This document shows positions 1 to 64,000 of a stretch of DNA of 64,000 nucleotides, piece by piece. The translations under genes and the position numbers were made by a program. This DNA comes from an archaeon (GTDB lineage Archaea; Micrarchaeota; Micrarchaeia; Norongarragalinales; UBA97), in NCBI GenBank assembly GCA_020057405.1, contig JAGVFW010000013.1, positions 32,001 through 96,000 of the forward strand, written 5' to 3'. The first letter of the stretch is position 1, and the number at the start of each line of letters is the position of its first letter. A model generated the notes under the pieces. That model did no database searches and was not told the origin of the DNA. It saw only the letters and a program-made list of their open reading frames with translations.

Positions 1-207
1 CCTCGAGTGCCTTTAGCACAAAAGCGAAGAGGAAGAAAGCGCCCGCAAGCTTGAGTAGATGGAAGCGTTTGCCGCCGACAGAGAGCCAAATTATGCGATG
101 CACTCAAATCACCCTTAAATGAGTTAGTACTCTTGGCGGCCATTTAAAGCTTGCGAAACGGCTTCTTTGGACCGCATTTTATTCCTTTCCAGCTAAATAT
201 ACTACGG

Positions 208-279
208 GGGCCCGTAGTCGAATGGTAAGACGTCTGCTTTACACGCAGAAGACCCGGAGTCCGATTCTCCGCGGGCCCA
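208..279 (+). tRNA. tRNA-Val(TAC)
   Basis: Cloverleaf: acceptor GGGCCCG/CGGGCCC, anticodon arm TCTGC-TTTACAC-GCAGA, T-arm CGGAG-TCCGATT-CTCCG. Confidence 0.93.
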
Positions 280-318
280 CCTAATTTATTATACTTAATC
301 TACGAGAAGTAACGCAGC

Positions 319-813
319 ATGAAAGCGTTTATCACCGCAGTAAAGAGTAGGGATTTTGAGAAAGTGCGGCGAGCGCTGCCCGAGCTTAGTCTAAATGCCC
401 CGGGAAATAAGAGATTCAACCTTAGCGGCAACTGGTTAGTGGCACACGTCGACAAGCTAACGCGCGCGCTGCCGGGACCGGAAATCAGAAAAAATAACAA
501 AATGGGCAAAAACTACGAGCTGAGGAAAAAAGTACTGGGGGCGCTGCTTGGCGAGGCCGTGATGCGCCACCTAGGCATAACCGGGCAGGAACGCGAAAAG
601 GTCAGGGACGTGATTGCCCAAAGGATAGTTTCCGAATCTAGCGACATCGACGAGAGCGACTTGGCTGAGGAAACGATGATGAGGGTATATGCGAAATTCA
701 GCGAGCTCAAGACCCAGTTAAACGGCATGCGGACAAGGCATCGGATAAACGACGCGAAGCATTACGAAGTGTGGGACCACGCCTCAAAGGCCGCAATCTA
801 CTTCACGCCCTGA
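319..813 (+). CDS. hypothetical protein
   Basis: 164-aa ORF with ATG start downstream of the tRNA; no recognisable motif. Confidence 0.6.
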   Translation: MKAFITAVKSRDFEKVRRALPELSLNAPGNKRFNLSGNWLVAHVDKLTRALPGPEIRKNNKMGKNYELRKKVLGALLGEAVMRHLGITGQEREKVRDVIAQRIVSESSDIDESDLAEETMMRVYAKFSELKTQLNGMRTRHRINDAKHYEVWDHASKAAIYFTP

Positions 814-886
814 GGCGAAACCCAAGACTAACCCTTAAAACGCTTGCCGGGCTAATAGTTGTTTAAACCGCTTTAGGCGGAAAAAG

Positions 887-1453
887 GTGAATTTGTTGAA
901 GAACTATCCCTCGCCACTCAAACTCAACTTAGGCTGCCACTTCAAGAAACTGGACGGTTTTGTGAATGTCGACTTTGACAAGGAAGTCAAGCCCGAAGTC
1001 GTCTGGGACCTAAACAAGATGCCCTGGCCGTTTAAGGCAGGCAGCGTCGACTACATCAACGGCGACGGCGTCCTAGAGCACCTGGGCTACCTCGACCCCG
1101 TGTTTGCCGAGCTCTCGCGCATACTTAAAGTCGGAGGCGAGGCGTACTTCAGCGTCCCTTACGTGACTAACGCGTACTCCATTTCCTTGATGAACTACAC
1201 GAAGTGGCACAACCACACGCACATCGGCTTCATCCACGACAGCTTCGACAGGTTGTGCGAAATCAACGGCATGGAAGTCTACAAGAGGCAAATCGCGTTT
1301 GCCAGGCCGTACCAGTGGCTTGGACTGCAATGGCTCTTCAACAAGATTCCCGGCATCTACAACCACTTTTTCCTCTTCAGCTACCCCGCCCACGAGTTGC
1401 GCGTGTGGGTGAGGAAAAAAGAGCAAGTCAAGAAAAAAGAGTTCCACAACTAG
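887..1453 (+). CDS. class I SAM-dependent methyltransferase (Methyltransf_11-like)
   Basis: LKLNLGC, VNVD, WDLNKMPWPF..SVD, VLEHL, ELSRILKVGG motifs. Confidence 0.85.
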   Translation: MNLLKNYPSPLKLNLGCHFKKLDGFVNVDFDKEVKPEVVWDLNKMPWPFKAGSVDYINGDGVLEHLGYLDPVFAELSRILKVGGEAYFSVPYVTNAYSISLMNYTKWHNHTHIGFIHDSFDRLCEINGMEVYKRQIAFARPYQWLGLQWLFNKIPGIYNHFFLFSYPAHELRVWVRKKEQVKKKEFHN

Positions 1454-1520
1454 GGCGGAAAGCGCTTCCACAAGCGTTTAAATCACATTTCCCGCCCAAA
1501 TAACTAAGCTGCTTCTAGAC

Positions 1521-1594
1521 GCCGCAGTAACTCAGCCTGGGAGAGTGATCGCCTGAAGAGCGATTTGTCGGGTGTTCAAATCACCCCTGCGGCA
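1521..1594 (+). tRNA. tRNA-Phe(GAA); integration target
   Basis: GCCGCAG/CTGCGGC acceptor, ATCGC-CTGAAGA-GCGAT anticodon arm, GGGTG-TTCAAAT-CACCC T-arm. Confidence 0.96.
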
Positions 1595-1597
1595 TTC
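1577..1597 (+). repeat. att site (left), tRNA-Phe 3' end
   Basis: CAAATCACCCCTGCGGCATTC, identical to 6914-6934. Confidence 0.92.
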
Positions 1598-1645
1598 CCT
1601 TTTTCTTGAAAGTTGGGGAGAACAACTTTTCTCCCCATCAACAGT

Positions 1646-2149
1646 TCAAACTCGCCCTAATGCCTCCCTTCTTCGAAAATAAACTCTACCTACCTGTTCC
1701 CTAGAGGGCGAGTCTATTTTTTCCATAAAATCCTCCCACTTAAGTTGCGAGCCTATGCAGACAAGGACATCGTTACCGTATGCCTCGAAATTCGTATTAT
1801 AAAACTGGGAGGTATTAGCCGGCTGTTGATGCCAAGGATAGTCCTTTAGAATCTTTAATTCCCCGTATTGCTTCGTAACGAAATAGACGTCAACAGTGTT
1901 TCCGTCTTTTGTGTCTTGACGAACTTGAATGAACAAATTAGAACCGCAGTCTGGCGCTATTTCCGCAACAAGCTGCGTACCGTTTTGGCGTAAATATCCA
2001 AATGCAACAATAGAAGCAGAGTCGGCGTAAGATTCGGCCCTTAGGTAGAATGGCATGGAGTCAATAAGACTGCCGGAGTTAACCACTAGTTTTTCGTCAC
2101 CTTCGCTGTAGAACGGTTTCTTGATAGCTATGGCCAAGGCATTCACCAC
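1646..2149 (-). CDS. hypothetical protein (element cargo)
   Basis: 167-aa ORF abutting the integrase stop codon. Confidence 0.55.
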   Translation of the reverse strand: MVNALAIAIKKPFYSEGDEKLVVNSGSLIDSMPFYLRAESYADSASIVAFGYLRQNGTQLVAEIAPDCGSNLFIQVRQDTKDGNTVDVYFVTKQYGELKILKDYPWHQQPANTSQFYNTNFEAYGNDVLVCIGSQLKWEDFMEKIDSPSREQVGRVYFRRREALGRV

Positions 2150-3298
2150 CTATTTTTCTGATGGCAGGAGCAATTTTAAGCTCCTCATGGACTGCTGAAA
2201 ACCACTCCACGCTCCTCTCCTCATTAGCTCTTGTTGGAAGTGTTTCTTGTTGCTGCCGTCTTGAAGGTAGACGGCCATTGCGTGAATTATTGTTGCAAGG
2301 TCGGCGTCAATTCTCGTCGGGTCATTCTTTCCATAAAGCTCTTCGAACTTTTCCTGCACTAGGTAACGGTCGGCGTGAACGTACCTGGCCGTCATGTCCG
2401 AGTCCGGCCTCCAACCGAAGTAATACTTTAGCTGCTGGTCAGTCAGGTGCTTGGCCATTTCGCTTGCCCTGGCGTGCCGCCATGAATGCGGATTGAGTTT
2501 CTTGTTAATTCCCGCAAGTTTCTGTAGGCGAGCAATAGTGTTACAAGCGGCGGCGTAAGACAATTGCTTGCCCCATCCGTTAAGCCACAGGGGAACGTTG
2601 GAATTTTTCTCGAACTTCCTCGGGTGAACGTCAAGATATACCTGCATGAATTCCAAGGCCAACGGCCAGCCAACTGGCACAATCCTTTCACCAGTCTTGC
2701 CGTCTAGCCTAACGAGCGTCTCGTTTCCTTCCTTGAAGACATCACTTACTTTCAGGTTGAGCATTTCGCCGATGCGGGCGCCCGTAGCGTAAAGAAGAGA
2801 GATGAACGCCTTTTCCTGCAGGCTAGCGGTTTGGTCGATTATGCGCTTTACTTCCTCTTCTGAAATCAGTTTTGACGGGTGAAGTAACGCCGGATGAGGC
2901 TTTGCCATGTAGAAGTTGTCAAGTATGCCAGGGTAGCGTTTCCCTTCGCCTAACAGCCATTTATAGAAAGTGCGAGTGGTTAGGAAGAGGTCAAACTTGT
3001 AGGGTTCAGAAATCGGCTTGCCTCTCTTGGCAGTTGCCTGCCTTATCTTGCGGGCAAGCTCCTCCAGGTCGTCTTTGGTAGCGTCCTTGAAATGCTTGCC
3101 TAGAAGGTCAGAAATCTTGCGCAGTTGCCAAGAGCGCTTAAACCGGAGTCGCAGGCTTTTTCCCTGCGCTTCCAGATAAGCTAGGTAGCGTTTCGCCAGT
3201 TCTGCTTCCTCAGGCTGCATCGCTTTGAAGGCGGTAAACTGCCTCGCAATCATCCGTTCCCCTTGCTCCAATTGTTCCGAGTTCATCTTCTCCACCAA
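2150..3298 (-). CDS. tyrosine recombinase/integrase
   Basis: LLYATGARIGE (R), GKTG (K), HSWRH, GW..DS.M..RY catalytic residues. Confidence 0.95.
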   Translation of the reverse strand: MVEKMNSEQLEQGERMIARQFTAFKAMQPEEAELAKRYLAYLEAQGKSLRLRFKRSWQLRKISDLLGKHFKDATKDDLEELARKIRQATAKRGKPISEPYKFDLFLTTRTFYKWLLGEGKRYPGILDNFYMAKPHPALLHPSKLISEEEVKRIIDQTASLQEKAFISLLYATGARIGEMLNLKVSDVFKEGNETLVRLDGKTGERIVPVGWPLALEFMQVYLDVHPRKFEKNSNVPLWLNGWGKQLSYAAACNTIARLQKLAGINKKLNPHSWRHARASEMAKHLTDQQLKYYFGWRPDSDMTARYVHADRYLVQEKFEELYGKNDPTRIDADLATIIHAMAVYLQDGSNKKHFQQELMRRGAWSGFQQSMRSLKLLLPSEK

Positions 3299-3312
3299 AC
3301 GCCACTACCAAT

Positions 3313-3444
3313 TCAATTACCGCCTGCACCACCGTTTTTGAAACTGCCATCCAAAACCACCTCCGCAAAACGCTTTTTGCAATAGAAGAGCAAATGAAAT
3401 GCCTCAGGCTCAGAGAGTTCTTGTCTGCAAAGCGAGCACTTCAT
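3313..3444 (-). CDS. small putative Zn-binding protein (not in ORF track)
   Basis: My translation: MKCSLCRQELSEPEAFHLLFYCKKRF... (43 aa; CxxC..H..C) upstream of the integrase. Confidence 0.45.
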   Translation of the reverse strand: MKCSLCRQELSEPEAFHLLFYCKKRFAEVVLDGSFKNGGAGGN

Positions 3445-3464
3445 TCGACTTACCTCTTTACCTA

Positions 3465-3520
3465 CATACCTATAGTAGTATAACGATAGGTGTATTTAAG
3501 GCTTTCGGTATATAGGTATG
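3465..3520. promoter_or_regulatory. inverted repeat in divergent promoter (putative RHH operator)
   Basis: CATACCTATA (3465-3474) and TATAGGTATG (3511-3520) are exact reverse complements. Confidence 0.5.
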
Positions 3521-3522
3521 AT

Positions 3523-3660
3523 ATGGCACGTGTGAAAACTAGTATTTCAATCGATGAGGAAACCTGGAAGGAGTTTCGCAAGAAGTGCATCGACGTAGGT
3601 AAAGATGCCAGCACAGTTCTCGAGGAACTCATGCATCGGTGGTTAAAGGAAAAAAGCTAG
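3523..3660 (+). CDS. ribbon-helix-helix DNA-binding protein (not in ORF track)
   Basis: My translation: MARVKTSISIDEETWKEFRKKCIDVGKDASTVLEELMHRWLKEKS, a typical RHH pattern. Confidence 0.8.
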   Translation: MARVKTSISIDEETWKEFRKKCIDVGKDASTVLEELMHRWLKEKS

Positions 3661-3687
3661 CCTCATTTTGAAGTTTTTGGTGAAATA

Positions 3688-4857
3688 ATGGCTGTTGAAG
3701 AAACGCTTCGGGTCGTCGAAGAAATGGATCGCGACAAAGGCAAACGCGTAGCTAGAGTTAGTAGAGAGACAATGCAAAAATTGTCTCTTGAAACCGGGGA
3801 CCGAATCAAAATTGTCGGCAAGAAAACAACCCTCGGGCTCGTCTTACCAGCACACACAGAAGACGAAAAACTCGATATCATTAGAATTAGCGACATTTTG
3901 AGAGCATCCGCGGCAGTTGAACTTAACCAATTAGTTAAAATATCAAAAATCGATGGCGAAATAGCTAGTCTAGTCGTATTAGCACCAAAACAACCAACTG
4001 CCTACGCGCCCGGATTTGACCAGTACGTCAAAAAGAATCTCATCGGCAAGCCTATCGAGACTGGAGAAATAGTTGAGATAAAAGTGTATGAAACTAGCTA
4101 TCCATTTACCGTCATAACAACTGTTCCCGACAGTGTTGTCGTAGTTAGTTATGAAACCGAAGTAAAACTAAGTACCGAACCGTCTGGGATGATTGACTCA
4201 AAAATATTCAGAGATAGAAAGTTTTTAGAAAGAAAATTAAAGTTTTTGAAAAACCGAACGAATAAGTCCAAGGCCGTATTGACAACGGAGTGGGGTTTGA
4301 CCGGAATAAACATTACCGGAAATATAATCCAACTCAATGAAGATGGATTTAAACAATTGAACGTAACAACTGGAGACATAGTTGAAATCACTAACCAGTT
4401 TGACTCGGATTCATTAGAACAAAAAACGGTTTTAGCTAGAGTCGAACCAATTACCGTCGGAAAATTCAATTTTGCAAGAATGCCGGAGAGTATTAAGGAC
4501 GAATTAATTCTTTCAAGTTCATCAAAAAATATTGAAATCCGAAAATCAACGCTTAAACCGGCTAAGAAAATAGCGCTAGTTCGTCAATCGTTCGGACACG
4601 CATTTTTACCATCAGATTACGAAATTAATCTCCTTAAATTAGACTCGATGTTAGACCGATTATTGTTGCCCGGAGATTCTTTCGACGTTGCCGTAAAGAA
4701 TTCCAGCATTCCATTAGTTGTTGAAAAAATCGAGCCCATCGGCCCTACCATTGTAACAAAGGACACAATCGTCGAATTTACTGAAAAGCCATTAAATCAC
4801 AACCAGCTTCTTGAAGATTTCCAAGCATTACGACAATATCTACAAAACAAAGCCTGA
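3688..4857 (+). CDS. tandem Cdc48/VCP N-terminal domain protein, no AAA domain
   Basis: First copy: LRVVEE..RDKGKRVARVS.ETMQKLSLETGDRIKIVGKK and YVKKNLIGKP; second copy: FKQLNVTTGDIVEI..RLLLPGD..IVTKDT; no Walker A. Confidence 0.8.
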   Translation: MAVEETLRVVEEMDRDKGKRVARVSRETMQKLSLETGDRIKIVGKKTTLGLVLPAHTEDEKLDIIRISDILRASAAVELNQLVKISKIDGEIASLVVLAPKQPTAYAPGFDQYVKKNLIGKPIETGEIVEIKVYETSYPFTVITTVPDSVVVVSYETEVKLSTEPSGMIDSKIFRDRKFLERKLKFLKNRTNKSKAVLTTEWGLTGINITGNIIQLNEDGFKQLNVTTGDIVEITNQFDSDSLEQKTVLARVEPITVGKFNFARMPESIKDELILSSSSKNIEIRKSTLKPAKKIALVRQSFGHAFLPSDYEINLLKLDSMLDRLLLPGDSFDVAVKNSSIPLVVEKIEPIGPTIVTKDTIVEFTEKPLNHNQLLEDFQALRQYLQNKA

Positions 4858-4925
4858 GTTAAACACAAAATAGCGTCCACTACTACCAACCATTAACTTT
4901 AAATTAACCTATCATTAAATAGTTA

Positions 4926-6308
4926 ATGATAACCGTGGACATTGCAACCCTGAAAAAATTGATTGAGTCCGGCGAGGGCAACACCGTAGAATTTCAGCAA
5001 GCTGTAGCAAAGGACACGGGCCGAACTATATGTGCTTTCGCCAATACCGATGGCGGCCACCTGATTATTGGAGTGGAAAAGAATGGCGGAATCGTGGGAC
5101 TTGAACGGGCAAAGTTAGATGACCTCCAACAAGCTGTTTCAAACTCCTACAAAATTTGTAGCCCCGTTCCGTTAACACAAGTAGGCACCGTAGAAATCGA
5201 CGGTAAGTATGTCCTAGTTATTTCAACCGCAAAGCTGGGGGATGGCGTATGCTATTACGCAGATGAAATTTTGCTTAGGGTTGGAAGCACCAACCATAAA
5301 CTCACCGGGCCAGCCATCGAAGAGTTTCTACGAAAAAATCGCGTAATCAACTTTGACTGGACGCGAAGTTCGGCCAAACTTCAAGACGTAGATACAGAAA
5401 AAATGAAAAAGTACATGAACCGTAGGTCGCCAAATTATTTGTTCGACCCTGCCAGCGAAAAGGCTTTAAAAAACCTCCTTATTTCGCTTCATTTGGCGGG
5501 AGAAAACGGCGACTTTTACGTAAGGAATGGCGGCGTCCTGTTCTTCGCCAAGCACCCTGAAACTTTTATCCCGCAAAACAAGGTGAAGTTAGTCCGATTC
5601 AAGGGCAAAATACCAGTGGACGTGTTGGACATACTCGTCCTACAAAATACGCTTGTGGAAAATATCGAGGAAAGCCTGGCCTTTATCCGCCGAAGCACCC
5701 GCAAGAGCTACGAAATAAAGAACCTTGAACGAGAAGAAAAAACTGAGTACCCTGAAATCGCAATCAGGGAAGCAATAGTCAACGCCCTCGTCCATCGCGA
5801 CTACTTCAGCTCTGCCGTGGTACAGGTCAATGTCTTTGACGACAGGATAGACATTGCAAACCCCGGAATGCTCCCAACAGGAATAAGCCCCGAGGATTTG
5901 TCATCACTTGGACTAGGAGTGCCACGTAACCCAATCATCTACCAGATGTTGATAGACATCAAGGTGGTTGAAGGCATAGGAACCGGCATTCCACGAATGA
6001 TTTCGGCAATGCGGGACGCAGGATTGCCAGATCCCGAGTTCAGACAATTGGGTCCATTGTTCAAAACCACGCTGTTTAACGCCTTCCCCAACCAAGCAGG
6101 CAATCTCAACGTCAGGCAAAGGCGCTCCCTGATTTACTTGAAGGATAACAGCATCATCACCGCACCACAGTACCGAAAAATGTTCAAGATAAGCCACCCA
6201 ATCGCAGTCGACGACCTCAACAAGCTCATCAAGCTCGGACTCGTCAAGAAGAGAGGGCGGGGACCGGCAACGGCCTACGTACTAGCAAAACCTAAAATAA
6301 AGCAATAA
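4926..6308 (+). CDS. Schlafen/AlbA_2 + HATPase_c_4 + wHTH protein
   Basis: GEGNTVEFQ, ICAFANTDGGHLIIGV, YPEIAIREAIVNALVHRDY, PRNP, GTGIPRM, C-terminal DLNKLIKLGLVKKRGRG. Confidence 0.9.
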   Translation: MITVDIATLKKLIESGEGNTVEFQQAVAKDTGRTICAFANTDGGHLIIGVEKNGGIVGLERAKLDDLQQAVSNSYKICSPVPLTQVGTVEIDGKYVLVISTAKLGDGVCYYADEILLRVGSTNHKLTGPAIEEFLRKNRVINFDWTRSSAKLQDVDTEKMKKYMNRRSPNYLFDPASEKALKNLLISLHLAGENGDFYVRNGGVLFFAKHPETFIPQNKVKLVRFKGKIPVDVLDILVLQNTLVENIEESLAFIRRSTRKSYEIKNLEREEKTEYPEIAIREAIVNALVHRDYFSSAVVQVNVFDDRIDIANPGMLPTGISPEDLSSLGLGVPRNPIIYQMLIDIKVVEGIGTGIPRMISAMRDAGLPDPEFRQLGPLFKTTLFNAFPNQAGNLNVRQRRSLIYLKDNSIITAPQYRKMFKISHPIAVDDLNKLIKLGLVKKRGRGPATAYVLAKPKIKQ

Positions 6309-6367
6309 TTAAGAACCTAAAGATAGGTTAATAAATACTTAAAGATACAATAATCTGGGAAGCAGAA

Positions 6368-6619
6368 ATGGAAATAACTGGAATTAAGCTTTTTGACAAA
6401 CCGAACATAGCGCTTACTTTCGTCTTTAATGGAAATCAGAGGCAGGAAGTAAGCTTTAACTTGCTTGGAATAATTCTCATCGCCCTAAGCTTGTTCATCC
6501 TGGTTTTTTCAGAGTCATTCCCTCAGCCGATACAGGGGTGGTTTCAAAGTCTGGGGGCGGCAATGCTGATAGCTGGAATCGTAATTTACGGACTAACTAA
6601 AAAACAAAAAGGCAAGTAA
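6368..6619 (+). CDS. small membrane protein
   Basis: 83 aa, two hydrophobic segments. Confidence 0.6.
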   Translation: MEITGIKLFDKPNIALTFVFNGNQRQEVSFNLLGIILIALSLFILVFSESFPQPIQGWFQSLGAAMLIAGIVIYGLTKKQKGK

Positions 6620-6621
6620 CC

Positions 6622-6858
6622 ATGTTGCAAGAGCTACTTCAATCAAAAAATCCCCTGATAAAAATAGTGACGATAACCGCGATTGGTTTAGTCGTCTTCA
6701 TAGTCTTCGGGATTCTCTCAATCATCCTCCTGCCCTGGATAGCCCAAAAGCAGGGAGCGACTCTTGGTCCTCAGGAGTGGCTTGCGTTCTACACTAACCT
6801 ACTTGCCGGAATTGCCACCAGCATTACCATCGGTATACTGTTCTTTCTTCAAAAATAG
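6622..6858 (+). CDS. small membrane protein
   Basis: 78 aa, two hydrophobic segments. Confidence 0.6.
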   Translation: MLQELLQSKNPLIKIVTITAIGLVVFIVFGILSIILLPWIAQKQGATLGPQEWLAFYTNLLAGIATSITIGILFFLQK

Positions 6859-6913
6859 TCAAATACCGTCGGCGTTCTATGCCTCCGGTTCTCCCCGTCT
6901 TTTGACTTTTGGG

Positions 6914-6934
6914 CAAATCACCCCTGCGGCATTC
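6914..6934 (+). repeat. att site (right), duplicated tRNA-Phe 3' end
   Basis: Identical to 1577-1597. Confidence 0.92.
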
Positions 6935-7024
6935 TAATACGATAGCGTAATGCCTCCACGAGCTCTACAGCGGCAGCTCGTACGGATAAACCAATAAATA
7001 CGGCTTTTCAAATAGCTTGATACG

Positions 7025-8503
7025 ATGAAAAGCTTGGAAACACCATCGATTGCGCGTTTTCTATTGCTTGCTGCAATAATGATTTTGATTTCGCTTATGC
7101 TGACGAACTCGGAGTTTACAGGAAAAAGCACGGGCGGAGTTGTTTTGAATCTTCCGAATTTAAACCCTGGCGCCATAATTCAAACTACGCCGGGCCCCAG
7201 TCCCACCGCGTCGCCGCAACCCTCCCCGTCTCCCACGCCCCGACCTACTCCTTCGCCCAGCCCCTCGACAACTCCGAGCCCGTCTCCAAGCGTTTCACCA
7301 AGCCCCAGTCCCTCTCCCACGCCAACTCCAAATCCGGACTTCGCGTGTGGGGTTAATGAAAGCGGAAAGACGAAGCGCTTCGTTTCATCCTGCGGCGACT
7401 TGAATCAGTCGAACAGCGCCTATTTCCTCACGCGAGACATCATCAACTCTAACAACGAATACTGTTTCACCATCTCGGCCGACAACGTTGTTCTTGATTG
7501 CGGCAACCGCCGGATTGACGGCGACGGTTCCGGTTACGCGGCAATCTTTGCCAAATCTAGGACTAATATAAGCGTAGTCAAGTGCAGCATGACTGACTGG
7601 TTCTACGGCGTGGAGGGAGAGTCTATCGGCAAAAGCGCCTTTTCCTGCAACAAATTCTCGAACCACATGTATGGCGGATTGCAATTCGACCGCGTTACGG
7701 ACTCGGCAGCATTCAACAACACGTTCCTTTCTGGAGTTTATCAAGCGGCCGAATTAATGCGCTCTAACCGCAATTCATTTAATGAAAACAGCATTTTGAA
7801 CGGCTTTGTCGGAGCACTGCTGACTCGGTCGTCACTCAATACGTTTTACAAAAACAAGTTCATCGGCCCCACCCAGCCCATAACCCTGATAGAAAACTCG
7901 AATGCGAACATCGTATCGGAAAACACGCTTAATGGCCCCGTAAATCCAGGCATACTCGTCATCAATAGCCGCTCTAACACGCTCGAACTGAATAAGATCA
8001 CTTCGGGAAGCGGAGCGCACTTGATTGACCTGCTTGTTGCAAACGGTACCTCGATTCGAGACAACTATTTGGTACCTGCTCCTGGAGCGGCTGCAATCCG
8101 ACTAGATCGATCCCAAAGCAATACATTGCTCAGAAACAAGATAGTGGGAAGCCAACTCTGTCCGGAGGGAATCTTGGTTGGCGAAGCAGGTGACGAGCAG
8201 CCTTCCAAGTTAAACACTATCGCCTATAACGACATTACGGGCTGCTTGTTCGGCCTCAACATCGATAACTCTGACGCGGACCGGATTATTTCAAACAAAA
8301 TAGCCGGCTTCGGTATTAGCGGCATTTTCCTTACGCTGTCCAGCAACGAGTACTTGGCGTCAAATCGTGTTTGTGGCGCCAAATTTCCTAACGCCGACAT
8401 TAGTGCGGAATCCTCTAGCGGCACGGGCAGGGAAAACACTTGCGACACTACTTCTTATTGGAACGACCAGGGACAAACCGGCTGCACATACCGGTGCAGC
8501 TAG
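7025..8503 (+). CDS. membrane-anchored right-handed beta-helix (NosD-like) surface protein
   Basis: N-terminal TM, PSPSPTP linker, [20 protein letters not shown], repeated S..N.I..N.I units. Confidence 0.85.
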
Positions 8504-8717
8504 GCCGTTTAGCCTAGAACTAAATGAAACACGTCAATCAGAATGCTAGTCTCACCGTGCTTTGGAAGTGCATCACTTGCTCCAACCAATGCATTCTGCT
8601 CGTTTCTCCCGGAATGAGGGCATCGTTATAGCGTAGTGTACCGCGCCCCTGCGGCACCCTAATTTTCTTAGACGTTTAAGCGCCTGCGAACGCGGGTTTA
8701 ATAGGCGCGTCCGGCAC

Positions 8718-9038
8718 TTGACCTCGGGGATAGTTTCTATGTTTGGCCTTGACGAGTACGCGAAAAAGAAAGCCAAAGAAATAGAGGCAAAGCTCGCCCG
8801 AACGATAATGCTGGTTCAGGTGTTCGTCTTTGTCGCAGTTGCCTCGGTTGGCCTTCTTATTGGCTCTTTTTTCCTAGAGTCGGTTGAGCTAACTGAAATA
8901 GGCGTCGTCCTCGTAATTGCGGCAGCCGCTGCAGTTATGGTTGGCTCAAGGCTCTGGCGGATTTACAACGAGATAAAACAGGAAGCCCTCAGCTTCGTCG
9001 AAGACCAAAAAAGAAAGATTTCCGGGACGCAGAAGTAA
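8718..9038 (+). CDS. small membrane protein
   Basis: Two TM segments; likely start at internal MFGLD. Confidence 0.6.
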   Translation: MTSGIVSMFGLDEYAKKKAKEIEAKLARTIMLVQVFVFVAVASVGLLIGSFFLESVELTEIGVVLVIAAAAAVMVGSRLWRIYNEIKQEALSFVEDQKRKISGTQK

Positions 9039-9141
9039 ACTACCCGCAACGCATTAGAAAATCGCCGCCCGTTATTTCTTCGGTTTTCGCTTGTGCGCCC
9101 CCTCCGACACCCTATTAACTTGCAGGGACTAAATTTCTTTT

Positions 9142-9363
9142 ATGAAACACGGATTCCGCAAGGTTTGGGAACTTGATGCCGATACTCCGTTTCTAGGACG
9201 GGCTGAAAAAGTCATCATAATAAATGACAAGAAGCTGCTTGAGGGCGCCGAACAATATAGAAAATTGAATTTGCGCAACTTCGAAGTCGACCTTTTGATT
9301 TCAGAAGCTCCGCAAACCCACCTGAATCAGATAGGCGAACTGCGCGGAAAGATTTACCCCTGA
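9142..9363 (+). CDS. hypothetical protein
   Basis: 73-aa ATG ORF with no long competing ORF. Confidence 0.4.
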   Translation: MKHGFRKVWELDADTPFLGRAEKVIIINDKKLLEGAEQYRKLNLRNFEVDLLISEAPQTHLNQIGELRGKIYP

Positions 9364-9386
9364 GGCGATTCCGGTTACGCTTTGGC

Positions 9387-9797
9387 TTAGGGCGCGTGGC
9401 GGAGGATTTCGTGGTTTGCCGGCCGCTTGCCGCCCAATTCCTTTAGCGCCGTGACTGCTTCCTTTGGCACACCCTTGAGGACGATGTTGACGCGGTGAGG
9501 CAACGTTCCATCCTCGTCGTGCGTCTTTGCGACAAAATGGCGTGACTTGGAATCCCATTCGCGCACTTCAATATGGTGCACCGCAATGCCTGGTTTTTCG
9601 GTCCCGGGCCAATGGTCTTCGACAATTTTTTTCAGCTCTTGCTGCACGGAATTTCCGGAACCCTTAACGTTCATCTCGTGCTCGACGACTTTCCCGACTC
9701 CGTCAATGTCGAAAGAGAGCGTCCACGCGTTGTGGGGCTTCTCGTGCTTTAGCTCCATTACTTTTTTCCAAAACGCGACGTAAGGATTTGCCTTCAT
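9387..9797 (-). CDS. hypothetical protein
   Basis: 136-aa ATG ORF with protein-like composition. Confidence 0.6.
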   Translation of the reverse strand: MKANPYVAFWKKVMELKHEKPHNAWTLSFDIDGVGKVVEHEMNVKGSGNSVQQELKKIVEDHWPGTEKPGIAVHHIEVREWDSKSRHFVAKTHDEDGTLPHRVNIVLKGVPKEAVTALKELGGKRPANHEILRHAP

Positions 9798-9905
9798 TAA
9801 AAATCAACCCGAAGCACTAATGATTTGCAGCCATTAATAAAACAACAGCCGGACCATGACCCCTATTTCCGCAAGTTTAAATTCTGGCCCGCACTGCGTT
9901 TCCCG

Positions 9906-10373
9906 ATGGACCTGCTGCCGCAAGACGATTGGCTCAAGCTTGGCGCGAGCGTAGCCGCCTGCGAGGTTGCAGGGATTGCGGGGGCGGCGTTTATGGGGCC
10001 CGGCGTAACAGGATTGGCCATAGGCGTGGGGCTTGATTTCGTGACTCCCGACCTCGCCTTCGGCCCGCTCCTTACCGCACTCTACATCTTGATGGGCGTC
10101 GCGCTCTTTCTAGTCTGGAAGCGCGCTAGGCGACCGGGGTCGGGTAGGGCACTTGAGCTATTTGGCCTGCAGCTTGCGTTGGGCGTTATTTGGTCCGCAG
10201 TATTCTTCGGGCTAAAGTCGCCGGTAGGGGGGCTTGTTGTGATAATCTCCTTGCTGGCGACCACGCTGTTAACTATTGCCGAGTTCTGGCGCCTTGACGC
10301 GCGGGCTGGCGCGCTTCTCTTGCCTTACCTAGCGTGGGTCACCTTCGCTGCAGTGACAAACTATTTCGCGTGA
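9906..10373 (+). CDS. tspO: TspO/MBR family tryptophan-rich sensory protein
   Basis: LYILMGVALFLVW, QLALGVIWSAVFFG, AGALLLPYLAWVTFA. Confidence 0.9.
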   Translation: MDLLPQDDWLKLGASVAACEVAGIAGAAFMGPGVTGLAIGVGLDFVTPDLAFGPLLTALYILMGVALFLVWKRARRPGSGRALELFGLQLALGVIWSAVFFGLKSPVGGLVVIISLLATTLLTIAEFWRLDARAGALLLPYLAWVTFAAVTNYFA

Positions 10374-10736
10374 GCTTAAAGCGCAGGGGGGGAAGCGGCT
10401 ACTCGTGCGAATCCTGAGTCCATGTTTCTTTAAATCTGCGCAGTAAAGCTGAGGCCCTCAAGCGGGTTATAGGAGTATACTGCACGGCGTGAAACCCGCC
10501 GATTTTTTTGTCGTGCTTGAGGTAAACGCCGTTAACTTCCTCCAAGTACGGCTCGTGGGTGGTTAAGCCGCCAACCGATACTACGTACTGTTTGCCGCCC
10601 TCCCGTTGGCGCATCAGGACGTAAGAGTTGGAAGTCACCAGCATCTGCTTTGGTTTCACAACCGGTTTTGAACGAACAAAGCTTAAAATCTCACCCGGTG
10701 CAACTGCTTTTATTGCCGGAGTGGGCTAAACTGTTT

Positions 10737-11213
10737 ATGACAGCGCAGGTACTGGTCCTTCTCGGCAGCGCGTCCGACAAGCCGGTCTTCGAGAAGGCTA
10801 AAACCGTTTTCGACGAGCTTGGCATAAAGTGGGAAGTGCACGTGGCAAGCGCGCACCGAACGCCACAAAAAGTGGTAAAACTAGTCGAGTCAAGCAAGGC
10901 TGACGTCTTCATCGGCATCGCCGGCCTTAGCGCGGCACTCCCCGGAGTCATTGCCGCGCACACTACAAAACCCGTAATCGGGGTGCCCGTTGACTCAAAG
11001 CTAGGTGGCCTTGATGCGCTCCTCTCGGCGGCGCAGTTGCCGCCTGGCATTCCGGTCGCAAGCGTCGGAATCGACAGGGGGGAAAACGCGGCCCTACTCG
11101 CCGCTGCAATGCTTGCCCTCAAGGAACCCGAACTAGGCGAAAAGCTCGCTAGCTATCGAAAGAAAATGCGCGAGAAAATTGAGGCCGACGACGAAAGCGC
11201 GCAAAAGTGGTAA
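10737..11213 (+). CDS. purE: N5-CAIR mutase / AIR carboxylase catalytic subunit
   Basis: GSASD, SAHRTP, IAGLSAALPG, PVIGVP, GLDALLS, P.GIPVA. Confidence 0.95.
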   Translation: MTAQVLVLLGSASDKPVFEKAKTVFDELGIKWEVHVASAHRTPQKVVKLVESSKADVFIGIAGLSAALPGVIAAHTTKPVIGVPVDSKLGGLDALLSAAQLPPGIPVASVGIDRGENAALLAAAMLALKEPELGEKLASYRKKMREKIEADDESAQKW

Positions 11214-11252
11214 GTAACGAAATAAAGCTCGGCGCAACGCGCTTGAGAAAAC

Positions 11253-11966
11253 TTAGGCTTTCCGAATAATGTTGCCGCGGCCTTTCTTGATTTTCTTTAG
11301 CTTGCCTGCGGCCTCGAGAGAAGTTAGCACGAGGCTAACGCGCGCTTCCGACCAGTGGGGCAATGCCTTGCGCAGGTCCTTTTGGGTAATGAGGCCGCTT
11401 GAAGCGTCAAGCGCATTTAGCACGTCGCGCTCTTCCTCAAGCTCGAGCGCCCCGCCCGGTTCAGTGGCTTTTGCATCAGCTGGTTGGGGCGGATGTTTCT
11501 TTCGCCCGCGCAGGCGGTAGTACGCGCCAAGCACTATGGCCGCCAAGGCAACGCCTAAAAGGGCAAGCGGAACTGAGAAAGCGGAACCGCCGTCGACTCC
11601 CTCGCCCAAGTCGGGCAGGCCTCCGCCCGAGAGCTCGCCCAAAGACGCGTTTGCCGCCTGGCCCAAGCCAAGCTCGTCGATAAGCACCATGTCGAGACGG
11701 TAAGTGCCCGCGCGCTCAACAACGAGGGCTTGGGAGGCCGAGGCGTTCTCGCGCGAGGTGGCGGAGAGAAGGTAAGTGCCGGGGCCGACCTCGAAACGGT
11801 AAGAGCCGTTTGCCGCGACGACCTTTTGAACGGGCGTTGAGTTGACCTCGACTACCCCCGCCACGGGGCTAAAGGCATAGTCGTAAAGCGTGCCCTCAAC
11901 AACCGCGGCCGAGGCGGCGGCTGAGAACGCCGTCAACAACACGAGTGCAACGAATAGCTGTCTCAT
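11253..11966 (-). CDS. membrane-anchored protein with extracellular beta domain and C-terminal wHTH
   Basis: Signal peptide, TM, then GLITQKDLRKAL..SEARVSLVL.SLE..GKLKKIKKGRGNII. Confidence 0.8.
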   Translation of the reverse strand: MRQLFVALVLLTAFSAAASAAVVEGTLYDYAFSPVAGVVEVNSTPVQKVVAANGSYRFEVGPGTYLLSATSRENASASQALVVERAGTYRLDMVLIDELGLGQAANASLGELSGGGLPDLGEGVDGGSAFSVPLALLGVALAAIVLGAYYRLRGRKKHPPQPADAKATEPGGALELEEERDVLNALDASSGLITQKDLRKALPHWSEARVSLVLTSLEAAGKLKKIKKGRGNIIRKA

Positions 11967-12148
11967 AACTTAGTTTTGCCCAAAGAGCGTTAATAAGCCT
12001 TGTTTTTTCCTTAGGCGGTGGGGTAAAGTTTTGCGAGGCCTACGCGGCCTGCCTAAAGCTTTGGCGCAAGTTTTTTTGAAAGATTGCTTATAAAGAAGGC
12101 TTGGCAGACTACTTACGCTCTGGTAATCCCGGGGCGGGTGATTGGATT

Positions 12149-13756
12149 ATGAAATTGTTTGGATTAGCTGTTTTGGGCATACTGCTCGCGGCCACGTTTG
12201 CCAGCTTTGCTTGGGCCAACGAGAATGGCGCACCTGACGTGACTGGTTCCGGAAGCGCGTTTGCAACGCCTAGCGCAGCTGCAACCGATGACAGTGGAAC
12301 TGAAGAAAATTGGAATGAAGCAACCAAGTGCATAGTTAGTACTAATGGCATTAAGACCGTGGCGGCAAACTGTGCGGTAAAGTACTGCAACCGGCCGGTC
12401 GCCAACATCCTTGACTTTGAAAAGTGCGTCAAAATCCGCGCGACCGCCTCTGACGGAGTATCGCCAGTACCGACAGCACTTGACGAGTCAAAGTGCGCAA
12501 AGCCCGTTGCCGACGCCAAGACCGCAGCACGCTGCGCCATGCGCGAATGCTACAAGCCCACCGCAAGCGCAACTGGCATCACGACCACAGCTGCTAATGT
12601 ACGCACTTGCATCGTAAAGGCCTGCGCCGACCTTACTGCAGACGAAACTGCGGCAAAGAACTGCGTTAGCGCCATACCGGCCCCGACTTCAATAAAGCCC
12701 CGGGCGACTTCCCGCGAGTACAGCAACTGCGGCAGGCCCGCATCCAGCGCGTCTGACGCCGTAAAGTGCGCCCGCCTTGTTCCCACCGCCGTTTCAGCCG
12801 TTAGCGTAACTGCTGTTGCAGACGCAATAACTTCCGCCTCGCAGGAACACGCAAGGTGCAAGCGACTTACGCCTTCATCGGAAAAGGAAACGTGCTTGAT
12901 AAAAGTCAAGGCAACCCTCGAGGATGCCAAGACACAGGCGACCGACGAAAGCATGGTGAAGGCAGGCCTGCGCTACGCAATGATTGCAAAGGCAATCGGC
13001 GTGAAGCTGACTGACGACGACGCGCCAACCAAGATTGACGCCGAAGTCACTGCCCGCGACGATGCTTACACAAAAGTTGACGGCGAGTACAAGCTGCGAC
13101 TTGACGCGCTAAAAGAATGGCGCTCCAAGAAACTCGCGGACTTATCTGACTCCGACCGCGGCAAATACCGCGAGGCAGTCAGCAACGTCGTGACCGGCCA
13201 CATCAAGCGCTTCGGTGCAGTTCTTGCCAAGCTCGAAGCGAAGGGTGTTGACGTGACTGACGTGAAGGCCAAGGTTGACGCGTGGCTTACCGCATGGAAC
13301 GCCGCGACGACCAAGGAAGCCAAGATGGCCGTAATCACGACTATCAACAGCGAATGGCCGGGCATTAGAGCTAGCCTGCAGGAAAAGTTCGAGCTTGCAA
13401 GCGCTGACGAGCTTGCGACCCGCGTTCTAAGCGTGGCCGCAACCGCCCGCGTGACTGCAGCCGGCGTTGACGTGCGCGGAGGCGACTCCAGCGCAATCAT
13501 CACCGCAGCAGCCCAGCTCGAAGGCATTGCAGCCAAGCTAAAGGCAGCCACCACGGTTGAGCAAGCCAAGGCCGCAAAGGCAGAACTCGAGCCCGCGCTT
13601 AGGGAACTGCGCCAGGCGGTGAAAACCGCTGTTGCAACAGTCACCGGCTCGGTGATTACCCCCGCCCCCGAGGCGAGTGTAACCGCCACTGCAGGCGCTG
13701 AGGCGACCGAAGAGCCCACTGCAGCTGCAACCGTCGTGGCCACCACGACTGCATAA
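12149..13756 (+). CDS. secreted Cys-rich/Ala-rich helical protein
   Basis: Signal peptide; many spaced Cys in the N-half; Ala/Lys-rich helical C-half. Confidence 0.75.
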   Translation: MKLFGLAVLGILLAATFASFAWANENGAPDVTGSGSAFATPSAAATDDSGTEENWNEATKCIVSTNGIKTVAANCAVKYCNRPVANILDFEKCVKIRATASDGVSPVPTALDESKCAKPVADAKTAARCAMRECYKPTASATGITTTAANVRTCIVKACADLTADETAAKNCVSAIPAPTSIKPRATSREYSNCGRPASSASDAVKCARLVPTAVSAVSVTAVADAITSASQEHARCKRLTPSSEKETCLIKVKATLEDAKTQATDESMVKAGLRYAMIAKAIGVKLTDDDAPTKIDAEVTARDDAYTKVDGEYKLRLDALKEWRSKKLADLSDSDRGKYREAVSNVVTGHIKRFGAVLAKLEAKGVDVTDVKAKVDAWLTAWNAATTKEAKMAVITTINSEWPGIRASLQEKFELASADELATRVLSVAATARVTAAGVDVRGGDSSAIITAAAQLEGIAAKLKAATTVEQAKAAKAELEPALRELRQAVKTAVATVTGSVITPAPEASVTATAGAEATEEPTAAATVVATTTA

Positions 13757-13770
13757 ACACCCCCTTGAAT

Positions 13771-13812
13771 CCCCCGCTAGTTTTTTAGGCGGGGGGCAAA
13801 CCCTTTTTATTT
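13771..13812 (+). terminator. GC hairpin followed by T-tract
   Basis: CCCCCGC...GCGGGGG then TTTTTATTT after the stop codon. Confidence 0.45.
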
Positions 13813-13840
13813 ATTAAAACGCTAGACTCCTGTAATCGAT

Positions 13841-14104
13841 TTGGAGGTGCTTTGGTTGAAGGAACTGTTGATTGCCCTTTTACTCGGACTTTTGGTAGTA
13901 GGATGCGTTGCGCAAGGCGGGTCAAATGCCACGCCCACACCGTCTGCCACGCCTACGGTTGAGGCCACGCCGCCCGCACCGCCCGGAATTGACTCGAACG
14001 AAACGCAAAACGCGATTAACTCAGGATTAGAGGCAAGCCAAGCACAGCCGCCCGAAATTCCCGACGACTCGCTTGACATCACTGCAGGCGACCTCGGAGC
14101 GTAG
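13841..14104 (+). CDS. small lipoprotein-like protein
   Basis: LLVVGC lipobox-like motif then a Pro/Thr-rich tract. Confidence 0.6.
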   Translation: MEVLWLKELLIALLLGLLVVGCVAQGGSNATPTPSATPTVEATPPAPPGIDSNETQNAINSGLEASQAQPPEIPDDSLDITAGDLGA

Positions 14105-14295
14105 ACAGCCGCTCCCGGCCCCTTCTTTTTTATTTCCCAATTACCCCAAAAATACAGGGGATTGTTTTTAGTGACTGAATTCGAGGCAACTGTTGCCGTA
14201 ATCATCGTGGCCCTCGCACTGCTGTGGCGCTGGTTTTGGCTCTACGGCAGGTAACCACCCGGCGTGATTAAAAACAAAACTGCAGAAGAGTATTT

Positions 14296-15924
14296 GTGAA
14301 ACTAATACCCGCAACCCTCGCCATCCTCCTTCTCTTGGGCGCAGTCGTTGCATTTGATTCAACAACGCCAAAGAACATTGGCACGGCCAAAGTGTTTTTG
14401 GAACTCAATTGGTCCGTCGGATTCCAAAACGGCCTGCCAAACACGTTTACCTTCAAAACATTCAGCTTCCCGACGACAAAAGCGCAAGTGGCTAGAGTGG
14501 AGGCCGGGGGAAGCCACCCCTTTGCCCAAAAGACCGACTCGTTTGGCAACAACCTGCTGGAATTCTCTTTTAGCCCCAAGCGTTCGACTGAAAACATGGT
14601 GGCGCGCGCTTCAGTCGATGTTGACTACGCCAATGCAGCCCCAATGACTGGAGGGGAAAAAGAGTACCTAGCGACTACCGACCTCACTAGAGTCAGCGCG
14701 GGCATCGCCGCCAAGGCACTTGGAATAAAGGCGGGAGCAAGTGGTGAAACCGACACAGTCGTTAGGATGACTGACTGGGTGCACAACCGCGTGCGCTACG
14801 ACGGCCCGGGATATGGAGCGAGCATCCAGAACGCCAACTGGGTGTTCGAAAACCAGGTGGGCACGTGCGACGAGTACAGCCACCTCCTAATCAGCATGCT
14901 CCGTTCGCTATCCATCCCCGCCAAGTTCGTGGCGGGATACGTCTGCAGCGTCAACTGCACTGAATCTGCCAACTGGGGACCCCACGCGTGGGTCGAGGCG
15001 TACGCCGACGGCAAGTGGGTTCCAGCCGACCCCACCTTTAACGAAGCCATACTGCTTGACGCAACGCACGTGAAATTCGCGCAAGGCGCCGACCAAAACG
15101 ACATCAAGGAATCGCTCTCGACAACGCCATTTGGCTACTCGCTTTCAAACGTGCGCGTCGACCGCGCGGCGACAATCGGGCTTGACGAAGCGGGGCCATT
15201 CCCCGCGCTCTTTGAACTCGAGGTAAGCGGGCCAAACACCACGTTGGGCGGCGGGGCGAGCGCGAACATCACCGCGCGCATCAAGTCAACTGCAAGTGAG
15301 CCAATCGCAGTGCCACTGTCGCTCTCGGCACCAGCCGAGACTAATGTCATCGGAGAGACTGACTCGCTCGTCTACTTGCTTCCCGGAAAAGAAATAACGC
15401 GCCAGTGGCAAGTCATACTCCCCAATCAGTTGCAGGACGGCTACACCTACAGTTTCCCAGCCAAGGTAAGCGCCCTTGGAGAAGAGCGCGAAATCACAAT
15501 CAAGGCGCAAACGGGAGGCCAGAGCGACTCGCCCGAGGGGCTCCACATGCTTGACATTGACCCACGGCTTGAAGCCGACGGCTCACTCGCAGTCAAGATC
15601 CAGTTTCTCAACACCGGACAGAAGGAAATACGAAACGCGAACGTCGTTCTCGACACAAACGCAGGCAAGGAAGAACAAACGCTCAACCTCGAAGTCGGCT
15701 CGCGCGGCTCACTCGAGTTCACGCTGCACCCGCAGGGGCTTACGACCGTGAGCGGCAGGATTACGGCTGACACTGGAACCTACAAAATCAGCCGGCCAAT
15801 ACTCGTTGACCTGCCCCAGCCAACGCCAACGCCGGGGCTCACCGAAACATTCTCCGACCAGACCATCTTCACGCTAATCAACGACTTCATTATCGGCGTG
15901 CTCAAGTTCCTCGGCATGGTCTGA
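14296..15924 (+). CDS. secreted transglutaminase-like protein
   Basis: GTCDEYS, HAWVE, WVPADPT Cys-His-Asp triad; signal peptide and C-terminal anchor. Confidence 0.9.
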   Translation: MKLIPATLAILLLLGAVVAFDSTTPKNIGTAKVFLELNWSVGFQNGLPNTFTFKTFSFPTTKAQVARVEAGGSHPFAQKTDSFGNNLLEFSFSPKRSTENMVARASVDVDYANAAPMTGGEKEYLATTDLTRVSAGIAAKALGIKAGASGETDTVVRMTDWVHNRVRYDGPGYGASIQNANWVFENQVGTCDEYSHLLISMLRSLSIPAKFVAGYVCSVNCTESANWGPHAWVEAYADGKWVPADPTFNEAILLDATHVKFAQGADQNDIKESLSTTPFGYSLSNVRVDRAATIGLDEAGPFPALFELEVSGPNTTLGGGASANITARIKSTASEPIAVPLSLSAPAETNVIGETDSLVYLLPGKEITRQWQVILPNQLQDGYTYSFPAKVSALGEEREITIKAQTGGQSDSPEGLHMLDIDPRLEADGSLAVKIQFLNTGQKEIRNANVVLDTNAGKEEQTLNLEVGSRGSLEFTLHPQGLTTVSGRITADTGTYKISRPILVDLPQPTPTPGLTETFSDQTIFTLINDFIIGVLKFLGMV

Positions 15925-15989
15925 GACGCTGTCGTCCAATACTCATTTAAGCCTGTCGCGAGCCTAAAACTATTGAGAGCGACTACCAT

Positions 15990-16060
15990 GCGGCGGTGGT
16001 CCAATGGTAAGATATGGCCTTGCCAAGGCTAAGACCCGGGTCCGATTCCCGGCCGCCGCA
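15990..16060 (+). tRNA. tRNA-Gly(GCC)
   Basis: GCGGCGG/CCGCCGC acceptor, TGGCC-TTGCCAA-GGCTA, T-arm CCGGG-TCCGATT-CCCGG. Confidence 0.93.
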
Positions 16061-16069
16061 CCTCTCTTC

Positions 16070-16507
16070 TTATTTTCTCCTAAGTGCCTGGTAGTCCTTG
16101 ACTCCCTTTAGCCAGCCGCCTTGGAAACAACCGGCAGGGTTGAAGTTTTTGATCGAGACCCACTTGGACCTCCCGTGTTGCCCCGACAGCGCTATCTTCC
16201 CGCCCAAAAAAACCGCCAGGTAGCCAATGGCGAATATCCTCGCTTTTTTGCCCGTGCTTGCTTCCACCCGCTCGTGTCGCATGAACACAACGGGCTTTCC
16301 CAAGCGGTATCTTGCGGCGGGCCCCAGCTCCTCGCGCATTTTCCGCTCGAGAATCTTATCGAGTGGAATGTCAAACTCGTGACGCTGAATCCTGCCGCCA
16401 GGAATGTCCCAATCACCATAACTATCCTTGAAGATGAAAAACTTGTCGCCATGCTCGAGGAAAACCTTGACTGCCACAAAATACAAGTCACGTTCGGATG
16501 CGGTCAT
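16070..16507 (-). CDS. Nudix hydrolase
   Basis: WDIPGGRI...LERKMREELG degenerate Nudix box. Confidence 0.8.
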   Translation of the reverse strand: MTASERDLYFVAVKVFLEHGDKFFIFKDSYGDWDIPGGRIQRHEFDIPLDKILERKMREELGPAARYRLGKPVVFMRHERVEASTGKKARIFAIGYLAVFLGGKIALSGQHGRSKWVSIKNFNPAGCFQGGWLKGVKDYQALRRK

Positions 16508-16553
16508 GTCCAGCAAATTAGTGCAAGAACTCTTAAAAGCGGCAGGTGGGAAT

Positions 16554-16994
16554 TTAACCGGCACCGGTTATTTGCGCGCCGTTTGCAAGTCCAAGCTCCG
16601 CCGCCTTGCCGGCATTGACTTCAACCACGTACTTGGCGGCCCGCTTGGGATAGTGAATGGGGCACTCCTGCGGAGTGCAGGGACTCGCGTTTTCCCACGA
16701 GTCGACGACCGAATAGCTCGCGTCAAGAAAGACTATGTCAAGCGGGAACTGCATGTCCTTCATCCAAAAGCCCCGAAAGTCAAGAGTTTCAAACGAAAAG
16801 AGCATGCAGCAGTCGGGACACAAGTAAGAGTAGTTAGATAAGCCCGCCTCCCGCGCTTGGGAAGTCGAGGCGACCTCGCACTGCAGGGTGGCACCGGAAG
16901 GAGTGGAGAGCTGCACGGTCGGGTTCCTTGGGAGAAAGAACGCAATTGCGGCGACCGCGAGGACTAGCACGGCGATTGCAACGAGCTTTGTCAC
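16554..16994 (-). CDS. DUF192 family protein
   Basis: EVAST..AREAGL, FWMKDMQFPLDIVF, YVVEVNAG. Confidence 0.9.
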   Translation of the reverse strand: MTKLVAIAVLVLAVAAIAFFLPRNPTVQLSTPSGATLQCEVASTSQAREAGLSNYSYLCPDCCMLFSFETLDFRGFWMKDMQFPLDIVFLDASYSVVDSWENASPCTPQECPIHYPKRAAKYVVEVNAGKAAELGLANGAQITGAG

Positions 16995-17006
16995 GCGGCA
17001 TCCCCC

Positions 17007-17333
17007 CTAGCGCACTGTCGCGCCGTCACTGATTTCATCTATGACAGTAAGAAGCGCAACCTTGCCGGCGCCGTCGTCGGCGGCCAAAAGCATGCCCTGG
17101 CTCTCGATGCCCCTAATTGTCCTCGGCTCGAGGTTGGCGACAACGACAACTAGCCTGCCCAAAAGCTCGTCGGGAGCGTAGTGCTCGGCCAATCCGGCAG
17201 CCAAAGTGCGTGTCTCGGCGCCGATGCGAACGGAGAGGCGGTAGAGCTTGTCGCTGCCCTCGACAGGCTCGCACTCGATTATCTTGCCCACACGCAGCTC
17301 CAGCTTCTTGAAGTCGTCAAAACTTGCAGACAT
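17007..17333 (-). CDS. tRNA-binding OB-fold protein (Trbp111/MetRS C-terminal-like)
   Basis: DFKKLELRVGKI, DKLY.L, VANLEPR.IRGIESQGMLLAA. Confidence 0.92.
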   Translation of the reverse strand: MSASFDDFKKLELRVGKIIECEPVEGSDKLYRLSVRIGAETRTLAAGLAEHYAPDELLGRLVVVVANLEPRTIRGIESQGMLLAADDGAGKVALLTVIDEISDGATVR

Positions 17334-17561
17334 GCCTAAACCCCCCCACAAACGCTTACATACGTCGCAACAACGGCTTAAAAACGCCGCGACGGCAAGC
17401 TGACGGCCACGTCATTCAGTGAATTTAATAGAACTATTAACAAATTAATAATAGCGGTGCATTTTTGCTTTTAAAGTGGGCCGGAGGAACGCAAGCGGCG
17501 CAAGGCAAGCTTTAAGGGACTTTAAAACAAGTGGCGACCAAATAATGTGGAGACGGTTTAG

Positions 17562-18794
17562 ATGGCAGTAGCAGTCATACTCGCCGCGGGCAGGGGCACA
17601 CGGCTTGAGCCAATTAGCGAGAGTACGCCAAAGGCACTCGTACGGATAGCCGGCAAGCCCCTTGCGGAGTACGCTGCCGAGGGCGTCGCGCCCCTTTTTG
17701 GCAAAATAGTTATCGTCATAAGCGCACAGGACAAGGAAGCCTTTGAAAAGCACTTTTCAGGCAAGGCCTATGCAAAGAAAATTGTTTACGCAATTCAGCA
17801 AAGCGCAAACGGCACGGCGCACGCGATCCTCGCCGCGTCAAAGCAAATCGGCGCAAGCGACTTTCTCGTGCTAAACGGCGACTGCTTCTTTTCCCCAGAG
17901 TTTTACCGAGAGCTGGCGGGCCGCTTGATGAAGCGCGCGCCGTTTATCGTCGGCAAACGCGTTAACGACGCTTACAACTTCGGATTGCTTAAGGAAAAGA
18001 ACGGCAGCCTCACGGGCATTGCGGAAAAGGACCCTGCCGCTAAGGAAGGCATCATCAACACCGGGGCCTACTACGTCAAGAACGATTTTCTGGCCGTCCT
18101 TGCGAAGGTCAAAAAGTCTCCGCGCGGGGAACTCGAGGCAACCGATGGCCTGACCGCCTATGCGGTAAAACAGAAAGTGGAAATCGCAATGCACTCCGGT
18201 TTCTGGACTGATGTGGGATACTATTGGAACTATCTCGACGCCAACGCCTATGCCCTCGAGCACATGGCGAAGGAAGGCATTGAAGGCGTTGTCGAGCCCG
18301 GCGTGACGGTTAAGGGCAAGGTGTTTGTTGGCAAGGGCAGCGTCGTTAAGGCCGGCACCTACATCGAGGGCCCGGTTTACATTGGCGAAAACTGCGTAGT
18401 CGGGCCAGGGTCGCACTTGCGGCCCTACGCGTTTCTAGAAAGAGACAACCACGTGGGCAACTCTAGTGAAGTCAAGAACAGCGTGCTTTTGGCCGGCGCA
18501 AACGCGCCGCACTTCAACTATGTCGGCGACAGCGTGCTTTGCGAGGAAGTCAATTTTGGCGCTGGTGCGAAGACCGCGAACTTCCGCTTCGACGCGGGAA
18601 ACATTTCGTGTGAAGTGAAAGGCAAGCGCGTCGACTCCGGCAGGCGAAAGCTCGGAGCGTGCATCGGCAGGGGAGCGAAAATCGGGGTGAACGCCACTCT
18701 AAACTGCGGCGTGCTTGTTGGCTCGGGCAGCCGCGTGCTGCCAAACGCTTTTCTTGCAGGCAACCTGCCAAGCGGCACTACTTTCAGGGGATGA
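17562..18794 (+). CDS. glmU: bifunctional sugar-1-phosphate nucleotidyltransferase/acetyltransferase (archaeal GlmU-like)
   Basis: ILAAGRGTRL.P..PK, SPRGELE, hexapeptide C-terminus HFNYVGDS, GRRKLGA. Confidence 0.88.
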   Translation: MAVAVILAAGRGTRLEPISESTPKALVRIAGKPLAEYAAEGVAPLFGKIVIVISAQDKEAFEKHFSGKAYAKKIVYAIQQSANGTAHAILAASKQIGASDFLVLNGDCFFSPEFYRELAGRLMKRAPFIVGKRVNDAYNFGLLKEKNGSLTGIAEKDPAAKEGIINTGAYYVKNDFLAVLAKVKKSPRGELEATDGLTAYAVKQKVEIAMHSGFWTDVGYYWNYLDANAYALEHMAKEGIEGVVEPGVTVKGKVFVGKGSVVKAGTYIEGPVYIGENCVVGPGSHLRPYAFLERDNHVGNSSEVKNSVLLAGANAPHFNYVGDSVLCEEVNFGAGAKTANFRFDAGNISCEVKGKRVDSGRRKLGACIGRGAKIGVNATLNCGVLVGSGSRVLPNAFLAGNLPSGTTFRG

Positions 18795-20041
18795 ACTTTA
18801 TGTTTAGGGGATACGACATCAGGGGCCTTTACGGCAGCGAAGTCACTGACGAGAAGTTCACTGCCCTAGGCCGGACGCTAAACGCTTTTGCAGGTCGGGA
18901 AATCATCGCCGGAATGGACTACCGGCCGGCAAGCGGCAAGCTCTTCAACGCATTTTGCAAGGGATTTTCAGGCACGGTTAAGTCGCTTGGCATCGTCCCA
19001 ACTCCCGCAGCGTCGTTTTCCTCACGGGGGTGGGGTATTGTATTTACTGCAAGCCACAACCCGGCCCAGTACGCGGGCGCCAAGTTCGTGCACTTGCAAA
19101 GAATGGCAAGCGAAGCGGAACTAAAGTCGCTTGAAGATGGTTACGAAAAGCAGTTGAAGGCCGGCGGTGCAGCCGGAAGTGCAAACGCGAAAGTAATTGA
19201 CTCCCCGGAATTGCTTGCGGCGTACATCGAATCTATTCCGGAAATGGGTAACGCGATTTTCGACTTGGGCGGCGGCTCCGCGTGCGCAGTCAAGCAATTG
19301 TTCGGCAAAAGGCTTTTTGATGTGCCCGACCCGAATTTCGAGAAGCACTCGCCCGAACCAAAGGACGAAACTCTAGGCGAGCTAAAGCGCGCGACGGTGA
19401 AGGAAAAAGCGCTTGGCCTGGCTTTTGACGGTGACGGCGACAGGTGCATGGTCGCCGCAGGCGGCCGCGTGATTGACGGGGGGATTATGGCCGCGTGGCT
19501 TTGCGAAAACCATTTCAAAAAAGGCGACCGCATGGTGATTAACATCGACTTTACGGACGAGGTCAAGTACTACCTCGCCGACGCGGGCTTCCGCGTTTCA
19601 GTCTGCGCAGTTGGCACGACAAACGTCGTTCACGCGGTGCTAAAAGAAAGCGCCGCGCTTGGCGCAGAGCGAAACGGCCACTATTATTTCCCCAAGCATG
19701 TGCCTGACAGCGATGGCATTTACGCCGCGGCGCTCTTCTCGCAAGCAACGGCAAAGGAAATCCAAGAGTTTGCGGCCCGGTTCAAAAGCGTGCTGATTAC
19801 GCAGGCGGTTGAGGGACCTGTGAACTTCATCAGGCTAAAGGAAATCTTGGTGCAGGACGAAAGCTTGCTTGAAACTAGCTTTCTAGACGGCGTTTACGCG
19901 CGCTTTGAGGACTTTACCCTGCTAATACGCGAGTCGAAGACCGAACCCAAAGTGCGCATTAACTCCGAAGGAAAAAACAGGGAAAACGCGCTAAAGGGAA
20001 TGGAGAAGGCAAAAGAAATGCTTGCCAAGTGCAGAGCCTAG
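18791..20041 (+). CDS. phosphohexomutase (PMM/PGM/GlmM family)
   Basis: FRGYDIRG, TASHNP, FDGDGDR, GAERNGH, RESKTEP. Confidence 0.92.
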   Translation: MNFMFRGYDIRGLYGSEVTDEKFTALGRTLNAFAGREIIAGMDYRPASGKLFNAFCKGFSGTVKSLGIVPTPAASFSSRGWGIVFTASHNPAQYAGAKFVHLQRMASEAELKSLEDGYEKQLKAGGAAGSANAKVIDSPELLAAYIESIPEMGNAIFDLGGGSACAVKQLFGKRLFDVPDPNFEKHSPEPKDETLGELKRATVKEKALGLAFDGDGDRCMVAAGGRVIDGGIMAAWLCENHFKKGDRMVINIDFTDEVKYYLADAGFRVSVCAVGTTNVVHAVLKESAALGAERNGHYYFPKHVPDSDGIYAAALFSQATAKEIQEFAARFKSVLITQAVEGPVNFIRLKEILVQDESLLETSFLDGVYARFEDFTLLIRESKTEPKVRINSEGKNRENALKGMEKAKEMLAKCRA

Positions 20042-20436
20042 GGCTTACGCAGGGGAACTTTTGAAGCCATGGCCAGGAAGTCTTTTGAAAGCGCTATACG
20101 ATAATGGCCGGCATTTACTTCAGTCACGGGCTCTGCTTTTGCGTGCCCCTGCGCTTGGAATCGCGAAAGAAAGGCACGGCCATTTGGCGTAGCGTCCCCA
20201 AAAAATATCTTGTTCCAGTGAGGGTGGGGCAGAAGGGCGTTTTTTGCATGAATCATTAGTTCAGTTGCAGCAGTGTGGCCGTAAGTCTCAAGAAAAGCTC
20301 TTGAAACCTCCCGATCGGTTTGGATATTTTCAATGTAGGCGGGATACGTTTCCGTCGGGCGGTTAAACGCAATCAGGCCGGCAAGCTTTCCGGAATGAAA
20401 AAGAAATAGCGTAAGCCTTTTCTTGCCAAGATTCAA
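20038..20436 (-). CDS. hypothetical protein
   Basis: 132-aa ORF with uncertain start. Confidence 0.4.
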   Translation of the reverse strand: MNLGKKRLTLFLFHSGKLAGLIAFNRPTETYPAYIENIQTDREVSRAFLETYGHTAATELMIHAKNALLPHPHWNKIFFGDATPNGRAFLSRFQAQGHAKAEPVTEVNAGHYRIALSKDFLAMASKVPLRKP

Positions 20437-20559
20437 ATACTCTTTGCGTTCAGTAGGCTCGAAATTCTGGGAATCAAAAAAACTCTTCGGCTAGCCGCTT
20501 CTCCTTGGGCGTTAGAGCGAATTCACTTTTAGCGTAGCTGATGGGCTTCGCTGCCATTT

Positions 20560-22479
20560 TCAACGCCGGTCCTCGATGTCCTTTGCCGTGCGCGCGATGA
20601 ACTCGTCGATGGCAATGCCTTCCTCGATTTTACCGTCGCGCGTGCGGACTGCGAGGCGGCCGCTTGCGGATTCCTTGTCGCCTACTACGAGCATAAGCGG
20701 AATCTTGCGCAGTTGCGCGTTGCGGATTTTCGCGCCCGTCTTTTCCTGCGAATCGTCAACTTGCGTGCGGATGCCTTTTGCGCGCATTTTTTCCGCCAGT
20801 TCGTTGCAAAATCCGTTGTGGCCGTCGTTGACGGGCAATAGCGTGACTTGCACTGGGGAGAGCCATAGTGGGAAGGCGCCGGCGTAATGCTCGATGAGAA
20901 CGCCGAAGAAGCGCTCGAAGCTGCCGAAAATCGCGCGGTGAACCATCACGCACCGGTGTTTCTTGCCGTCCTCCCCAACGTAAGTGACGTCAAAGCGCTC
21001 GGGGAGATTGAAGTCTAGCTGTATTGTGGTGCACTGCCACATTCTGCCGATGGCATCCTTGATTTTTATGTCGATTTTCGGGCCGTAGAAGGCTCCGCCG
21101 CCCTCGTCGACAACGTAAGCGAGCTTGAGGTCCTCAAGAGATGACCTTAGCGCGTTCGTTGCCTTCTCCCACGCGGCGTTCTCGCCCATCGCCTTTTCCG
21201 GCTTTGTCGAGAGGGTGATGACGTACTCGCTAAAGCCGAAGGTCTTGAGAACTTTTAGCGCAAACTGCAGCAAGTCGCGCACTTCGCCCTGGATTTGACC
21301 GGGCGTCATGAAGAGATGGCCGTCGTCTTGGGTAAAGCCGCGCACGCGGAAGAGGCCGCTTAGGACGCCCGAGAGCTCTTGTCTGTAGACCGTGCCGAAT
21401 TCGAAGTAGCGGAGCGGCAGTTCCTTGTAGGAATGGCTGCCGGTGTTGTAAATCGTGATGTGGCCCGGGCAGTTCATGGGCTTGATGCCGTACTCATTGC
21501 CGTCGATTTCGGTGAAGAACATGTTTTCCTTGTAGTTGTCGTAGTGGCCGCTAGTCTTCCACAAGTCGGATTTTATGAGGTGCGGCTGGTAGACGGGCAG
21601 GTAGCCGCGCTTGAGGTTCTCCTGTCGCATGAATTCCTCTAGTTGCGAGCGAATGATGGCGCCATTGGGGTGGTAGAGAATGAGGCCGCCCCCGACGGTG
21701 TCGCTCACGCTAAAGAGGTCAAGCTGCGTTGCAATCTTGCGGTGGTCGCGCTTGGCCGCCTCCTCGAGCATCGCGAGGTGCTCGTCAAGTTCCTTCTTTG
21801 TGGGATAGGCGATGCCGTAAATGCGCTGGAGTTGCTCGCGCTTTGCGTCACCGCGCCAGAAGGCGGCGGCGACTTTTGTGAGCTTGAAGGCTTTGAGGCA
21901 GCCCGTGTTGGGCACGTGGGGTCCCTCGCACATGTCGACAAACGGGCCCTGCTCGTAAAATGAGACTGACTCGAATGGAATGCCCTCAAGTATCTCGAGG
22001 CGGAAGCGGTTGAAGCTCTTCTTTTTCGCCAAGTATTTGGCTGCCTCGGCCTTGTGCATCTCGATTCTATGCACCTTGTAGTCGAGCTTGACGATTTCCT
22101 CCATCTTCGCCTCGATTTTGGCAAAGTCGTCGGGAGTGAAGGGAGTCGGCCGGAAAAAGTCATAGTAAAAGCCCTCGTCGATGGCGGGGCCGATGCCCAG
22201 GGCCACTTCGGGGTAAAGCTCGGCAACCGCCTGCGCGAGAACGTGGTTGACGCTGTGCCAGAAAACGCTCTTGCCTTCCGCGTCCTTGAAAGTGAGGATT
22301 TGAAGCTTGCAGTCTTTCTCGAGTTGGTGGCTCATGTCAACGAGCTTGCCGTCAACTTTGGCAGCCATGGCGGCTAGGGCCAAGCGCGGGCCGATTGCCT
22401 CGGCAACCTGCATGCAGGTGGAACCACGGGCCACTTCCTTTACTGCCCCGTCGGGAAGGGTTACTTTGACTTTGGACAT
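20560..22479 (-). CDS. thrS: threonyl-tRNA synthetase, bacterial type
   Basis: TGS domain, FWHS, GFYYD, DMCEGPH, RDHRK, KPMNCP, RVRGFTQDD, FYGPKID, QLDF. Confidence 0.97.
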   Translation of the reverse strand: MSKVKVTLPDGAVKEVARGSTCMQVAEAIGPRLALAAMAAKVDGKLVDMSHQLEKDCKLQILTFKDAEGKSVFWHSVNHVLAQAVAELYPEVALGIGPAIDEGFYYDFFRPTPFTPDDFAKIEAKMEEIVKLDYKVHRIEMHKAEAAKYLAKKKSFNRFRLEILEGIPFESVSFYEQGPFVDMCEGPHVPNTGCLKAFKLTKVAAAFWRGDAKREQLQRIYGIAYPTKKELDEHLAMLEEAAKRDHRKIATQLDLFSVSDTVGGGLILYHPNGAIIRSQLEEFMRQENLKRGYLPVYQPHLIKSDLWKTSGHYDNYKENMFFTEIDGNEYGIKPMNCPGHITIYNTGSHSYKELPLRYFEFGTVYRQELSGVLSGLFRVRGFTQDDGHLFMTPGQIQGEVRDLLQFALKVLKTFGFSEYVITLSTKPEKAMGENAAWEKATNALRSSLEDLKLAYVVDEGGGAFYGPKIDIKIKDAIGRMWQCTTIQLDFNLPERFDVTYVGEDGKKHRCVMVHRAIFGSFERFFGVLIEHYAGAFPLWLSPVQVTLLPVNDGHNGFCNELAEKMRAKGIRTQVDDSQEKTGAKIRNAQLRKIPLMLVVGDKESASGRLAVRTRDGKIEEGIAIDEFIARTAKDIEDRR

Positions 22480-22592
22480 AAGGTATTCTAGACTGGAAAG
22501 GTAGATAAAAACTGACGGTTGCAAGCCACTTAGATGAATGGGGGGTGCCGCACGCAATATATTTAAACGGCTGCCGATGAGTTTTAGGTGAT

Positions 22593-22973
22593 TTGATGAG
22601 CTACCCCAACTTCGTAACGCACGTTAGAGAACAACTGAAAGAACACCCTAAATTCGGGCCACGGCTAGACCAAGTAACACAACTACCGGGATCCACAAAC
22701 AGGCACGTAATCAGTTTCAAGGAAGGGACGAAACCGGCGACGGTAATAGCTGCAAAGAAATTTGTTGCAGGTCTTCTTTCGTCCACGGGACTGAAGGCTT
22801 CCAGAAAGGCAAAGAATGGCGAGCAGACCTGGGGTGTTCTCGTCAAACGAGAAGGAACCGCGGTGCACTTGCAGGCCTTTCCTAACGCAACGCTTGTCCA
22901 AAGCTCTCGGGCCGAAGTGCGCAGACGCTTTGAAAAAGGTAGGAACCGCACATTTACTGGCGAAGGGCTCTAA
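22593..22973 (+). CDS. hypothetical basic protein
   Basis: 126-aa ORF preceded by a TATA-like box and an AGGTGA SD. Confidence 0.55.
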   Translation: MMSYPNFVTHVREQLKEHPKFGPRLDQVTQLPGSTNRHVISFKEGTKPATVIAAKKFVAGLLSSTGLKASRKAKNGEQTWGVLVKREGTAVHLQAFPNATLVQSSRAEVRRRFEKGRNRTFTGEGL

Positions 22974-23026
22974 TAAAGAGAAAAAGAAGGACTCCCGCCG
23001 CATTGCTGCAGCGGGGGGAAAGGAGC

Positions 23027-23437
23027 TTACGCTCCCTCTTCGCCCGTGTCGTCGCCGGAGTTGTCAGAGGGGGCTTCTTCTGACTCAGTGGCTGCCGGTG
23101 CGGTTGAAGCCTCACCTGAGCGTTCGCCAACTGCAAAGCGGTTGAAGACGCGCGAGATGCGGATCTTCATCCTGTCTCCCTGGCGTGCGCCGGGAACAAA
23201 CACGACGAAATTGTTGACCTTGCCTACGCCATCACCGCGCGAGCCGACTGACTCGATGACGATGTCGTATTCCTGGCCTTCCTTGACGGGCTTCTCGAAG
23301 CTGCCGCCGCCGCTTCCACCACGGTCTCCACCGTAGTCTCCGCCACCGCCTCGACCACCGCCGCCATAACCGCGCGATTCGCCGCGGTCGCTGTCACGGT
23401 CTCTGCTGTGTCCGCCCCTGTCCGAATATCCTCTCAT
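23027..23437 (-). CDS. TRAM-domain RNA-binding protein with RG-rich N-tail
   Basis: KPVKEGQEYDIVIESVGSRGDGVGKVNNFVVFVPG. Confidence 0.92.
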   Translation of the reverse strand: MRGYSDRGGHSRDRDSDRGESRGYGGGGRGGGGDYGGDRGGSGGGSFEKPVKEGQEYDIVIESVGSRGDGVGKVNNFVVFVPGARQGDRMKIRISRVFNRFAVGERSGEASTAPAATESEEAPSDNSGDDTGEEGA

Positions 23438-23528
23438 GATTCCACACTCCTTATGTATTTCTTTTCTTTCCGTCCCCCTAAAGCTCCGGGGAACAGAAAT
23501 ATTGTGTCAAAAGCTCCTTTTATTCCTC

Positions 23529-24839
23529 TCATCCGGCCGCGAAGACGTTGTCCACAATCCACTCGGCGTCAAACGGCCTTAGGTCATCGTACTCCTGGCC
23601 CACGCCGATGAAAAGCACCGGCAGCTTCGTCTCGTAAGCTATTGAGAGGGCTCCGCCACCTTTTGCGTCGCAGTCGAGCTTTGTTAGGATGATACCGTCG
23701 AGCTTGATTGCCGAATTGAACTTCTTGACCTGCTCGACTAGCGCGTTTCCGGCTATTGCCTCGCCGACGAAAATCTTGAGGTGAGGATGCAGCACCCTGT
23801 CCATCTTCTCCATCTCTTTTACGAGATTGTAGTTCGTCTCCTGGCGCCCCGCAGTGTCGATTAGCACACAAGCGATGCCGTTTGCTTTTGCGTGCGCGAT
23901 TGCGTCAAAGGCGACTGCGGTTGGGTCGGCGCCATAAGCGTGCTTGACAACTCGGATGCCAAGCTTGTCGCCGTGAAGCTGCACTTGCTCGATTGCCGCG
24001 CGGCGGAAAGTGTCGCCGGCGGCGATGACTGTCGAAATTCCTTTGTCCTGCAAGTGCTTGGCGAGTTTTGCTATCGTAGTTGTCTTGCCGCTGCCGTTGG
24101 GGCCGACGAAGAGTACTATGCCGACCTCGCCTTTTGCCTTCACTGCTGCAAGGTAGTTGAACAAGTCAAACTGCTCGACCTTCATGGTCTTTAGAAGCGA
24201 CTCGCGCACGACTGCCTTGATTTCCTCGCCAGCGCGGGCTTTGTTCACGCGCTTTCCCGCAAGCCGCGAGCGCAGGTCGCTTGCAAGAAAGCTCGCCGCG
24301 TCGTAGGAAACGTCGCTCTCAAGGAGCGCCATTTCAAGCTCGTGTATCGCCGGGGCAACTTCCGCCCCAGTAAGCTCGATTTCGGGAGAGAAGAGTGAAG
24401 TGACGCGCTTTAGCAGGCCGACTTTCGGCGCGAGTTGGATTTCCTGCCTTTCGACTGGCCTTGCGGGAGCGACTTGCGCGGGCTTTAGGCGCTCGGGCTC
24501 GACGCGGGCGGGCGCCGATTGTTTGACAACGCTTTGGGCAGCAGGCGCGGGTTCGACGCGGGCTGGTTCGTAAACGGGCTTGGAAATTGGTGCGGGCTCA
24601 GGGTGGACTTGCTTTTCTGGAATTGCCTTGACTACGGCAGTGGGCTTTTCAAAAACAGGTTCTGGCTCGACTTGAATGGGTTCGGGTCGCGAAATTTCCT
24701 GTGCAATGGGCGGCCTCACCGCGGGCTTTTCCTCGGGCGCCGGCTTTGGCGCTATAGTTGGTTCGGTTGGCTTTTCCTCGGCCTTTCCGACAATAGAGCT
24801 TACGAAAGAGGAGAGCTTGTTGCGCAGGCTATCGAACAA
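23529..24839 (-). CDS. ftsY: SRP receptor FtsY
   Basis: GPNGSGKTTTIAKLA, DTFRRAA, DTAGR, TKLDCDAKGG. Confidence 0.97.
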   Translation of the reverse strand: MFDSLRNKLSSFVSSIVGKAEEKPTEPTIAPKPAPEEKPAVRPPIAQEISRPEPIQVEPEPVFEKPTAVVKAIPEKQVHPEPAPISKPVYEPARVEPAPAAQSVVKQSAPARVEPERLKPAQVAPARPVERQEIQLAPKVGLLKRVTSLFSPEIELTGAEVAPAIHELEMALLESDVSYDAASFLASDLRSRLAGKRVNKARAGEEIKAVVRESLLKTMKVEQFDLFNYLAAVKAKGEVGIVLFVGPNGSGKTTTIAKLAKHLQDKGISTVIAAGDTFRRAAIEQVQLHGDKLGIRVVKHAYGADPTAVAFDAIAHAKANGIACVLIDTAGRQETNYNLVKEMEKMDRVLHPHLKIFVGEAIAGNALVEQVKKFNSAIKLDGIILTKLDCDAKGGGALSIAYETKLPVLFIGVGQEYDDLRPFDAEWIVDNVFAAG

Positions 24840-24840
24840 C

Positions 24841-25242
24841 TTAATTCACGCCGGCTTTTTGAAGTTCGTCTACAAGAGCGTCGTTGCGGTCCATCAGTTT
24901 TTTGAGCTCAACCTGGATGCTGTTGGCGGCCTTGTCGACTTCGTCGAGTCGTGACTGCAGGATTACCGCCGTTTCTTCAGGCGTCTTTTCGGCAACCACG
25001 CCGGCGCCGATTTCGACGAGCACTTTTGCGCCGTCGCGGACGCTCGCGCGCACGAAGACGCCCGAGCCGATGGGAAAGAGGCTCTCGCCTTTTGAGGCGT
25101 CCTTGATGTTCTTGACTGTGTTTAGGGCGATTATGACGTCGTTTGTGAAGGACTGGAGTGACGAGAGCTGATGCTGGCCTTCCTCAATCTGGGCCTGGAT
25201 TGCGCGCATTTCCCTTATCTTGCGAGTAGTCTGTTCGTCCAT
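24841..25242 (-). CDS. pfdA: prefoldin alpha subunit
   Basis: LFPIGSGVFV..VLVEIGAGVVAEK flanked by coiled coils; conserved operon position. Confidence 0.92.
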   Translation of the reverse strand: MDEQTTRKIREMRAIQAQIEEGQHQLSSLQSFTNDVIIALNTVKNIKDASKGESLFPIGSGVFVRASVRDGAKVLVEIGAGVVAEKTPEETAVILQSRLDEVDKAANSIQVELKKLMDRNDALVDELQKAGVN

Positions 25243-25247
25243 GTGAT

Positions 25248-25913
25248 TTAATCGCCTCCAAGCGCTTCGTAAATCTTTTGCGTCTCAACACCACTCGTCA
25301 GGCCCCCAACGATGGCGCCGTTCGAATTTGCTACGACGCTTAGGGAATTAAAGTAAACGCCCATGTTGCTCGTGGTGTTGACGCCCTTGACGCCGAAAAT
25401 GTGCTCGAGCTTCTTTAGCTCAAGTTCGGTGAGCTCGTTGTAGGCCAGCAAGCCCTTGTTTGTCACAACAGTTGTTGGAGCGAGTGGGAATTCGCCAAAG
25501 CGCGGGTGGTGCACTTCGACGCCAAGGCAGTCGGAAAGCTTGCCGAGTTCAGCGCGCGGCATTTTCTCGCCAACCACGCCAGCGTGGTCGTTGGCGGCGA
25601 TGTTGTTGCCGGGCGAGAGCCGCTCGATTGTGCAGACGTTGAGCCCTGCCTTTCGCAGTTCTTTGCACTCGCGCTCGTCCGCAAAAGAAGGAAGCACTAC
25701 GCCGTTTGAGTTCATTGCGCAAAACACGCCCAGTAGCGGCGAGCTGTTGACAAAGAGCTTGAGGACCGGCACTGCGAGGGCGTCCTCTACCTGCTCGAGT
25801 AGTTTCGCGCTTATCGTGGGCGGTGAAAGCACGAGCCTATCGCTAGCGCGCAAGTACAAGCCAACGAAGGGATTGTTGTAAAAAGAGGCTTTATGTAACT
25901 TCACAGAAATCAT
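25248..25913 (-). CDS. eif6: translation initiation factor 6
   Basis: NPFVGLY, GVFCAMNSNG, NNIAAND, VANSNGAIVG. Confidence 0.92.
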   Translation of the reverse strand: MISVKLHKASFYNNPFVGLYLRASDRLVLSPPTISAKLLEQVEDALAVPVLKLFVNSSPLLGVFCAMNSNGVVLPSFADERECKELRKAGLNVCTIERLSPGNNIAANDHAGVVGEKMPRAELGKLSDCLGVEVHHPRFGEFPLAPTTVVTNKGLLAYNELTELELKKLEHIFGVKGVNTTSNMGVYFNSLSVVANSNGAIVGGLTSGVETQKIYEALGGD

Positions 25914-25923
25914 CACTTCGGAC

Positions 25924-26535
25924 TTAAGCGGGAGACGCCTTTGGCGCGGGCTTGACTTGCGCCTTTGCCGGGGCCGCGGGCTTTTCGGCTTTAGGGGCCT
26001 TGGGCGTTGCGGCGGGCTTGGGTTTAGCCTTTGAAGCCGCGCGCTGTGCGGCTTTCTTCGCCTTTCGGGTGGCTGCCTTGGCTTCATTCGCCTTCCTTAC
26101 GGCATCGTCTACGACGAGCGTCACGAGTGCGAGGCCGGCGTCGTCCTTTGCCACGTGCACTTTGACGTGCTTGGGCGGGTTGCGCGAGCCGCGCGCCAGG
26201 ATTAATGAGTTGATTTCGGTGCTGATGCGTACGTTCTCAAGCGCCGTTTTCGCGTGCCTTGCAAGAAACGCCTTTAGTAGCGACATTGCGCGGCGGCCGC
26301 GGTGCGAACGTGACTTTAGGTAGGCGTCCATGAGTGGGACGGTGTAAACGCGGTCGAGAACTAGCTTCTTTTTCTCTTCCTTCTTCTCGGAAGTCTTTGC
26401 CGGAGCGGCTGCCTTCACGGCGGGCTTTGCGTCTGCGGCCTCGGCCTTTTCCTTGGCTTCCTCGCGCTTTTGCCCCTGCTTGGCTACTTCCTGGTTTTCT
26501 TTTGCCTGTTGGATTGCTTCAACTTTGTCGGACAT
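25924..26535 (-). CDS. rpl31e: 50S ribosomal protein L31e with long Ala/Lys-rich extensions
   Basis: RVYTVPL, RAMSLLKAFLARH, INSLILARG.RNPP. Confidence 0.9.
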   Translation of the reverse strand: MSDKVEAIQQAKENQEVAKQGQKREEAKEKAEAADAKPAVKAAAPAKTSEKKEEKKKLVLDRVYTVPLMDAYLKSRSHRGRRAMSLLKAFLARHAKTALENVRISTEINSLILARGSRNPPKHVKVHVAKDDAGLALVTLVVDDAVRKANEAKAATRKAKKAAQRAASKAKPKPAATPKAPKAEKPAAPAKAQVKPAPKASPA

Positions 26536-26545
26536 TTTCAACCAC

Positions 26546-26710
26546 TCACTTGACCTTTAAATCTAGCTTCTTGCCGCGCCAGTGGCGCGCTTTCGGGTTT
26601 CTTGAGACCTTGCGCTTGGTCTTGGCAATCACGAATATGGGCAGGCGCCGGTTCTGGCGGAGTGCCTTTCCGAGCGCTCTTTTCTTTGCGTTAGACTTGC
26701 GTGCAGACAT
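26546..26710 (-). CDS. rpl39e: 50S ribosomal protein L39e (not in ORF track)
   Basis: My translation: [54 protein letters not shown]. Confidence 0.95.
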
Positions 26711-26715
26711 TTTTT

Positions 26716-26997
26716 TCATTTCCTCTCAAACGTTATCTTCGGCTCGCGTTTCTGCTCAAGCACGCGCGCCACAAGCGACTTTAGCTGCTCTTCCGACACT
26801 TTCCCGGAAATCCTTCCCTGCTGGTAGAGCGTCACGAGGAGCTGCACGAGCTGCTCGAACATGTCCGGGCTTGAAATCCTGATGTTGTTCAGGCGTTCGA
26901 GGGCCGGGGGTTCAAGCAGTTGTTGCAACACCATTTTGAGGCGAGCGTCCTGTTCCTTCCTCTTGCGAAAATCATCTTGCTCGGAAGAAGGCTCCAC
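26716..26997 (-). CDS. PDCD5-like dsDNA-binding protein
   Basis: [31 protein letters not shown]; operon position. Confidence 0.9.
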
Positions 26998-27006
26998 TTG
27001 CCCAAC

Positions 27007-27402
27007 TCACACCTTTAGCTCTGCAGCGACATGGTCGACAAGCGAACGGCCTGCGGGCGAAATGCTGCGGCCAATCTTTTCCTTCTTCACAAGCCCAGCC
27101 TTCTCAAGCTGCTGCATGGCAACGCGAATGAGCTTGCCGCCGGCTGGTCGGTGGTGGCTTCGGGAAACGACGTGCGCGTGCCTGCCGCCGTACTTGTGCT
27201 GCAAGCGTCGGACGCCGACGTTGTGAGTGTAAAGAGTGACTAGGACTGAAGCGCAGCGCTTGAACCAGAAGTCGGCCTCCTGGGGAGGGCGCTCTGCGTG
27301 GCTGCCGGTCTTGACGACAGCTGACCACGGGGGAATCTGGATGGCCTCCATACCCTGTAGCTTCTTGGCAATCAAATCAATGAACGCGTTCAAAACACAC
27401 AC
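27007..27402 (-). CDS. rps19e: 30S ribosomal protein S19e
   Basis: PPWSAVVKTGSHAERPP, RCASV, YGGR, QQLEKAGLV, GRSLVD. Confidence 0.95.
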   Translation of the reverse strand: MCVLNAFIDLIAKKLQGMEAIQIPPWSAVVKTGSHAERPPQEADFWFKRCASVLVTLYTHNVGVRRLQHKYGGRHAHVVSRSHHRPAGGKLIRVAMQQLEKAGLVKKEKIGRSISPAGRSLVDHVAAELKV

Positions 27403-27514
27403 TCTCCGTTAAGCAAATTAAACCGCTGCAAAAGGCGACTTACATAACACTTTAGCCTGCCAAGGCTTTAAATACGTTATTCTGGGGGGTGGGCGCAAGC
27501 CCCTGGCCGGCCCC

Positions 27515-27838
27515 TTACTTGCCGCTCTTCTTCCTTGCAGACGGCGCCCGCTTTGCCGAAAAGCCCTTCTTCGCCGCCGTTCCGCACTCGATGCAGATGG
27601 TGAGGAGGAGCTTTTGTGCGCCCAAGCGGGTTTTGGCGGTGAGGCCCGGCACCAGAGGCGCGCCACAGCCCTTGCAGGCAACGGCAGGCCCTAGCGGGAA
27701 GCGGTGGCGCATGGCAATGGCGCGGGCAAGGGAAACATAGCGCTTGGCGAGCCTCTTGTCGCCCGCGCGCCATTTCCCAACCGCCATGCGCAATAGCTCG
27801 ACGCACCGTTCCTTTGCAATCTGGTCTGCGGACTTCAA
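27515..27838 (-). CDS. rnp4: RNase P protein Rpp21
   Basis: IAKERC, RYVSLARAI, CKGC..LVPG, CIECG. Confidence 0.88.
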   Translation of the reverse strand: MKSADQIAKERCVELLRMAVGKWRAGDKRLAKRYVSLARAIAMRHRFPLGPAVACKGCGAPLVPGLTAKTRLGAQKLLLTICIECGTAAKKGFSAKRAPSARKKSGK

Positions 27839-27852
27839 GTTTTCACCGTTAG

Positions 27853-27999
27853 TGGGCCTACGGGGATTTGAACCCCGGCGCTCTGGTTGGCCTAGAAACG
27901 CGTCCGTTGCGGACGCGCGTCATATAAGACTTGCGCGAAAAAAGGGCGGGAAAACCAACCCCGTTTCACAGCGCTCTGGCCAGACTGAGCTATAGGCCC
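27853..27999 (-). tRNA. tRNA-Ile(TAT) with two introns (29/30 and 37/38)
   Basis: Exons 27999-27969, 27930-27923 and 27888-27853 join to give anticodon arm CTGGT-CTTATAA-ACCAG; both junctions fold into BHB motifs. Confidence 0.85.
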
Positions 28000-28040
28000 G
28001 TTGCAAGGAATATAATGCCTTGGCAGGCTAATTAATTCGT

Positions 28041-28538
28041 ATGGCTTTATCGAAGACCGGTCTCGGTTTGAAGGACGTCCTGACCCTAGCTAGCGCAGCC
28101 GCAGGCGTTGCCGCGATTTCGTTTGCGCTAAAAGGCAACATTCCAAACGCTTCGGCACTCATTGTCGCCGCCGCTTTTCTTGACTACGGCGACGGCGTTG
28201 TCGCACGCACTCTTTCAAGCGCAAACGAGTTTGGAAAACAGCTCGACTCGCTAGCCGACGCGATTAGTTTTGCAGCAGCGCCCGCGGTAATCGCACTTGT
28301 CCTCAATAACGGCCTGCCGTCGCTCATTGCGGCGATAGTCTACGCCATTGCGGGTGCGTATAGGCTCGCTCGGTTCAACGTGCAGAAAGAAAAAGGCGTC
28401 TTCCACGGCCTGCCCGCCCCCGCGGCGGGAGTGTGTTTTGCGGCTGTTGCGCTAGTCGCACCCGACTACGCGTGGATCTCGCTATTCGCGCTTGCGGCGC
28501 TCATGGTAAGCTCAATTGAGTTTAGGAAAGTCGGTTAA
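28041..28538 (+). CDS. CDP-alcohol phosphatidyltransferase (archaetidylserine synthase-like)
   Basis: DYGDGVVAR..FGKQLDSLADAISF, RLARFN, F.GLPAP. Confidence 0.9.
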   Translation: MALSKTGLGLKDVLTLASAAAGVAAISFALKGNIPNASALIVAAAFLDYGDGVVARTLSSANEFGKQLDSLADAISFAAAPAVIALVLNNGLPSLIAAIVYAIAGAYRLARFNVQKEKGVFHGLPAPAAGVCFAAVALVAPDYAWISLFALAALMVSSIEFRKVG

Positions 28539-28577
28539 ACGCCGGAAGTCGAACTTCGGTTTCTGCGGCTTTTTGAT

Positions 28578-29120
28578 TCAATGCGTTTCAAAGGGATTGT
28601 GCTGGCTTATACCACGCGAGTGGGCAAGAAGAACAGCGTAAGCGACTATCTGCTCGTGCAGACTCTTCAAATAGGGCTCCAAATTTGGCATCGACGTCAC
28701 CTTGCCCGACAGCGTCTCGTATTTGCCAGTGCCGGTTATCTTGTGGGCGCTCATGCCTTTTTCGGGCTTTTCCAAATCTAACACGTCAGTTGATATGGTA
28801 AGGAAATCAGGCTTACCTAGTTTCTCGAAAATCGTGCCGCGGCCTGTGCTTACGCTGTGGCGTATTTCCCAATCCGGACTCATGTGAGCTTTGACTACTG
28901 CCTGATGGCTGGACGCAATGCCTTTAACCTGCTTTGCCAACTCTTCTAGCACGGCATTTGCTTGATCGGAATCGAACCTTACGTTAAGCGCCACATGCGT
29001 AGTAAAATCAGGAGGGCGCTCTTCGTTTGGAAATATTTCGCTGACTATGGCCGAGGACTTCTTGACTGGATTGGCTTCTAGCTTGGGCGCTGGCTTGGAA
29101 CGGCGCCAGGGTGTTACCAT
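28578..29120 (-). CDS. hypothetical protein
   Basis: 180-aa ATG ORF. Confidence 0.6.
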   Translation of the reverse strand: MVTPWRRSKPAPKLEANPVKKSSAIVSEIFPNEERPPDFTTHVALNVRFDSDQANAVLEELAKQVKGIASSHQAVVKAHMSPDWEIRHSVSTGRGTIFEKLGKPDFLTISTDVLDLEKPEKGMSAHKITGTGKYETLSGKVTSMPNLEPYLKSLHEQIVAYAVLLAHSRGISQHNPFETH

Positions 29121-29279
29121 GAGTTATTTTTTCCGACCGGTACTTAAATAAGTTGCGTAAGTTTGAAGCCTGGTCTGGGCTGCCTTTTACCTGCGGTGCT
29201 GGCGCCAGCCCGAGGGGGTTTTATTGGCTCTTACCTCTAAAACCTATTGGCGGGCACTAATTCCGCCAAAGGCAATTGC

Positions 29280-30596
29280 ATGGGACTTGGCGAAGGCATT
29301 CGAAAGGCACTCGCGCGCATTACCGGCGCGACGCTAGTCGACGAGGTGGCGGTAAAGGAACTCGTCAAGGACTTGCAACGCGCGTTAATCTCAAGCGACG
29401 TCAACGTCAAGCTCGTTTTTGACATCACGAAACGCATCGAAGAGCGCGCGATTTCGGAAAAGCCTCCCGCGATGCTCTCACAGCGCGAGCACGTCATCCA
29501 GATAGTCTACGGCGAGCTCGTGAAAATGCTCGGCGAGAAGCACGAGGCTCGCGTGGGCAAGCAAAAAGTGATGATGCTTGGCCTCTTTGGAAGTGGAAAG
29601 ACGACGACAATCTCAAAACTCGCGAAGTTCTTCCAAAAGCACGGCCTTAGCGTGGGCGTGATTGCAGGCGACGTGCACAGGCCGGCTGCCTACGAGCAGC
29701 TCGAGCAGCTCTCGAAGATAGTCAACTGCGGGTTTTACGGGAGAAAGGGCGGCACGGCAGTAGAGATTGCGCGGGAAGGAATGCAGGCGCTTGCGAAAAA
29801 CGACGTCATCATCCTAGACACCGCCGGCAGGAGCGCCTTTGACGAGGAGCTTGCAAAAGAGCTAAAGGAACTCAACGCCGTTTTCGAGCCAGACGAAAAG
29901 TTTCTGGTCGTGAGCGCCGATGTCGGCCAAGTTGCCGGCAAGCAGGCTGACGAGTTCAACAAAAACATCGGCGTCACCGGCGTCATTGTCACGAAAATGG
30001 ATGGCTCGGGCAAGGGCGGCGGCGCGCTCTCAAGCGTGCACAAGAGCGGCGCTAAAGTCGCCTTCATCGGCACTGGCGAAAAGCCAGACGCGCTTGAAGA
30101 GTTTGACGCGACCAAGTTCGTCGCCCAATTGTGCGGATTCCCTGACCTCGCGGCGCTCTTGGAGAAGGCAAAAGAGGCGACTGAAGAGCAGGACCTCTCA
30201 ACGGCAATGGAGAGCGGCAAGCTTGACTACAATAGTTTTATGGCGCAAATGAAGGCAATGCGCAAGATGGGTCCCCTCAAAAGCATTTTGCAGATGATGG
30301 GCGCTTACGACCTGCCCGAAGAGCTCGTCGTGAAAAGCGAAGAGAAGATGAAGAAATTTGAGGCAATCGTGCACAGCATGACACCCGACGAACGGACTAC
30401 GCCGGACTCGATGAAGAACGCCAAGCGCCAGGAACGCGTCGCGCGCGGGGCCGGCGTCAAGCCCGACGAAGTCAAGGAACTCGTCAACAACTTTGAGAAA
30501 TCGCAGAAGATGATGAAAGCAATGCAGGGCAACCGCGGGCTCATGAAGCGCTTCAACAAGATGGGCGGCAACCTCGGCGGCCTGCTTGGAAGGTAA
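29280..30596 (+). CDS. srp54: signal recognition particle protein Srp54
   Basis: GLFGSGKTTT, DVHRPAA, DTAGR, TKMDGSGKGGG, Met-rich M domain. Confidence 0.97.
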   Translation: MGLGEGIRKALARITGATLVDEVAVKELVKDLQRALISSDVNVKLVFDITKRIEERAISEKPPAMLSQREHVIQIVYGELVKMLGEKHEARVGKQKVMMLGLFGSGKTTTISKLAKFFQKHGLSVGVIAGDVHRPAAYEQLEQLSKIVNCGFYGRKGGTAVEIAREGMQALAKNDVIILDTAGRSAFDEELAKELKELNAVFEPDEKFLVVSADVGQVAGKQADEFNKNIGVTGVIVTKMDGSGKGGGALSSVHKSGAKVAFIGTGEKPDALEEFDATKFVAQLCGFPDLAALLEKAKEATEEQDLSTAMESGKLDYNSFMAQMKAMRKMGPLKSILQMMGAYDLPEELVVKSEEKMKKFEAIVHSMTPDERTTPDSMKNAKRQERVARGAGVKPDEVKELVNNFEKSQKMMKAMQGNRGLMKRFNKMGGNLGGLLGR

Positions 30597-30601
30597 TTGA
30601 A

Positions 30602-31675
30602 ATGCTAGAACTCGTTGCAATCGCAGTTGCCCTCATCGGCACTGCAAAGGCTGCGTGGCAGGACTTTAAGACGAGCTTCATCGACGAGAAAATCACTTAC
30701 TCCATGATTGGCGCTGGCTTTTCATTGACGTTAATGAACACGTTGAACGCTCCAATCGAACTTGCCCTCGCTTTTACAGCCATCATCTTAGCGGCAGGCT
30801 ATTTCTTCCTCAAACAGTATCCGAATATTACACCCCAATCCAAACACGGCGGGTTCTTCGTTATTTTTCTCCTCATAGTTCCACATCTCCTAAAACAAAC
30901 TCAGGCATTTGGCCCGAACGTAGACTACGGGCTACTCATCTTATCGTTTAACGGCGCGGCAGTCATCTTCGGCCTCGGCTGGCTCCTCTACAAGACGGGC
31001 AAGCTTGGCGGGGGGGATGTGCTGCTTTACACTGGCCTTCAACTGCTTTTGCCCGTAAAGCCGCACGCACTTGACGGCATCATCCTGCCTTACGTTCTTA
31101 CTCCCGACAAGCTATTCCAATGGCAACTGCTTTCCGACATCGGCCTGCCGTTCTTTCTTAGCATCTTTCTCCTTAGCACGATGCTTGCGCTCTTGGGCAG
31201 CTCGATTGTATACGCTTGGAGGTTGCGCAAGCTCAAGCTAAAACCCGAATTGCTCTCCGCCGGCCTTGGCTTGGTTGCAGTAATCGGGTTTGCGTACGTG
31301 ATGAACGTAATGGGCGCCTCACTCAAGGCAACCGCCTTCTACGCAATATTCCTCTTGCCTTCGGCGCTGCTATTGGCGTTTAGAAAGCAGCTGATGGACG
31401 AAGTCATCGTCCAGAAAGTGACTATAGCGCAAGTGGAGGACGAGGACATTCTCGTGCTCGACAAGATGCCCCAAGCCATTGTAAAGAAATACTCGCTTGG
31501 GCCTGTGCTCACCAAGTCGGAGGTCGAGAAGCTAAAACTCATCGTCAAGAAAGAGAAGATAACGAAATTCCCGGTCGCAAAAGTGCTTCCGCGCCTTGGG
31601 CCCTACGTTTTCCTCGCAGTGTTGCTTGGCGTGCTTGGGCTCGACTTGTTTACAATCATTCTGGCAATCGCGTAA
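30602..31675 (+). CDS. A24 family prepilin/preflagellin peptidase-like membrane protein
   Basis: WQDFKT, LGGGDV, multiple TMs, C-terminal PRLGPY. Confidence 0.75.
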   Translation: MLELVAIAVALIGTAKAAWQDFKTSFIDEKITYSMIGAGFSLTLMNTLNAPIELALAFTAIILAAGYFFLKQYPNITPQSKHGGFFVIFLLIVPHLLKQTQAFGPNVDYGLLILSFNGAAVIFGLGWLLYKTGKLGGGDVLLYTGLQLLLPVKPHALDGIILPYVLTPDKLFQWQLLSDIGLPFFLSIFLLSTMLALLGSSIVYAWRLRKLKLKPELLSAGLGLVAVIGFAYVMNVMGASLKATAFYAIFLLPSALLLAFRKQLMDEVIVQKVTIAQVEDEDILVLDKMPQAIVKKYSLGPVLTKSEVEKLKLIVKKEKITKFPVAKVLPRLGPYVFLAVLLGVLGLDLFTIILAIA

Positions 31676-32717
31676 AGCCCGTGCCGCTAACTTTCACTTC
31701 GCCTTTTTCGCCTTCGTTACCTCTAAGTTCAATTTCGCACTCCGGCAGGAACTGCCTTAGTACCCATGCGTTGGTGATTAAGTGGCGGTCCACGCGGCTG
31801 ACGGTAAAGCTGCTTTCGCCTTTCGCTAGCGCGGCGTAAAGCAATAGCTGGTCAGCCAAGTGCTCCTCAAGCGTTGTGCCGGCCTCAAGAAAAACCTTGA
31901 GCGCATGGACTGCCTCGCCGGCAACCTTGTGCGCCGGCTTGCTCTTCTCGCCGAGGGCAGAAAAGCCGTTGGCCAACCCGTTTGACTCGGCAAGCAAAAA
32001 CAGCTCCGCGCCGATGCCGATTGATGGCGCGTTAAGCAACTCTATCTTCGCGTCGCTTTGGCCCATATCCGCAAGCTCCCTCAAGGCTTTCGCCTTCATG
32101 CGCTCGGCAATCTCAAGCGGCAGGTTCGAGACAATCGAGTGACCGCGGATTTTAGGGTGCGGGTTTGTTGCCTCGGGCGCAATCGGCTTTAGTGACTCGA
32201 CAGGCTTGATTGTAGACTCAAGCACGCCGGCGCCTTGCGGAAACCAGCCCCAGCGCTTGACGTCAACGGAAACGCGGCCGCCAAATTTGGCGAGCGCTGG
32301 AGCGAAGGCCTTTTGCATGAAGAAGCCGCTTGGCGCAAACGGGTTTGACGTTCCGCCGGTGATTTTTACTCGCGAGTCGGCGGAGGCGAAGAGAAGCGGG
32401 GGTAGAATTGTCTGCAGGACTAGCGTCGTGCTCCCCGCACTGCCGATGTCGAAGTCGTAGTCGCCGCCCTTGACTTGCGATGGTGAGAAATGGACTTCCT
32501 GCGAGCCTAGACTTGCGCCTTTGACAGCCGCGTCGCAAATTTCGGCGGCGGCCTTCACTGCAGTCAGGTGCTGAAGCTGCAGGCCGGGGTTGGAGCGCCC
32601 CGCGCGAATGCGCGAAATGCGGACGGGCTTTTGAAGCAGCGCGCTAAGCGACAGGCTCGTACGCAGGATTTGCCCGCCACCCTCAAGGTAGGAACCGTCG
32701 ATTGAAATAAAATCCAC
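31656..32717 (-). CDS. rtcA: RNA 3'-terminal phosphate cyclase
   Basis: IDGSYLEGGGQILR, HLADQL, HLITN. Confidence 0.95.
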   Translation of the reverse strand: MDFISIDGSYLEGGGQILRTSLSLSALLQKPVRISRIRAGRSNPGLQLQHLTAVKAAAEICDAAVKGASLGSQEVHFSPSQVKGGDYDFDIGSAGSTTLVLQTILPPLLFASADSRVKITGGTSNPFAPSGFFMQKAFAPALAKFGGRVSVDVKRWGWFPQGAGVLESTIKPVESLKPIAPEATNPHPKIRGHSIVSNLPLEIAERMKAKALRELADMGQSDAKIELLNAPSIGIGAELFLLAESNGLANGFSALGEKSKPAHKVAGEAVHALKVFLEAGTTLEEHLADQLLLYAALAKGESSFTVSRVDRHLITNAWVLRQFLPECEIELRGNEGEKGEVKVSGTGFTRLPE

Positions 32718-32746
32718 GAAAATAGTTTTGGAGAAGGCCGTTTAAA

Positions 32747-33514
32747 CTAGACGCGCTTTCTGCCTTCTGCCCTAACGGCGCGCACCATGCGCTTGATTTT
32801 TGAGGAAACGTCGCCGACTTCAAAAGCCGTGCCGACCTGGATGCCGCAGGCGCCTGCCTTGATTTGGGCAGCCGCTTGCGCGGGAGTGCGGACGCCGCCT
32901 GCGCTAAAGAGCATTACTTCGTCAGCGCACGCCTTTGCCATCCCCTGAATCAAAGGCAGGGGCGCTGGCGATGGGGCGCCGCTTCCTGAATCTGCAATGA
33001 GTACGTGGCTACCGGAAAAGCGAGCGGAGAGCGCGCAGGCAGCGCCCAGGTCGGGCCTGTCGCGCGGCAAAAGGTTGGCGTTTCCAATCCAGCCAACTGC
33101 GCGGCCGGGTTCGACAACTAGGTAAGTCGTTGCGATTGGCTCGATGCCCAGCTTCGCGACAACGGGTGCGGCCTGGATTTGCGCGGTCGAGAGCCAGTAG
33201 ACGTCGCGCGAGTTGAGCATGTGCATGAAATAGACTGCGTCGGCGTAGGCGGTGAGGCCGGAGATGTTGCCGGGAAAGAGCACGATTGGGATTGGGACTT
33301 CTTCCTTGATGCGTCTGACTGTCTCGTCAACCGCATTGCCCTGGGCGCCGATGCTGCCGCCGATTAAGATGACGTCGGCACCGGCCTCGTAGCTGCTTTT
33401 AGCTATTGCCACGCCCTTTTCCATGAAGCTCTTGTCGGGGTCGATTAATGAGCAGAGCATTGCCCCCTGGGATGACAGTTTTTCCCTATAGTACTTCTCT
33501 ACTTTTCCAACCAT
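32747..33514 (-). CDS. geranylgeranylglyceryl phosphate synthase
   Basis: LIDPDK, IGGS, FPGN, LNSRD.YW, GSGA, GGVR, VGT. Confidence 0.9.
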   Translation of the reverse strand: MVGKVEKYYREKLSSQGAMLCSLIDPDKSFMEKGVAIAKSSYEAGADVILIGGSIGAQGNAVDETVRRIKEEVPIPIVLFPGNISGLTAYADAVYFMHMLNSRDVYWLSTAQIQAAPVVAKLGIEPIATTYLVVEPGRAVGWIGNANLLPRDRPDLGAACALSARFSGSHVLIADSGSGAPSPAPLPLIQGMAKACADEVMLFSAGGVRTPAQAAAQIKAGACGIQVGTAFEVGDVSSKIKRMVRAVRAEGRKRV

Positions 33515-33606
33515 AGCGACCACGCCAAAACGAGTTAGCGCCCGCAAGTATATAAAGTTCCTTTTGCCTTCAACTTGCGGTGGGGCAAAAAAACCGTTTT
33601 TTGTGA

Positions 33607-34959
33607 GTGGATTTGATGGTCGGGACACTGGAAGACGAGGTAATTGAAAAGACCGGCTGGGAAGCCGAGCGGCTCGAAAAAGAAGTTTTCACCCGCCAAG
33701 AGCGCTTTGCGGGACTCTTGACCCGCGAGGCCGCAGTGCAGATTATTGCCGAAGAAAGCGGTGTGAAGCCCGCACCCGAAAAAGAAGTCATCTACGACCA
33801 ACTCTCTCGCGCCAAGACAACGCCAGGCGCTTCAGTCAACGTACGCGCGCGCGTTTTCCACGCCTTTGCGCCAAAACGGTTTTCAAAACCCGACGGCAAG
33901 GGCGGCGAACGGCAGGGAAAAGTCTGCAACGTGATTCTCAAGGACGCAACAGGCGAGGCGACTCTAGTTCTTTGGGGCAACGACGTCGACCTCGTAGAGA
34001 AGGACGGGCTTGAGCGCGGCGACGTTGTCGAAATCAAGGGCGCTTACGTCAAGAGCGTCTCACCACTAGAGCTTCATACTAGCATGCTCACGCGGTTAGA
34101 CATTGCCGAAGGCGATTTTCCCGACCTGCCCCTGCCGACCAAGAAACCCGTGCAGCTAAGCGCCCTTTCGCCGGGAATGCAGGACACGGACTTTTACGGC
34201 CGCGTGATGCGCGTTGGCAAGGCAAACGAGTTCGTCCGCGTGACGAAAAAAGGCACGCAGGAGAAAGGGCTAGTGTGCGACTGCACTCTATCAGACGGCA
34301 AGGCAAGCATGCGCTTTGTCGCCTGGGACGAAAACGCCCGGTGCCTCGAGCGCGCAGAGGCAGGCGATGCAGTCAAAGTCGAAGGCGCCTATGTCAAGAG
34401 CAACGCGAGTGCCGAAGTCGAGGCGCACGCTGGGTGGACCAGCCACGTCGTCCTCTCGCCCAAAGGCCACACATTGGCCTCAACGCAGGAAATGCTCTCG
34501 AGCCTCTATCCAAGAAAACTTTTGTCTGAATTAAACGACGGGGAAACGGCGCTCGTGACCGCCAAAGTCATCGAGCTGCGAAGCGCCGCAGTGATTACCA
34601 AGTGCACCGCCTGCGGGGCGCGCACTGAAAGCGGGAAGTGCGCGACTTGCGGCTCTGAAAAGACGCGGAGCTTCCTGATGGTGCGCTGCCGCCTCGACGA
34701 CGGTTTCGCAAACCTCCCGGCAGTGCTTTTTGGCCGCGAGGCAATGGACTTGCTTGGGCTAAAGCAGCTTGGCATCGACGCGGGCACTGCACTAGAGCTG
34801 AAGAAAGACTACTTGATTGGCAAGGACGCGTCGTTTGTCCTCCAAGCGAAGAAAAACGACGTCTCAGGCGAGCTCGAAGTCGTCGTGCGCCAAGTAGTCA
34901 GCACGAATCCTAACCCGGCTGACGTTGCCGGCGATCTCTCAAAGCGGCTTGAAAACTAA
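33607..34959 (+). CDS. replication protein A-like OB-fold ssDNA-binding protein with Zn finger
   Basis: Repeated OB folds (ILKDATGEATLVLW; LSDGKASMRFVAW); C4 zinc finger CTAC..CATC. Confidence 0.85.
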   Translation: MDLMVGTLEDEVIEKTGWEAERLEKEVFTRQERFAGLLTREAAVQIIAEESGVKPAPEKEVIYDQLSRAKTTPGASVNVRARVFHAFAPKRFSKPDGKGGERQGKVCNVILKDATGEATLVLWGNDVDLVEKDGLERGDVVEIKGAYVKSVSPLELHTSMLTRLDIAEGDFPDLPLPTKKPVQLSALSPGMQDTDFYGRVMRVGKANEFVRVTKKGTQEKGLVCDCTLSDGKASMRFVAWDENARCLERAEAGDAVKVEGAYVKSNASAEVEAHAGWTSHVVLSPKGHTLASTQEMLSSLYPRKLLSELNDGETALVTAKVIELRSAAVITKCTACGARTESGKCATCGSEKTRSFLMVRCRLDDGFANLPAVLFGREAMDLLGLKQLGIDAGTALELKKDYLIGKDASFVLQAKKNDVSGELEVVVRQVVSTNPNPADVAGDLSKRLEN

Positions 34960-35013
34960 GGCCGGCAAGCCACTGGCGAAAGTTTTTCTAAAGCTAACTA
35001 AACTAAGGTATAT

Positions 35014-35220
35014 GTGAAGCACATGACCCGGGTTTCCCTTACATCTGAAGCTTACGCCCGGCTAAAGGCAGTCAAGCAGCAGGGCGAGAGTTTCAGCGAC
35101 GTCGTCATGCAGCACGTTCCGCAGAAAATAGACTTGAAGGACTTTTTGGGCTCCTGCAAGGGAATGGATGCAGACAAGCTCAACGTGAGGATTAAATCCG
35201 AGAGGCGAAGACGATGGTGA
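35014..35220 (+). CDS. VapB-type antitoxin (orphan)
   Basis: VSLTSEAYARLKAVK..GESFSDVV. Confidence 0.75.
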   Translation: MKHMTRVSLTSEAYARLKAVKQQGESFSDVVMQHVPQKIDLKDFLGSCKGMDADKLNVRIKSERRRRW

Positions 35221-35279
35221 AACGGGTCGGCAAACCGGTTCCGAAAACCTAATTAACTTCCGTATAACTAAGTATAACT

Positions 35280-35510
35280 ATGGCTGGAGCGGAAGTGATT
35301 AGGGTGACGGTGAAGCAGTGGGGTAACTCGAAGGGCGTCGTAATTCCCAAAGGGGTTGACGCCGAAGTGGGGGACGAACTAGATTTGCGGATAGAGAAGT
35401 CAGTAAAACCCCTTAGAGTTAGAGACATTTTTGGCATAATCAAGCGCAAGGGCGTGCGGCCTGACGCGATAAAGGTATTGAAAGACCTACGCAGGAGCGA
35501 CTGGAAATGA
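35280..35510 (+). CDS. AbrB/MazE-type antitoxin
   Basis: VKQWGNSKGVVIPK; overlaps the PIN toxin start. Confidence 0.85.
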   Translation: MAGAEVIRVTVKQWGNSKGVVIPKGVDAEVGDELDLRIEKSVKPLRVRDIFGIIKRKGVRPDAIKVLKDLRRSDWK

Positions 35511-35869
35511 ACTACTTCTTCGATTCTTCAGCTATCATTGAGGTCATCGAAGGAAACCCCGGCTACTCTAAATTCGGGGCTTGCCAAGTGGTTACTGCAC
35601 CCATAAACTTCGCCGAAGTCCACTACTACGGTTTGCGTGAAAACCACGAAGGGGAAGTGGCGGCCGCGTTCGCAGGCGGAAACGCTGTTTTTCTTTCCCC
35701 GAACCTTGCCGACTGGAAAAAGGCAGCGGAATTCCGATTCGCCCATAAAAAGAAAGACTTCAGCATCGCCGACTGCGTCGGATACACCTTGGCCAAGAAG
35801 AACGGACTCGTATTTCTGACCCGCGACAAGGCATTTAGCGGAATGCCGGGTACGGAAGTAGTCATCTAA
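35507..35869 (+). CDS. vapC: PIN-domain VapC toxin
   Basis: YFFDSSAII, NFAEV, SIADC, LTRD..F. Confidence 0.9.
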   Translation: MNYFFDSSAIIEVIEGNPGYSKFGACQVVTAPINFAEVHYYGLRENHEGEVAAAFAGGNAVFLSPNLADWKKAAEFRFAHKKKDFSIADCVGYTLAKKNGLVFLTRDKAFSGMPGTEVVI

Positions 35870-36457
35870 CTAGTTTTTGTAGAGCCCGCGGTTGCGCAGG
35901 AAGCCCTTGAGGTTCTCCCGCATCTCGTCAAGCTGGCCTTCGTTGAGAACCACGGCATCAGCGCCGTGGGCGACGTGGCCGATGTTCTGCTCGAACGGCT
36001 TGGCGTCGGGCTTGTTCTCTTTTTCTTCCGAAAGCACGAAATCCTCGAATGAAAGCTCGTCGCCCTTGTCGCGGTGGCGCTTTTTTATGCGTTCGTAGCG
36101 GACTTTGACGCCCGCCTCGACGAAAATCAGCTCGAAATCCTTGCCGAATGCCTCTCGCAGCACGTCGATTTCTCCTTGGGTGCGCAGGGAATCGACTAAG
36201 GCAAGCTTGGTTTCTTTAGGCAGGGCCTTCATTTTCTCGACGACCCTGCGCGCGGGCTCGCCGGGACCGAACTTCTTTCTGATGTCGTTGGCAACTTCCT
36301 GCTTCGTCGGCCTGTCGGTTCCAAGGCCGCGCCGGATGCACTCTTCAGTGATTTCGTCACTGGTGCTGAAAGCGGCAGCGCCGGTAAGCTCTTGAATTAG
36401 CTGGATTGCCGTACCCTTTCCCGCGCCGAAAAACCCGACGAAACCAAGAACCTTCAT
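35870..36457 (-). CDS. P-loop kinase (UPF0200/dephospho-CoA kinase-like)
   Basis: GFFGAGKGT, DSLRT.GE, VRYERI..R. Confidence 0.8.
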   Translation of the reverse strand: MKVLGFVGFFGAGKGTAIQLIQELTGAAAFSTSDEITEECIRRGLGTDRPTKQEVANDIRKKFGPGEPARRVVEKMKALPKETKLALVDSLRTQGEIDVLREAFGKDFELIFVEAGVKVRYERIKKRHRDKGDELSFEDFVLSEEKENKPDAKPFEQNIGHVAHGADAVVLNEGQLDEMRENLKGFLRNRGLYKN

Positions 36458-36507
36458 AAAAGAAATTAGGTCGGCTGCAGGCTAATAAACACTGGCGCGC
36501 CGGCGGC

Positions 36508-37542
36508 TTAATCGACGACTTTAGTCTCTAGCTTCTCGAGGTCGCAGAAGTCGGACGCGAAGTTGTAGGCCCCCGCGTTGATGAAAACAAGCGGTTGCCC
36601 GACTTTGGGCGCCTCTAGGTAAACGCGGTAGCGGAACAAGTCGACCGAGCATGGCGTCACGCCCTTGACGACGTACGGCTCGCCATTGCCTGCAGGCAAT
36701 TCACCCTCGATTAGTAGCTTTACCGGCACGATTACCGCGTCCATGTCGGAATTGTAGACCGAGGCGTTGACGATGACGTTGTTCTCGTGGATGCCGATGA
36801 TGGTCGTGACGAGCTTGCAGGCCGGCGCTGCGATGAAGCGGCCGGGCTCGATGACGAGCTTGATTCCGCGGCCGTTAGTCCACTGGCGGAACTCTTGGAT
36901 TTTCTCAAGGATGCCTGGCAGGATGCCGGGGTTGGTGTTGGCGTAGTCTGAAGGCAGGCCACCGCCGATGTTGATGAGCTGGATTGCCTTTAGCGACTCT
37001 TCGGAGAGCAGGCTTGACACTTCGTAGACTAGGTTCCATTCACTCACGTTCTGCGTTTTTCGGTGGAAGTGCACGCCAAGGGCGGCGATTGACGCGTGCC
37101 CGGTGAGTTCCTTTAGCCGCCTGTTGACAACATCGGCAGTCATGCCGAAAACGAAGAACCTTTCGGTGCGAAGCGTGTGCTCGCGCAGCTTGATGCGCAG
37201 GTAAAGTGTGATTTTCTCGCTCCTTGAGGGCAGGTGCGCCATTAGCACGTCGAGGTCGGACTCGTTGTCGACAACAAAACTGCGGATGCCCATTTGCAGG
37301 AGGCCGTTGATTTGTTCTGGTGTCCAGGCTTGCGCGAGGAACAACACGCGGCTCTTGTCTGCAAGGTGCTTTAGCTCGCCCTCAAAGTGCACGCTGAAGA
37401 GCGAATCCGTGTTTTCCTCGAGGATTGGCGTGACTTGCTGGTTTGTTTTCGAGCTATAGGAGACCGCGTCGCCAAGCTCGCGCACTTTGGCGTACTGCCT
37501 TAGCACGGTCTTTTTCGAGAGCTCAAAGTAAGGTTCTTCCAT
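36508..37542 (-). CDS. group IV PLP-dependent (Orn/DAP/Arg) decarboxylase
   Basis: YSSK, HFH, INIGGGLP, EPGRF, G.TPCS.D, AGAY. Confidence 0.88.
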   Translation of the reverse strand: MEEPYFELSKKTVLRQYAKVRELGDAVSYSSKTNQQVTPILEENTDSLFSVHFEGELKHLADKSRVLFLAQAWTPEQINGLLQMGIRSFVVDNESDLDVLMAHLPSRSEKITLYLRIKLREHTLRTERFFVFGMTADVVNRRLKELTGHASIAALGVHFHRKTQNVSEWNLVYEVSSLLSEESLKAIQLINIGGGLPSDYANTNPGILPGILEKIQEFRQWTNGRGIKLVIEPGRFIAAPACKLVTTIIGIHENNVIVNASVYNSDMDAVIVPVKLLIEGELPAGNGEPYVVKGVTPCSVDLFRYRVYLEAPKVGQPLVFINAGAYNFASDFCDLEKLETKVVD

Positions 37543-37548
37543 CGCAAA

Positions 37549-38493
37549 TCACTTCCTAAGCAGGTTCTCGGCGTCAAGCTCCTCAAACGCGCGAATCATC
37601 ACGAGCGGGAAGGTGATTGTCACGTCGCCGATGACGGTCGCCACGTCGCTCTCGTCCTTGACTTTGCCCCACGACTTGGCTTCATTCGTCGTCGCACCGC
37701 TCATTGAACCTGACGTCTTGTGCGCAGTTGTCATGTAGACGGCGTATTCCGCACCGCCGTTTAGGAGAGTGGCGAGGATGGCGTGGTGCTTTGAAATGCT
37801 GCCGCCGAGGGCGATGACGCCCTTCTTGTCGTCGTGGCTGGTCGCGTAGAGAATGTTTCCGAAGTCCTTGACGACATCAATGACGAAGTCAGGGTGATCC
37901 TGCTGGAAGAGATATAGGTGAAAGCCGAAAGCGCCGTCGGTCACTGCGGGGCAGAAGATTGGCACATTGTTTTTCGCCGCTTGGTAGAGAATAGAGTCCT
38001 CATCGTTTAGCTGCAGGCCGATTTCGCGAAGCATTTCCGAGACTGCCCAGCGCTTTTTCTTGGCGTAGAGGCCGGCGATGACTGGGCGCAGGAGGTTCTC
38101 GAAGTTCATGTAACTCTCGTTCTTCACAAGAATGTTGCCAACGCGGTTGATTCCCTGCTCGTGCAGCTCGACGTCGTCGCGCTCGAAAGTGCCTAACTGG
38201 AAGCGCTCGCCCTTGGCCTTCATTATGTCTTCTTCAATGCCCCCAACGGTGGTGATGACGATGTCCGCCATGCCAAGGCGAATGCATTGTGCAAAGAAGC
38301 CCCTGAGGCCGGAAGTGACCATGTTGGAAGTGAAAGTGAGGAAAATCTTTGCGCCGTCCTTCTTCATTTTCACGATGACGTCTGACGCTTTCTTGAGCTC
38401 GACGCTCTGGTAACCGATTTGCGAGTAGCCGGCGACCAGTTCTCGCACGGTAATGCCTTTTTTCCAAGTAAAGTCCTTAACGTAATCAACCAT
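37549..38493 (-). CDS. deoxyhypusine synthase (or homospermidine-synthesising paralogue)
   Basis: FTSNMVTSGLR, GGIEEDIMK, INRVGN, GSMSGA, EAKSWGK. Confidence 0.92.
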   Translation of the reverse strand: MVDYVKDFTWKKGITVRELVAGYSQIGYQSVELKKASDVIVKMKKDGAKIFLTFTSNMVTSGLRGFFAQCIRLGMADIVITTVGGIEEDIMKAKGERFQLGTFERDDVELHEQGINRVGNILVKNESYMNFENLLRPVIAGLYAKKKRWAVSEMLREIGLQLNDEDSILYQAAKNNVPIFCPAVTDGAFGFHLYLFQQDHPDFVIDVVKDFGNILYATSHDDKKGVIALGGSISKHHAILATLLNGGAEYAVYMTTAHKTSGSMSGATTNEAKSWGKVKDESDVATVIGDVTITFPLVMIRAFEELDAENLLRK

Positions 38494-38637
38494 TGAAATC
38501 ACCTTTATGAATTATGGCGTAAAAGCCAGCGAAGCTGGCGCTAGAAATGAAAAGTAGGAATTACGGACAGTCTTTCTTCTGGTTTAGCATCAAAATCGTT
38601 ATCCCAAAAATAATATGCCCGCCAACGTATTTAAACG

Positions 38638-38952
38638 TCAGTGAACGCGCTTGATTTTGGGGAAGCGGTCGAAGCCTGAATCCGGGGTTCGGGACTTTTT
38701 GGACAATAAATCTGCCTTGCGAAGTTGTTTTTTCCTTAGGATAAGTTCAACCCATTCTTTGCATGAAGGGCAGAGGGTATGCATTTCAACCGTTTCTCCG
38801 CTCAGGGTGGAGTGCTTAGGGGAAAGCCGAGTCCACTCGTACGAGTCAAGACTGCATCCCATGTCTTTGGTCTGGAATCCGCCAATCTTCTTGCCACAAT
38901 AAGGGCAGAAAAAATTTCCACGAATTGAATCGAACAGCCCCACGTTAATCAC
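38638..38952 (-). CDS. Zn-ribbon hypothetical protein
   Basis: GLFDSI..CPYC..FQTKD..CPSC. Confidence 0.7.
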   Translation of the reverse strand: MINVGLFDSIRGNFFCPYCGKKIGGFQTKDMGCSLDSYEWTRLSPKHSTLSGETVEMHTLCPSCKEWVELILRKKQLRKADLLSKKSRTPDSGFDRFPKIKRVH

Positions 38953-39088
38953 TTAGAAAAGCTGGTTGTCAGCGTATTAAAATACATTTTGAAGTGGCTT
39001 GCCAGCCTTGCCGGGGTGCCTTTCGGGCCGCTGCCGTTTGGTGGCCCCAGTTCCAAACGCTTTTTAACGCGGGCGGTGTGATGCTTGC

Positions 39089-39835
39089 ATGCCAGTAGAA
39101 CGGGTCCAGAGCGGCATTTACGGCCTTGACGAGCTGATTACGGGAGGGTTCCCAAAGGGCCGCACCATCCTCATTAGCGGCGCGTGCGGCACGGGCAAGA
39201 GCATTTTGTGCAGCCAGTACCTCTACCGCGGGGCCGCCGAGTTCGACGAACCCGGAGTTTACGTCGCTTTTGACGAGCGGCCGGAAGAAATTAGGAGCGA
39301 CATGGCGAACTTCGGCTGGGACATCGAAGCAATGGAAAAGAAAGGCAAGCTCGCGATTGTTGACGTTACTAGCGCCAAAGCCGGCGTGCCAAGCGAGGAA
39401 GACCACGCAATCCTCCCAGGCCAGCTTGACATTGACAAGATTCTCGTCGACGCGATTAGCGTGGCGCGCAACATTGGCGCGAAAAGAATGGTTTTCGACT
39501 CTATTCCCTCAATGGCCTTCCGCATGGACACCGTCCACGAAATCCGCAAAGGCATCTTGAAGCTCGCCTACATTTCGGCCAAAGCCGGCTTGACGACGCT
39601 GATTACAACTGAAGCCGAGGAATCGCCTTCCGGCGTTCCAATCAAGTTTTCCCGCTACGAAGTCGAAGAATACGTTGCAGATGGCGTCGTCGTCCTAGGA
39701 CTCTTCGGCGGCGGCCAAAGCGCCTTCCGCACACTCCACGTCCGCAAGATGCGAGGCACCAAACACGCCCTCGAACTCCACCCAATGGAAATAGGCGACA
39801 AGGGAATAACAGTCAAGAAGATAGGCGGAATTTAG
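39089..39835 (+). CDS. KaiC/RAD55-like single-domain ATPase
   Basis: SGIYGLDELITGGFP, GACGTGKS, FDS, EEYVADGV, KMRGTKH. Confidence 0.93.
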   Translation: MPVERVQSGIYGLDELITGGFPKGRTILISGACGTGKSILCSQYLYRGAAEFDEPGVYVAFDERPEEIRSDMANFGWDIEAMEKKGKLAIVDVTSAKAGVPSEEDHAILPGQLDIDKILVDAISVARNIGAKRMVFDSIPSMAFRMDTVHEIRKGILKLAYISAKAGLTTLITTEAEESPSGVPIKFSRYEVEEYVADGVVVLGLFGGGQSAFRTLHVRKMRGTKHALELHPMEIGDKGITVKKIGGI

Positions 39836-40368
39836 CTTCCACTGGTTTTTGGTTTCAAAATAAAAACACACTCTGCTTCCCCAGTACAAACACACTTGGT
39901 TTCTACGCATTCAATCTCTTTGTCATATATTGTCGTAAAAATACCCGCAAAAAAACCCGCTATAAAATAATCCATAACTACCTTGGTCTTTTCGTTTTTT
40001 CGTAAATCATCTTTAGCTAATGAAGAAATTGCTCCGACGATTATACTCCCATCTGGGTTTGAAGAAATTCGGTTTATTTTCGCAAGACCTTGTAACTCCA
40101 CGATATTGCGCCATAACGCTACGCTCTCCATGCCCTTAACCTTAAAACGCTTATCTAAATCCTCGGAAAAATCCTTAGATGTCCTAAAACCCAAAGTGTA
40201 CAGAAGTTTTCCAGATTTGGCACTGTTTCCTTCGTTAAGAAGACTTCTCAAATGAGAGTGGATAGACGCAGGGTATAACAAATACGTAGAGTTGAAAATA
40301 GCCACATCGCCTTCAATAAAGCGCAATTGTTTTGCCATAAGCAATTTTTTAAAAAAGCCGGATAACAA
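39832..40368 (-). CDS. V4R (4-vinyl reductase) domain protein
   Basis: FIAGFFAG..ETKCVCTGEAECVF. Confidence 0.85.
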   Translation of the reverse strand: MLSGFFKKLLMAKQLRFIEGDVAIFNSTYLLYPASIHSHLRSLLNEGNSAKSGKLLYTLGFRTSKDFSEDLDKRFKVKGMESVALWRNIVELQGLAKINRISSNPDGSIIVGAISSLAKDDLRKNEKTKVVMDYFIAGFFAGIFTTIYDKEIECVETKCVCTGEAECVFILKPKTSGS

Positions 40369-40842
40369 CTAAGTCTCCCCACGTATTCGTTTTATTTTTT
40401 CCCACTTTTCAAAATTCAGTACTAAATCGGCTTCTTGGTCGCTAACAATCGTGCTAACCAAAACTTCTCGGATTTTGGGATTACGCACTAGTTTTGATAT
40501 AGAAGCTGAAAGCGCTCGAGAAAACTTATCAGAACGCAATTTTGTAGTAAAATGCGCGGATATTGCTACTGGAACACCCGTCATAATCTCAATAAAGCCG
40601 CCTTTTTCGAAGAGAAACCGCTTGTAAAACTTTTCGCCAACGATATCTTCACCAATGAAACAGGTTTTTTCTCCGAAGTTTCTCTCCAGTGACTTAACGA
40701 ATTCAAACAAAGCACGATCAGTTTCAGATTCTGAATTTTGAGTCGCCAGCGCTACGAGATCCGCAGAGTCCGGCGTATCTGAACCAAAAGGTAGCGCTTC
40801 GGGAAGATCGATTAAAGTCACATACGAGTGTCTTAGTTTCAT
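40369..40842 (-). CDS. hypothetical protein
   Basis: 157-aa ATG ORF with GGAGGT SD, co-oriented with the V4R gene. Confidence 0.7.
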   Translation of the reverse strand: MKLRHSYVTLIDLPEALPFGSDTPDSADLVALATQNSESETDRALFEFVKSLERNFGEKTCFIGEDIVGEKFYKRFLFEKGGFIEIMTGVPVAISAHFTTKLRSDKFSRALSASISKLVRNPKIREVLVSTIVSDQEADLVLNFEKWEKIKRIRGET

Positions 40843-41015
40843 CCGGTACCTCCCACTAACACATTACGCATACTGTAACGCTATTTAAAAACACTAATCT
40901 ACCCGCATCTCAAAAGACACAGCAGACTTAAAAAGAGACCTAGCCTACGGGTATATACGCTAAACGCAGGTAGAAGGAAAGAAACTAACCGATAGTAAAA
41001 AAACTGGGGTAGATT

Positions 41016-42314
41016 TTGTTGAAAAACTTGCAAGTTGGCATTGGCTTTTCGGAAGTAGCAGATTCAAAAAAGGCGGCTAAGGCGGCCTCTGAACAAGCGC
41101 TGAAAACACTTAAGAAAAAGCCAACAATCACCTACGTTTTCTTCGCAGGGGAATACGATCCTAAAGAAATAAGCAGGGGGTTAGTTGAAGCACTTGGCGA
41201 TAGTGAATTTGTCGGGGGTTCCGGTGACGCGGTATTTTTTGAGGACAAGATATACCGGACCGGAATAGTGGTTGCGGCAATATACAGCGAATATCTCCAC
41301 GTAGGAATCTCCTCAATCGAAGGAATATCAAAAGACCCCCACGGACTAGCTAGGAAAGTAACTGCAGAAGCAATGAAGAAAATTGCAATAGACAAGTATG
41401 TAGATCCATACTTACAGTTTACTAGAATGAGAAATAGCAGCATAAAGTGGATGATTAAAAAACCATCATTCCACATTACAGTTTTTGCGAAAGGTATGAA
41501 ATTGCCTCAGATGGGAGAAGAAACCAAAATATTACAAGGAATAACTAGGGAAATGGGATTCAATGTTCCGATTTGGGGGGGCAGTTTCGGAGTACACCTC
41601 GAAAAGCTATTCGAACAAAAACCATACGACATTCACCTCTTACATTCAGGTAAAATACTCACAGACGGCTTAATCGTAGTAGTGAATTCAACAAGTCTAC
41701 TCTACGGACTATCCTTAGCGCATGGTTCGCAACGGACAAACAAAATAGGCTTCATTTCTGGCGTTACGGGGGGCGGGTACGTGATAACGGGAATTTCCGG
41801 TAAAAACCCCATAGACTGGTATTGTGAAAACCTAAACATACCTCGAAAAGAGTTTTTAAAAAATTCCATAGTTATTACTCAGAAAAACCCATTAGGAATT
41901 CCTGACAACTATGGCGGATTTATTATTAGGGCGGGCGGAGTACCCGCTGGAGAAAATCTAGCCTTTACTGCAACGTTCGAAGAAGGTTGGCCGGTATACA
42001 TCATGGATTCGAGCATAAGCAATATGGCCACGGCACCGGGTAAAGTAATCGAAGACCTGCGTGCAAGTACCAACGAAGCAACTCCGGCTCTAGCTCTAGC
42101 AATCATCTGCGCATCATGCAGAATCGTCACAGGAGAAAAAGGCGTCGCCGGAGAACTCAAAGAATTAAAGAAAAAGCTCGGCGGGGCGCCAATCGTAGGT
42201 TTCTCGTCATTTACTGAAATTGGAGCTAAAGAGGGCGTACCCACTACGGTACAGCACGAAGCTACAACCCTACTAACAATTTACGATAAATTGTTGCACG
42301 AAGTTAGGGATTGA
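41016..42314 (+). CDS. FIST-domain sensory protein
   Basis: VGIGFS..AAKAA, FVGGS, PIWGG, HG, PLG, CASC, GFSSFTEI. Confidence 0.85.
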   Translation: MLKNLQVGIGFSEVADSKKAAKAASEQALKTLKKKPTITYVFFAGEYDPKEISRGLVEALGDSEFVGGSGDAVFFEDKIYRTGIVVAAIYSEYLHVGISSIEGISKDPHGLARKVTAEAMKKIAIDKYVDPYLQFTRMRNSSIKWMIKKPSFHITVFAKGMKLPQMGEETKILQGITREMGFNVPIWGGSFGVHLEKLFEQKPYDIHLLHSGKILTDGLIVVVNSTSLLYGLSLAHGSQRTNKIGFISGVTGGGYVITGISGKNPIDWYCENLNIPRKEFLKNSIVITQKNPLGIPDNYGGFIIRAGGVPAGENLAFTATFEEGWPVYIMDSSISNMATAPGKVIEDLRASTNEATPALALAIICASCRIVTGEKGVAGELKELKKKLGGAPIVGFSSFTEIGAKEGVPTTVQHEATTLLTIYDKLLHEVRD

Positions 42315-42325
42315 GTTGAACCTGC

Positions 42326-43873
42326 GTGACACCTATTCGAAACGCAACAATTTTAGTGCTGGGCGGAGCAGGACAAGTAGGCTTCGAATTTTGTTCACAA
42401 ATCCTATCCAAAAATCCACTGAAGCTCATTATTTGCGATATAAATGAGAAAAAAGTTAAGTCTGCCATTAGTAGATTAAATTCAAAAAGTCGTACGACCG
42501 CAAAAATCGGAGAATGGGGAGATATTTTTTCAGATAAACCGACAGCGAAGTCTGCGCTCATTCAAATAAAAAGCAGCATTGTCGAACTGACGAACCGAAC
42601 TGGCGTGCTGGCGGCTAGCGATGCCTCAGATACCTTCCTTTACAAGCTGATATGCAAATACAAGCCCGACATCCTTGTTGATGCGGTCAATACAGCTACT
42701 GCACTGGCTTACAAAGATAGTCGCGAATCAAAAACGCGCGAATCTACGCAACAAAACGACCTACCAGAACCGGTGCCGATTATGCAATTAATTCGACACA
42801 CGCAAGTGTTGTTTCAGGCGTTCAGAAAAGCACAAACTAAGGAATATATAAAAATAGGAACTGGCGGAACCGGCGGCCTTGGTTTCACTTTGCCATATAC
42901 ACACGGTGAAAATGAAGTTCCGTCAAAACTCCTAATGAGTAAATCTGCCGTTGCAGGCGCGCAAACCATGCTTTTGTGGGTTTTGGCAAGAACTCCAATG
43001 ATGCCAATAATAAAGGAAATTAAAGTTACGGCACTCATAGGATGGAGAGAAATTGGGCGGGGTGAATTCACCATCGACTCCGAACCAATCGCACTCTATG
43101 ATTGCCCAATTGAAAAGAGCCTAACTATCAGCGATGCGCTAAAAAAACACAATTCAATCAGATTAAATAAAAATCTACACGGGACGTGGATTGACACTGG
43201 AGAAAATGGAATATTTACTAAAGATATGTTCGCGGCTATTACTTCGAGAAACAACATGGAGCTAATTACTCCAGCAGAAATAGTCAAAATAATCATAGAC
43301 GAAATTGAAGGCAAGCACACCGGGAAAGACACAATATCGGCCATGGATAATGCAGTACTTGGCCCTACACTAATCGGAAGCGGAATGCGGCAAGTCGCTA
43401 TAGATCGAATGAAGGATGACGACGAAGTTGTGGCAAGTATACCGACGCTAGGCCCCCTAACGGCAAAAATATTGTGGGAAGCCGCATTACTGAAAACCTC
43501 TTTCGAGAATATCGATCAAGTAATAAAAGAAAATGAAAAACATATATCGGAAAGGACTTTTGAAAAAATAAGCAGAGATCAAACGCTGAGAGCTAAAATA
43601 ATATCCATAGGAATACCCATCCTCTTACCTTCTGGTAAGCTTCTTCGCGGTCCAACTATATCAATTCCAGATCAGAGTCGAGTATCCTCAAACCTGCGAG
43701 ATGTCGAGACTTGGGCCGCCACTGGCTGGGTAGACCTTAGGCCTAAAAACTGGCTGCTTTGGAAAACCTGGCTCCGCGACTATCGCACATCTAATAACAA
43801 TTCATTCAATATCGGCGAGATTTGCGGATGGATTTTTGCGCATAAGCTTGGCGGAATGAGGATAAAACGGTGA
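42326..43873 (+). CDS. uncharacterised Rossmann-fold NAD(P)-binding oxidoreductase
   Basis: VLGGAGQVG, DAVNTAT, IGTGGTGGLG..PYTH, SKSAVAGA, DTGENG, GWVDLR. Confidence 0.75.
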   Translation: MTPIRNATILVLGGAGQVGFEFCSQILSKNPLKLIICDINEKKVKSAISRLNSKSRTTAKIGEWGDIFSDKPTAKSALIQIKSSIVELTNRTGVLAASDASDTFLYKLICKYKPDILVDAVNTATALAYKDSRESKTRESTQQNDLPEPVPIMQLIRHTQVLFQAFRKAQTKEYIKIGTGGTGGLGFTLPYTHGENEVPSKLLMSKSAVAGAQTMLLWVLARTPMMPIIKEIKVTALIGWREIGRGEFTIDSEPIALYDCPIEKSLTISDALKKHNSIRLNKNLHGTWIDTGENGIFTKDMFAAITSRNNMELITPAEIVKIIIDEIEGKHTGKDTISAMDNAVLGPTLIGSGMRQVAIDRMKDDDEVVASIPTLGPLTAKILWEAALLKTSFENIDQVIKENEKHISERTFEKISRDQTLRAKIISIGIPILLPSGKLLRGPTISIPDQSRVSSNLRDVETWAATGWVDLRPKNWLLWKTWLRDYRTSNNNSFNIGEICGWIFAHKLGGMRIKR

Positions 43874-45027
43874 TAACTAACTTCGAGGAGCTTTTAACAA
43901 CATCCTCACGCACATTAGACCCGAAACAGATTTCACCAGCCGTATGGGCTTCAAAAAATTGGGAAAAACTAGATAGGAAAAGTACTGAAACGACCCTTCT
44001 TCCGTTTATTAAGTTTCAAATTAATCGCGCTGGCAAAGCAATGCCAGATATTTACTCGCCATACACGAAAAAAAATACGCCAATAAACGAGTTTGAAGAT
44101 TTTTTTAATTTACCTGCACTAGTAAAAGACACGGGAACCCACTCCATCGGATTTAGAGAAAAGGTCAAACTTAATCCGTATATACTATTACCAAAAGATA
44201 CGAGTTCAGCTACGGTCGTCTATAAATCAGGCGGTACTCGGGGTACAGCCACTCCCACGTTTCTAACCACTTGGGATCACGAAGTTGAAGCGCTTTCCTT
44301 AAAAAAGTGCTTCGAGTATATGGGAATAAAGAAAGATGTGGTTGCGCTTAATTCTTACAATCCGACACATAAAGGCGGACAACTGATTACCAATGCACTC
44401 TTAGCTCTGGGCGTAAAAGTTATACCTAGGCGTACAACCGATACGCCAACAGAAATGATTAACACGATAAAAACCTACGGCGTATCAATGTTAGCAACAG
44501 TACAAGGCCCACTTAGTGAAGATGATAATGTTCGAAAAGGCGCAGGGATAGATTTCCTATCACTTATTGAAGCGGGACAAGATGTACTCGAACAACACTT
44601 AGACTTGTTGTTCATTACCGGCTATTCGCTCATTCCGGAAGTTATTGCTTGGTCAGAAAGTAATAAAAAAAACCTCGCTACGTGTTTAGGTTCTTCGGAA
44701 GCAATTCCCCAAGCAACTAGCACAGTAAAAGGTACAAAGTGCAAATACAACAACCTGCACCTGATTAACGGCCCCCACTACCTCGAAATCGTAAAGCTGG
44801 AATCTGGAACACTCGTTCCAGTAAAACGGGGAGAAACTGGCCTGCTACTATACACCACCATTGCAAGAGACGGTACGATATACATCCGATACGCTCCGGG
44901 TGACGCGGCAACACTAACGGCTTACGGTGGAGAATGCGACTGTGGAATACGTACACCCATCATTTCAAATATTCGAAGAATAGATATACCTGAAGATACT
45001 ATTGCCGCCGGCTGTTGCATAGGGTAG
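43870..45027 (+). CDS. LuxE-like acyl-protein synthetase / AMP-forming ligase
   Basis: SGGTRG, LGSSE, RYAPGD; ends in AGCCIG with no CoA-ligase C-domain. Confidence 0.75.
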   Translation: MITNFEELLTTSSRTLDPKQISPAVWASKNWEKLDRKSTETTLLPFIKFQINRAGKAMPDIYSPYTKKNTPINEFEDFFNLPALVKDTGTHSIGFREKVKLNPYILLPKDTSSATVVYKSGGTRGTATPTFLTTWDHEVEALSLKKCFEYMGIKKDVVALNSYNPTHKGGQLITNALLALGVKVIPRRTTDTPTEMINTIKTYGVSMLATVQGPLSEDDNVRKGAGIDFLSLIEAGQDVLEQHLDLLFITGYSLIPEVIAWSESNKKNLATCLGSSEAIPQATSTVKGTKCKYNNLHLINGPHYLEIVKLESGTLVPVKRGETGLLLYTTIARDGTIYIRYAPGDAATLTAYGGECDCGIRTPIISNIRRIDIPEDTIAAGCCIG

Positions 45028-45032
45028 AACAA

Positions 45033-46454
45033 ATGACCCACCTAAAATTTAACAACTATATAGGCGGAAAGGAAGTTCTACTTTCAGGACAAACTTTTAC
45101 AGTTGAAAGCAGCATATATCCCGACTATCAGTTTCTAGCTCCTGAAGCGGGACTATTTGATATTAAAACGGCAATTTCTAAGGCGCGTACATCTGTAAAA
45201 GACTGCCACGCACTTACCTTTAGCGAACGAATAGAAATACTTGAACGAGCGGCGGCTTCTTTTTCGCCAACTGCAACTGATTTCGAGTTCGCTGTCAAAA
45301 CCACAGGCATGCCCATATCAAATGTTAGGTCTTTTTCAGAAGATATTCGAAATATTTACCGCAATGTACCGATTGCTATAGAAAAGCACATAGGCCGGCT
45401 GGGCGACCGGTTCGGACATGACCTTAGACACTCAGAAGGCACCGTGCATTTTGAACCAATAAATGGAATAGTATATGCAATTACGCCAGGTAACGATATT
45501 CGCGTAACCGCATTCATTGCAAGTTGGCTAGTAGCCTTAGGAATACCCGGAATATTTAAATGCTCAAAAAACGACCTCGCGTTTGCTAATAAAACTTTAC
45601 AAAAGTTAGTCGAGGCGGGCTATCCGGAAGGCGGTCTTAACCTGCTTTGTTGGGATACACAAAAAAAGGAAAATGCTAAATTAAATTTCGAATTGGTAGA
45701 TTCTTCGAAAGTTGTTTGGGCATATGGAGCCGATTCGACCGTTGATTTCATGCTTCGATTTGAAACAAAATCTGAAAACCAAGTTTTAGATCACTTTTCG
45801 GACAAAACCATACTAAGACATGCAACCGGAAGAACCGCAGCTATATCCTCTCCGAAAACAGACATCGAAAAAGTATCTGAACGCGCGACTACCTCCGCTT
45901 TAACTTGGCCGATTGGTTGTAACTCGCTAAAAGCACTATTTAACGCATCCAACAAAAACACCGAGGTTGTTAGCGCCCTAACGGAAAAGTTCGAGCAACT
46001 TGCTAAACATACCGGCGACCCCATGAAAAACACTACGAAGATAGGCTTCACGGAACCAAAACTACTAGCCCAGGTGTGGAACAGAATAAATGACCTCAAA
46101 AAAACCGGTCAGCTTAGCTTGCTTACTGGAGAAAAAATTAGTGAAAGACAATGCACGCCGCTACTCTTAGAAACTCTCGACCTTAATTCGGAATTCCTAA
46201 ACACTGAATTTTCTACTTATCTACTAACTATCAAAAACTGCTCCGGGTTTAGTGAAGCGATAGATGAGGTCAATGTAACTTCAGGTGCGAATAGACGACT
46301 CGTAGTAACTGTTTTTTCTTCTGAAAATGAAAAACTCGGAAGAATTCACGCGCACCGAATAAATATGAACACCATAACAACCGATCTCGACCTATTATTT
46401 CAAGAAGGAAACGACTACTTTAGCAAACTGACTACGCCCCAACTTCATAAATGA
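45033..46454 (+). CDS. LuxC-like acyl-CoA reductase / ALDH-fold protein
   Basis: ERIEIL, PGN, KCS, AYGADSTV, GCNS catalytic Cys. Confidence 0.75.
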   Translation: MTHLKFNNYIGGKEVLLSGQTFTVESSIYPDYQFLAPEAGLFDIKTAISKARTSVKDCHALTFSERIEILERAAASFSPTATDFEFAVKTTGMPISNVRSFSEDIRNIYRNVPIAIEKHIGRLGDRFGHDLRHSEGTVHFEPINGIVYAITPGNDIRVTAFIASWLVALGIPGIFKCSKNDLAFANKTLQKLVEAGYPEGGLNLLCWDTQKKENAKLNFELVDSSKVVWAYGADSTVDFMLRFETKSENQVLDHFSDKTILRHATGRTAAISSPKTDIEKVSERATTSALTWPIGCNSLKALFNASNKNTEVVSALTEKFEQLAKHTGDPMKNTTKIGFTEPKLLAQVWNRINDLKKTGQLSLLTGEKISERQCTPLLLETLDLNSEFLNTEFSTYLLTIKNCSGFSEAIDEVNVTSGANRRLVVTVFSSENEKLGRIHAHRINMNTITTDLDLLFQEGNDYFSKLTTPQLHK

Positions 46455-46468
46455 ACGAATAGAACGCA

Positions 46469-47242
46469 TTAAAGCTTCAAAACGTCTTCATCGGAAACAA
46501 ACTCGATTCCGCTCTTTGAAAATCTATACGATAACGCCTTCCGTTCATGATCAGTATACCTCATTTTTCTAACTTGCAAAGATCGAAATTCGGCAGTACC
46601 TATTCCAAAAAAACTCAGGAAAATTACACCATCGGCAAGAAATTCTGAAATTCCGTCCGAACTCATACCTTTTCCTCGCTCTGGCAATTCTGAAGTGAGA
46701 AAAATTGTCGCACCCAACGCCCTTAGACTAGAAATAACCGTAGCTAACATTCGCTTAGTCATAGTTTTCTCCGAAGTACTCCTAGGTGGAATTTTATCTA
46801 AACTTCGTGAAGGCACCCCTCCGCGCTTAAGCAATACTTCCTTTGCAAAATCAGATACCAAGGCAAACTCAGAAAAAGTACTCATAGAGTCTAAAACCAG
46901 CCGTTGCGGAGAAAACTGACGAATCGCAGTGAAAATTTCGCTCAAAAAAGACTCGTCCTTTAATATATCTACATAAACTATTTTGAGCAAGTTTTTATCT
47001 ACCCAAAGATTCAAATCCCACCCGTATTGGGCAGCTTGCTTATTCAATTCTTCAAACGTCTGTTCGGTTGAAACGTACATACTTCGCTCATTATTTGCTA
47101 TCCCCTGAAGTAAGAAATGCAAACATAAGGTACTCTTACCAGTTCCGGCCCCCCCCGAAATTAATACTACGTTCCCCTTAGGAATGCCCCCACTAATGGC
47201 CTCATCCAAGCCGATAATGCCAGTTTTAACTCTCTCAATCAT
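46469..47242 (-). CDS. KaiC/RAD55-like single-domain ATPase
   Basis: TGIIGLDEAISGGIP, GGAGTGKS, LDS, EFLADGV, KMRYTDH. Confidence 0.93.
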   Translation of the reverse strand: MIERVKTGIIGLDEAISGGIPKGNVVLISGGAGTGKSTLCLHFLLQGIANNERSMYVSTEQTFEELNKQAAQYGWDLNLWVDKNLLKIVYVDILKDESFLSEIFTAIRQFSPQRLVLDSMSTFSEFALVSDFAKEVLLKRGGVPSRSLDKIPPRSTSEKTMTKRMLATVISSLRALGATIFLTSELPERGKGMSSDGISEFLADGVIFLSFFGIGTAEFRSLQVRKMRYTDHERKALSYRFSKSGIEFVSDEDVLKL

Positions 47243-47263
47243 CGAGATACTTAGGCTTGCCCA

Positions 47264-48154
47264 TTAAAAAAGCATATCGGATCGGGTAGCTTTACCCCGT
47301 TTGAATCCACCTTTAGTCGGGCCTACCTCAAACACGCATTTTTGGTCGCCTTTTGCTATGCACTTGGTTTCTTTTGCTTCGATTGCTGGGTCACCATACA
47401 TTACGGCGAATCCTCCCGCTAGGCAGCCGCGCAGAAAATCGTCCACAGGCTCCTTGCTTTTTCCGAAACGATTAAGGTATTCGACTGCGAAGGGAGAATA
47501 ATCTACTGTGACGAAAGCGGTTTTATTTGCCGTATCTATCTGCTCGATGTTTAGACTCCCCCAGCCGACTATTGAGAGCGTGTCAATGCCGTGCTGGAGT
47601 TCTACATCCAAGTCGCCACGGGTTACGCCCGTTCTACGCATTTCAGAATACCAACTGACGCTCATATCTCTTACCGTTTTGTAAAGAAGGCCGGGCTTCT
47701 TTTTGAGTTCAATGTGCCAAAGTAGGTACTGATACATCGGAATCATGCAAATCTTGTGCCCAAATAAGTAAAGCTCATCCTTCGACAGGGTGAGATTTCC
47801 ACTAAGCAAAAGATGTTTGAGCAGCGACAATGCCCTAAATGCAGAAAACATCCGGCCCTTGGCCGGAATGGCGAAAAAAGTTTTTGAATCGGAAGACGCC
47901 TGTATTGTCGAAATTTCTTGCGCCAAATTTCCCAACCAAACGCGATTAATAGAATAACCGGCATCATCTTTCACTAGCATTCCGGCGGCGGCCATTTCGC
48001 CGAGCGCCTTGTGTACGCCTTGGTAGGTAGCTTTGGTGCCTTCCTTTTGCACTGCCTTGAACGTTTCTTTTGCCGTTAGGGGCGCTTGCTCGGAGAGCGC
48101 GTTAAGCGTGGCGCCTTTCACACCGCCCAATGCAGAGCCTAGGACTGAACTCAT
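47264..48154 (-). CDS. wHTH-V4R transcriptional regulator
   Basis: N-terminal PLTAK..TYQGVHK; C-terminal GWG..SPF..RGCLAGG..ETKCIAKGDQKCVF. Confidence 0.85.
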   Translation of the reverse strand: MSSVLGSALGGVKGATLNALSEQAPLTAKETFKAVQKEGTKATYQGVHKALGEMAAAGMLVKDDAGYSINRVWLGNLAQEISTIQASSDSKTFFAIPAKGRMFSAFRALSLLKHLLLSGNLTLSKDELYLFGHKICMIPMYQYLLWHIELKKKPGLLYKTVRDMSVSWYSEMRRTGVTRGDLDVELQHGIDTLSIVGWGSLNIEQIDTANKTAFVTVDYSPFAVEYLNRFGKSKEPVDDFLRGCLAGGFAVMYGDPAIEAKETKCIAKGDQKCVFEVGPTKGGFKRGKATRSDMLF

Positions 48155-48978
48155 TTTCTCCCTCCGCACAGTGCAATCGTTTCTTTCTTTAGTTGGTCGG
48201 CGAGGGCTTGGTTGCGGATGACTGCAACTGGCACTCGCGCCTTTTTCATGAAAACCGCCTCGTAGAAGCTGTCGACATCGAAGTCGCTCATTTTGGAGGC
48301 GGAGTTGTAGACTTTGTCGAGTGCTTTCTTGAACTCGAGCGGGTAGTAGACGCGCACAACGAAGTCCTTGTAGACGACGGTATCCGTGCTCGTCGCTTCC
48401 TTCACGCCAATCCGGTGCTTCAGCTTGGAGTTCTTGCGCCAGTAGTCCGCGCACCAGCGGTCAAGCGGCGTGTCGGCAGGCGTTATCGAGTAGCTGTCGG
48501 ACACGCTTACCAGCTCCTTCATGCGCAAGTAAGTCTCGCGGTTGAGGAACAGGGGAACCCAGAAGTGGCACCACTGCAGCGCCAGTACCTTGTCCTTTGG
48601 GTCAAAAACCTTCTGCGCGAAAGAGACAAGGAAATCGTCAACCTCGGCAACAGAATCAAAAAAAAGCACCGACTGGCCGGCGGGCATGCTTAAACCGGTC
48701 TTCGAATAGGAAGACTTGAGCTCGTCAGAAAACCGTGAGAGTCCATCAATCCAATCAAAGGAAAGAGAGTAACCCTCTGGAGAACGGGAAATCACGCCCT
48801 CCAAAGAAAGCTCGCCTAAAGACTTGTGGATTGCCTGATAAGTAAGGTGCGTTCCGTTCTTCGCAATTGCGGAATGGATTTGCTTGGCAGAGAGCGGCCA
48901 CTTGGCAGAGAGAACACTGATAATCGCGCTTTTCGCGTCCGCTTTTCCTCGACTGCCTAGAGTAGGTAATTCAATCAT
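48151..48978 (-). CDS. wHTH regulator paralogue
   Basis: WPLSAKQIH..LTYQAIHK..YSLSFDWI; start MIELP overlaps the upstream stop. Confidence 0.8.
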   Translation of the reverse strand: MIELPTLGSRGKADAKSAIISVLSAKWPLSAKQIHSAIAKNGTHLTYQAIHKSLGELSLEGVISRSPEGYSLSFDWIDGLSRFSDELKSSYSKTGLSMPAGQSVLFFDSVAEVDDFLVSFAQKVFDPKDKVLALQWCHFWVPLFLNRETYLRMKELVSVSDSYSITPADTPLDRWCADYWRKNSKLKHRIGVKEATSTDTVVYKDFVVRVYYPLEFKKALDKVYNSASKMSDFDVDSFYEAVFMKKARVPVAVIRNQALADQLKKETIALCGGRK

Positions 48979-49826
48979 TTCCTTCCCCTCCTGAACTCGG
49001 CGAGCGTTTCGTCGATGATTTGTTTTGCCATTGCCTTGTTGCGGGTGATGACTACTGGGACTTTCATGCGGGCGCCGATTCCGACGAGCACGTAGTCGTA
49101 GACGACACGCATTACGCTGGCCGCTGACTGGGACGAGAAAGTCAGGTGCATGAACTTTTTGAATGCGGGGGGCCAGTAGATGTTGATTACGTAGTCGTTG
49201 AAGGCGAGCACGTCGCACGCTTCGGCAACGTCAACACCGGCAAGCCATTTGAGGGCTATTGGACCCTCCAAGTACTTCAGGCAGTAAATGTCCCCAGGTG
49301 AGTTGCCTCGGCAGAGAGCGTAATTGCCCTTGCTTTTCTTGAATCTGGCCATTTTCTTGTATTGCTCCTCGCCAACCATTTGCGCCGCCCAAGCGAACCC
49401 GCAGTGCTGCACAATCACGCTCTTGCCTGCGGCGATTGGAGGCATCTCATCAATGACCCAATAGGGGGCGGAGATTATGCCCGTAAAAGTGTAGGAAACC
49501 GAAGAGTTGGGAGGAATTTCCAAGAGACGAGGAGGCTCTCCGCCCGAATATCGCTTGCTAGCGTCATTCCACCAAGCTTTCTGCGCTTCGACCCACCCTG
49601 GCGAAAGCGAATATCCTTCCGGCAAGCGCGAGATAACGCCATCGGCCGACAACTCGCCCAAGACCTTGTGCACCGCTTGGTAAGTAAGTGGCTTGCCGCC
49701 GTCCTTTGAAACTACAGCGTGCAACTGCTTTGCAAACAAGGGCCATTTGACTGCTAGCGCGTTGATCACGCGCGAGCGGGCGTCATGCCTGCCGCTTGCG
49801 AGCAGTCCCGCGTTAAGTTCAGCCAC
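48975..49826 (-). CDS. wHTH regulator paralogue
   Basis: WPLFAKQLH..LTYQAVHK..YSLSPGWV. Confidence 0.8.
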   Translation of the reverse strand: MAELNAGLLASGRHDARSRVINALAVKWPLFAKQLHAVVSKDGGKPLTYQAVHKVLGELSADGVISRLPEGYSLSPGWVEAQKAWWNDASKRYSGGEPPRLLEIPPNSSVSYTFTGIISAPYWVIDEMPPIAAGKSVIVQHCGFAWAAQMVGEEQYKKMARFKKSKGNYALCRGNSPGDIYCLKYLEGPIALKWLAGVDVAEACDVLAFNDYVINIYWPPAFKKFMHLTFSSQSAASVMRVVYDYVLVGIGARMKVPVVITRNKAMAKQIIDETLAEFRRGRK

Positions 49827-50721
49827 TGCGCTTGCCTCCGGTTTTGAAGTGCGTTGCCAGCTTCCTTCTCATTTCTCTTGCAAGCGCGGCGTTTCGGGTG
49901 ATGACTAGCTTGATTTTGAATTTCTTTTGGAAGCAAATCTTGTAGAGGGAATTGAGGTCCATGATTTTTTTTATCATGTTCTTACTGAACCACGCCATTA
50001 CTTCGGGGGGCGTGTAAATCTGGACGATAAAATCGCCGAAAACCACGGAGTCTACCTTGTTTGCAGGGTCGGTGCCCATAACGTAGGGCGTGCCGAAACC
50101 ACGCTTCCAAAACTCTAGAGTGAACCTATCGAGAAAGAAGTTCGTCGTGCACACGAGCCTTGTGCGGGCCGAGGAAGTAAGCTGCCTGATTTCATCATAC
50201 TCTTTCTTGCTAACAATAAAGACCGGCCAGGCGCCGTACATCACGATGAAAACATCGCCCTCGACCCTGTGCTTGAGAGTATACTCCGCCATCTCGGAAA
50301 GAACCCAGTAAAAGGGCGCGGCCAGACTCTCGTTAAACTCCACAGTTGTGCTGGAATCAGGCGCAATGTCGGCAAACGAAATGCGGTCAGGCGAGACGTG
50401 ACGCACTTCCGCCTCCTGCAAAAACTTCTTAGAACGCGAAATCCAGTCAAGAGACAAACGATAATTGCTAGAAAAATTGCGCTCAAGCACGCCCTCAGAA
50501 GCAAGGCGCCGAACCACCTTGTGGACGGCCTGGTAAGTCAACTGCTTGCCGCCGTCAGATAAAAGAAGCGAGTGAACATGCTTTGCGGACAACGGGGACT
50601 TTCTAGCCAGTGCCGAGATTACACGCGAGCGGGCGTCACGGCGCCCCGACGCTAGGACACTTTCCGAAAGCCCCCGATCTAAGTTGCCAACCAAACCCCA
50701 AACCACCACTCCGCAGGACAC
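49819..50721 (-). CDS. wHTH regulator paralogue
   Basis: SPLSAKHVH..LTYQAVHK..YRLSLDWI; start uncertain. Confidence 0.8.
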   Translation of the reverse strand: MSCGVVVWGLVGNLDRGLSESVLASGRRDARSRVISALARKSPLSAKHVHSLLLSDGGKQLTYQAVHKVVRRLASEGVLERNFSSNYRLSLDWISRSKKFLQEAEVRHVSPDRISFADIAPDSSTTVEFNESLAAPFYWVLSEMAEYTLKHRVEGDVFIVMYGAWPVFIVSKKEYDEIRQLTSSARTRLVCTTNFFLDRFTLEFWKRGFGTPYVMGTDPANKVDSVVFGDFIVQIYTPPEVMAWFSKNMIKKIMDLNSLYKICFQKKFKIKLVITRNAALAREMRRKLATHFKTGGKRSG

Positions 50722-50769
50722 GAAGAGTCCCGGGGATTGCCAACTGGATAGTGGTGACGACCGGCTATA

Positions 50770-50834
50770 AACTTTTAGTTGATTGCAGTTCTACCGCACC
50801 TCTTTATTCGGGCACAAACACAATAATTTCGACA
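50770..50834 (+). promoter_or_regulatory. shared operator/promoter block, copy 1
   Basis: AACTTTTAGTTGATT..TTCTACC..CACAATAATTTCGACA; 54/65 identical to 54386-54450 by manual alignment. Confidence 0.75.
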
Positions 50835-50853
50835 AAGAAGGCGGTGAGCAAAT

Positions 50854-51735
50854 ATGATAGAAAATAATCGTGAGCGGATTCTTCTTCGGCTCTTGCTGAC
50901 GCCGGTTCCTCTCCTTGCACTCGTGACGACCGCACTCTTGCTGGCGGCTGGAACCGCACATGCGGACGGTAACTTCACGCTCATACAATTCAACACTACG
51001 AACATAACCGCCATAAACGCGACGCGGTTGCTGCCGGATTTGATTACTGGATTGTCTGCAGACCGGACGGAACTCTATGTAGGCGAGAGCTTCACCGTAA
51101 CCGAGCGCACGCTCAACATCGGCCGCGGACGCGCGAAGGCGTCGTCAACCGCATCCCACATGGTGTTCAGGGGGAATGGCTATGGCAACGGCGGCTCGGC
51201 GTATGTTCCAAAACCAGTTTTGCGGCCGGGGCAATACGCCGACTACAACGGAACATTCTACTGCGGCGACGTTGGCAACTACACCTTCAGCGCGCAAGCG
51301 GACTACTTCAACAACGTCACCGAGTCCAACGAGACCAACAACAACGCGTGGGCGGCCGTCAACGTGACCTGCACTGCGCCACAAGGGTCGGACCTAGTCA
51401 CGCGGTTCGACAAGGCAACAATAGGAAATTACACATACTACCCCAGCAACGGCAGGATTTTCATTCCGTTCAACACCAACGTTACTTTTTATGAAACGAC
51501 TTCGAACATAGGGGGAGCTTTTGCCTCACCTTCCACCACCGTAATCGGAACTGTCTCCGGTAGGCATTACCTAGCCAAACCGAGCATCGCCCCCAACTCG
51601 TCAATTCAGTCAACATTTACGTACAAGTGCAGATGGGACGAAACAATTAACGTCACTGCAGATTACTTTGGCGAAGTGAGCGAAAGCAATGAATCGAACA
51701 ATTTCGTCGAGCTATACGTCGGTTGCGTGTGGTAG
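50854..51735 (+). CDS. secreted protein with two CARDB-like Ig domains
   Basis: Signal peptide; PDL..ADYFNNVTESNETNN and SDL..ADYFGEVSESNESNN. Confidence 0.85.
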   Translation: MIENNRERILLRLLLTPVPLLALVTTALLLAAGTAHADGNFTLIQFNTTNITAINATRLLPDLITGLSADRTELYVGESFTVTERTLNIGRGRAKASSTASHMVFRGNGYGNGGSAYVPKPVLRPGQYADYNGTFYCGDVGNYTFSAQADYFNNVTESNETNNNAWAAVNVTCTAPQGSDLVTRFDKATIGNYTYYPSNGRIFIPFNTNVTFYETTSNIGGAFASPSTTVIGTVSGRHYLAKPSIAPNSSIQSTFTYKCRWDETINVTADYFGEVSESNESNNFVELYVGCVW

Positions 51736-51946
51736 ACGAAAACGCATTGACGCGGAATCCACACGAGAAGCTGGTACTGAAAGCAATGCGGCGGTTGTTG
51801 ACCCGGTCACCGGCGCGGACATTGCAAGCGGCACCGTAAGCCCGAGAGGAAGCGCACTTGAAATCAGGTCGCACTCCCAGTTGGCAATAAGGTACGCAAG
51901 CGAACTGGCAAGCGCGAAGTTCTCCTTTGACAAGATGAATTAAGCG

Positions 51947-52807
51947 ATGGGGCAGGTGGTTGGAATGGGTTTGCTTGGAAAACTTTTGGGCGGAGAAAAG
52001 CCTATGCCCAAGAAGAGCGGGGGGCACGGCAGCCACTGGCAAACGCTTTTCCCCCAGTTGGACGACGTGTTTGTAAAAGCGCTCGTGGCCGGAGCGGAGT
52101 CAAGTAAGGTAGAATTAAGCCGCAAGGGCACGTTTGCAGGAATGCGGGACACTACGCTGGCGTACGCGGTGTTTGGAGAGAAACTTGCGTTCGTTTACGC
52201 GCTTTTCTTAAAAGAAGTCGAACGCGATGGAAAGAAGCTGAAAGGCCTGATTGTTGACGAACCGTTCACCGCATACCCCGCTTACTTTGCCGCAAAGCCA
52301 CATAACGGCACGATCAAGGCGGTTGAGGAATGGGCAAACGGGACCGAAGCGCAGGTGCAAGTCAAGCTCGACGCTGGACCTGCTTTGTGGTTTTTCGCGA
52401 CCGACTACTTGGAGAAGAAGGAAAAGTACGCAGTTGGAAGCAAGGCGGCACCCAAACTCGCGGGTTTTGCATATCGGCTGAACAAATTAGGCGACGAAAA
52501 ACGCGAAGTCACGCTTCCTGACGGGAGCAAGGCGTCAATGGACAACTTCGCGGGCATTATCCCCATGCAGATGACGCACAAGGCTGGCGATGTCGACGAT
52601 TATGCCGTGTGGGCGAAGGTAGAGCGGCTTTCGCAAGAGAAAACGCCAGTTAGCGCGAAAGTCGTCGAGGCGATTGTGGCGTACGGAGGCGAAAACCACA
52701 AGACAGCCATATCGATTCCCATCGTGACCACGGAAAAAACACTTCCCGATGCAGTCAAGCCCGGCGAGAAAATCACGGGAACGATTTGGTTAACTGGATC
52801 GCTTTGA
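51947..52807 (+). CDS. hypothetical protein
   Basis: 286-aa ORF with host-like codon usage; no motif recognised. Confidence 0.7.
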   Translation: MGQVVGMGLLGKLLGGEKPMPKKSGGHGSHWQTLFPQLDDVFVKALVAGAESSKVELSRKGTFAGMRDTTLAYAVFGEKLAFVYALFLKEVERDGKKLKGLIVDEPFTAYPAYFAAKPHNGTIKAVEEWANGTEAQVQVKLDAGPALWFFATDYLEKKEKYAVGSKAAPKLAGFAYRLNKLGDEKREVTLPDGSKASMDNFAGIIPMQMTHKAGDVDDYAVWAKVERLSQEKTPVSAKVVEAIVAYGGENHKTAISIPIVTTEKTLPDAVKPGEKITGTIWLTGSL

Positions 52808-52809
52808 GA

Positions 52810-52840
52810 CAATCAACTTTTAGTTGATTGTGGTTCTACC
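52810..52840 (+). promoter_or_regulatory. palindromic operator, copy 2
   Basis: CAATCAACT-TTT-AGTTGATTG (perfect 9-bp arms) then TTCTACC. Confidence 0.8.
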
Positions 52841-52875
52841 CAACAAATAAGATTCTGCAAAAATAAAACAAGTTA

Positions 52876-53778
52876 GTGAACATCGAAGTTGTTGATTGGA
52901 AGATTATTGGAACCTGCAATTTGCGTTGTTTGCACTGCTACGGCCCGCCCAAAACGGATACGGCCCTCCCATTAGAGAAATTACTAGCAATCATCGACAA
53001 GTTCAAACTTCTTAAAATAAAATGGGTGGTGCTAACTGGAGGTGAACCCTTGCTCGTACAGAATATAGAAACAGTATTCCGTCACTTAAATCAGCACAAC
53101 ATCAAAATCGCTTTATCGACTAACACCACCTACTTCAGAAAATTTCAACCATCCATTGAAAAGTACGTTTCGTCACTGAATATTCCGATTGACGGTTCCA
53201 CACCAGAAATTCACGCTAAATCACGTAAAGACACGGCGTCATATCATTCAGCAGCCGATGTCCTTAAGTTCTACCTTGAAAATCCGGAAAATAAACCCGA
53301 ACTACTTCGAGTGGGGACTGTTTTCTCGAAAGCTAACCAAGGAGATTTCATCAACATTGCAAGGCTGCTTGAACCCTACGAATCAATCATAAGCACGTGG
53401 AAGATCTACGAATTAATGAACTCCGACACGCACCTTGATCTCAGAGCGCCGATTCTCCACGAACACGCTAATTTTGAACTGGAAATGGAGGAACTACACT
53501 CTACGGGCTTGCTTTCATCGAAAATATTGGTTTCCCGCGCTAGCTCGAGAAATAAGGCCTACTTTATGCTTAATCCCCAAGGGCAAGTCGTAGTTCCGAC
53601 AAACCTAGATGGCATCTCCACGGACATGCCTGCCGGAGACTTCTTATGGACTCCAACGGACAAGTTGTTGGCACGCTGGCAAACAATGGTTTCCACAGAA
53701 AACTATAACTCAAACCACACTCGCCACTATGGCAAGATTAAGCTAACTCCGATTATGCTTGAGATGAAAGCGCGATGA
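52876..53778 (+). CDS. radical SAM enzyme, viperin-like
   Basis: CNLRCLHC, TGGEP, STN, IDGS, RVGTV, WKIYE, YFMLNPQG. Confidence 0.85.
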   Translation: MNIEVVDWKIIGTCNLRCLHCYGPPKTDTALPLEKLLAIIDKFKLLKIKWVVLTGGEPLLVQNIETVFRHLNQHNIKIALSTNTTYFRKFQPSIEKYVSSLNIPIDGSTPEIHAKSRKDTASYHSAADVLKFYLENPENKPELLRVGTVFSKANQGDFINIARLLEPYESIISTWKIYELMNSDTHLDLRAPILHEHANFELEMEELHSTGLLSSKILVSRASSRNKAYFMLNPQGQVVVPTNLDGISTDMPAGDFLWTPTDKLLARWQTMVSTENYNSNHTRHYGKIKLTPIMLEMKAR

Positions 53779-54344
53779 CTGGGGAACTGATGGACGTAGT
53801 CAACCACGCAAATGCCGTTATTGGAAGCGCGACAGTAAGCGAAGTGTATGAGCGTAAATTATCGCACCGGATAGTACATGTTTTTGTCCTCAACCAAAAT
53901 GGCGAAGTATACCTGCAACAGCGGGCCCTAACTGACTCATTTCTTCCAGGGTACTGGTGCACCTCTGCAGGAGGGCACGTAAGAAAAGGAGAATCGTACG
54001 AAGATGCAGCGCGCAGAGAACTTGAAGAAGAGCTTGGCCTCAAAGATGCACCACTCGCCCCGCTAGGCAGCACTTTTCAATTCCAGCCCGACGAACACCA
54101 ACGCCACCTGCAAGTCTTTGTCGCGTTCTCACCAAAAAGTCCGGCCCCAAACAAAGCCGAGGTGCATAAGGGTAAATTTTTTGACCTAGGGGAAGCGATA
54201 CGAAAAGTCAAGTCAAACAAGCAAATTCATCCTCAACTTCAGCCCTGCTTGGCTCTGCTTTATGAAAACAGGGAAAGGCTTAAGGAAAGTCTGATCTTCT
54301 CTCCGAAAACCGAGCGGGAGCTATCGGCGAAATCCTCAAAATAG
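53775..54344 (+). CDS. Nudix hydrolase (IDI-like subfamily)
   Basis: HRIVHVFV, LQQR, PGYW..SAGGHVRKGESYEDAARRELEEELG. Confidence 0.9.
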   Translation: MTGELMDVVNHANAVIGSATVSEVYERKLSHRIVHVFVLNQNGEVYLQQRALTDSFLPGYWCTSAGGHVRKGESYEDAARRELEEELGLKDAPLAPLGSTFQFQPDEHQRHLQVFVAFSPKSPAPNKAEVHKGKFFDLGEAIRKVKSNKQIHPQLQPCLALLYENRERLKESLIFSPKTERELSAKSSK

Positions 54345-54380
54345 GTTAGTTTTCAGATTGTCGAAATCCCGACATTCCAC

Positions 54381-54450
54381 CAATCAACTTTTAGTTGATT
54401 TCAATTCTACCGAGCTAATTTATTCCGGCACTTCCACAATAATTTCGACA
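54381..54450 (+). promoter_or_regulatory. shared operator/promoter block, copy 3
   Basis: AATCAACT-TTT-AGTTGATT, TTCTACC, and the same downstream block as copy 1. Confidence 0.78.
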
Positions 54451-54643
54451 TGGATGCGCGGGCCAACAAAGTAAAAACACGGGGGCGCTTATTTTCATTA
54501 AGGCGTTCACTGCGGCCAGCGCCAAAATCTCCTCTTCTTAAGTTCGAGCGGGAACCGGCAGCGGAAGGGTTGCCTACCAAAAGCGGATTGCCTCAAAGCG
54601 TATCCGCGCCGGTTGCCCGACTTAAAGGGGACAACGGGAGCAC

Positions 54644-55165
54644 ATGCTGAAAACGCCTAGGAATATCATAATCGAGGGCGTGGAATGCGCAGGCAAGACC
54701 ACGCTAATAGACGCGCTTAGCCGTGAATGCCGCGGGTGGGACATCAAGTACCTGCCGCACAAGGACGGCAACCAATTCAAGAGATACGTGCACGAGTACC
54801 TCACCAACGAAAAGACGATTTTCAACCGCTCGCACTTAAGCGAAGTCGTGTGCGGGAGTTTGTGGAGAGGCGGACCTGGAATGAGTGAAGAGGAAACGAG
54901 TACCCTAAACAAGCTAGTTGGAGAAGAATTCGTCGTGGTGCTTGTTGACGCCGACCCCGAAGTGATTAAACAGCGCTTTAGGGAAAGAGGCTATGTCGAG
55001 GGGGCTAAAATTGACGAAGTGGAAGCCGTCCAAAAGGGATTCAAAAACGCATTTGAAAACGTGACGCACATAACTTGCGTGTCAAACGACGAGGACGACT
55101 TGAAACGAAATGTCGGGACTATAGCGAAGTTCATGAGGGGGATTGCGGATGGAGAAAGTCACTAG
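54644..55165 (+). CDS. thymidylate-kinase-like NMP kinase
   Basis: IIIEGVECAGKTT, FNRSHLSE.V, lid region RFRERG. Confidence 0.85.
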   Translation: MLKTPRNIIIEGVECAGKTTLIDALSRECRGWDIKYLPHKDGNQFKRYVHEYLTNEKTIFNRSHLSEVVCGSLWRGGPGMSEEETSTLNKLVGEEFVVVLVDADPEVIKQRFRERGYVEGAKIDEVEAVQKGFKNAFENVTHITCVSNDEDDLKRNVGTIAKFMRGIADGESH

Positions 55166-55835
55166 AATTCCGACGCCTATCGAAATTCGCGCGATGTACG
55201 ACGAATACGGCGTTCCTATGAGCATCAGGCGGCACATCGAACGCGTGCGCGATGTTGGCGTGGCAATCGCCCAGAGAATGAAAACCGCGGGGACGCCGGT
55301 CAACGTGGGACTCGTAGAAGCAGGTTGCCTGATTCACGACGCGTTCAAGACTGCCACCGTAAGCGAGCTTAAGGCGAACCCGGAATTTGAGCAGCTGGAG
55401 CCTACTGAAAAGGAAATCACGGCCTGGAAAAAACTCAGGGAAGAGTACGGCGGGAAGATGCACGAGACGCTAGTGGCGGCGGAGAAAGTGCGGGAAAAGT
55501 ATCCCGAATTCGCCAAGTTCGTCGCGAACATCGGGTCAACGGGCAATCCGACGTACCTTAACCCGCCTAGCCACGCGCTTGAACTGCAGATACTCCACTA
55601 TGCCGACTGGCGCGTGCAGTTTGTCAACGTCATCCCGTTTGCCGAGCGGCTTGAGTACCTGCGCAAGACTTACTTGCCGCGCCATCCTGACAGGGGACAG
55701 GAGTGGTGGAACGAGATGCTCACGCACGAGTTTGAAATAGAAAAGCGGTTGTTTGAGAAGCTTGACGTAACGCCAGAACAACTCAAAGACATCGTCCCGA
55801 CTCGCGAATATCACGAAAGGCCGCGTAACGCTTAA
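55149..55835 (+). CDS. HD-domain phosphohydrolase
   Basis: RHIERV, LIHDAFK, HE, YADWRV. Confidence 0.85.
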   Translation: MEKVTRIPTPIEIRAMYDEYGVPMSIRRHIERVRDVGVAIAQRMKTAGTPVNVGLVEAGCLIHDAFKTATVSELKANPEFEQLEPTEKEITAWKKLREEYGGKMHETLVAAEKVREKYPEFAKFVANIGSTGNPTYLNPPSHALELQILHYADWRVQFVNVIPFAERLEYLRKTYLPRHPDRGQEWWNEMLTHEFEIEKRLFEKLDVTPEQLKDIVPTREYHERPRNA

Positions 55836-55891
55836 AGTTAATCGAAAGTAGGCAGTCCGGTAGTGCGCCCAAAAGGAAGTGAGCGGTAGCC

Positions 55892-56050
55892 ATGAAAGCA
55901 GAAGGACGGAAGTCGTGTGGAACGTGCGGCAGGATGCAGTTTGTAAAGCAAAACCAATTGTCCCGCCGCAACGACGAGCGGATGCGCCTCACGATGTTCT
56001 TGTGCAAGTACTGCGGCGAAAGCGACGTGGTCGAGGCAGTGCCGCGGTAA
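55892..56050 (+). CDS. small Zn-ribbon protein (not in ORF track)
   Basis: My translation: MKAEGRKSCGTCGR...CKYCGESDVVEAVPR (52 aa, two CxxC). Confidence 0.6.
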   Translation: MKAEGRKSCGTCGRMQFVKQNQLSRRNDERMRLTMFLCKYCGESDVVEAVPR

Positions 56051-56083
56051 AGAAACGAATCGAACAAACGAGGGTGGAAAGAA

Positions 56084-56404
56084 ATGAGTTTAGGTAGGAA
56101 AAGTTTGGTGGCCGTGCTACTGCTAATGGCAGTGCCTCTGGCGTTTGCGCAAACGCCCACGCCGCCGGGACAGGAAGTGGCTGGAAAGTTGTGCAGCATA
56201 GTGGATTTCGTGCAGTACATTGCCGGCGCGGTGGGTATAGTGGTCCTCGCAGTATTGGGACTCCAGTTCGTCACGGTCGGCTCCAACCCCATGAGAAGAG
56301 AGGAGCTAAAGACGCAGATGGGATTGGCGCTGATGGGCTTGTTCATCGTGCTTGTCTCGAAGTCCCTGGTTGGCCTCATACTGCCAAACGCGGCAACCTG
56401 CTAA
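56084..56404 (+). CDS. VirB2/TrbC-like pilin
   Basis: Signal peptide, then two hydrophobic helices joined by GSNPMRREELK..ALMGL. Confidence 0.75.
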   Translation: MSLGRKSLVAVLLLMAVPLAFAQTPTPPGQEVAGKLCSIVDFVQYIAGAVGIVVLAVLGLQFVTVGSNPMRREELKTQMGLALMGLFIVLVSKSLVGLILPNAATC

Positions 56405-56418
56405 AACCGGGTAAGCAC

Positions 56419-57948
56419 GTGGGATGGGTTTTGGCGGCAGCGGTACTGCTTGCAGTGGTCGGGATGGCGGCGGGGGAGAGTGTGCAAGAGATTGTCGCCG
56501 CTACAAACTTGCTTGACAACACTCGACCCGCGTTCCAGCTAGTGCAGGCGGCTAACGCCAACTTGACTTGCTGCGGCAAAGGCCCGCCAGTAGGGGCCGC
56601 CAACGCAAGCTCGCCTGCCGGAACTACGTTTGCGAAGCTCGTGGACTTTAGCCCAAGTGTTTTTGACGTGCTTTCTGGCGAGCTCGTGCTCAATCAAACT
56701 GGCAATGTCACTACCTTTGCTTCTGCGACAATACTCAAGCCGCAGTTAAGCGGGCAAGGCGACTGCAAGACAGTGAAGCTGCTTTCAACAGTAAACTCGA
56801 GCCTGACCCTAACGCAAGTGCCGCAGGGAAAAGTTCTTGCGAGAACAGGACACTTTGAGTCCCCGCAACTTGACTTTAATTCCTTTCAAAACTATTCCGC
56901 CGGTTGGCCAAGGCGAGGGCGCACGGAGCTGCCGTACGACTTGGACGGCGGGGAAGGAAAAGAAGCGCTCGGCTTGAGGCTCAACTACTCGGTTCAAGCG
57001 ACTTTCACCGTAGCGCACTACAAGAACGTGCAACACCGAGTTTGTTTCATCACTTGTTTCTACTACTGGACCTGCGACTACTCAAGCCAAGAACAAAAAG
57101 CCTACCTCTTAGCTGCAGTTCAAACGCAAAACGCATCGTACTACGCAGGAGGGCCCGGGGCCGAGTCGGTAGAAGAACTCGCAAGCGGGGGACTTACGTC
57201 AAACACGACGATTGAGATGAAGACGCCATTCGACTACGTGAAAATCACGGCCGGCGCCGCCACTGCGAAAATCCGCACTGCCGCTTTCCCCCTTTCGTAT
57301 GAGAATTCAAGTTACGAGTTCATCAGGATAAACGCAGTGCCAACGCACGCCAGCGAGACAGTGGGTGCACGTATTTTGAGGGAGTCGAAGTTAGGCACTA
57401 CAGTAAATTTGGAAGTTTGGTTTCCTGCTTCATCACAAGCGCAAGTGCTCCTGCAAACGCCATTCGCGGAGGTACGCTTGGCTGCCAGCATAAGCCGGGT
57501 TAGTGCGGAAAGACTGGCCGTCATCGCAGCGCGGAGCGGTCGGGCTGGAGAGAAAATTAACGCGACTGCTAGCGTAACTTTTGAAAACGGCTCGCCTGTT
57601 GAAGGCAGGCTGGTGAAATTCACTTTGCCGGAATCGGCTGGTTACGACGCGATGACCAACGGCAGCGGGTTGGCCGTCGCGAGCTTTTTGATGCCTGAAG
57701 GGCAAAACGCGGTCGTGAAGGCAAGCGAATCAAACGGGGCGCGGGAGCTCGAGGCGCAAAGCACGGTTTTCGTGCAAAACTCTTCTCCTCGGCTGCTTCT
57801 CGACTACGCCCAACTGGCCTTAGCCTGCGCGATTGGATTTTGGTGCATTCTTTTCGGGCTTGGCTTGCGCCGTGAAGCGAGTCATGCACTTGGGACAGGG
57901 CTTGCTTGTGCGGCAATGCTGTTTGTCGCCTACTCGGTGGTCGGATGA
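56419..57948 (+). CDS. secreted, C-terminally anchored Ig-like surface protein
   Basis: Signal peptide, Cys cluster CFITCFYYWTC, Big-like NGSPVEG..TNGSGLA, two C-terminal TMs. Confidence 0.7.
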   Translation: MGWVLAAAVLLAVVGMAAGESVQEIVAATNLLDNTRPAFQLVQAANANLTCCGKGPPVGAANASSPAGTTFAKLVDFSPSVFDVLSGELVLNQTGNVTTFASATILKPQLSGQGDCKTVKLLSTVNSSLTLTQVPQGKVLARTGHFESPQLDFNSFQNYSAGWPRRGRTELPYDLDGGEGKEALGLRLNYSVQATFTVAHYKNVQHRVCFITCFYYWTCDYSSQEQKAYLLAAVQTQNASYYAGGPGAESVEELASGGLTSNTTIEMKTPFDYVKITAGAATAKIRTAAFPLSYENSSYEFIRINAVPTHASETVGARILRESKLGTTVNLEVWFPASSQAQVLLQTPFAEVRLAASISRVSAERLAVIAARSGRAGEKINATASVTFENGSPVEGRLVKFTLPESAGYDAMTNGSGLAVASFLMPEGQNAVVKASESNGARELEAQSTVFVQNSSPRLLLDYAQLALACAIGFWCILFGLGLRREASHALGTGLACAAMLFVAYSVVG

Positions 57949-58859
57949 AGGTATCTGCTATTGCGGTTGCTGCGCTCTTGCTAACGGGTTTTGCCAGCGC
58001 CTTTGACGGATGCCAGGACAACGGCTGCAACGATTTGCTGTGCAAGATTGCGGGATTGCCAAACGCGATTCAGTGCGCGCTGGAAACCGGGATAGCAAGC
58101 CAGCTTGAAAACGCGGTGACCGGCATTCTCTCGCGGGTCACGCAGTTTATTGTCGGAAGCCCGCCCCTTGACGGCAGTTCGACTAGGGAACTGTTTTCGC
58201 TCGTGTCGTTTTTGGTCGAACTCTTGTTCGTGCCAATCCTGATGCTAAACGGCTTGAAGCTCACGTACTCGAGCATGTTTAGCGCGCAAGAACGCGCGGA
58301 GGCAAAAGACGAGGTAAGGCAAGTTCTCGTGGCAATGGTGCTCGTGTGGGCGGCCTACGACTTGTACGCGCTTGCAACTGACGCGACAAACGCTTTTTCC
58401 GCCGCTTTGGCCCCGAGCCAGGCGGACTGGAATAATGCAGTAAACGCGAGTGCGGGCTTGTCCGGAATTGGGAACCTGGTTTTGCTCGGGTTAATCGTGT
58501 TTTCGCTACAGTTTTTCGCGTTTACGGCTTTCGCGAGATATATTCTGGCTTACGTCGGGCTCTTTACGCTAGTAATCTCGATGCCGCTTGAGGCGCTTCC
58601 CGCAACTTCCGGAATTGGTAGGGCAATGCGGAACCTAGTCGTGGCAAACTTCATCGTGCAAATTCTCCAGGCACTTTTCCTCAAAATTGCGGTAACAAGC
58701 ATCGCGGACTTGAACACGAGCTACACTTACAAGTTCGCTTTCATTACGGGAGTTCTTTTGGTCGGGGCACTGGCGGGAATAGTGGTTTACGCCGCGGCCC
58801 TGCTTTCGTCAATTTCGAGGAGTCCGGCCGCTAGGATGCTTGCTTACGCGGCGAGGTGA
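57945..58859 (+). CDS. VirB6/TrbL-like polytopic membrane protein
   Basis: Multiple TMs, RAEAK, FARYILAY..PL..LPAT; position in the T4SS-like operon. Confidence 0.65.
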   Translation: MKVSAIAVAALLLTGFASAFDGCQDNGCNDLLCKIAGLPNAIQCALETGIASQLENAVTGILSRVTQFIVGSPPLDGSSTRELFSLVSFLVELLFVPILMLNGLKLTYSSMFSAQERAEAKDEVRQVLVAMVLVWAAYDLYALATDATNAFSAALAPSQADWNNAVNASAGLSGIGNLVLLGLIVFSLQFFAFTAFARYILAYVGLFTLVISMPLEALPATSGIGRAMRNLVVANFIVQILQALFLKIAVTSIADLNTSYTYKFAFITGVLLVGALAGIVVYAAALLSSISRSPAARMLAYAAR

Positions 58860-58865
58860 AAATAA

Positions 58866-59900
58866 ATGGAAGGGGAGTTTGGAAAAGGGCTGTTGTACGA
58901 AGTGCCGGAGGAACTCCGCCACGAGGAGCGGGTGCTGTGGGTGTTTTCGTTACGGCAACTGCTCATACTCCTGCCATTTGCCATCGTGGCGCTGGCTTGC
59001 TTCCTGGGACTCGAGAACCTGGACTTTAAGGCGCGGCTCGCGATTCCGGCAATCATCTTATTTGCGGGTTATGCGCTTGCCTGCATTAAACCCGTGCAAG
59101 AGGCGGCTTGGCGCCACGTCAAGTACTTGATCACGCCTAGGCGGACAAGCTGGCGCGAGCCCCTCGCATCCGCTCACTTCGTCGGGGTTGAGGAAGTAAA
59201 AGCCAACGCGGTCTTCACTTCTGACGGCCACCTGCTTTCAGTGCTTTTGGTGACGCCCCTTGACTACAGCGTGCTTGGAGAGGACCAGAAGCACGCGCTC
59301 GTCTACGGCTACCGCTCGTTTCTAAACGCAATCTCGTTTCCAGTGCAGGTGGTGATGCGCACGACGAAAGTCAACTTGAAAGAGTATTTTGCGAAAGCCA
59401 AGGCAAAGGCCGCTAAGGCGGGTGATTCTGCGGCGCTATTGGAAATTAGCAAGTTCGAGCAGTTCGTCGAAGACTTCATCTCTTCGCGGGGAGTCAATGA
59501 CCGGCTGTTTTACCTCGTAATCCCGCAGGAGAAGGGAAAAGACCTCGAAAAGTCGTTGCGAGAGCTTGAAAACAAGACTGCCGTGTGCTGCGAAAAACTG
59601 GCGGCAATCGGCATTGCGTGCCGGAGGCTGGACGACAACTCACTAGTCTCGCTTTACGCAAGCTTTTTCGGGGGATTCGTGGAAGCCGGAGCCGATTACC
59701 TATCGCTCTTGACTTTCCTTGACTTTGCGCAAGAGCAACGGGAAAAACTCGAGGCTGCGGGAGCGAAAATGCGGGCTAAAGCCGTTTTCATTGGAATGGA
59801 GGTCGAACAAAGTGCTGGAAAGACTGTTTGGAAGGAAAAGGGAAGAACCGAAGCTCAAGGAAAGGCTATTGCCGTACCTGCTGGCGCCCTCAAGCATTGA
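58866..59900 (+). CDS. PrgI/VirB3-like membrane protein with cytoplasmic domain
   Basis: YEVPEELRHEE..FSLRQL, two TMs, FLNAISFPVQ, FYLVIP. Confidence 0.7.
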   Translation: MEGEFGKGLLYEVPEELRHEERVLWVFSLRQLLILLPFAIVALACFLGLENLDFKARLAIPAIILFAGYALACIKPVQEAAWRHVKYLITPRRTSWREPLASAHFVGVEEVKANAVFTSDGHLLSVLLVTPLDYSVLGEDQKHALVYGYRSFLNAISFPVQVVMRTTKVNLKEYFAKAKAKAAKAGDSAALLEISKFEQFVEDFISSRGVNDRLFYLVIPQEKGKDLEKSLRELENKTAVCCEKLAAIGIACRRLDDNSLVSLYASFFGGFVEAGADYLSLLTFLDFAQEQREKLEAAGAKMRAKAVFIGMEVEQSAGKTVWKEKGRTEAQGKAIAVPAGALKH

Positions 59901-62097
59901 AAACAAGCCAGACTACATAAAAATCGGCGAGCAGTATTGCCGCGTAATCGCAGTGCTTGGCGTCCCGCGAGTTGTGCGCGCTGGTTTTCTTAACGCGCTG
60001 ATGATGCAGCAAGGCGATTTTGACGTGAGCATTCACGCTAGCCCGCGGCAAGTTGAGGACACTATAGCTGAACTAAACCACGAGCTGGTCAAGATGGCCG
60101 CGGACCTCTACTCGATGGAAAGCAGGGGCGACGTGGTGCCACCTAGCCTGAAAATGAAGTACGACGACACTATGCGCATCCTACAGCTGCTGCAAAGCGG
60201 GGAGGAAAAGCTCTTCGACTTCTCCCTCTACATCAACATTCGTGCAAAAAGCCCGGAAAAACTAGACGAGATGACCGGGAGAATGGGCGCGACCCTAGGG
60301 CAACTGGCGCTTCTTTACAAGACTATGGATTTGCAGATGCACGAAGCGCTTCCAAGCGTCCTCCCAATCGCCAGAAACCGGCTCGGCATCACCCGAAACA
60401 TGACGAGCTCGGCCCTCGCAGCGTGCTTCCCCTTCACAACAAGCAACCTGCAGGTAATGGAAAACGGGATAGTAATGGGCGTAAACGACCTCACAGGCAT
60501 TCCGATAATCATAGACTTGCACGCCCTCCAGAATTCAAACGCCTTGGTGCTCGGAGGCAGCGGCAGCGGAAAGAGCTTCAGCGTAAAAACCATTCTCTTG
60601 CGCTTGAGGCGCAACGGCACGCGCGTCTACGTAATAGACCCGCAAGGAGAGTACGCCAAGCTCGCCAAGAAATTTGGAAAAGGCGCGCAAGTAGTCGGAT
60701 TCAACCCGCAAGACAACAACGCGATAAACCCATTTGACCTAAACGGGCTGCGGCTAAGTGAGAAAGTCCACTCGCTGATGAGCCTATACTCCATAATTTG
60801 CGGCGAACTTTCCCCGGCCCAAAAAAGCCTGCTTGACGAAGCCACTTACGCAATTTACGAGGAACGCGGAATAAGTGACTTTACGCAAGCGAATGAAAAA
60901 ACTAGGATGCCGACCTTTCGCGACCTGCACGACTACTTCAGCAAGAAAGCAAACTCGCCGAATGACCTGATGCAGTCGCGTTCAACTGCTTTGGCGCTCT
61001 TAAACCGCGTAAAACCGTTCGCGACCGGCTCGATGAAGTGCTTCGACTCGCAGACTAGCGTAGACCTGGCGGCTGACTTCGTCGTTTTTGACGTCTCCTA
61101 CTTTATCGACAAGATGCAGACGGTCGCGCCCCCCGCGATGTTCATCGTACTCGACTTTTTACTCAACAAGATGAAGGAAGACTCACGCCAGAGAAAAGCA
61201 ATAGTGGTCGACGAAGCCTGGCGCCTTTTGCGTGGCCCCAGCATTTCGGAATACCTCCTCTTGTTCGCAAAAACAGCCAGGAAGTACAACACTTCCCTAC
61301 AAATAATCACCCAAGAACTAGGCGACCTTGGCAAAAGCGAGGCCGGAGCGGCGGTTCTGGCCAACACGTCAGTAAAACTAGTGCTGAGGCAAGAACCCTC
61401 TGAAATAGAAGCCGTTGGAAATGCGCTCAAGCTAAACGCGAACGAAAAAAACCGCCTTCTCTCGGCACAACCGGGCCACGGCGTGCTGTTCATCGAGAAT
61501 TCCCGCATTCCGTACTACAGCATCCACATGCCTGAAGAAAAGGAATTCATTTCAACAAAACCAGAAGAAATGACGAGCCTAGAAAAAGAACACGCGGTCG
61601 TCAGGGCGGTTGAAGAGCAAGCGCCATTCGAGAAACTCGACTTCGAGAACGGCTTTTACAAGCGCGGCGACCTCACGCCCGGAGAGGTCATGCTATTGCT
61701 CAAAAATGGCTTTACCGTGGCGACAGCCTACGACATTCGGCTCATGCGGCCAGTTGACTTCGTAGTAAAACCCAAGGCACCGGAAAGCGCGCAGCACACA
61801 ATCTACGTGACTCAAGTCGAACGCCTAATTCGAGAACACACATCTAACGTAAAGGTGAACGTGGGCAACGATGCCGACATCGTCTTTGTTGACAAAGACG
61901 GTAAGAAAATTGCGCTCGAAATTGAGACGGGAATGCGGCGCGACTACCTGCTCAAAGCCAACTCCGCACACCTGCGAAAGTACGACGAGGTATACTTCCT
62001 GGTTACGAGCGTGCACTTGGTGGAAAAATACCGGAAAATAGGGAGGGTGCTGACGAGGTCGGAAGTCCAGAGGTTTGTGGAAGAGAGATTGAACTAG
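59812..62097 (+). CDS. VirB4-like ATPase with C-terminal PD-(D/E)xK-like domain
   Basis: FPFT, GGSGSGKS, IDPQGEY, VVDEAW, ARKY, ITQ; tail H...ADIVF..IALEIETG; GTG start with GGAGGT SD. Confidence 0.88.
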   Translation: MLERLFGRKREEPKLKERLLPYLLAPSSIENKPDYIKIGEQYCRVIAVLGVPRVVRAGFLNALMMQQGDFDVSIHASPRQVEDTIAELNHELVKMAADLYSMESRGDVVPPSLKMKYDDTMRILQLLQSGEEKLFDFSLYINIRAKSPEKLDEMTGRMGATLGQLALLYKTMDLQMHEALPSVLPIARNRLGITRNMTSSALAACFPFTTSNLQVMENGIVMGVNDLTGIPIIIDLHALQNSNALVLGGSGSGKSFSVKTILLRLRRNGTRVYVIDPQGEYAKLAKKFGKGAQVVGFNPQDNNAINPFDLNGLRLSEKVHSLMSLYSIICGELSPAQKSLLDEATYAIYEERGISDFTQANEKTRMPTFRDLHDYFSKKANSPNDLMQSRSTALALLNRVKPFATGSMKCFDSQTSVDLAADFVVFDVSYFIDKMQTVAPPAMFIVLDFLLNKMKEDSRQRKAIVVDEAWRLLRGPSISEYLLLFAKTARKYNTSLQIITQELGDLGKSEAGAAVLANTSVKLVLRQEPSEIEAVGNALKLNANEKNRLLSAQPGHGVLFIENSRIPYYSIHMPEEKEFISTKPEEMTSLEKEHAVVRAVEEQAPFEKLDFENGFYKRGDLTPGEVMLLLKNGFTVATAYDIRLMRPVDFVVKPKAPESAQHTIYVTQVERLIREHTSNVKVNVGNDADIVFVDKDGKKIALEIETGMRRDYLLKANSAHLRKYDEVYFLVTSVHLVEKYRKIGRVLTRSEVQRFVEERLN

Positions 62098-62150
62098 CCC
62101 GGAAAGGTGCTTTCGCAAGCAATTTAAACACGCACTACAACTTATTATAG

Positions 62151-62399
62151 GTGATTACAGTGGATTATACTACCATTCAAATCAGCACAAACATCCGCAA
62201 TAGGCTTACTGAACTCAAAGACTCGCCCCGCCAGACTTACGACGAGGTTCTAGAAAAGCTCATAGAACTTGTCCCGAAAGGAGATGAAGAAGGAGAATAC
62301 AAACCCGCTTTCAGAGGCAGCATCCTGCGCGGACTCCTTGACGCACGACACTCGAAAACCACAGCGCTGGCAGAACTGGAGAAACAATTCGGAACGTGA
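62151..62399 (+). CDS. antitoxin
   Basis: TTIQIS..RLTELK..TYDEVL; ends LAELEKQFG; overlaps the RelE gene. Confidence 0.75.
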   Translation: MITVDYTTIQISTNIRNRLTELKDSPRQTYDEVLEKLIELVPKGDEEGEYKPAFRGSILRGLLDARHSKTTALAELEKQFGT

Positions 62400-62656
62400 A
62401 ACTCATGGCCTACTCCGTTCAGTTTTCGCAGGAAGCACGGGCAAACCTAGAGAAACTAGATCCACCTACGGCACGCAGAGTGATTGAAAAAATAAAGGTT
62501 GCAGCGGCAGACCCCTTTCACTATTTCAAGCGGTTAACCAACAGCGAACTCTACAAGCTTCGCGCCGGCGATTGGCGCATCCTCGCACTCATCAACCCCA
62601 CAAACGATACCCTATTCATCGTCACCCTAGGTCATCGTAAGAACATCTACGAGTAG
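62396..62656 (+). CDS. relE: RelE/ParE family toxin
   Basis: YSVQFSQEA, YKLRAGDWRI, LGHRKNIY. Confidence 0.9.
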   Translation: MKLMAYSVQFSQEARANLEKLDPPTARRVIEKIKVAAADPFHYFKRLTNSELYKLRAGDWRILALINPTNDTLFIVTLGHRKNIYE

Positions 62657-64000
62657 GGCAAGCCGTCAGCCACTTCTAGTGCTTTCTCCCTCACCATCGC
62701 CGCCGACAATCCAGCGTCAACCACGCGAATTAACCTCCATCCTTTTTTGGCCAACAGCGTTTCCTTTTCTCCGTCGCGTGCTTTTTGCTTGTCCTTTGCG
62801 TGAAAGAACGCCCCATCCCACTCCACCGCAAGCTTCCTTTCAGGAAAAGTGACGTCAATCTCGAAAGGCGGTAACACCGTCCTGTCGGAAAAAACTATCT
62901 TCTCGGCCGGCAAAAGCCTGCGAAGCTCTTCATAAAACAAGCGCTGGTTGAAGGAACCGGAAATGAACGGCGCCTCGGCTTCAGCGTTCTCCTTCACGCC
63001 GTCCTCCCACAACGGCTTAACGCGCACTTTAGTCACCTCACGCTTGACACTCGTCGAGAAAAGCGCCTCGAACTGCTGAAGGGAATGCAATTCCTCCTCA
63101 ACCAACCTCGCCTTGTCAGAATACTTTCCGCCGCAAAGCAAAGCAACCGCGTAAGCAGCGTCGTCAGGCTCGCGCGTCAAAAACACGGCATTAACCGCAC
63201 AGTTAGCTGCAAGCGCCGGGTCAAGCGCTTTCACGCTCTGGCTTACGACAATCAAACCGAGCCGAAACTTTCGCGCTTCGCGTAATACCGTCGCGACGTA
63301 CGACGGCTCTTCTTCAGTGCCAACGCAGAGCTTCTGCGCCTCATCTACCAAAGCAAACAAAACCGGCAGGTTTTCAAGCGACTGACAGTAAGAATAGAGC
63401 TTACGCAAGAAAACCTCGGCAAAAACAGCTTGCGCGTCAGCCGACCGCAACCCCTTAAGCTCAAAACAACAGGTCTGACCCGTGACAACCGAAAACGGAA
63501 CCTGCGTTTTTGAAGAGAACACCCCGCTTAGAGAAATCATGTCGAGCCTGCGCTTCAACGAAAAGAGACTCGCGTCCGGCTTCTTCTGGCTCGACAAAAG
63601 AAAACTACAGTACGCCGACACTTCAGGAAGAGAAGGCGGCCGCCTGTTCCACGAACCCCTATCACCATCGCGAAAACCCCGCTCCTCAAACGCACCCTTG
63701 ACGCATTTGGCCAAAAAATACGCTTGAATATCCCCAAGCCCTAAAACCCGCTTTAACATGGAAGAGCTTTCCGCAGATTTTTCAGCCGGCGTACAACCAT
63801 CCAACTCAAAAAGCGCAAGATTGACTTTTCGAGCATCAAACACCCGCCCCCCACACGCACGAACGACGCCAGCGTACTCCTCGTGCGGGTCAAGCACGAC
63901 CACTGGCGCCCCCGCTTTCGTCAACCCATAAACCAAGCGCTTCGCCAAAGTCGACTTACCAGAACCACTCGCCCCCACAATCAAGGTGGAAGGCGCCTGC
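62647..64000 (-). CDS. HerA/VirD4-like ATPase fused to Vsr/DUF559-like endonuclease (5' end outside window)
   Basis: GASGSGKS, LDPHEEY, VDEAQ, EARKF, VSQ; tail EIDV..LAVEWDGAFFH..RD..KGWRLIRV; frame open to the window edge. Confidence 0.85.
   Translation of the reverse strand, partial: QAPSTLIVGASGSGKSTLAKRLVYGLTKAGAPVVVLDPHEEYAGVVRACGGRVFDARKVNLALFELDGCTPAEKSAESSSMLKRVLGLGDIQAYFLAKCVKGAFEERGFRDGDRGSWNRRPPSLPEVSAYCSFLLSSQKKPDASLFSLKRRLDMISLSGVFSSKTQVPFSVVTGQTCCFELKGLRSADAQAVFAEVFLRKLYSYCQSLENLPVLFALVDEAQKLCVGTEEEPSYVATVLREARKFRLGLIVVSQSVKALDPALAANCAVNAVFLTREPDDAAYAVALLCGGKYSDKARLVEEELHSLQQFEALFSTSVKREVTKVRVKPLWEDGVKENAEAEAPFISGSFNQRLFYEELRRLLPAEKIVFSDRTVLPPFEIDVTFPERKLAVEWDGAFFHAKDKQKARDGEKETLLAKKGWRLIRVVDAGLSAAMVREKALEVADGLPYS

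What the first reader, a model, noticed from the sequence alone, without database searches (positions are those of the whole stretch)
39089..48154. Candidate small-molecule signalling system: KaiC-V4R-FIST sensors wired to their own biosynthetic operon
Seen: two inward-facing KaiC-like ATPases bracket a visibly AT-richer block. A divergent promoter drives [unknown, V4R] leftward and [FIST, Rossmann enzyme, LuxE-like, LuxC-like] rightward, and a wHTH-V4R regulator lies upstream of the second KaiC. Established: archaeal KaiC-like ATPases are proposed signalling hubs with V4R/FIST partners, and V4R and FIST bind small ligands. Inference: the enzymes make or convert an acid/aldehyde/alcohol ligand that the sensors read. 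This would be an autoinducer-like or host-sensing circuit; I know of no description of this combination.
Basis: partly seen in the sequence, partly recalled or inferred. Interest (0 to 1): 0.82.

Follow-up and report, generated by a model that had tools for sequence, protein, structure and literature searches.

The report
Sensor-linked acid-reducing operon in DPANN archaea
A small symbiotic-type archaeon carries a foreign-looking gene block in which enzymes that probably turn an organic acid into an aldehyde and then an alcohol sit with several ligand-sensor-type proteins, KaiC-like ATPases and DNA-binding regulators, and the same block recurs in related archaea.

Summary
The block 39832-47242 has GC3 of 0.36-0.41 against 0.64-0.75 in the flanks.

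Three labels need correcting:
- "LuxE-like" is a PaaK-like adenylate-forming enzyme; 0 of 19 family members match Pfam LuxE.
- "LuxC-like" is an aldehyde-dehydrogenase-superfamily protein with only a borderline LuxC match.
- The wHTH call is only weakly supported.

I fetched 41 related loci by the adenylating enzyme. In the closer group (n=26):
- FIST lies directly upstream in 19 of 22 loci with enough sequence.
- The ALDH-like gene follows in 20 of 21.
- 10 of 14 loci of 10 kb or more hold FIST, the unknown 157-aa protein, V4R and KaiC together.

The third enzyme varies: three reductase families, three aminotransferase classes, or a membrane protein. That points to a carbonyl intermediate. 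The "unknown" protein is a new domain that elsewhere forms the tail of receptor-like surface proteins.

The module is rare (8 of 401 sampled genomes of the phylum) and patchy. My best reading is a metabolite-sensing, KaiC-centred regulatory unit coupled to acid-to-aldehyde-to-alcohol/amine chemistry. The autoinducer and host-sensing claims remain untested.

The parts
39089..39835 (+). kaiC1: single-domain KaiC-like ATPase with native GC3 (0.69). It is the orthologue of the KaiC genes linked to the module elsewhere.
   Evidence: PF06745 E 1.3e-67. Walker A GACGTGKS. It is 52-60% identical to KaiC genes next to the module in L003, L103, L115, L116, L121 and L122, against 35-37% to the genome's own paralogues.
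39832..40368 (-). V4R_s: stand-alone V4R-type small-ligand-binding protein, 178 aa.
   Evidence: PF02830 E 4.5e-10, 39.9 bits. E156, C159 and C167 are invariant (E-x2-C-x7-C) in 13 orthologues. GC3 0.36.
40369..40842 (-). unk157: member of an undescribed roughly 150-aa domain family. There is a 0-bp gap to V4R_s.
   Evidence: No Pfam, NCBIfam or PDB hit. There are 102 representatives in 1.84 billion proteins, including C-terminal fusions to receptor-like proteins. Alignment A4.
40843..41015 (.). 173-bp divergent intergenic region between unk157 and FIST, presumed to hold promoters in both directions.
   Evidence: Sequence printed. A/T-rich TATA-like stretches are visible by eye. No inverted repeat of 12 nt or more. 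No conserved block against the equivalent spacer of L116.
41016..42314 (+). Stand-alone FIST protein (FIST_N + FIST_C), first gene of the enzyme operon and the most conserved gene of the module.
   Evidence: PF08495 1.9e-17 and PF10442 3.1e-12. It is 76-77% identical to L003 and L108, where the enzymes are 50-63% identical. It is the only FIST gene in the genome.
42326..43873 (+). 515-aa NAD(P)-type reductase of family PF27054 (Beta_methylindole_red_C). It is the variable third enzyme of the module.
   Evidence: Precomputed PF27054. The family name comes, via homologue P0032. N-terminal Rossmann hits. It is present in 6 other module loci. In 80 of 80 bacterial loci it stands alone.
43870..45027 (+).
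   Evidence: Profile against PDB PaaK 4r1l gives E 6.3e-15, and the alignment ends at residue 327 of 436. AMP-binding in 16 of 19 members and LuxE in 0 of 19. S120-G-G and C291, C356, C358, C382 are invariant.
45015..46454 (+).
   Evidence: Aldedh in 22 of 22 members and LuxC in 9 of 22. C302 aligns with the catalytic Cys motif of ALDH 8hap, and N160 and K182 are near-invariant.
46469..47242 (-). kaiC2: second single-domain KaiC-like ATPase with low GC3 (0.38), last gene of a five-gene minus-strand row.
   Evidence: PF06745 2.2e-48. Walker A GGAGTGKS. Best relative is 46% identical, next to the module in L119.
47264..48154 (-). Putative one-component regulator: an N-terminal wHTH-like domain of about 95 aa plus a C-terminal V4R domain.
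   Evidence: V4R 31.1 bits. The N-terminal domain is shared with three downstream paralogues and with FIST fusions. wHTH is only weakly supported. A 39%-identical orthologue lies next to the module in G005.
48151..50721 (-). Three tandem paralogues (48151-48978, 48975-49826, 49819-50721) with the same N-terminal wHTH-like domain and an unassigned C-terminal domain of about 190 aa. They overlap each other by 4-8 bp.
   Evidence: Pairwise blastp gives 29-34% identity over the full length, E 1e-33 to 1e-48. Spacing. Seven such genes stand in tandem next to the module in L119.

Best explanation
This is one copy of a conserved, horizontally mobile module of Micrarchaeia-type DPANN archaea. The module couples a small enzymatic pathway to a KaiC-centred sensory and regulatory set.

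**Enzymatic core (inferred chemistry).** The PaaK-like enzyme adenylates a carboxylic acid. It probably carries the acyl group on its invariant C-terminal Cys. The ALDH-superfamily partner uses its catalytic Cys and NAD(P)H to release the aldehyde. A variable third enzyme then converts a carbonyl to an alcohol or to an amine. Here that enzyme is the PF27054 reductase. Elsewhere it is an ApbA-type or SDR reductase, or a class I/II, III or IV aminotransferase. Alternatively, the third enzyme prepares the acid from an amino acid through its 2-oxo acid.

**Sensory set.** It consists of the stand-alone FIST protein, the stand-alone V4R protein and the new 150-aa domain protein, together with the KaiC-like ATPases and the wHTH-like one-component regulators (wHTH-V4R here, wHTH-FIST in relatives). 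These most likely bind a substrate, intermediate or product of the pathway and set transcription of the operon and/or activity of the enzymes.

**Shown:** gene identities at family level, tight operon packing, conserved linkage, foreign composition, and modular exchange of the third enzyme.

**Inferred:** the direction of the chemistry, the ligand, all protein contacts, and the output.
For: **Linkage.** I fetched 41 loci by the adenylating enzyme, not counting the window.
- In the group at >=47% identity (n=26), FIST is adjacent upstream on the same strand in 19 of 22 loci with >=1.3 kb upstream.
- In that group the ALDH-like gene follows in 20 of 21 loci with >=600 bp downstream.
- 10 of 14 loci of >=10 kb hold FIST, unk157, V4R and KaiC together.
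- In a 401-genome sample of the phylum, all 8 genomes with the ligase also have FIST (12 genomes in all), and the two genes are adjacent. unk157 occurs in 10 genomes.

**Sensor and enzyme parts are separable.** G251 has FIST, unk157, V4R and KaiC genes but no ligase hit in an 84%-complete genome. Distant loci have the ligase-ALDH pair alone.

**FIST and V4R serve as input domains of DNA-binding proteins in these lineages.**
- wHTH-like-FIST fusions stand next to the module in L103 (two), L110, L115 and L117.
- A roughly 90-aa wHTH-like gene lies directly upstream of FIST in 12 loci.
- The wHTH-like-V4R regulator is present here and in G005.

**Chemistry.**
- The ligase profile matches PaaK at E 6.3e-15 and lacks PaaK's last ~100 residues. 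It ends in an invariant G-C tail.
- The ALDH partner keeps the catalytic Cys, Asn and Lys motifs.
- Non-homologous reductases and three aminotransferase fold classes take turns in the operon: PF27054; ApbA in L103; SDR in L137; class IV in L114, L115, L117 and L118; class I/II in L116, L120, L134 and L135; class III in L003.
- In passages I read from PMC5925218, an ApbA/PanE-type reductase (CxnC) is proposed as the functional equivalent of Ind2 in reducing a 2-oxo acid that an aminotransferase makes. In passages from PMC8246080, Ind2 is an NADH ketone reductase followed by an ATP-dependent coupling step.

**Packing.** Overlaps or gaps of 21 bp or less occur within each transcription unit.

**Horizontal origin.** GC3 is 0.36-0.41 against 0.64-0.75. 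Distribution is patchy across families. A native-GC copy fragment exists in the sister genus G005.
Against: - No ligand, activity, interaction or expression datum exists. Everything functional is inferred from families and gene order.
- The direction of the enzymes is open. PaaK-type ligases and ALDHs also work together oxidatively, from aldehyde to acid to acyl-CoA.
- The ligase matches no LuxE model (0 of 19), so the acyl-Cys mechanism rests on an invariant C-terminal Cys and on recalled LuxE biochemistry. Four invariant Cys (C291, C356, C358, C382) could instead form a metal site.
- The link from PF27054 to the Ind2 reductase is read from the family's name only. The model is not in the local library.
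- FIST is more conserved than the enzymes (76-77% against 50-63%). That would also fit a structural or catalytic subunit.
- 2 of the 22 closer loci with upstream sequence (L124, L125) have no FIST at all, a third (L120) has none adjacent upstream, and most distant loci have none.
- The 157-aa protein has no recognisable fold.
- The wHTH assignment is weak. The best PDB hit has E 0.0071, and one paralogue hits Penicillinase_R below its cut-off.
Confidence: 0.5

Rival explanations
1. Autoinducer-like or host-directed signalling circuit. The enzymes synthesise a diffusible aldehyde, alcohol or amine that leaves the cell. The FIST, V4R and KaiC set of the same or neighbouring cells reads it back, giving density- or host-dependent control.
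For: - The same linkage evidence as above applies.
- The sensor set sits in the same operons as the biosynthetic-looking enzymes.
- The unk157 domain recurs as the tail of proteins with an N-terminal hydrophobic segment, Ig-like domains and a membrane segment. That architecture is receptor-like and fits cell-surface signalling.
- The carriers are genome-reduced DPANN archaea, plus Omnitrophica and Parachlamydiales going by source names. Partner sensing would matter for such organisms.
Against: - No exporter or secretion gene is conserved in the module. A membrane protein is found only in four loci (L099, L100, L102, L123).
- All window proteins look soluble.
- Nothing shows that the product leaves the cell.
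- The receptor-like fusions were not found in the 401 sampled genomes of this phylum.
- Linkage of sensors to enzymes is equally expected for ordinary substrate or product control.
Confidence: 0.12
2. Substrate-inducible salvage or catabolic operon run in the oxidative direction. An amino-acid-derived aldehyde or 2-oxo/2-hydroxy acid taken from the host is oxidised by the ALDH. The PaaK-like ligase then activates it to an acyl-CoA or acyl-AMP for assimilation. V4R and FIST regulators sense the incoming substrate, as the V4R domains of phenol-responsive activators do.
For: - The ligase's nearest solved relatives are phenylacetate-CoA ligases.
- The partner's strongest matches are ordinary aldehyde dehydrogenases: Aldedh in 22 of 22 members, best PDB hit E 8.8e-31.
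- Aminotransferases and 2-oxo-acid reductases fit amino-acid breakdown.
- V4R shares its three-Cys cluster with the phenol sensor domains of PoxR and MopR (passage in PMC5847659).
Against: - The ligase lacks the C-terminal part of PaaK beyond residue ~327 and instead carries an invariant terminal Cys.
- By motif register, the ALDH's general-base Glu position appears to be His in the family consensus. I did not verify this structurally, but it would disfavour thioester hydrolysis.
- No downstream acyl-CoA-using genes are conserved in the loci.
Confidence: 0.2
3. FIST, V4R_s and unk157 are not sensors here. They are non-catalytic subunits of the acid-reducing enzyme complex, acting as substrate carriers, chaperones or scaffolds, with KaiC-like ATPases as assembly or remodelling factors.
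For: - FIST is the first, translationally close gene of the enzyme operon, and is more conserved than the enzymes.
- The alignment of 20 FIST orthologues has many invariant polar residues, including His, Asp, Glu, Arg and Cys.
- None of the three stand-alone proteins has an output domain.
Against: - The FIST, unk157, V4R and KaiC set occurs without the enzymes in G251.
- The enzyme pair occurs without these proteins in distant loci.
- The same FIST and V4R domains are fused to the wHTH-like DNA-binding domain next to the module.
- unk157 is also the tail of receptor-like proteins.
Confidence: 0.1
4. Chance juxtaposition. Unrelated signalling genes and a metabolic operon merely share an island, with no functional tie.
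For: - The block is compositionally foreign, and islands collect unrelated cargo.
- KaiC-family genes are common in archaea; the control genomes all give matches.
Against: - Linkage is conserved across at least five families of the class and many metagenomic contigs. Gene order is rearranged but membership is kept.
- The sole FIST gene, the sole unk157 gene and 2 of 3 V4R genes of the genome are in the block.
Confidence: 0.03

Closest known systems
KaiC-like ATPase signalling neighbourhoods of archaea (Makarova, Galperin & Koonin 2017, mBio). I know this paper only through citing passages in PMC5847659 and a reference list. The paper itself is not held.
   Same: Single-domain KaiC-family ATPases are encoded beside small-ligand-binding and DNA-binding proteins. 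A proposed role as hubs of an archaeon-specific signal transduction network is stated in the citing passage.
   Different: Here the KaiC, V4R and FIST set is tied to a fixed enzyme pair (PaaK-like ligase plus ALDH-like enzyme) and to a new 150-aa domain. I could not check whether that paper or its supplements list this combination.
Bacterial LuxC/LuxE fatty-acid reductase and carboxylic acid reductases (mechanism recalled, not from a call)
   Same: An ATP-dependent acid-activating enzyme of about 370-390 aa with a Cys near its C-terminus is paired with an ALDH-related reductase that has a catalytic Cys. The genes are adjacent and overlapping.
   Different: No member of the ligase family matches Pfam LuxE (0 of 19). 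The LuxC model matches 9 of 22 partners and is always weaker than Aldedh. No LuxD-type transferase was seen. The accessory enzymes point to amino-acid-derived acids rather than fatty acids.
Early steps of indolmycin and chuangxinmycin biosynthesis: aminotransferase, then the Ind2 or CxnC ketoreductase, then ATP-dependent activation (passages read in PMC8246080, and PMC5925218)
   Same: An aminotransferase, a 2-oxo-acid reductase (Ind2-type or ApbA/PanE-type, described there as functional equivalents) and an ATP-dependent carboxylate-activating step act in series. The module uses the same enzyme kinds interchangeably.
   Different: The module has no methyltransferase or coupling partner. It has an ALDH-type enzyme instead, so the end product would be an aldehyde, alcohol or amine rather than an oxazolinone. 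The tie of PF27054 to Ind2 rests on the family name only.
V4R sensor domains of phenol-responsive regulators (PoxR, MopR), mentioned in PMC5847659
   Same: A V4R domain with a conserved Cys cluster acts as a small-molecule input for transcription control of a metabolic operon. The E-x2-C-x7-C spacing is present. Its identity with the MopR zinc site is recalled, not tested.
   Different: The output here is a wHTH-like domain, or none at all in the stand-alone protein, with KaiC-like ATPases rather than a sigma-54 AAA+ activator.
NosP-type stand-alone FIST sensors co-transcribed with a signalling enzyme (recalled; NCBIfam NosP model hit E 8.7e-6, far below its cut-off)
   Same: A stand-alone FIST_N + FIST_C protein without an output domain is encoded in an operon with its presumed partner.
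   Different: The score is 25 bits against a cut-off of 450, so it is not a NosP orthologue. No haem or NO link is evident, and the partners are enzymes and KaiC rather than a histidine kinase.

Membership tests
KaiC/RadA-like ATPase family (PF06745) | Full-length match to the KaiC domain model above its cut-off | tested here: met
   kaiC1 scores 228 bits and kaiC2 165 bits against a cut-off of 26.6.
KaiC/RadA-like ATPase family (PF06745) | Intact Walker A P-loop | tested here: met
   GACGTGKS in kaiC1 and GGAGTGKS in kaiC2.
KaiC/RadA-like ATPase family (PF06745) | Hexamer formation, ATPase activity and autophosphorylation | not testable with these tools
   This needs protein work.
V4R domain (PF02830) | Match above the gathering score | tested here: met
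   V4R_s scores 39.9 bits. The regulator scores 31.1 bits against a cut-off of 31, which is borderline.
V4R domain (PF02830) | Conserved Cys cluster | tested here: met
   E156, C159 and C167 are invariant in 13 orthologues. The cluster is described for V4R in a PMC5847659 passage.
FIST sensor (PF08495 + PF10442) | Both FIST_N and FIST_C are present above their cut-offs | tested here: met
   64.2 and 47.2 bits against cut-offs of 23.2 and 28.5.
FIST sensor (PF08495 + PF10442) | Binds a small ligand | not testable with these tools
I saw no solved relative.
LuxE acyl-protein synthetase (PF04443) | Match to the LuxE family model | tested here: not met
   0 of 19 family members match, even at E<=10.
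LuxE acyl-protein synthetase (PF04443) | Acylated Cys close to the C-terminus (recalled feature) | tested here: inconclusive
   An invariant Cys lies four residues from the end (C382), but its role is unknown. Four invariant Cys could also form a metal site.
PaaK-like / ANL adenylate-forming enzymes | Homology to the N-terminal adenylation domain with the Ser/Thr-Gly-Gly P-loop-type motif | tested here: met
   PDB PaaK 4r1l at E 6.3e-15 over profile positions 33-382. AMP-binding in 16 of 19 members. S120-G121-G122 are invariant.
PaaK-like / ANL adenylate-forming enzymes | Complete C-terminal domain | tested here: not met
   The alignment to PaaK stops at residue 327 of 436, and the protein ends about 15 residues later.
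LuxC acyl-CoA reductase (PF05893) | Match to the LuxC model as the best family | tested here: inconclusive
   The window protein scores 21.1 bits against a cut-off of 21, and 9 of 22 members match. Aldedh is always stronger (65.4 bits; 22 of 22).
Aldehyde dehydrogenase superfamily (PF00171) | Catalytic Cys, oxyanion Asn and cofactor Lys motifs | tested here: met
   C302 is invariant; N160 and K182 are near-invariant. They align with the corresponding motifs of ALDH 8hap.
Aldehyde dehydrogenase superfamily (PF00171) | General-base Glu before the G-G motif | tested here: inconclusive
   By motif register, that position is His in the family consensus. The printed alignment does not cover it.
PF27054 (Beta_methylindole_red_C) reductases | Match to the family model | tested here: met
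   A precomputed PF27054 is listed for the window protein and all 120 listed homologues. The name was obtained through homologue P0032. The model is not in the local library, so I did not re-score it.
Autoinducer / quorum-sensing circuit | Signal is released and sensed in a density-dependent way | not testable with these tools
   No expression or metabolite data are available, and no sequencing run was listed.
Known anti-phage defence systems (PADLOC) | Match of the components to defence-system models | tested here: not met
   9 of 10 proteins have no hit. kaiC2 gives only weak P-loop hits.

The most novel reading that the evidence does not exclude
A DPANN-specific small-molecule communication system. 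The ligase-ALDH pair and its variable partner make an amino-acid-derived aldehyde, alcohol or amine. Stand-alone FIST and V4R proteins read it through a KaiC-like ATPase hub. The new 150-aa domain acts as the adaptor that also couples Ig-domain surface receptors to the same hub. This would be a first molecular handle on how ultra-small symbiotic archaea sense partners or their own density.
Probability: 0.12. Interest if true: 0.9.

Novelty: new variant of a known kind. Interest (0 to 1): 0.62.

Why it matters
- **KaiC hubs.** KaiC-like ATPases are proposed to be the main archaeal signalling hubs. I met no defined input ligand or output for any such neighbourhood in the papers I could read.
- **A testable unit.** This module ties the hub to a short, fixed enzyme pair and to three ligand-binding-type proteins. 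It therefore offers a compact, expressible system of about ten soluble proteins. Substrate, product, ligand and KaiC response can be tested together.
- **The organisms.** It occurs in genome-reduced DPANN archaea. A conserved ten-gene investment in a genome of about 1 Mb implies an important function, possibly linked to the host-dependent life style.
- **A new domain.** The work also defines a new domain family (unk157). Its fusion to receptor-like surface proteins suggests a wider, unrecognised signalling connector.

Tried and rejected
**Structure and complex prediction**
- Complex prediction (FIST + V4R_s + unk157) was unavailable. No fold or interface evidence exists.
- The ESM Atlas could not read the window's own proteins. 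Through homologue P0032 it gave the PF27054 name. Through homologue P0247 it gave only matches with TM below 0.5 to a low-confidence model. I discard those.

- I did not use the look-up of encoding contigs, which is stated as closed. The genomic context of the receptor-like unk157 fusions therefore could not be seen.

**Searches that led nowhere**
- A single-protein scan of genome contigs found nothing. The alignment scan worked.
- Bacterial neighbours of the PF27054 enzyme: no neighbour family is present in more than 15 of 80 loci, so no functional hint came from them.
- unk157 against V4R by hhalign: probability 0.5%, no relation.
- The 318-aa gap gene against the PF27054 family: no relation.
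- My first alignment of 'gap genes' (A5) mixed two unrelated families, a class IV aminotransferase and a membrane protein. I separated them.
- The membrane protein (A11) has D-rich motifs that reminded me of UbiA-type prenyltransferases. No tool supports this and I dropped it.
- Inverted repeats in the promoter regions: none.
- Bacterial-type promoter and terminator scan: below shuffles, and not relevant to archaea.
- Spacer alignment with L116: no conserved block.
- PADLOC: no defence system.
- Sequencing runs: none was listed and no RNA holder was listed.

**Literature**
- The Makarova 2017 paper is not held by DOI or PMC id.
- Supplements are closed. Its neighbourhood tables might already list this combination.
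- For PMC9563170 and the other hits, I saw only the search listing.

Full report
**What is in the window**

The window lies in a 1.22-Mb, 17-contig genome that is 90.6% complete. Its nearest named relative belongs to Candidatus Norongarragalinales, class Micrarchaeia, which is DPANN.

Between 39089 and 50721 I find twelve tightly packed genes:
- kaiC1 (+).
- V4R_s and unk157 (-, 0-bp gap between them).
- A 173-bp divergent spacer.
- FIST, a 515-aa reductase, a PaaK-like ligase and an ALDH-like enzyme (+, gaps of 11, -4 and -13 bp).
- On the minus strand, converging on the ALDH gene: three paralogous wHTH-like genes, the wHTH-like-V4R gene and kaiC2 (overlaps of 4-8 bp and a 21-bp gap).

Pfam and NCBIfam confirm KaiC (twice), V4R (twice), FIST_N + FIST_C, an N-terminal Rossmann fold and an ALDH fold.

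**The AT-rich block is real and sharp**

GC falls to 0.40-0.45 between about 39.5 and 47.5 kb, against 0.52-0.57 outside. Third-position GC is 0.36-0.41 for the seven genes V4R_s through kaiC2. It is 0.69 for kaiC1, 0.51 for the V4R regulator and 0.64-0.75 for the flanking genes. No tRNA lies nearby.

A sister genus of the same family (G005) carries part of the same module at native GC of 0.53. The fragment holds the ALDH-like 3' end, unk157, V4R_s, the wHTH-V4R gene and a wHTH2 paralogue. The low-GC copy here therefore looks like a replacement or acquisition from another lineage. The module itself is not new to the family.

**Is the clustering more than chance?**

The genome holds four full KaiC-family genes, three V4R genes, one FIST gene and one unk157 gene. 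Two, two, one and one of these lie in this block.

kaiC1 is 52-60% identical to KaiC genes that flank the module in six other loci. It is only 35-37% identical to the genome's own paralogues. It therefore belongs to the module by orthology, despite its native composition.

I collected relatives in two ways. The first was whole-genome searches in the order and the phylum, with stretches cut out. The second was a metagenome scan seeded with an alignment of the ligase family. Together these give 41 loci with a ligase hit, not counting the window.

In the 26 loci whose ligase is at least 47% identical:
- FIST is adjacent upstream on the same strand in 19 of 22 loci with at least 1.3 kb upstream. 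The misses are L120, L124 and L125.
- The ALDH-like gene follows on the same strand in 20 of 21 loci with at least 600 bp downstream. The miss is L101, where it lies nearby on the other strand.
- Of the 14 loci of at least 10 kb, 10 contain FIST, unk157, V4R and KaiC together. The misses are L102 (its V4R hit fell just under the threshold in this run but was seen at E 9e-5), L110 (no KaiC), L120 and L124.

In the 15 more distant loci, the ligase-ALDH pair persists in 10 of 11 testable loci. FIST is present in only 4 of 7.

At genome level, in a 401-genome sample of the phylum:
- The ligase is found in 8 genomes, FIST in 12 and unk157 in 10.
- All 8 ligase genomes have FIST next to the ligase.

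Gene order is shuffled between lineages. G020 has one six-gene operon: FIST, reductase, ligase, ALDH, unk157, V4R. The G373 type has unk157, FIST, ligase, a membrane protein, ALDH and V4R, with a convergent KaiC. Membership is kept throughout. Linkage is therefore conserved and the idea is not refuted.

**The parts are modular**

- G251 has FIST, unk157, several V4R genes and several KaiC genes together. It has no ligase hit in the genome, which is 84% complete.
- Distant loci have the enzyme pair alone.
- The 515-aa reductase belongs to a large, mainly bacterial family: 2476 hits among the 8000 candidates scored and 571 confirmed genome loci. In 80 of 80 bacterial loci, none of the other nine window proteins lies within 10 kb.
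- In the order-level sample, the reductase is found in 2 of 31 genomes.

**What the enzymes are**

*The ligase family.* It matches solved phenylacetate-CoA ligases (profile E 6.3e-15 to 4r1l). The alignment stops at residue 327 of 436, and the protein ends about 15 residues later.
- 16 of 19 members hit Pfam AMP-binding. None hits LuxE, even at E<=10.
- The P-loop-type S-G-G motif and four Cys (C291, C356, C358, C382) are invariant. C382 lies four residues from the C-terminus.
- A C-terminal acyl-Cys is how I recall LuxE working. That resemblance is a lead, not a membership.

*The partner.* It is an ALDH-superfamily protein (22 of 22 members; LuxC model in 9 of 22).
- It has an invariant Cys that aligns with the catalytic Cys motif of a solved ALDH. 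The Asn and Lys motifs are near-invariant.
- By motif register, the general-base Glu position appears to be His. I could not verify this.

*The reductase family.* It is PF27054. The Atlas labels it Beta_methylindole_red_C, through homologue P0032. I read this name as pointing to the Ind2-type 3-methylindolepyruvate ketoreductase. Passages describe Ind2 as an NADH-dependent ketone reductase acting after a transaminase and before an ATP-dependent coupling step (PMC8246080). This link is an inference from a name.

**The variable third enzyme is the most informative feature**

In place of, or beside, the PF27054 reductase, related modules carry the following:
- An ApbA/PanE-type reductase: L103, in two pieces.
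- An SDR: L137.
- Class IV aminotransferases: L114, L115, L118 and L117.
- Class I/II aminotransferases: L120, L134, L135 and L116.
- A class III aminotransferase, divergent from the operon: L003.
- A conserved polytopic membrane protein: L099, L100, L102, L123.

Passages in PMC5925218 propose an ApbA/PanE homologue (CxnC) as the functional equivalent of Ind2, reducing a 2-oxo acid made by an aminotransferase. Non-homologous reductases and aminotransferases taking turns argue for a carbonyl compound at the centre of the pathway. That compound could be the aldehyde made by the pair, which is then turned into an alcohol or an amine. Or it could be a 2-oxo acid derived from an amino acid that feeds the pair. 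I favour the reductive direction (acid to aldehyde) because of the truncated ligase with its terminal Cys. The oxidative direction remains a serious rival.

**The sensory set**

- V4R_s has the invariant E-x2-C-x7-C pattern. A cited passage notes a three-Cys cluster shared by V4R and the phenol-sensor domains of PoxR and MopR (PMC5847659).
- FIST is the best conserved gene of the module (76-77% identity where the enzymes are 50-63%).
- In related loci, FIST is preceded by a highly conserved wHTH-like gene of about 90 aa. This holds in 12 loci. The gene is absent from the window.
- Proteins that fuse the wHTH-like N-domain of the window's regulators to FIST stand right next to the module in L103, L110, L115 and L117.
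- So in these archaea the same DNA-binding-type domain is combined with V4R, with FIST, or with an unassigned domain of about 190 aa. The last type has three tandem copies here and seven in L119. This is the pattern of one-component regulators with exchangeable input domains.
- The wHTH nature itself is only weakly supported. There is no Pfam hit at E<=1 for the window's regulator. One paralogue hits Penicillinase_R at E 0.0098. The best PDB profile hit is the Hop2 winged-helix domain at E 0.0071.

**The unknown 157-aa protein**

It has no Pfam, NCBIfam or PDB relative and no relation to V4R. A profile search of 1.84 billion representatives finds only 102 relatives. The family includes three forms:
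- Stand-alone forms of about 150 aa.
- Forms of about 225 aa with two C-terminal hydrophobic segments (5 of 5 examined).
- Ten long proteins of 449-1548 aa in which the domain is C-terminal.

In all ten long proteins, a hydrophobic segment lies just before the domain. Eight of ten also have an N-terminal hydrophobic segment. Four of ten have bacterial Ig-like domains by Pfam. That is the layout of a single-pass surface receptor with this domain as its inner tail.

The sources give no names for the five long proteins I looked up. No such fusion was found in the phylum sample. I take the domain to be a signalling connector. This is inference.

**Verdict**

- The core of the interpretation, a sensor set wired to an enzyme operon, is supported by conserved linkage.
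- The specific claims remain untested: that the sensors read the enzymes' product, that the circuit is autoinducer-like or host-sensing, and that KaiC binds V4R.
- No defence-system models match.
- I found no description of the combination in the held literature, but I could not read the key 2017 paper or any supplements.
- I rate it a new variant of a known kind, the KaiC-centred archaeal signalling neighbourhood. It has a well-defined, testable enzymatic partner and a new domain family.

Noticed in passing
window 48151-50721 (-): Three tandem paralogues (about 276-300 aa, 29-34% identical) share the N-terminal wHTH-like domain of the V4R regulator. Each carries an unassigned C-terminal domain of about 190 aa. 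They overlap by 4-8 bp and continue the kaiC2 row beyond the finding's end.
   Followed up: partly
L003:13944-14228(-), L121:2402-2695(+), L117:3823-4167(+) and nine further loci: A highly conserved wHTH-like gene of about 90 aa (63-93% identity) lies directly upstream of FIST in 12 related loci. It has no counterpart in the window (tblastn E<=1e-3).
   Followed up: partly
P0284, P0292, P0305, P0309, P0311, P0318, P0330, P0336, P0338, P0342: The unk157 domain forms the C-terminal tail of long proteins with an N-terminal hydrophobic segment, Ig-like domains and a membrane segment. This is a receptor-like layout. Their taxa and gene neighbours could not be seen.
   Followed up: partly
L103:2395-3987(+), L103:4000-5538(-), L110:6739-8277(+), L115:12375-13937(+), L117:33-1580(+): Proteins of about 512-530 aa fuse the wHTH-like N-domain to FIST_N + FIST_C. 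They sit next to the module.
   Followed up: partly
L152 (G005:C44:1-3113): A genome of the same family holds a fragment of the module at native GC (0.53) on a 3.1-kb contig. Contig breaks explain why FIST and the ligase were not found there.
   Followed up: partly
L099:7186-8142(-), L100:7244-8272(-), L102:11704-12648(+), L123:3769-4707(+): A conserved polytopic membrane protein of about 315 aa lies between the ligase and ALDH genes in one clade. It has invariant charged motifs and no Pfam family.
   Followed up: partly
window 36508-38502 (-): The two native-GC genes upstream of the block look, by eye only, like a PLP-dependent decarboxylase and a deoxyhypusine synthase. I did not test this with any tool.
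   Followed up: no
window 52500-54500: A second, weaker GC dip (0.45-0.48) appears downstream in the composition profile.
   Followed up: no
L156 (G000:C14:98470-99027 region): The genome's third V4R gene (185-aa ORF) lies on another contig between two ORFs of about 435 aa. No KaiC gene was found on that contig.
   Followed up: no
window 50854-51735 (+): A 293-aa ORF has an N-terminal hydrophobic stretch and many N-x-S/T sites. By eye it is a secreted or surface protein.
   Followed up: no

Follow-up and report, generated by a model that had tools for sequence, protein, structure and literature searches.

A viperin-related radical SAM enzyme with a Nudix partner in a micrarchaeal genome

A radical SAM enzyme encoded in the 64,000-nucleotide stretch of archaeal DNA analyzed here (hereafter, the window) is viperin's closest kin among the families compared, yet it lies outside the viperin clade. 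Its gene is followed by that of a Nudix hydrolase, and the link between these two genes is strong in the enzyme's family. We consider the chances about evenly balanced that the pair forms a module whose product is a nucleotide modified at the sugar and distinct from the canonical ddhNTP, for a role in defence or conflict. A kinase gene and an HD-domain gene lie downstream and appear to be tied to the radical SAM gene only loosely. A literature search that covered few subscription journals returned no description of the clade or of a viperin-like/Nudix module. The starting point was an earlier note, made from the sequence alone, that described these four genes as one pathway; all four open reading frames are present at positions 52876..55835 of the window, with every motif quoted for them.

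Placement of the radical SAM enzyme relative to viperins

The enzyme scores 52.6 bits against the radical SAM profile PF04055 (cut-off 29.5) and carries both the CxxxCxxC and the GGE motifs. The five motifs from which the earlier note had argued are found as CNLRCLHC at residue 14, GGEP at 55, RVGTV at 145, WKIYE at 175, and YFMLNPQG at 229. The protein has just three cysteines (14, 18, and 21) and therefore no SPASM or Twitch cluster, which agrees with the claimed absence of a SPASM domain. The best NCBIfam family is viperin (NF038283), with 63.8 bits against a cut-off of 180; pVip is the best PADLOC family (75 bits), and MoaA (TIGR02666) is also below its cut-off, with 53.7 of 284 bits. The best E-value to NF038283 among 62 family members is 5.7e-23, compared to ~1e-66 to 1e-97 for true viperins. 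The ESM Atlas yielded generic 'radical SAM' clusters only.

An AF2 model of the enzyme (pLDDT 94.9) has the viperin-type partial barrel and C-terminal extension, with one CxxxCxxC motif and no auxiliary cluster. In Foldseek, the top 10 rows were all viperins (TM 0.71–0.79). Similarly, VIA-align placed viperin 5vsl at the top (Z 27.0, rmsd 2.0, 247 aligned), followed by SuiB (22.8), SkfB (22.6), BlsE (21.2), and MoaA (18.5), with an identity to viperins of 13–16% in the structural alignments.

We performed phylogenetic analyses of the enzyme and its relatives. A homologue search limited to proteins of 165–525 aa gave 104 matches, 63 of which are relatives with 45–59% identity over 65% or more of the query. 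With a profile, 379 representatives were recovered at E<=1e-30; in the best 150 of these 379, 143 score best with the profile of the window enzyme's clade, which was itself built from most of the 143. Three trees were computed on subsets of 94, 48, and 40 rows, leaving out fragments and multi-domain SPASM rows. The rows were drawn from 21 viperins above the cut-off, 20 of them from a search with 30 matches, three of the four annotated plasmid viperins gathered, eight MoaA, and 15 SPASM-type sequences; similarity to the family was the basis for choosing the wider set, and the trees were drawn without eukaryotic or Asgard viperins, BlsE, or OpnA. Viperins formed one clade in all three trees (support 99; 100/99; 100/100), and the family and its wider relatives formed their own (97; 100/98; 93/95), sister to viperins (98 SH-aLRT for the union; 100/96; 98/89). 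AU tests on 30 of the 40 rows rejected nesting of the family with archaeal (p-AU 5e-46) or bacterial viperins (p-AU 2e-7) and weakly rejected a grouping of the family and viperins without the wider clade (0.041) or of the family with SPASM enzymes (0.029). Viperin kinship, as proposed in the earlier note, is thus borne out by the top fold match and the sister position in three trees, and the outcome named there beforehand as refuting it, clustering with unrelated radical SAM families, was not seen alongside viperins and MoaA. Membership of the viperin family was rejected on the score of 63.8 against 180 bits, the AU tests, and the replaced pocket columns described below. According to two studies, MoaA is the usual root of viperin trees (PMC10732462; bioRxiv 10.1101/2023.09.13.557418). 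The sister clade lies nearer and, with 143 or more representatives at 50% clustering, would serve better as an outgroup.

The pocket was compared by aligning the window enzyme with the 21 viperins above the NCBIfam cut-off. In this alignment, RVGTV, WKIYE, and YFMLNPQG share columns with viperin KxNxxV, WKxxQ, and SYxMxxPxG, the parallels drawn in the earlier note. Residues W175, K176, Y229, P234, and G236 are kept, the first three in columns invariant in 21/21 viperins, and the viperin Lys becomes R145. In turn, N/H is replaced by D7/K9, K/N by W50/V52, N by G147, and Q by E179, so that five columns invariant in the 21 viperins (N/H, K/N, N) are changed, including the N-terminal NxH and KIN motifs already flagged as different. 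Among the matches listed, NxH occurs in 0/143 clade members. The viperin C-terminal RGGxYxW is absent; Y277, H281, and Y285 are invariant in 57/57 relatives, and R225 is found in 54/57. In viperins, the residues replaced here contact the ribose and the triphosphate. A phosphorylated nucleoside is therefore likely still the substrate, while the chemistry may differ. The window protein alone reads MNSDTHL in loop 181–187, where the family has IDYEFQP, with Gln in 56/57 (His in the window protein) and Glu in 53/57. This change could represent a specificity switch or decay. A frameshift was considered as its cause and discarded, as the DNA reads in frame.

Partner genes in the family and in the wider clade

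The Nudix protein matches PF00293 (E 2.7e-22, 79.6 bits against 21.1) and has the box Gx5Ex7REUxEExGU; its score to NF011922, 84 bits, is below the cut-off of 152. Counted within 1.5 kb with a profile seeded partly from the close-relative loci, a Nudix gene is present in 7/8 of these loci, which do not count as independent (a single genome supplies both L004 and L005, and L002, L003, and L080 share one layout), against 4/144 other radical-SAM loci. All four of the latter belong to a second nucleotide-linked family with an HCYGN motif, in which 5/8 loci have a Nudix gene, leaving 0/140 in the remaining controls. In the wider clade, the count is 1/5, with 4/5 loci lacking Nudix. Fusions of radical SAM and Nudix account for three of the 63 close homologues (P0012, P0018, P0021), and a fourth protein (P0054) is a CYTH fusion. 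No Nudix box was found by regular expression in the ~1.5 kb flanks of 21 viperins; like most of the relatives' loci, these were seen over short flanks only.

The order and identity of the neighbours vary. L001 reads radical SAM-AdK-like-Nudix, and L004 and L005 share this layout with CYTH fused or inserted. In L002 and L003, the order is Nudix-radical SAM-guanylate kinase, and L080, on a short contig, has Nudix-radical SAM. L082 reads nucleotidyltransferase-Nudix-NDP kinase-radical SAM, and L081 has a radical SAM gene alone, with neither Nudix nor kinase. By locus inspection, 5/8 close-relative loci have an adjacent adenylate- or guanylate-kinase-like gene, and a sixth has an NDP kinase. The kinase type varies, and the link to the radical SAM enzyme is therefore one of function and not of descent. 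The closest solved sequence to the window kinase is YorR of the SP-beta prophage (E 2e-7), with a partial match to VakA (E 1.4e-6), and a single homologue was found; the window kinase probably serves the radical SAM-Nudix module. The Nudix and kinase linkage, far above control, supports the nucleotide substrate proposed in the earlier note.

The HD protein has conserved H...HD...D ligands and 26 homologues. The best match of its family to a solved sequence is an 'oxetanocin-like protein' (E 3.5e-6), with a weak profile match to 1xx7; searching by fold turned up nothing at E<=0.001. No homologue of this protein (P0004) was found in the relatives' loci, and in 2/5 radical-SAM-bearing genomes, distant members of its family sit between dnaK and dnaJ on another contig. 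A radical SAM gene does occur with Nudix and HD genes in L053, which belongs to a different family. The window HD protein may be a bystander of the radical SAM-Nudix module. Searches of viral contigs and phages revealed no close relative of either the HD protein or the radical SAM enzyme.

Members of the wider clade carry other domains. Pfam assignments in 44 long proteins include TIR (2), caspase (4), PRTase-CE (2), and HD (2; P0126 and P0151), and WD40 domains are also present in long members. A double Lrp/AsnC module is found in 24/35 long members and lies divergently upstream of the radical SAM gene in L001, L004, and L005. These TIR, caspase, HD, and Lrp/AsnC fusions suggest conflict biology. 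A distant member on E. coli plasmids, seen in 3/5426 genomes, combines radical SAM, a deoxynucleoside kinase, and NudI.

Layout, operator sequence, and cargo behaviour of the locus

The coordinates of the locus are collected in Table 1. The radical SAM gene starts with GTG, aligned with the Met start of its relatives, and overlaps the Nudix gene by ATGA; the two are translationally coupled. The kinase and HD genes overlap by 17 bases. The two pairs are 299 bp apart and each has its own copy of a palindrome; therefore, the four genes make up two units.

Table 1. Genes and predicted regulatory elements at the locus (window coordinates).
Feature	Position	Strand	Remarks
Winged-helix proteins (four paralogues), candidate regulators of the palindrome element	47264..50721	-	Context; putative role
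Palindrome copy three, heads a CARDB surface-protein gene, beside the divergent winged-helix cluster	50766..50797	+	2 mismatches
Palindrome + TTCTACC, predicted operator/promoter, heads the radical SAM-Nudix unit	52811..52842	+	Exact copy
Radical SAM enzyme, viperin-sister clade	52876..53778	+	300 aa; CxxxCxxC 14-21, GGEP 55-58, no auxiliary Cys
Nudix hydrolase, YfcD/IDI-like group below cut-off	53775..54344	+	189 aa; Nudix box intact
Palindrome copy two, heads the kinase-HD unit	54382..54413	+	Exact copy
66-aa ORF in the kinase leader, doubtful gene	54450..54650	+	No homologue in a local search
P-loop NMP kinase, thymidylate/deoxynucleotide-kinase-like	54644..55165	+	173 aa
HD-domain protein, predicted phosphohydrolase	55149..55835	+	228 aa; H29, H63-D64, H105, D153

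The 19-bp palindrome, AATCAACTTTTAGTTGATT, gives five strand-matches at three window sites, against 0.06 expected by chance, and TTCTACC with an AT-rich box comes after each copy. Another contig of the assembly (C5) has a fourth, weaker copy, which heads a 1080-aa secreted-looking protein. The element is present in 16/68 genomes of the order, compared to one for a reversed-pattern control. Of the copies in other genomes, 21 were inspected; these head large surface-type proteins, methyltransferases, a winged-helix gene, and other genes. A Nudix gene follows one copy and a radical SAM pair with a score of only 76 bits another, and none of the 21 heads a member of the window enzyme's family. A winged-helix homologue is adjacent in 6/21 copies. 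The module would be under the control of a host winged-helix regulator acting through an order-wide operator. The earlier note had placed three nucleotide-handling genes under the same operator as the radical SAM gene: the palindrome sequence is indeed common to both units, but as separate copies of an element that also heads unrelated genes. For the same reason, and given its spread over the order, a dedicated operator was ruled out. A structured RNA element was likewise discarded (no Rfam match at E<=1 and no similarity beyond ~60 bp). A sigma-70/terminator scan, with models not suited to archaea, stayed at chance level.

The radical SAM gene occurs in 1/401 genomes of the phylum, and five other genomes of the order have weak matches only. 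A genome of the same genus has four other genes, along with two copies of the element, in the slot that separates the winged-helix gene from the VirB2-like pilin. GC3 is 0.50 for the radical SAM gene and 0.49 for the Nudix gene, in the lowest 5% of 749 ORFs, while the kinase (0.63) and HD (0.69) genes have host-like codon use (genome median 0.69). Judging by its low GC3, patchy occurrence, and variable slot, the radical SAM-Nudix pair appears to be cargo that arrived recently and came under a host operator. Together with the TIR, caspase, and PRTase-CE fusions of the wider clade, this distribution makes the conflict role suggested in the earlier note plausible. The idea of one four-gene pathway under its own operator found no support in that form: the element is order-wide, codon use differs between the units, and HD orthologues stand in housekeeping contexts where their surroundings are visible. 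The inducible and detoxifying character supposed in the earlier note is likewise an inference.

The window's genome has a size of 1.22 Mb and is 90.6% complete. SRP54-, RPA-, and GGGP-synthase-like genes, labelled by eye, give the window an archaeal look, probably that of a DPANN-type archaeon. A ParE-type toxin–antitoxin pair lies ~6 kb from the cassette, with no other known defence system flanking it, and inspection by eye of ORFs as far as 24 kb outside the window showed no integrase or tRNA attachment site.

Possible products and comparison with known systems

The enzymatic steps of the module, which we infer throughout from sequence, would be as follows. K9, R145, K176, and R225 would hold a nucleoside di- or triphosphate whose sugar is attacked by a SAM-derived radical, with Y229 at the place of viperin's conserved Tyr. 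The Nudix hydrolase would remove pyrophosphate from the product or a by-product, as self-protection or as the next step, and the NMP kinase could supply or re-phosphorylate the substrate. The module occupies a variable cargo slot, and the kinase-HD unit has the same operator sequence.

If the enzyme worked as a viperin, it would be a divergent synthase of ddhNTPs. Its product would terminate viral RNA synthesis, the kinase would supply substrate, and the Nudix hydrolase would limit self-toxicity. By family, profile, and fold, viperin is the best match, W175, K176, and Y229 occupy invariant viperin columns, and a kinase neighbours 12% of bacterial and 5% of archaeal viperins (bioRxiv 10.1101/2023.09.13.557418). 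Against this, five other invariant columns are replaced, RGGxYxW is missing, none of the 143 listed clade members has NxH, nesting among viperins is rejected, and the viperin flanks searched lack a Nudix box, all of which makes this reading unlikely. It is quite unlikely, too, that the module serves salvage, repair, or signalling by processing a scavenged or damaged nucleotide or by making a small ligand read by an Lrp/AsnC-type regulator. Such a ligand-binding regulator is adjacent or fused in relatives, close members live in small-genome lineages (Uhrbacteria, Buchananbacteria; 1.1–1.4 Mb), and rpoB/C and a ribosomal-protein gene are among the neighbours in L002 and L005; however, the patchy occurrence (1/401) and the TIR, caspase, and PRTase-CE fusions are more in keeping with conflict than with housekeeping.

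The HD gene invites comparison with oxetanocin synthesis, in which case the four genes would act as one pathway, with kinase, radical SAM, and Nudix steps preceding HD dephosphorylation, to an excreted nucleoside antimetabolite. The common operator sequence, the 'oxetanocin-like' match of the HD family, the HD fusions of the wider clade, and the L053 arrangement are consistent with it, and OxsA strips phosphates from oxetanocin nucleotides (PMC8177086). We hold this pathway very doubtful, since the relatives' loci lack the HD gene, its family lies at dnaK/dnaJ in two genomes, codon use differs between units, the HD fold search gave no match, and no exporter is nearby. A chance cluster in a cargo hotspot, with a radical SAM enzyme acting on a non-nucleotide substrate, would suit an operator that heads unrelated genes elsewhere and the SPASM enzymes found as next fold matches, but is scarcely probable in view of the Nudix fusions, the linkage of 7/8 against 0/140, and the disfavoured grouping with SPASM enzymes. 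Returning to a non-canonical nucleotide for conflict, a bolder form of this proposal is that the large undescribed sister clade makes a second nucleotide class, antiviral or signalling, e.g., a 2'-deoxy chain terminator directed at DNA or a messenger that the fused Lrp, TIR, and caspase domains would read. The archaeal member, with its rebuilt specificity loop and thymidylate-kinase-like partner, would have switched base and been drawn into a host regulon beside a type IV secretion cluster. We regard this form as improbable. With its rebuilt pocket and its Nudix, kinase, TIR, caspase, and Lrp partners, the sister clade would offer a way to new radical nucleotide chemistry, and the two-gene module is small and directly testable with assays already used for viperins.

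Several known systems resemble the locus. Like pVips (NF038283; PADLOC PDLC02903/02904), the window enzyme is a single-cluster radical SAM protein of ~290 aa with the same barrel (Z 27.0), the WK and Y..xPxG columns, a frequent kinase neighbour, and a patchy distribution. It differs from them by its position outside the viperin clade (63.8 against 180 bits), the changes of NxH to DxK, KxN to WxV, and KxN to RxG, its C-terminus, its Nudix partner, often fused, and the Lrp/AsnC, TIR, and caspase fusions of its kin. OxsB/OxsA, of oxetanocin A synthesis, also pair an HD phosphatase with a radical SAM enzyme that has a nucleotide substrate; OxsB depends on cobalamin and is far larger, and the HD link of the window locus is not conserved. 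Ophion is an anti-phage system (OpnA radical SAM, PHP, and PRTase) whose radical SAM enzyme is described as a relative of viperins distinct from them and accompanied by nucleotide-handling partners (bioRxiv 10.1101/2025.09.30.679545). The window neighbours are Nudix, kinase, and HD instead of PHP and PRTase. Finally, MoaA and BlsE (cytosylglucuronate decarboxylase) are radical SAM enzymes with nucleotide or nucleoside substrates that were recovered as profile and fold matches. Both carry auxiliary-cluster cysteines, which the window enzyme lacks, and their Z-scores are lower than that of viperin (18.5 for MoaA and 21.2 for BlsE).

Radical SAM relatives beside the viperins

The radical SAM clade that stands beside the viperins, and that includes the enzyme of the window, contains domains fused with TIR, caspase, WD40, PRTase-CE and double Lrp/AsnC domains; these fusions are candidate immune signalling proteins. 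A second radical SAM family, marked by an HCYGN motif, branches beside viperins plus sister clade (support 95/83). Nudix genes are close by in 9 of its 12 loci, and other neighbours are HD, guanylate-kinase or HIT-like genes. On E. coli plasmids, a cassette of radical SAM, deoxynucleoside kinase and NudI genes was found in 3 of 5426 genomes, adjoined by an IS and by TA genes.

Palindromic element and winged-helix genes

The palindromic element is present order-wide (16/68 genomes) and, with the variable cargo genes it heads, is a candidate for an undescribed regulon. It often lies close to genes of a winged-helix family that no Pfam entry matches above its cut-off. The four winged-helix paralogues of the window share 29–40% identity, one carrying a V4R domain, and a KaiC-like ATPase gene adjoins them; comparable KaiC/V4R genes occur at 39089–40368 and in two other genomes (G086 and G337).

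Other genes of the window

The type IV secretion-like cluster includes VirB2/TrbC pilin, PrgI, a VirB4/TraG-like ATPase and a TA pair of ParE type, together with a HerA-like ATPase whose tail resembles a restriction endonuclease; synteny with a same-genus genome covers the pilin-to-VirB4 stretch. The low-GC operon encodes a FIST-domain protein, an SDR-like protein, a phenylacetate-CoA-ligase-like enzyme and an aldehyde dehydrogenase/LuxC-like protein. The 286-aa protein has no Pfam match; in the ESM Atlas it neighbours hypothetical proteins, of which some contain DUF3881.

Features and their locations (L, genomic loci; P, proteins; C5, another contig of the source genome, G000)
Feature	Location	Strand
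Palindromic element	window 50766, 52811, 54382	
Palindromic element	G000 C5:21251	-
Palindromic element loci	L239, L247-L268	
Plasmid cassette	L189:5983-7993	
Tandem winged-helix paralogues	window 47264-50721	-
Type IV secretion-like cluster	window 56084-63999	
Low-GC operon (41-44%)	window 41016-46454	
286-aa protein	window 51947-52807	
HCYGN family	L007, L009, L013, L014, L016, L017, L023, L028, L036, L047, L053, L074	
Sister-clade fusions	P0112, P0113, P0119, P0120, P0123, P0145, P0174, P0223, P0230
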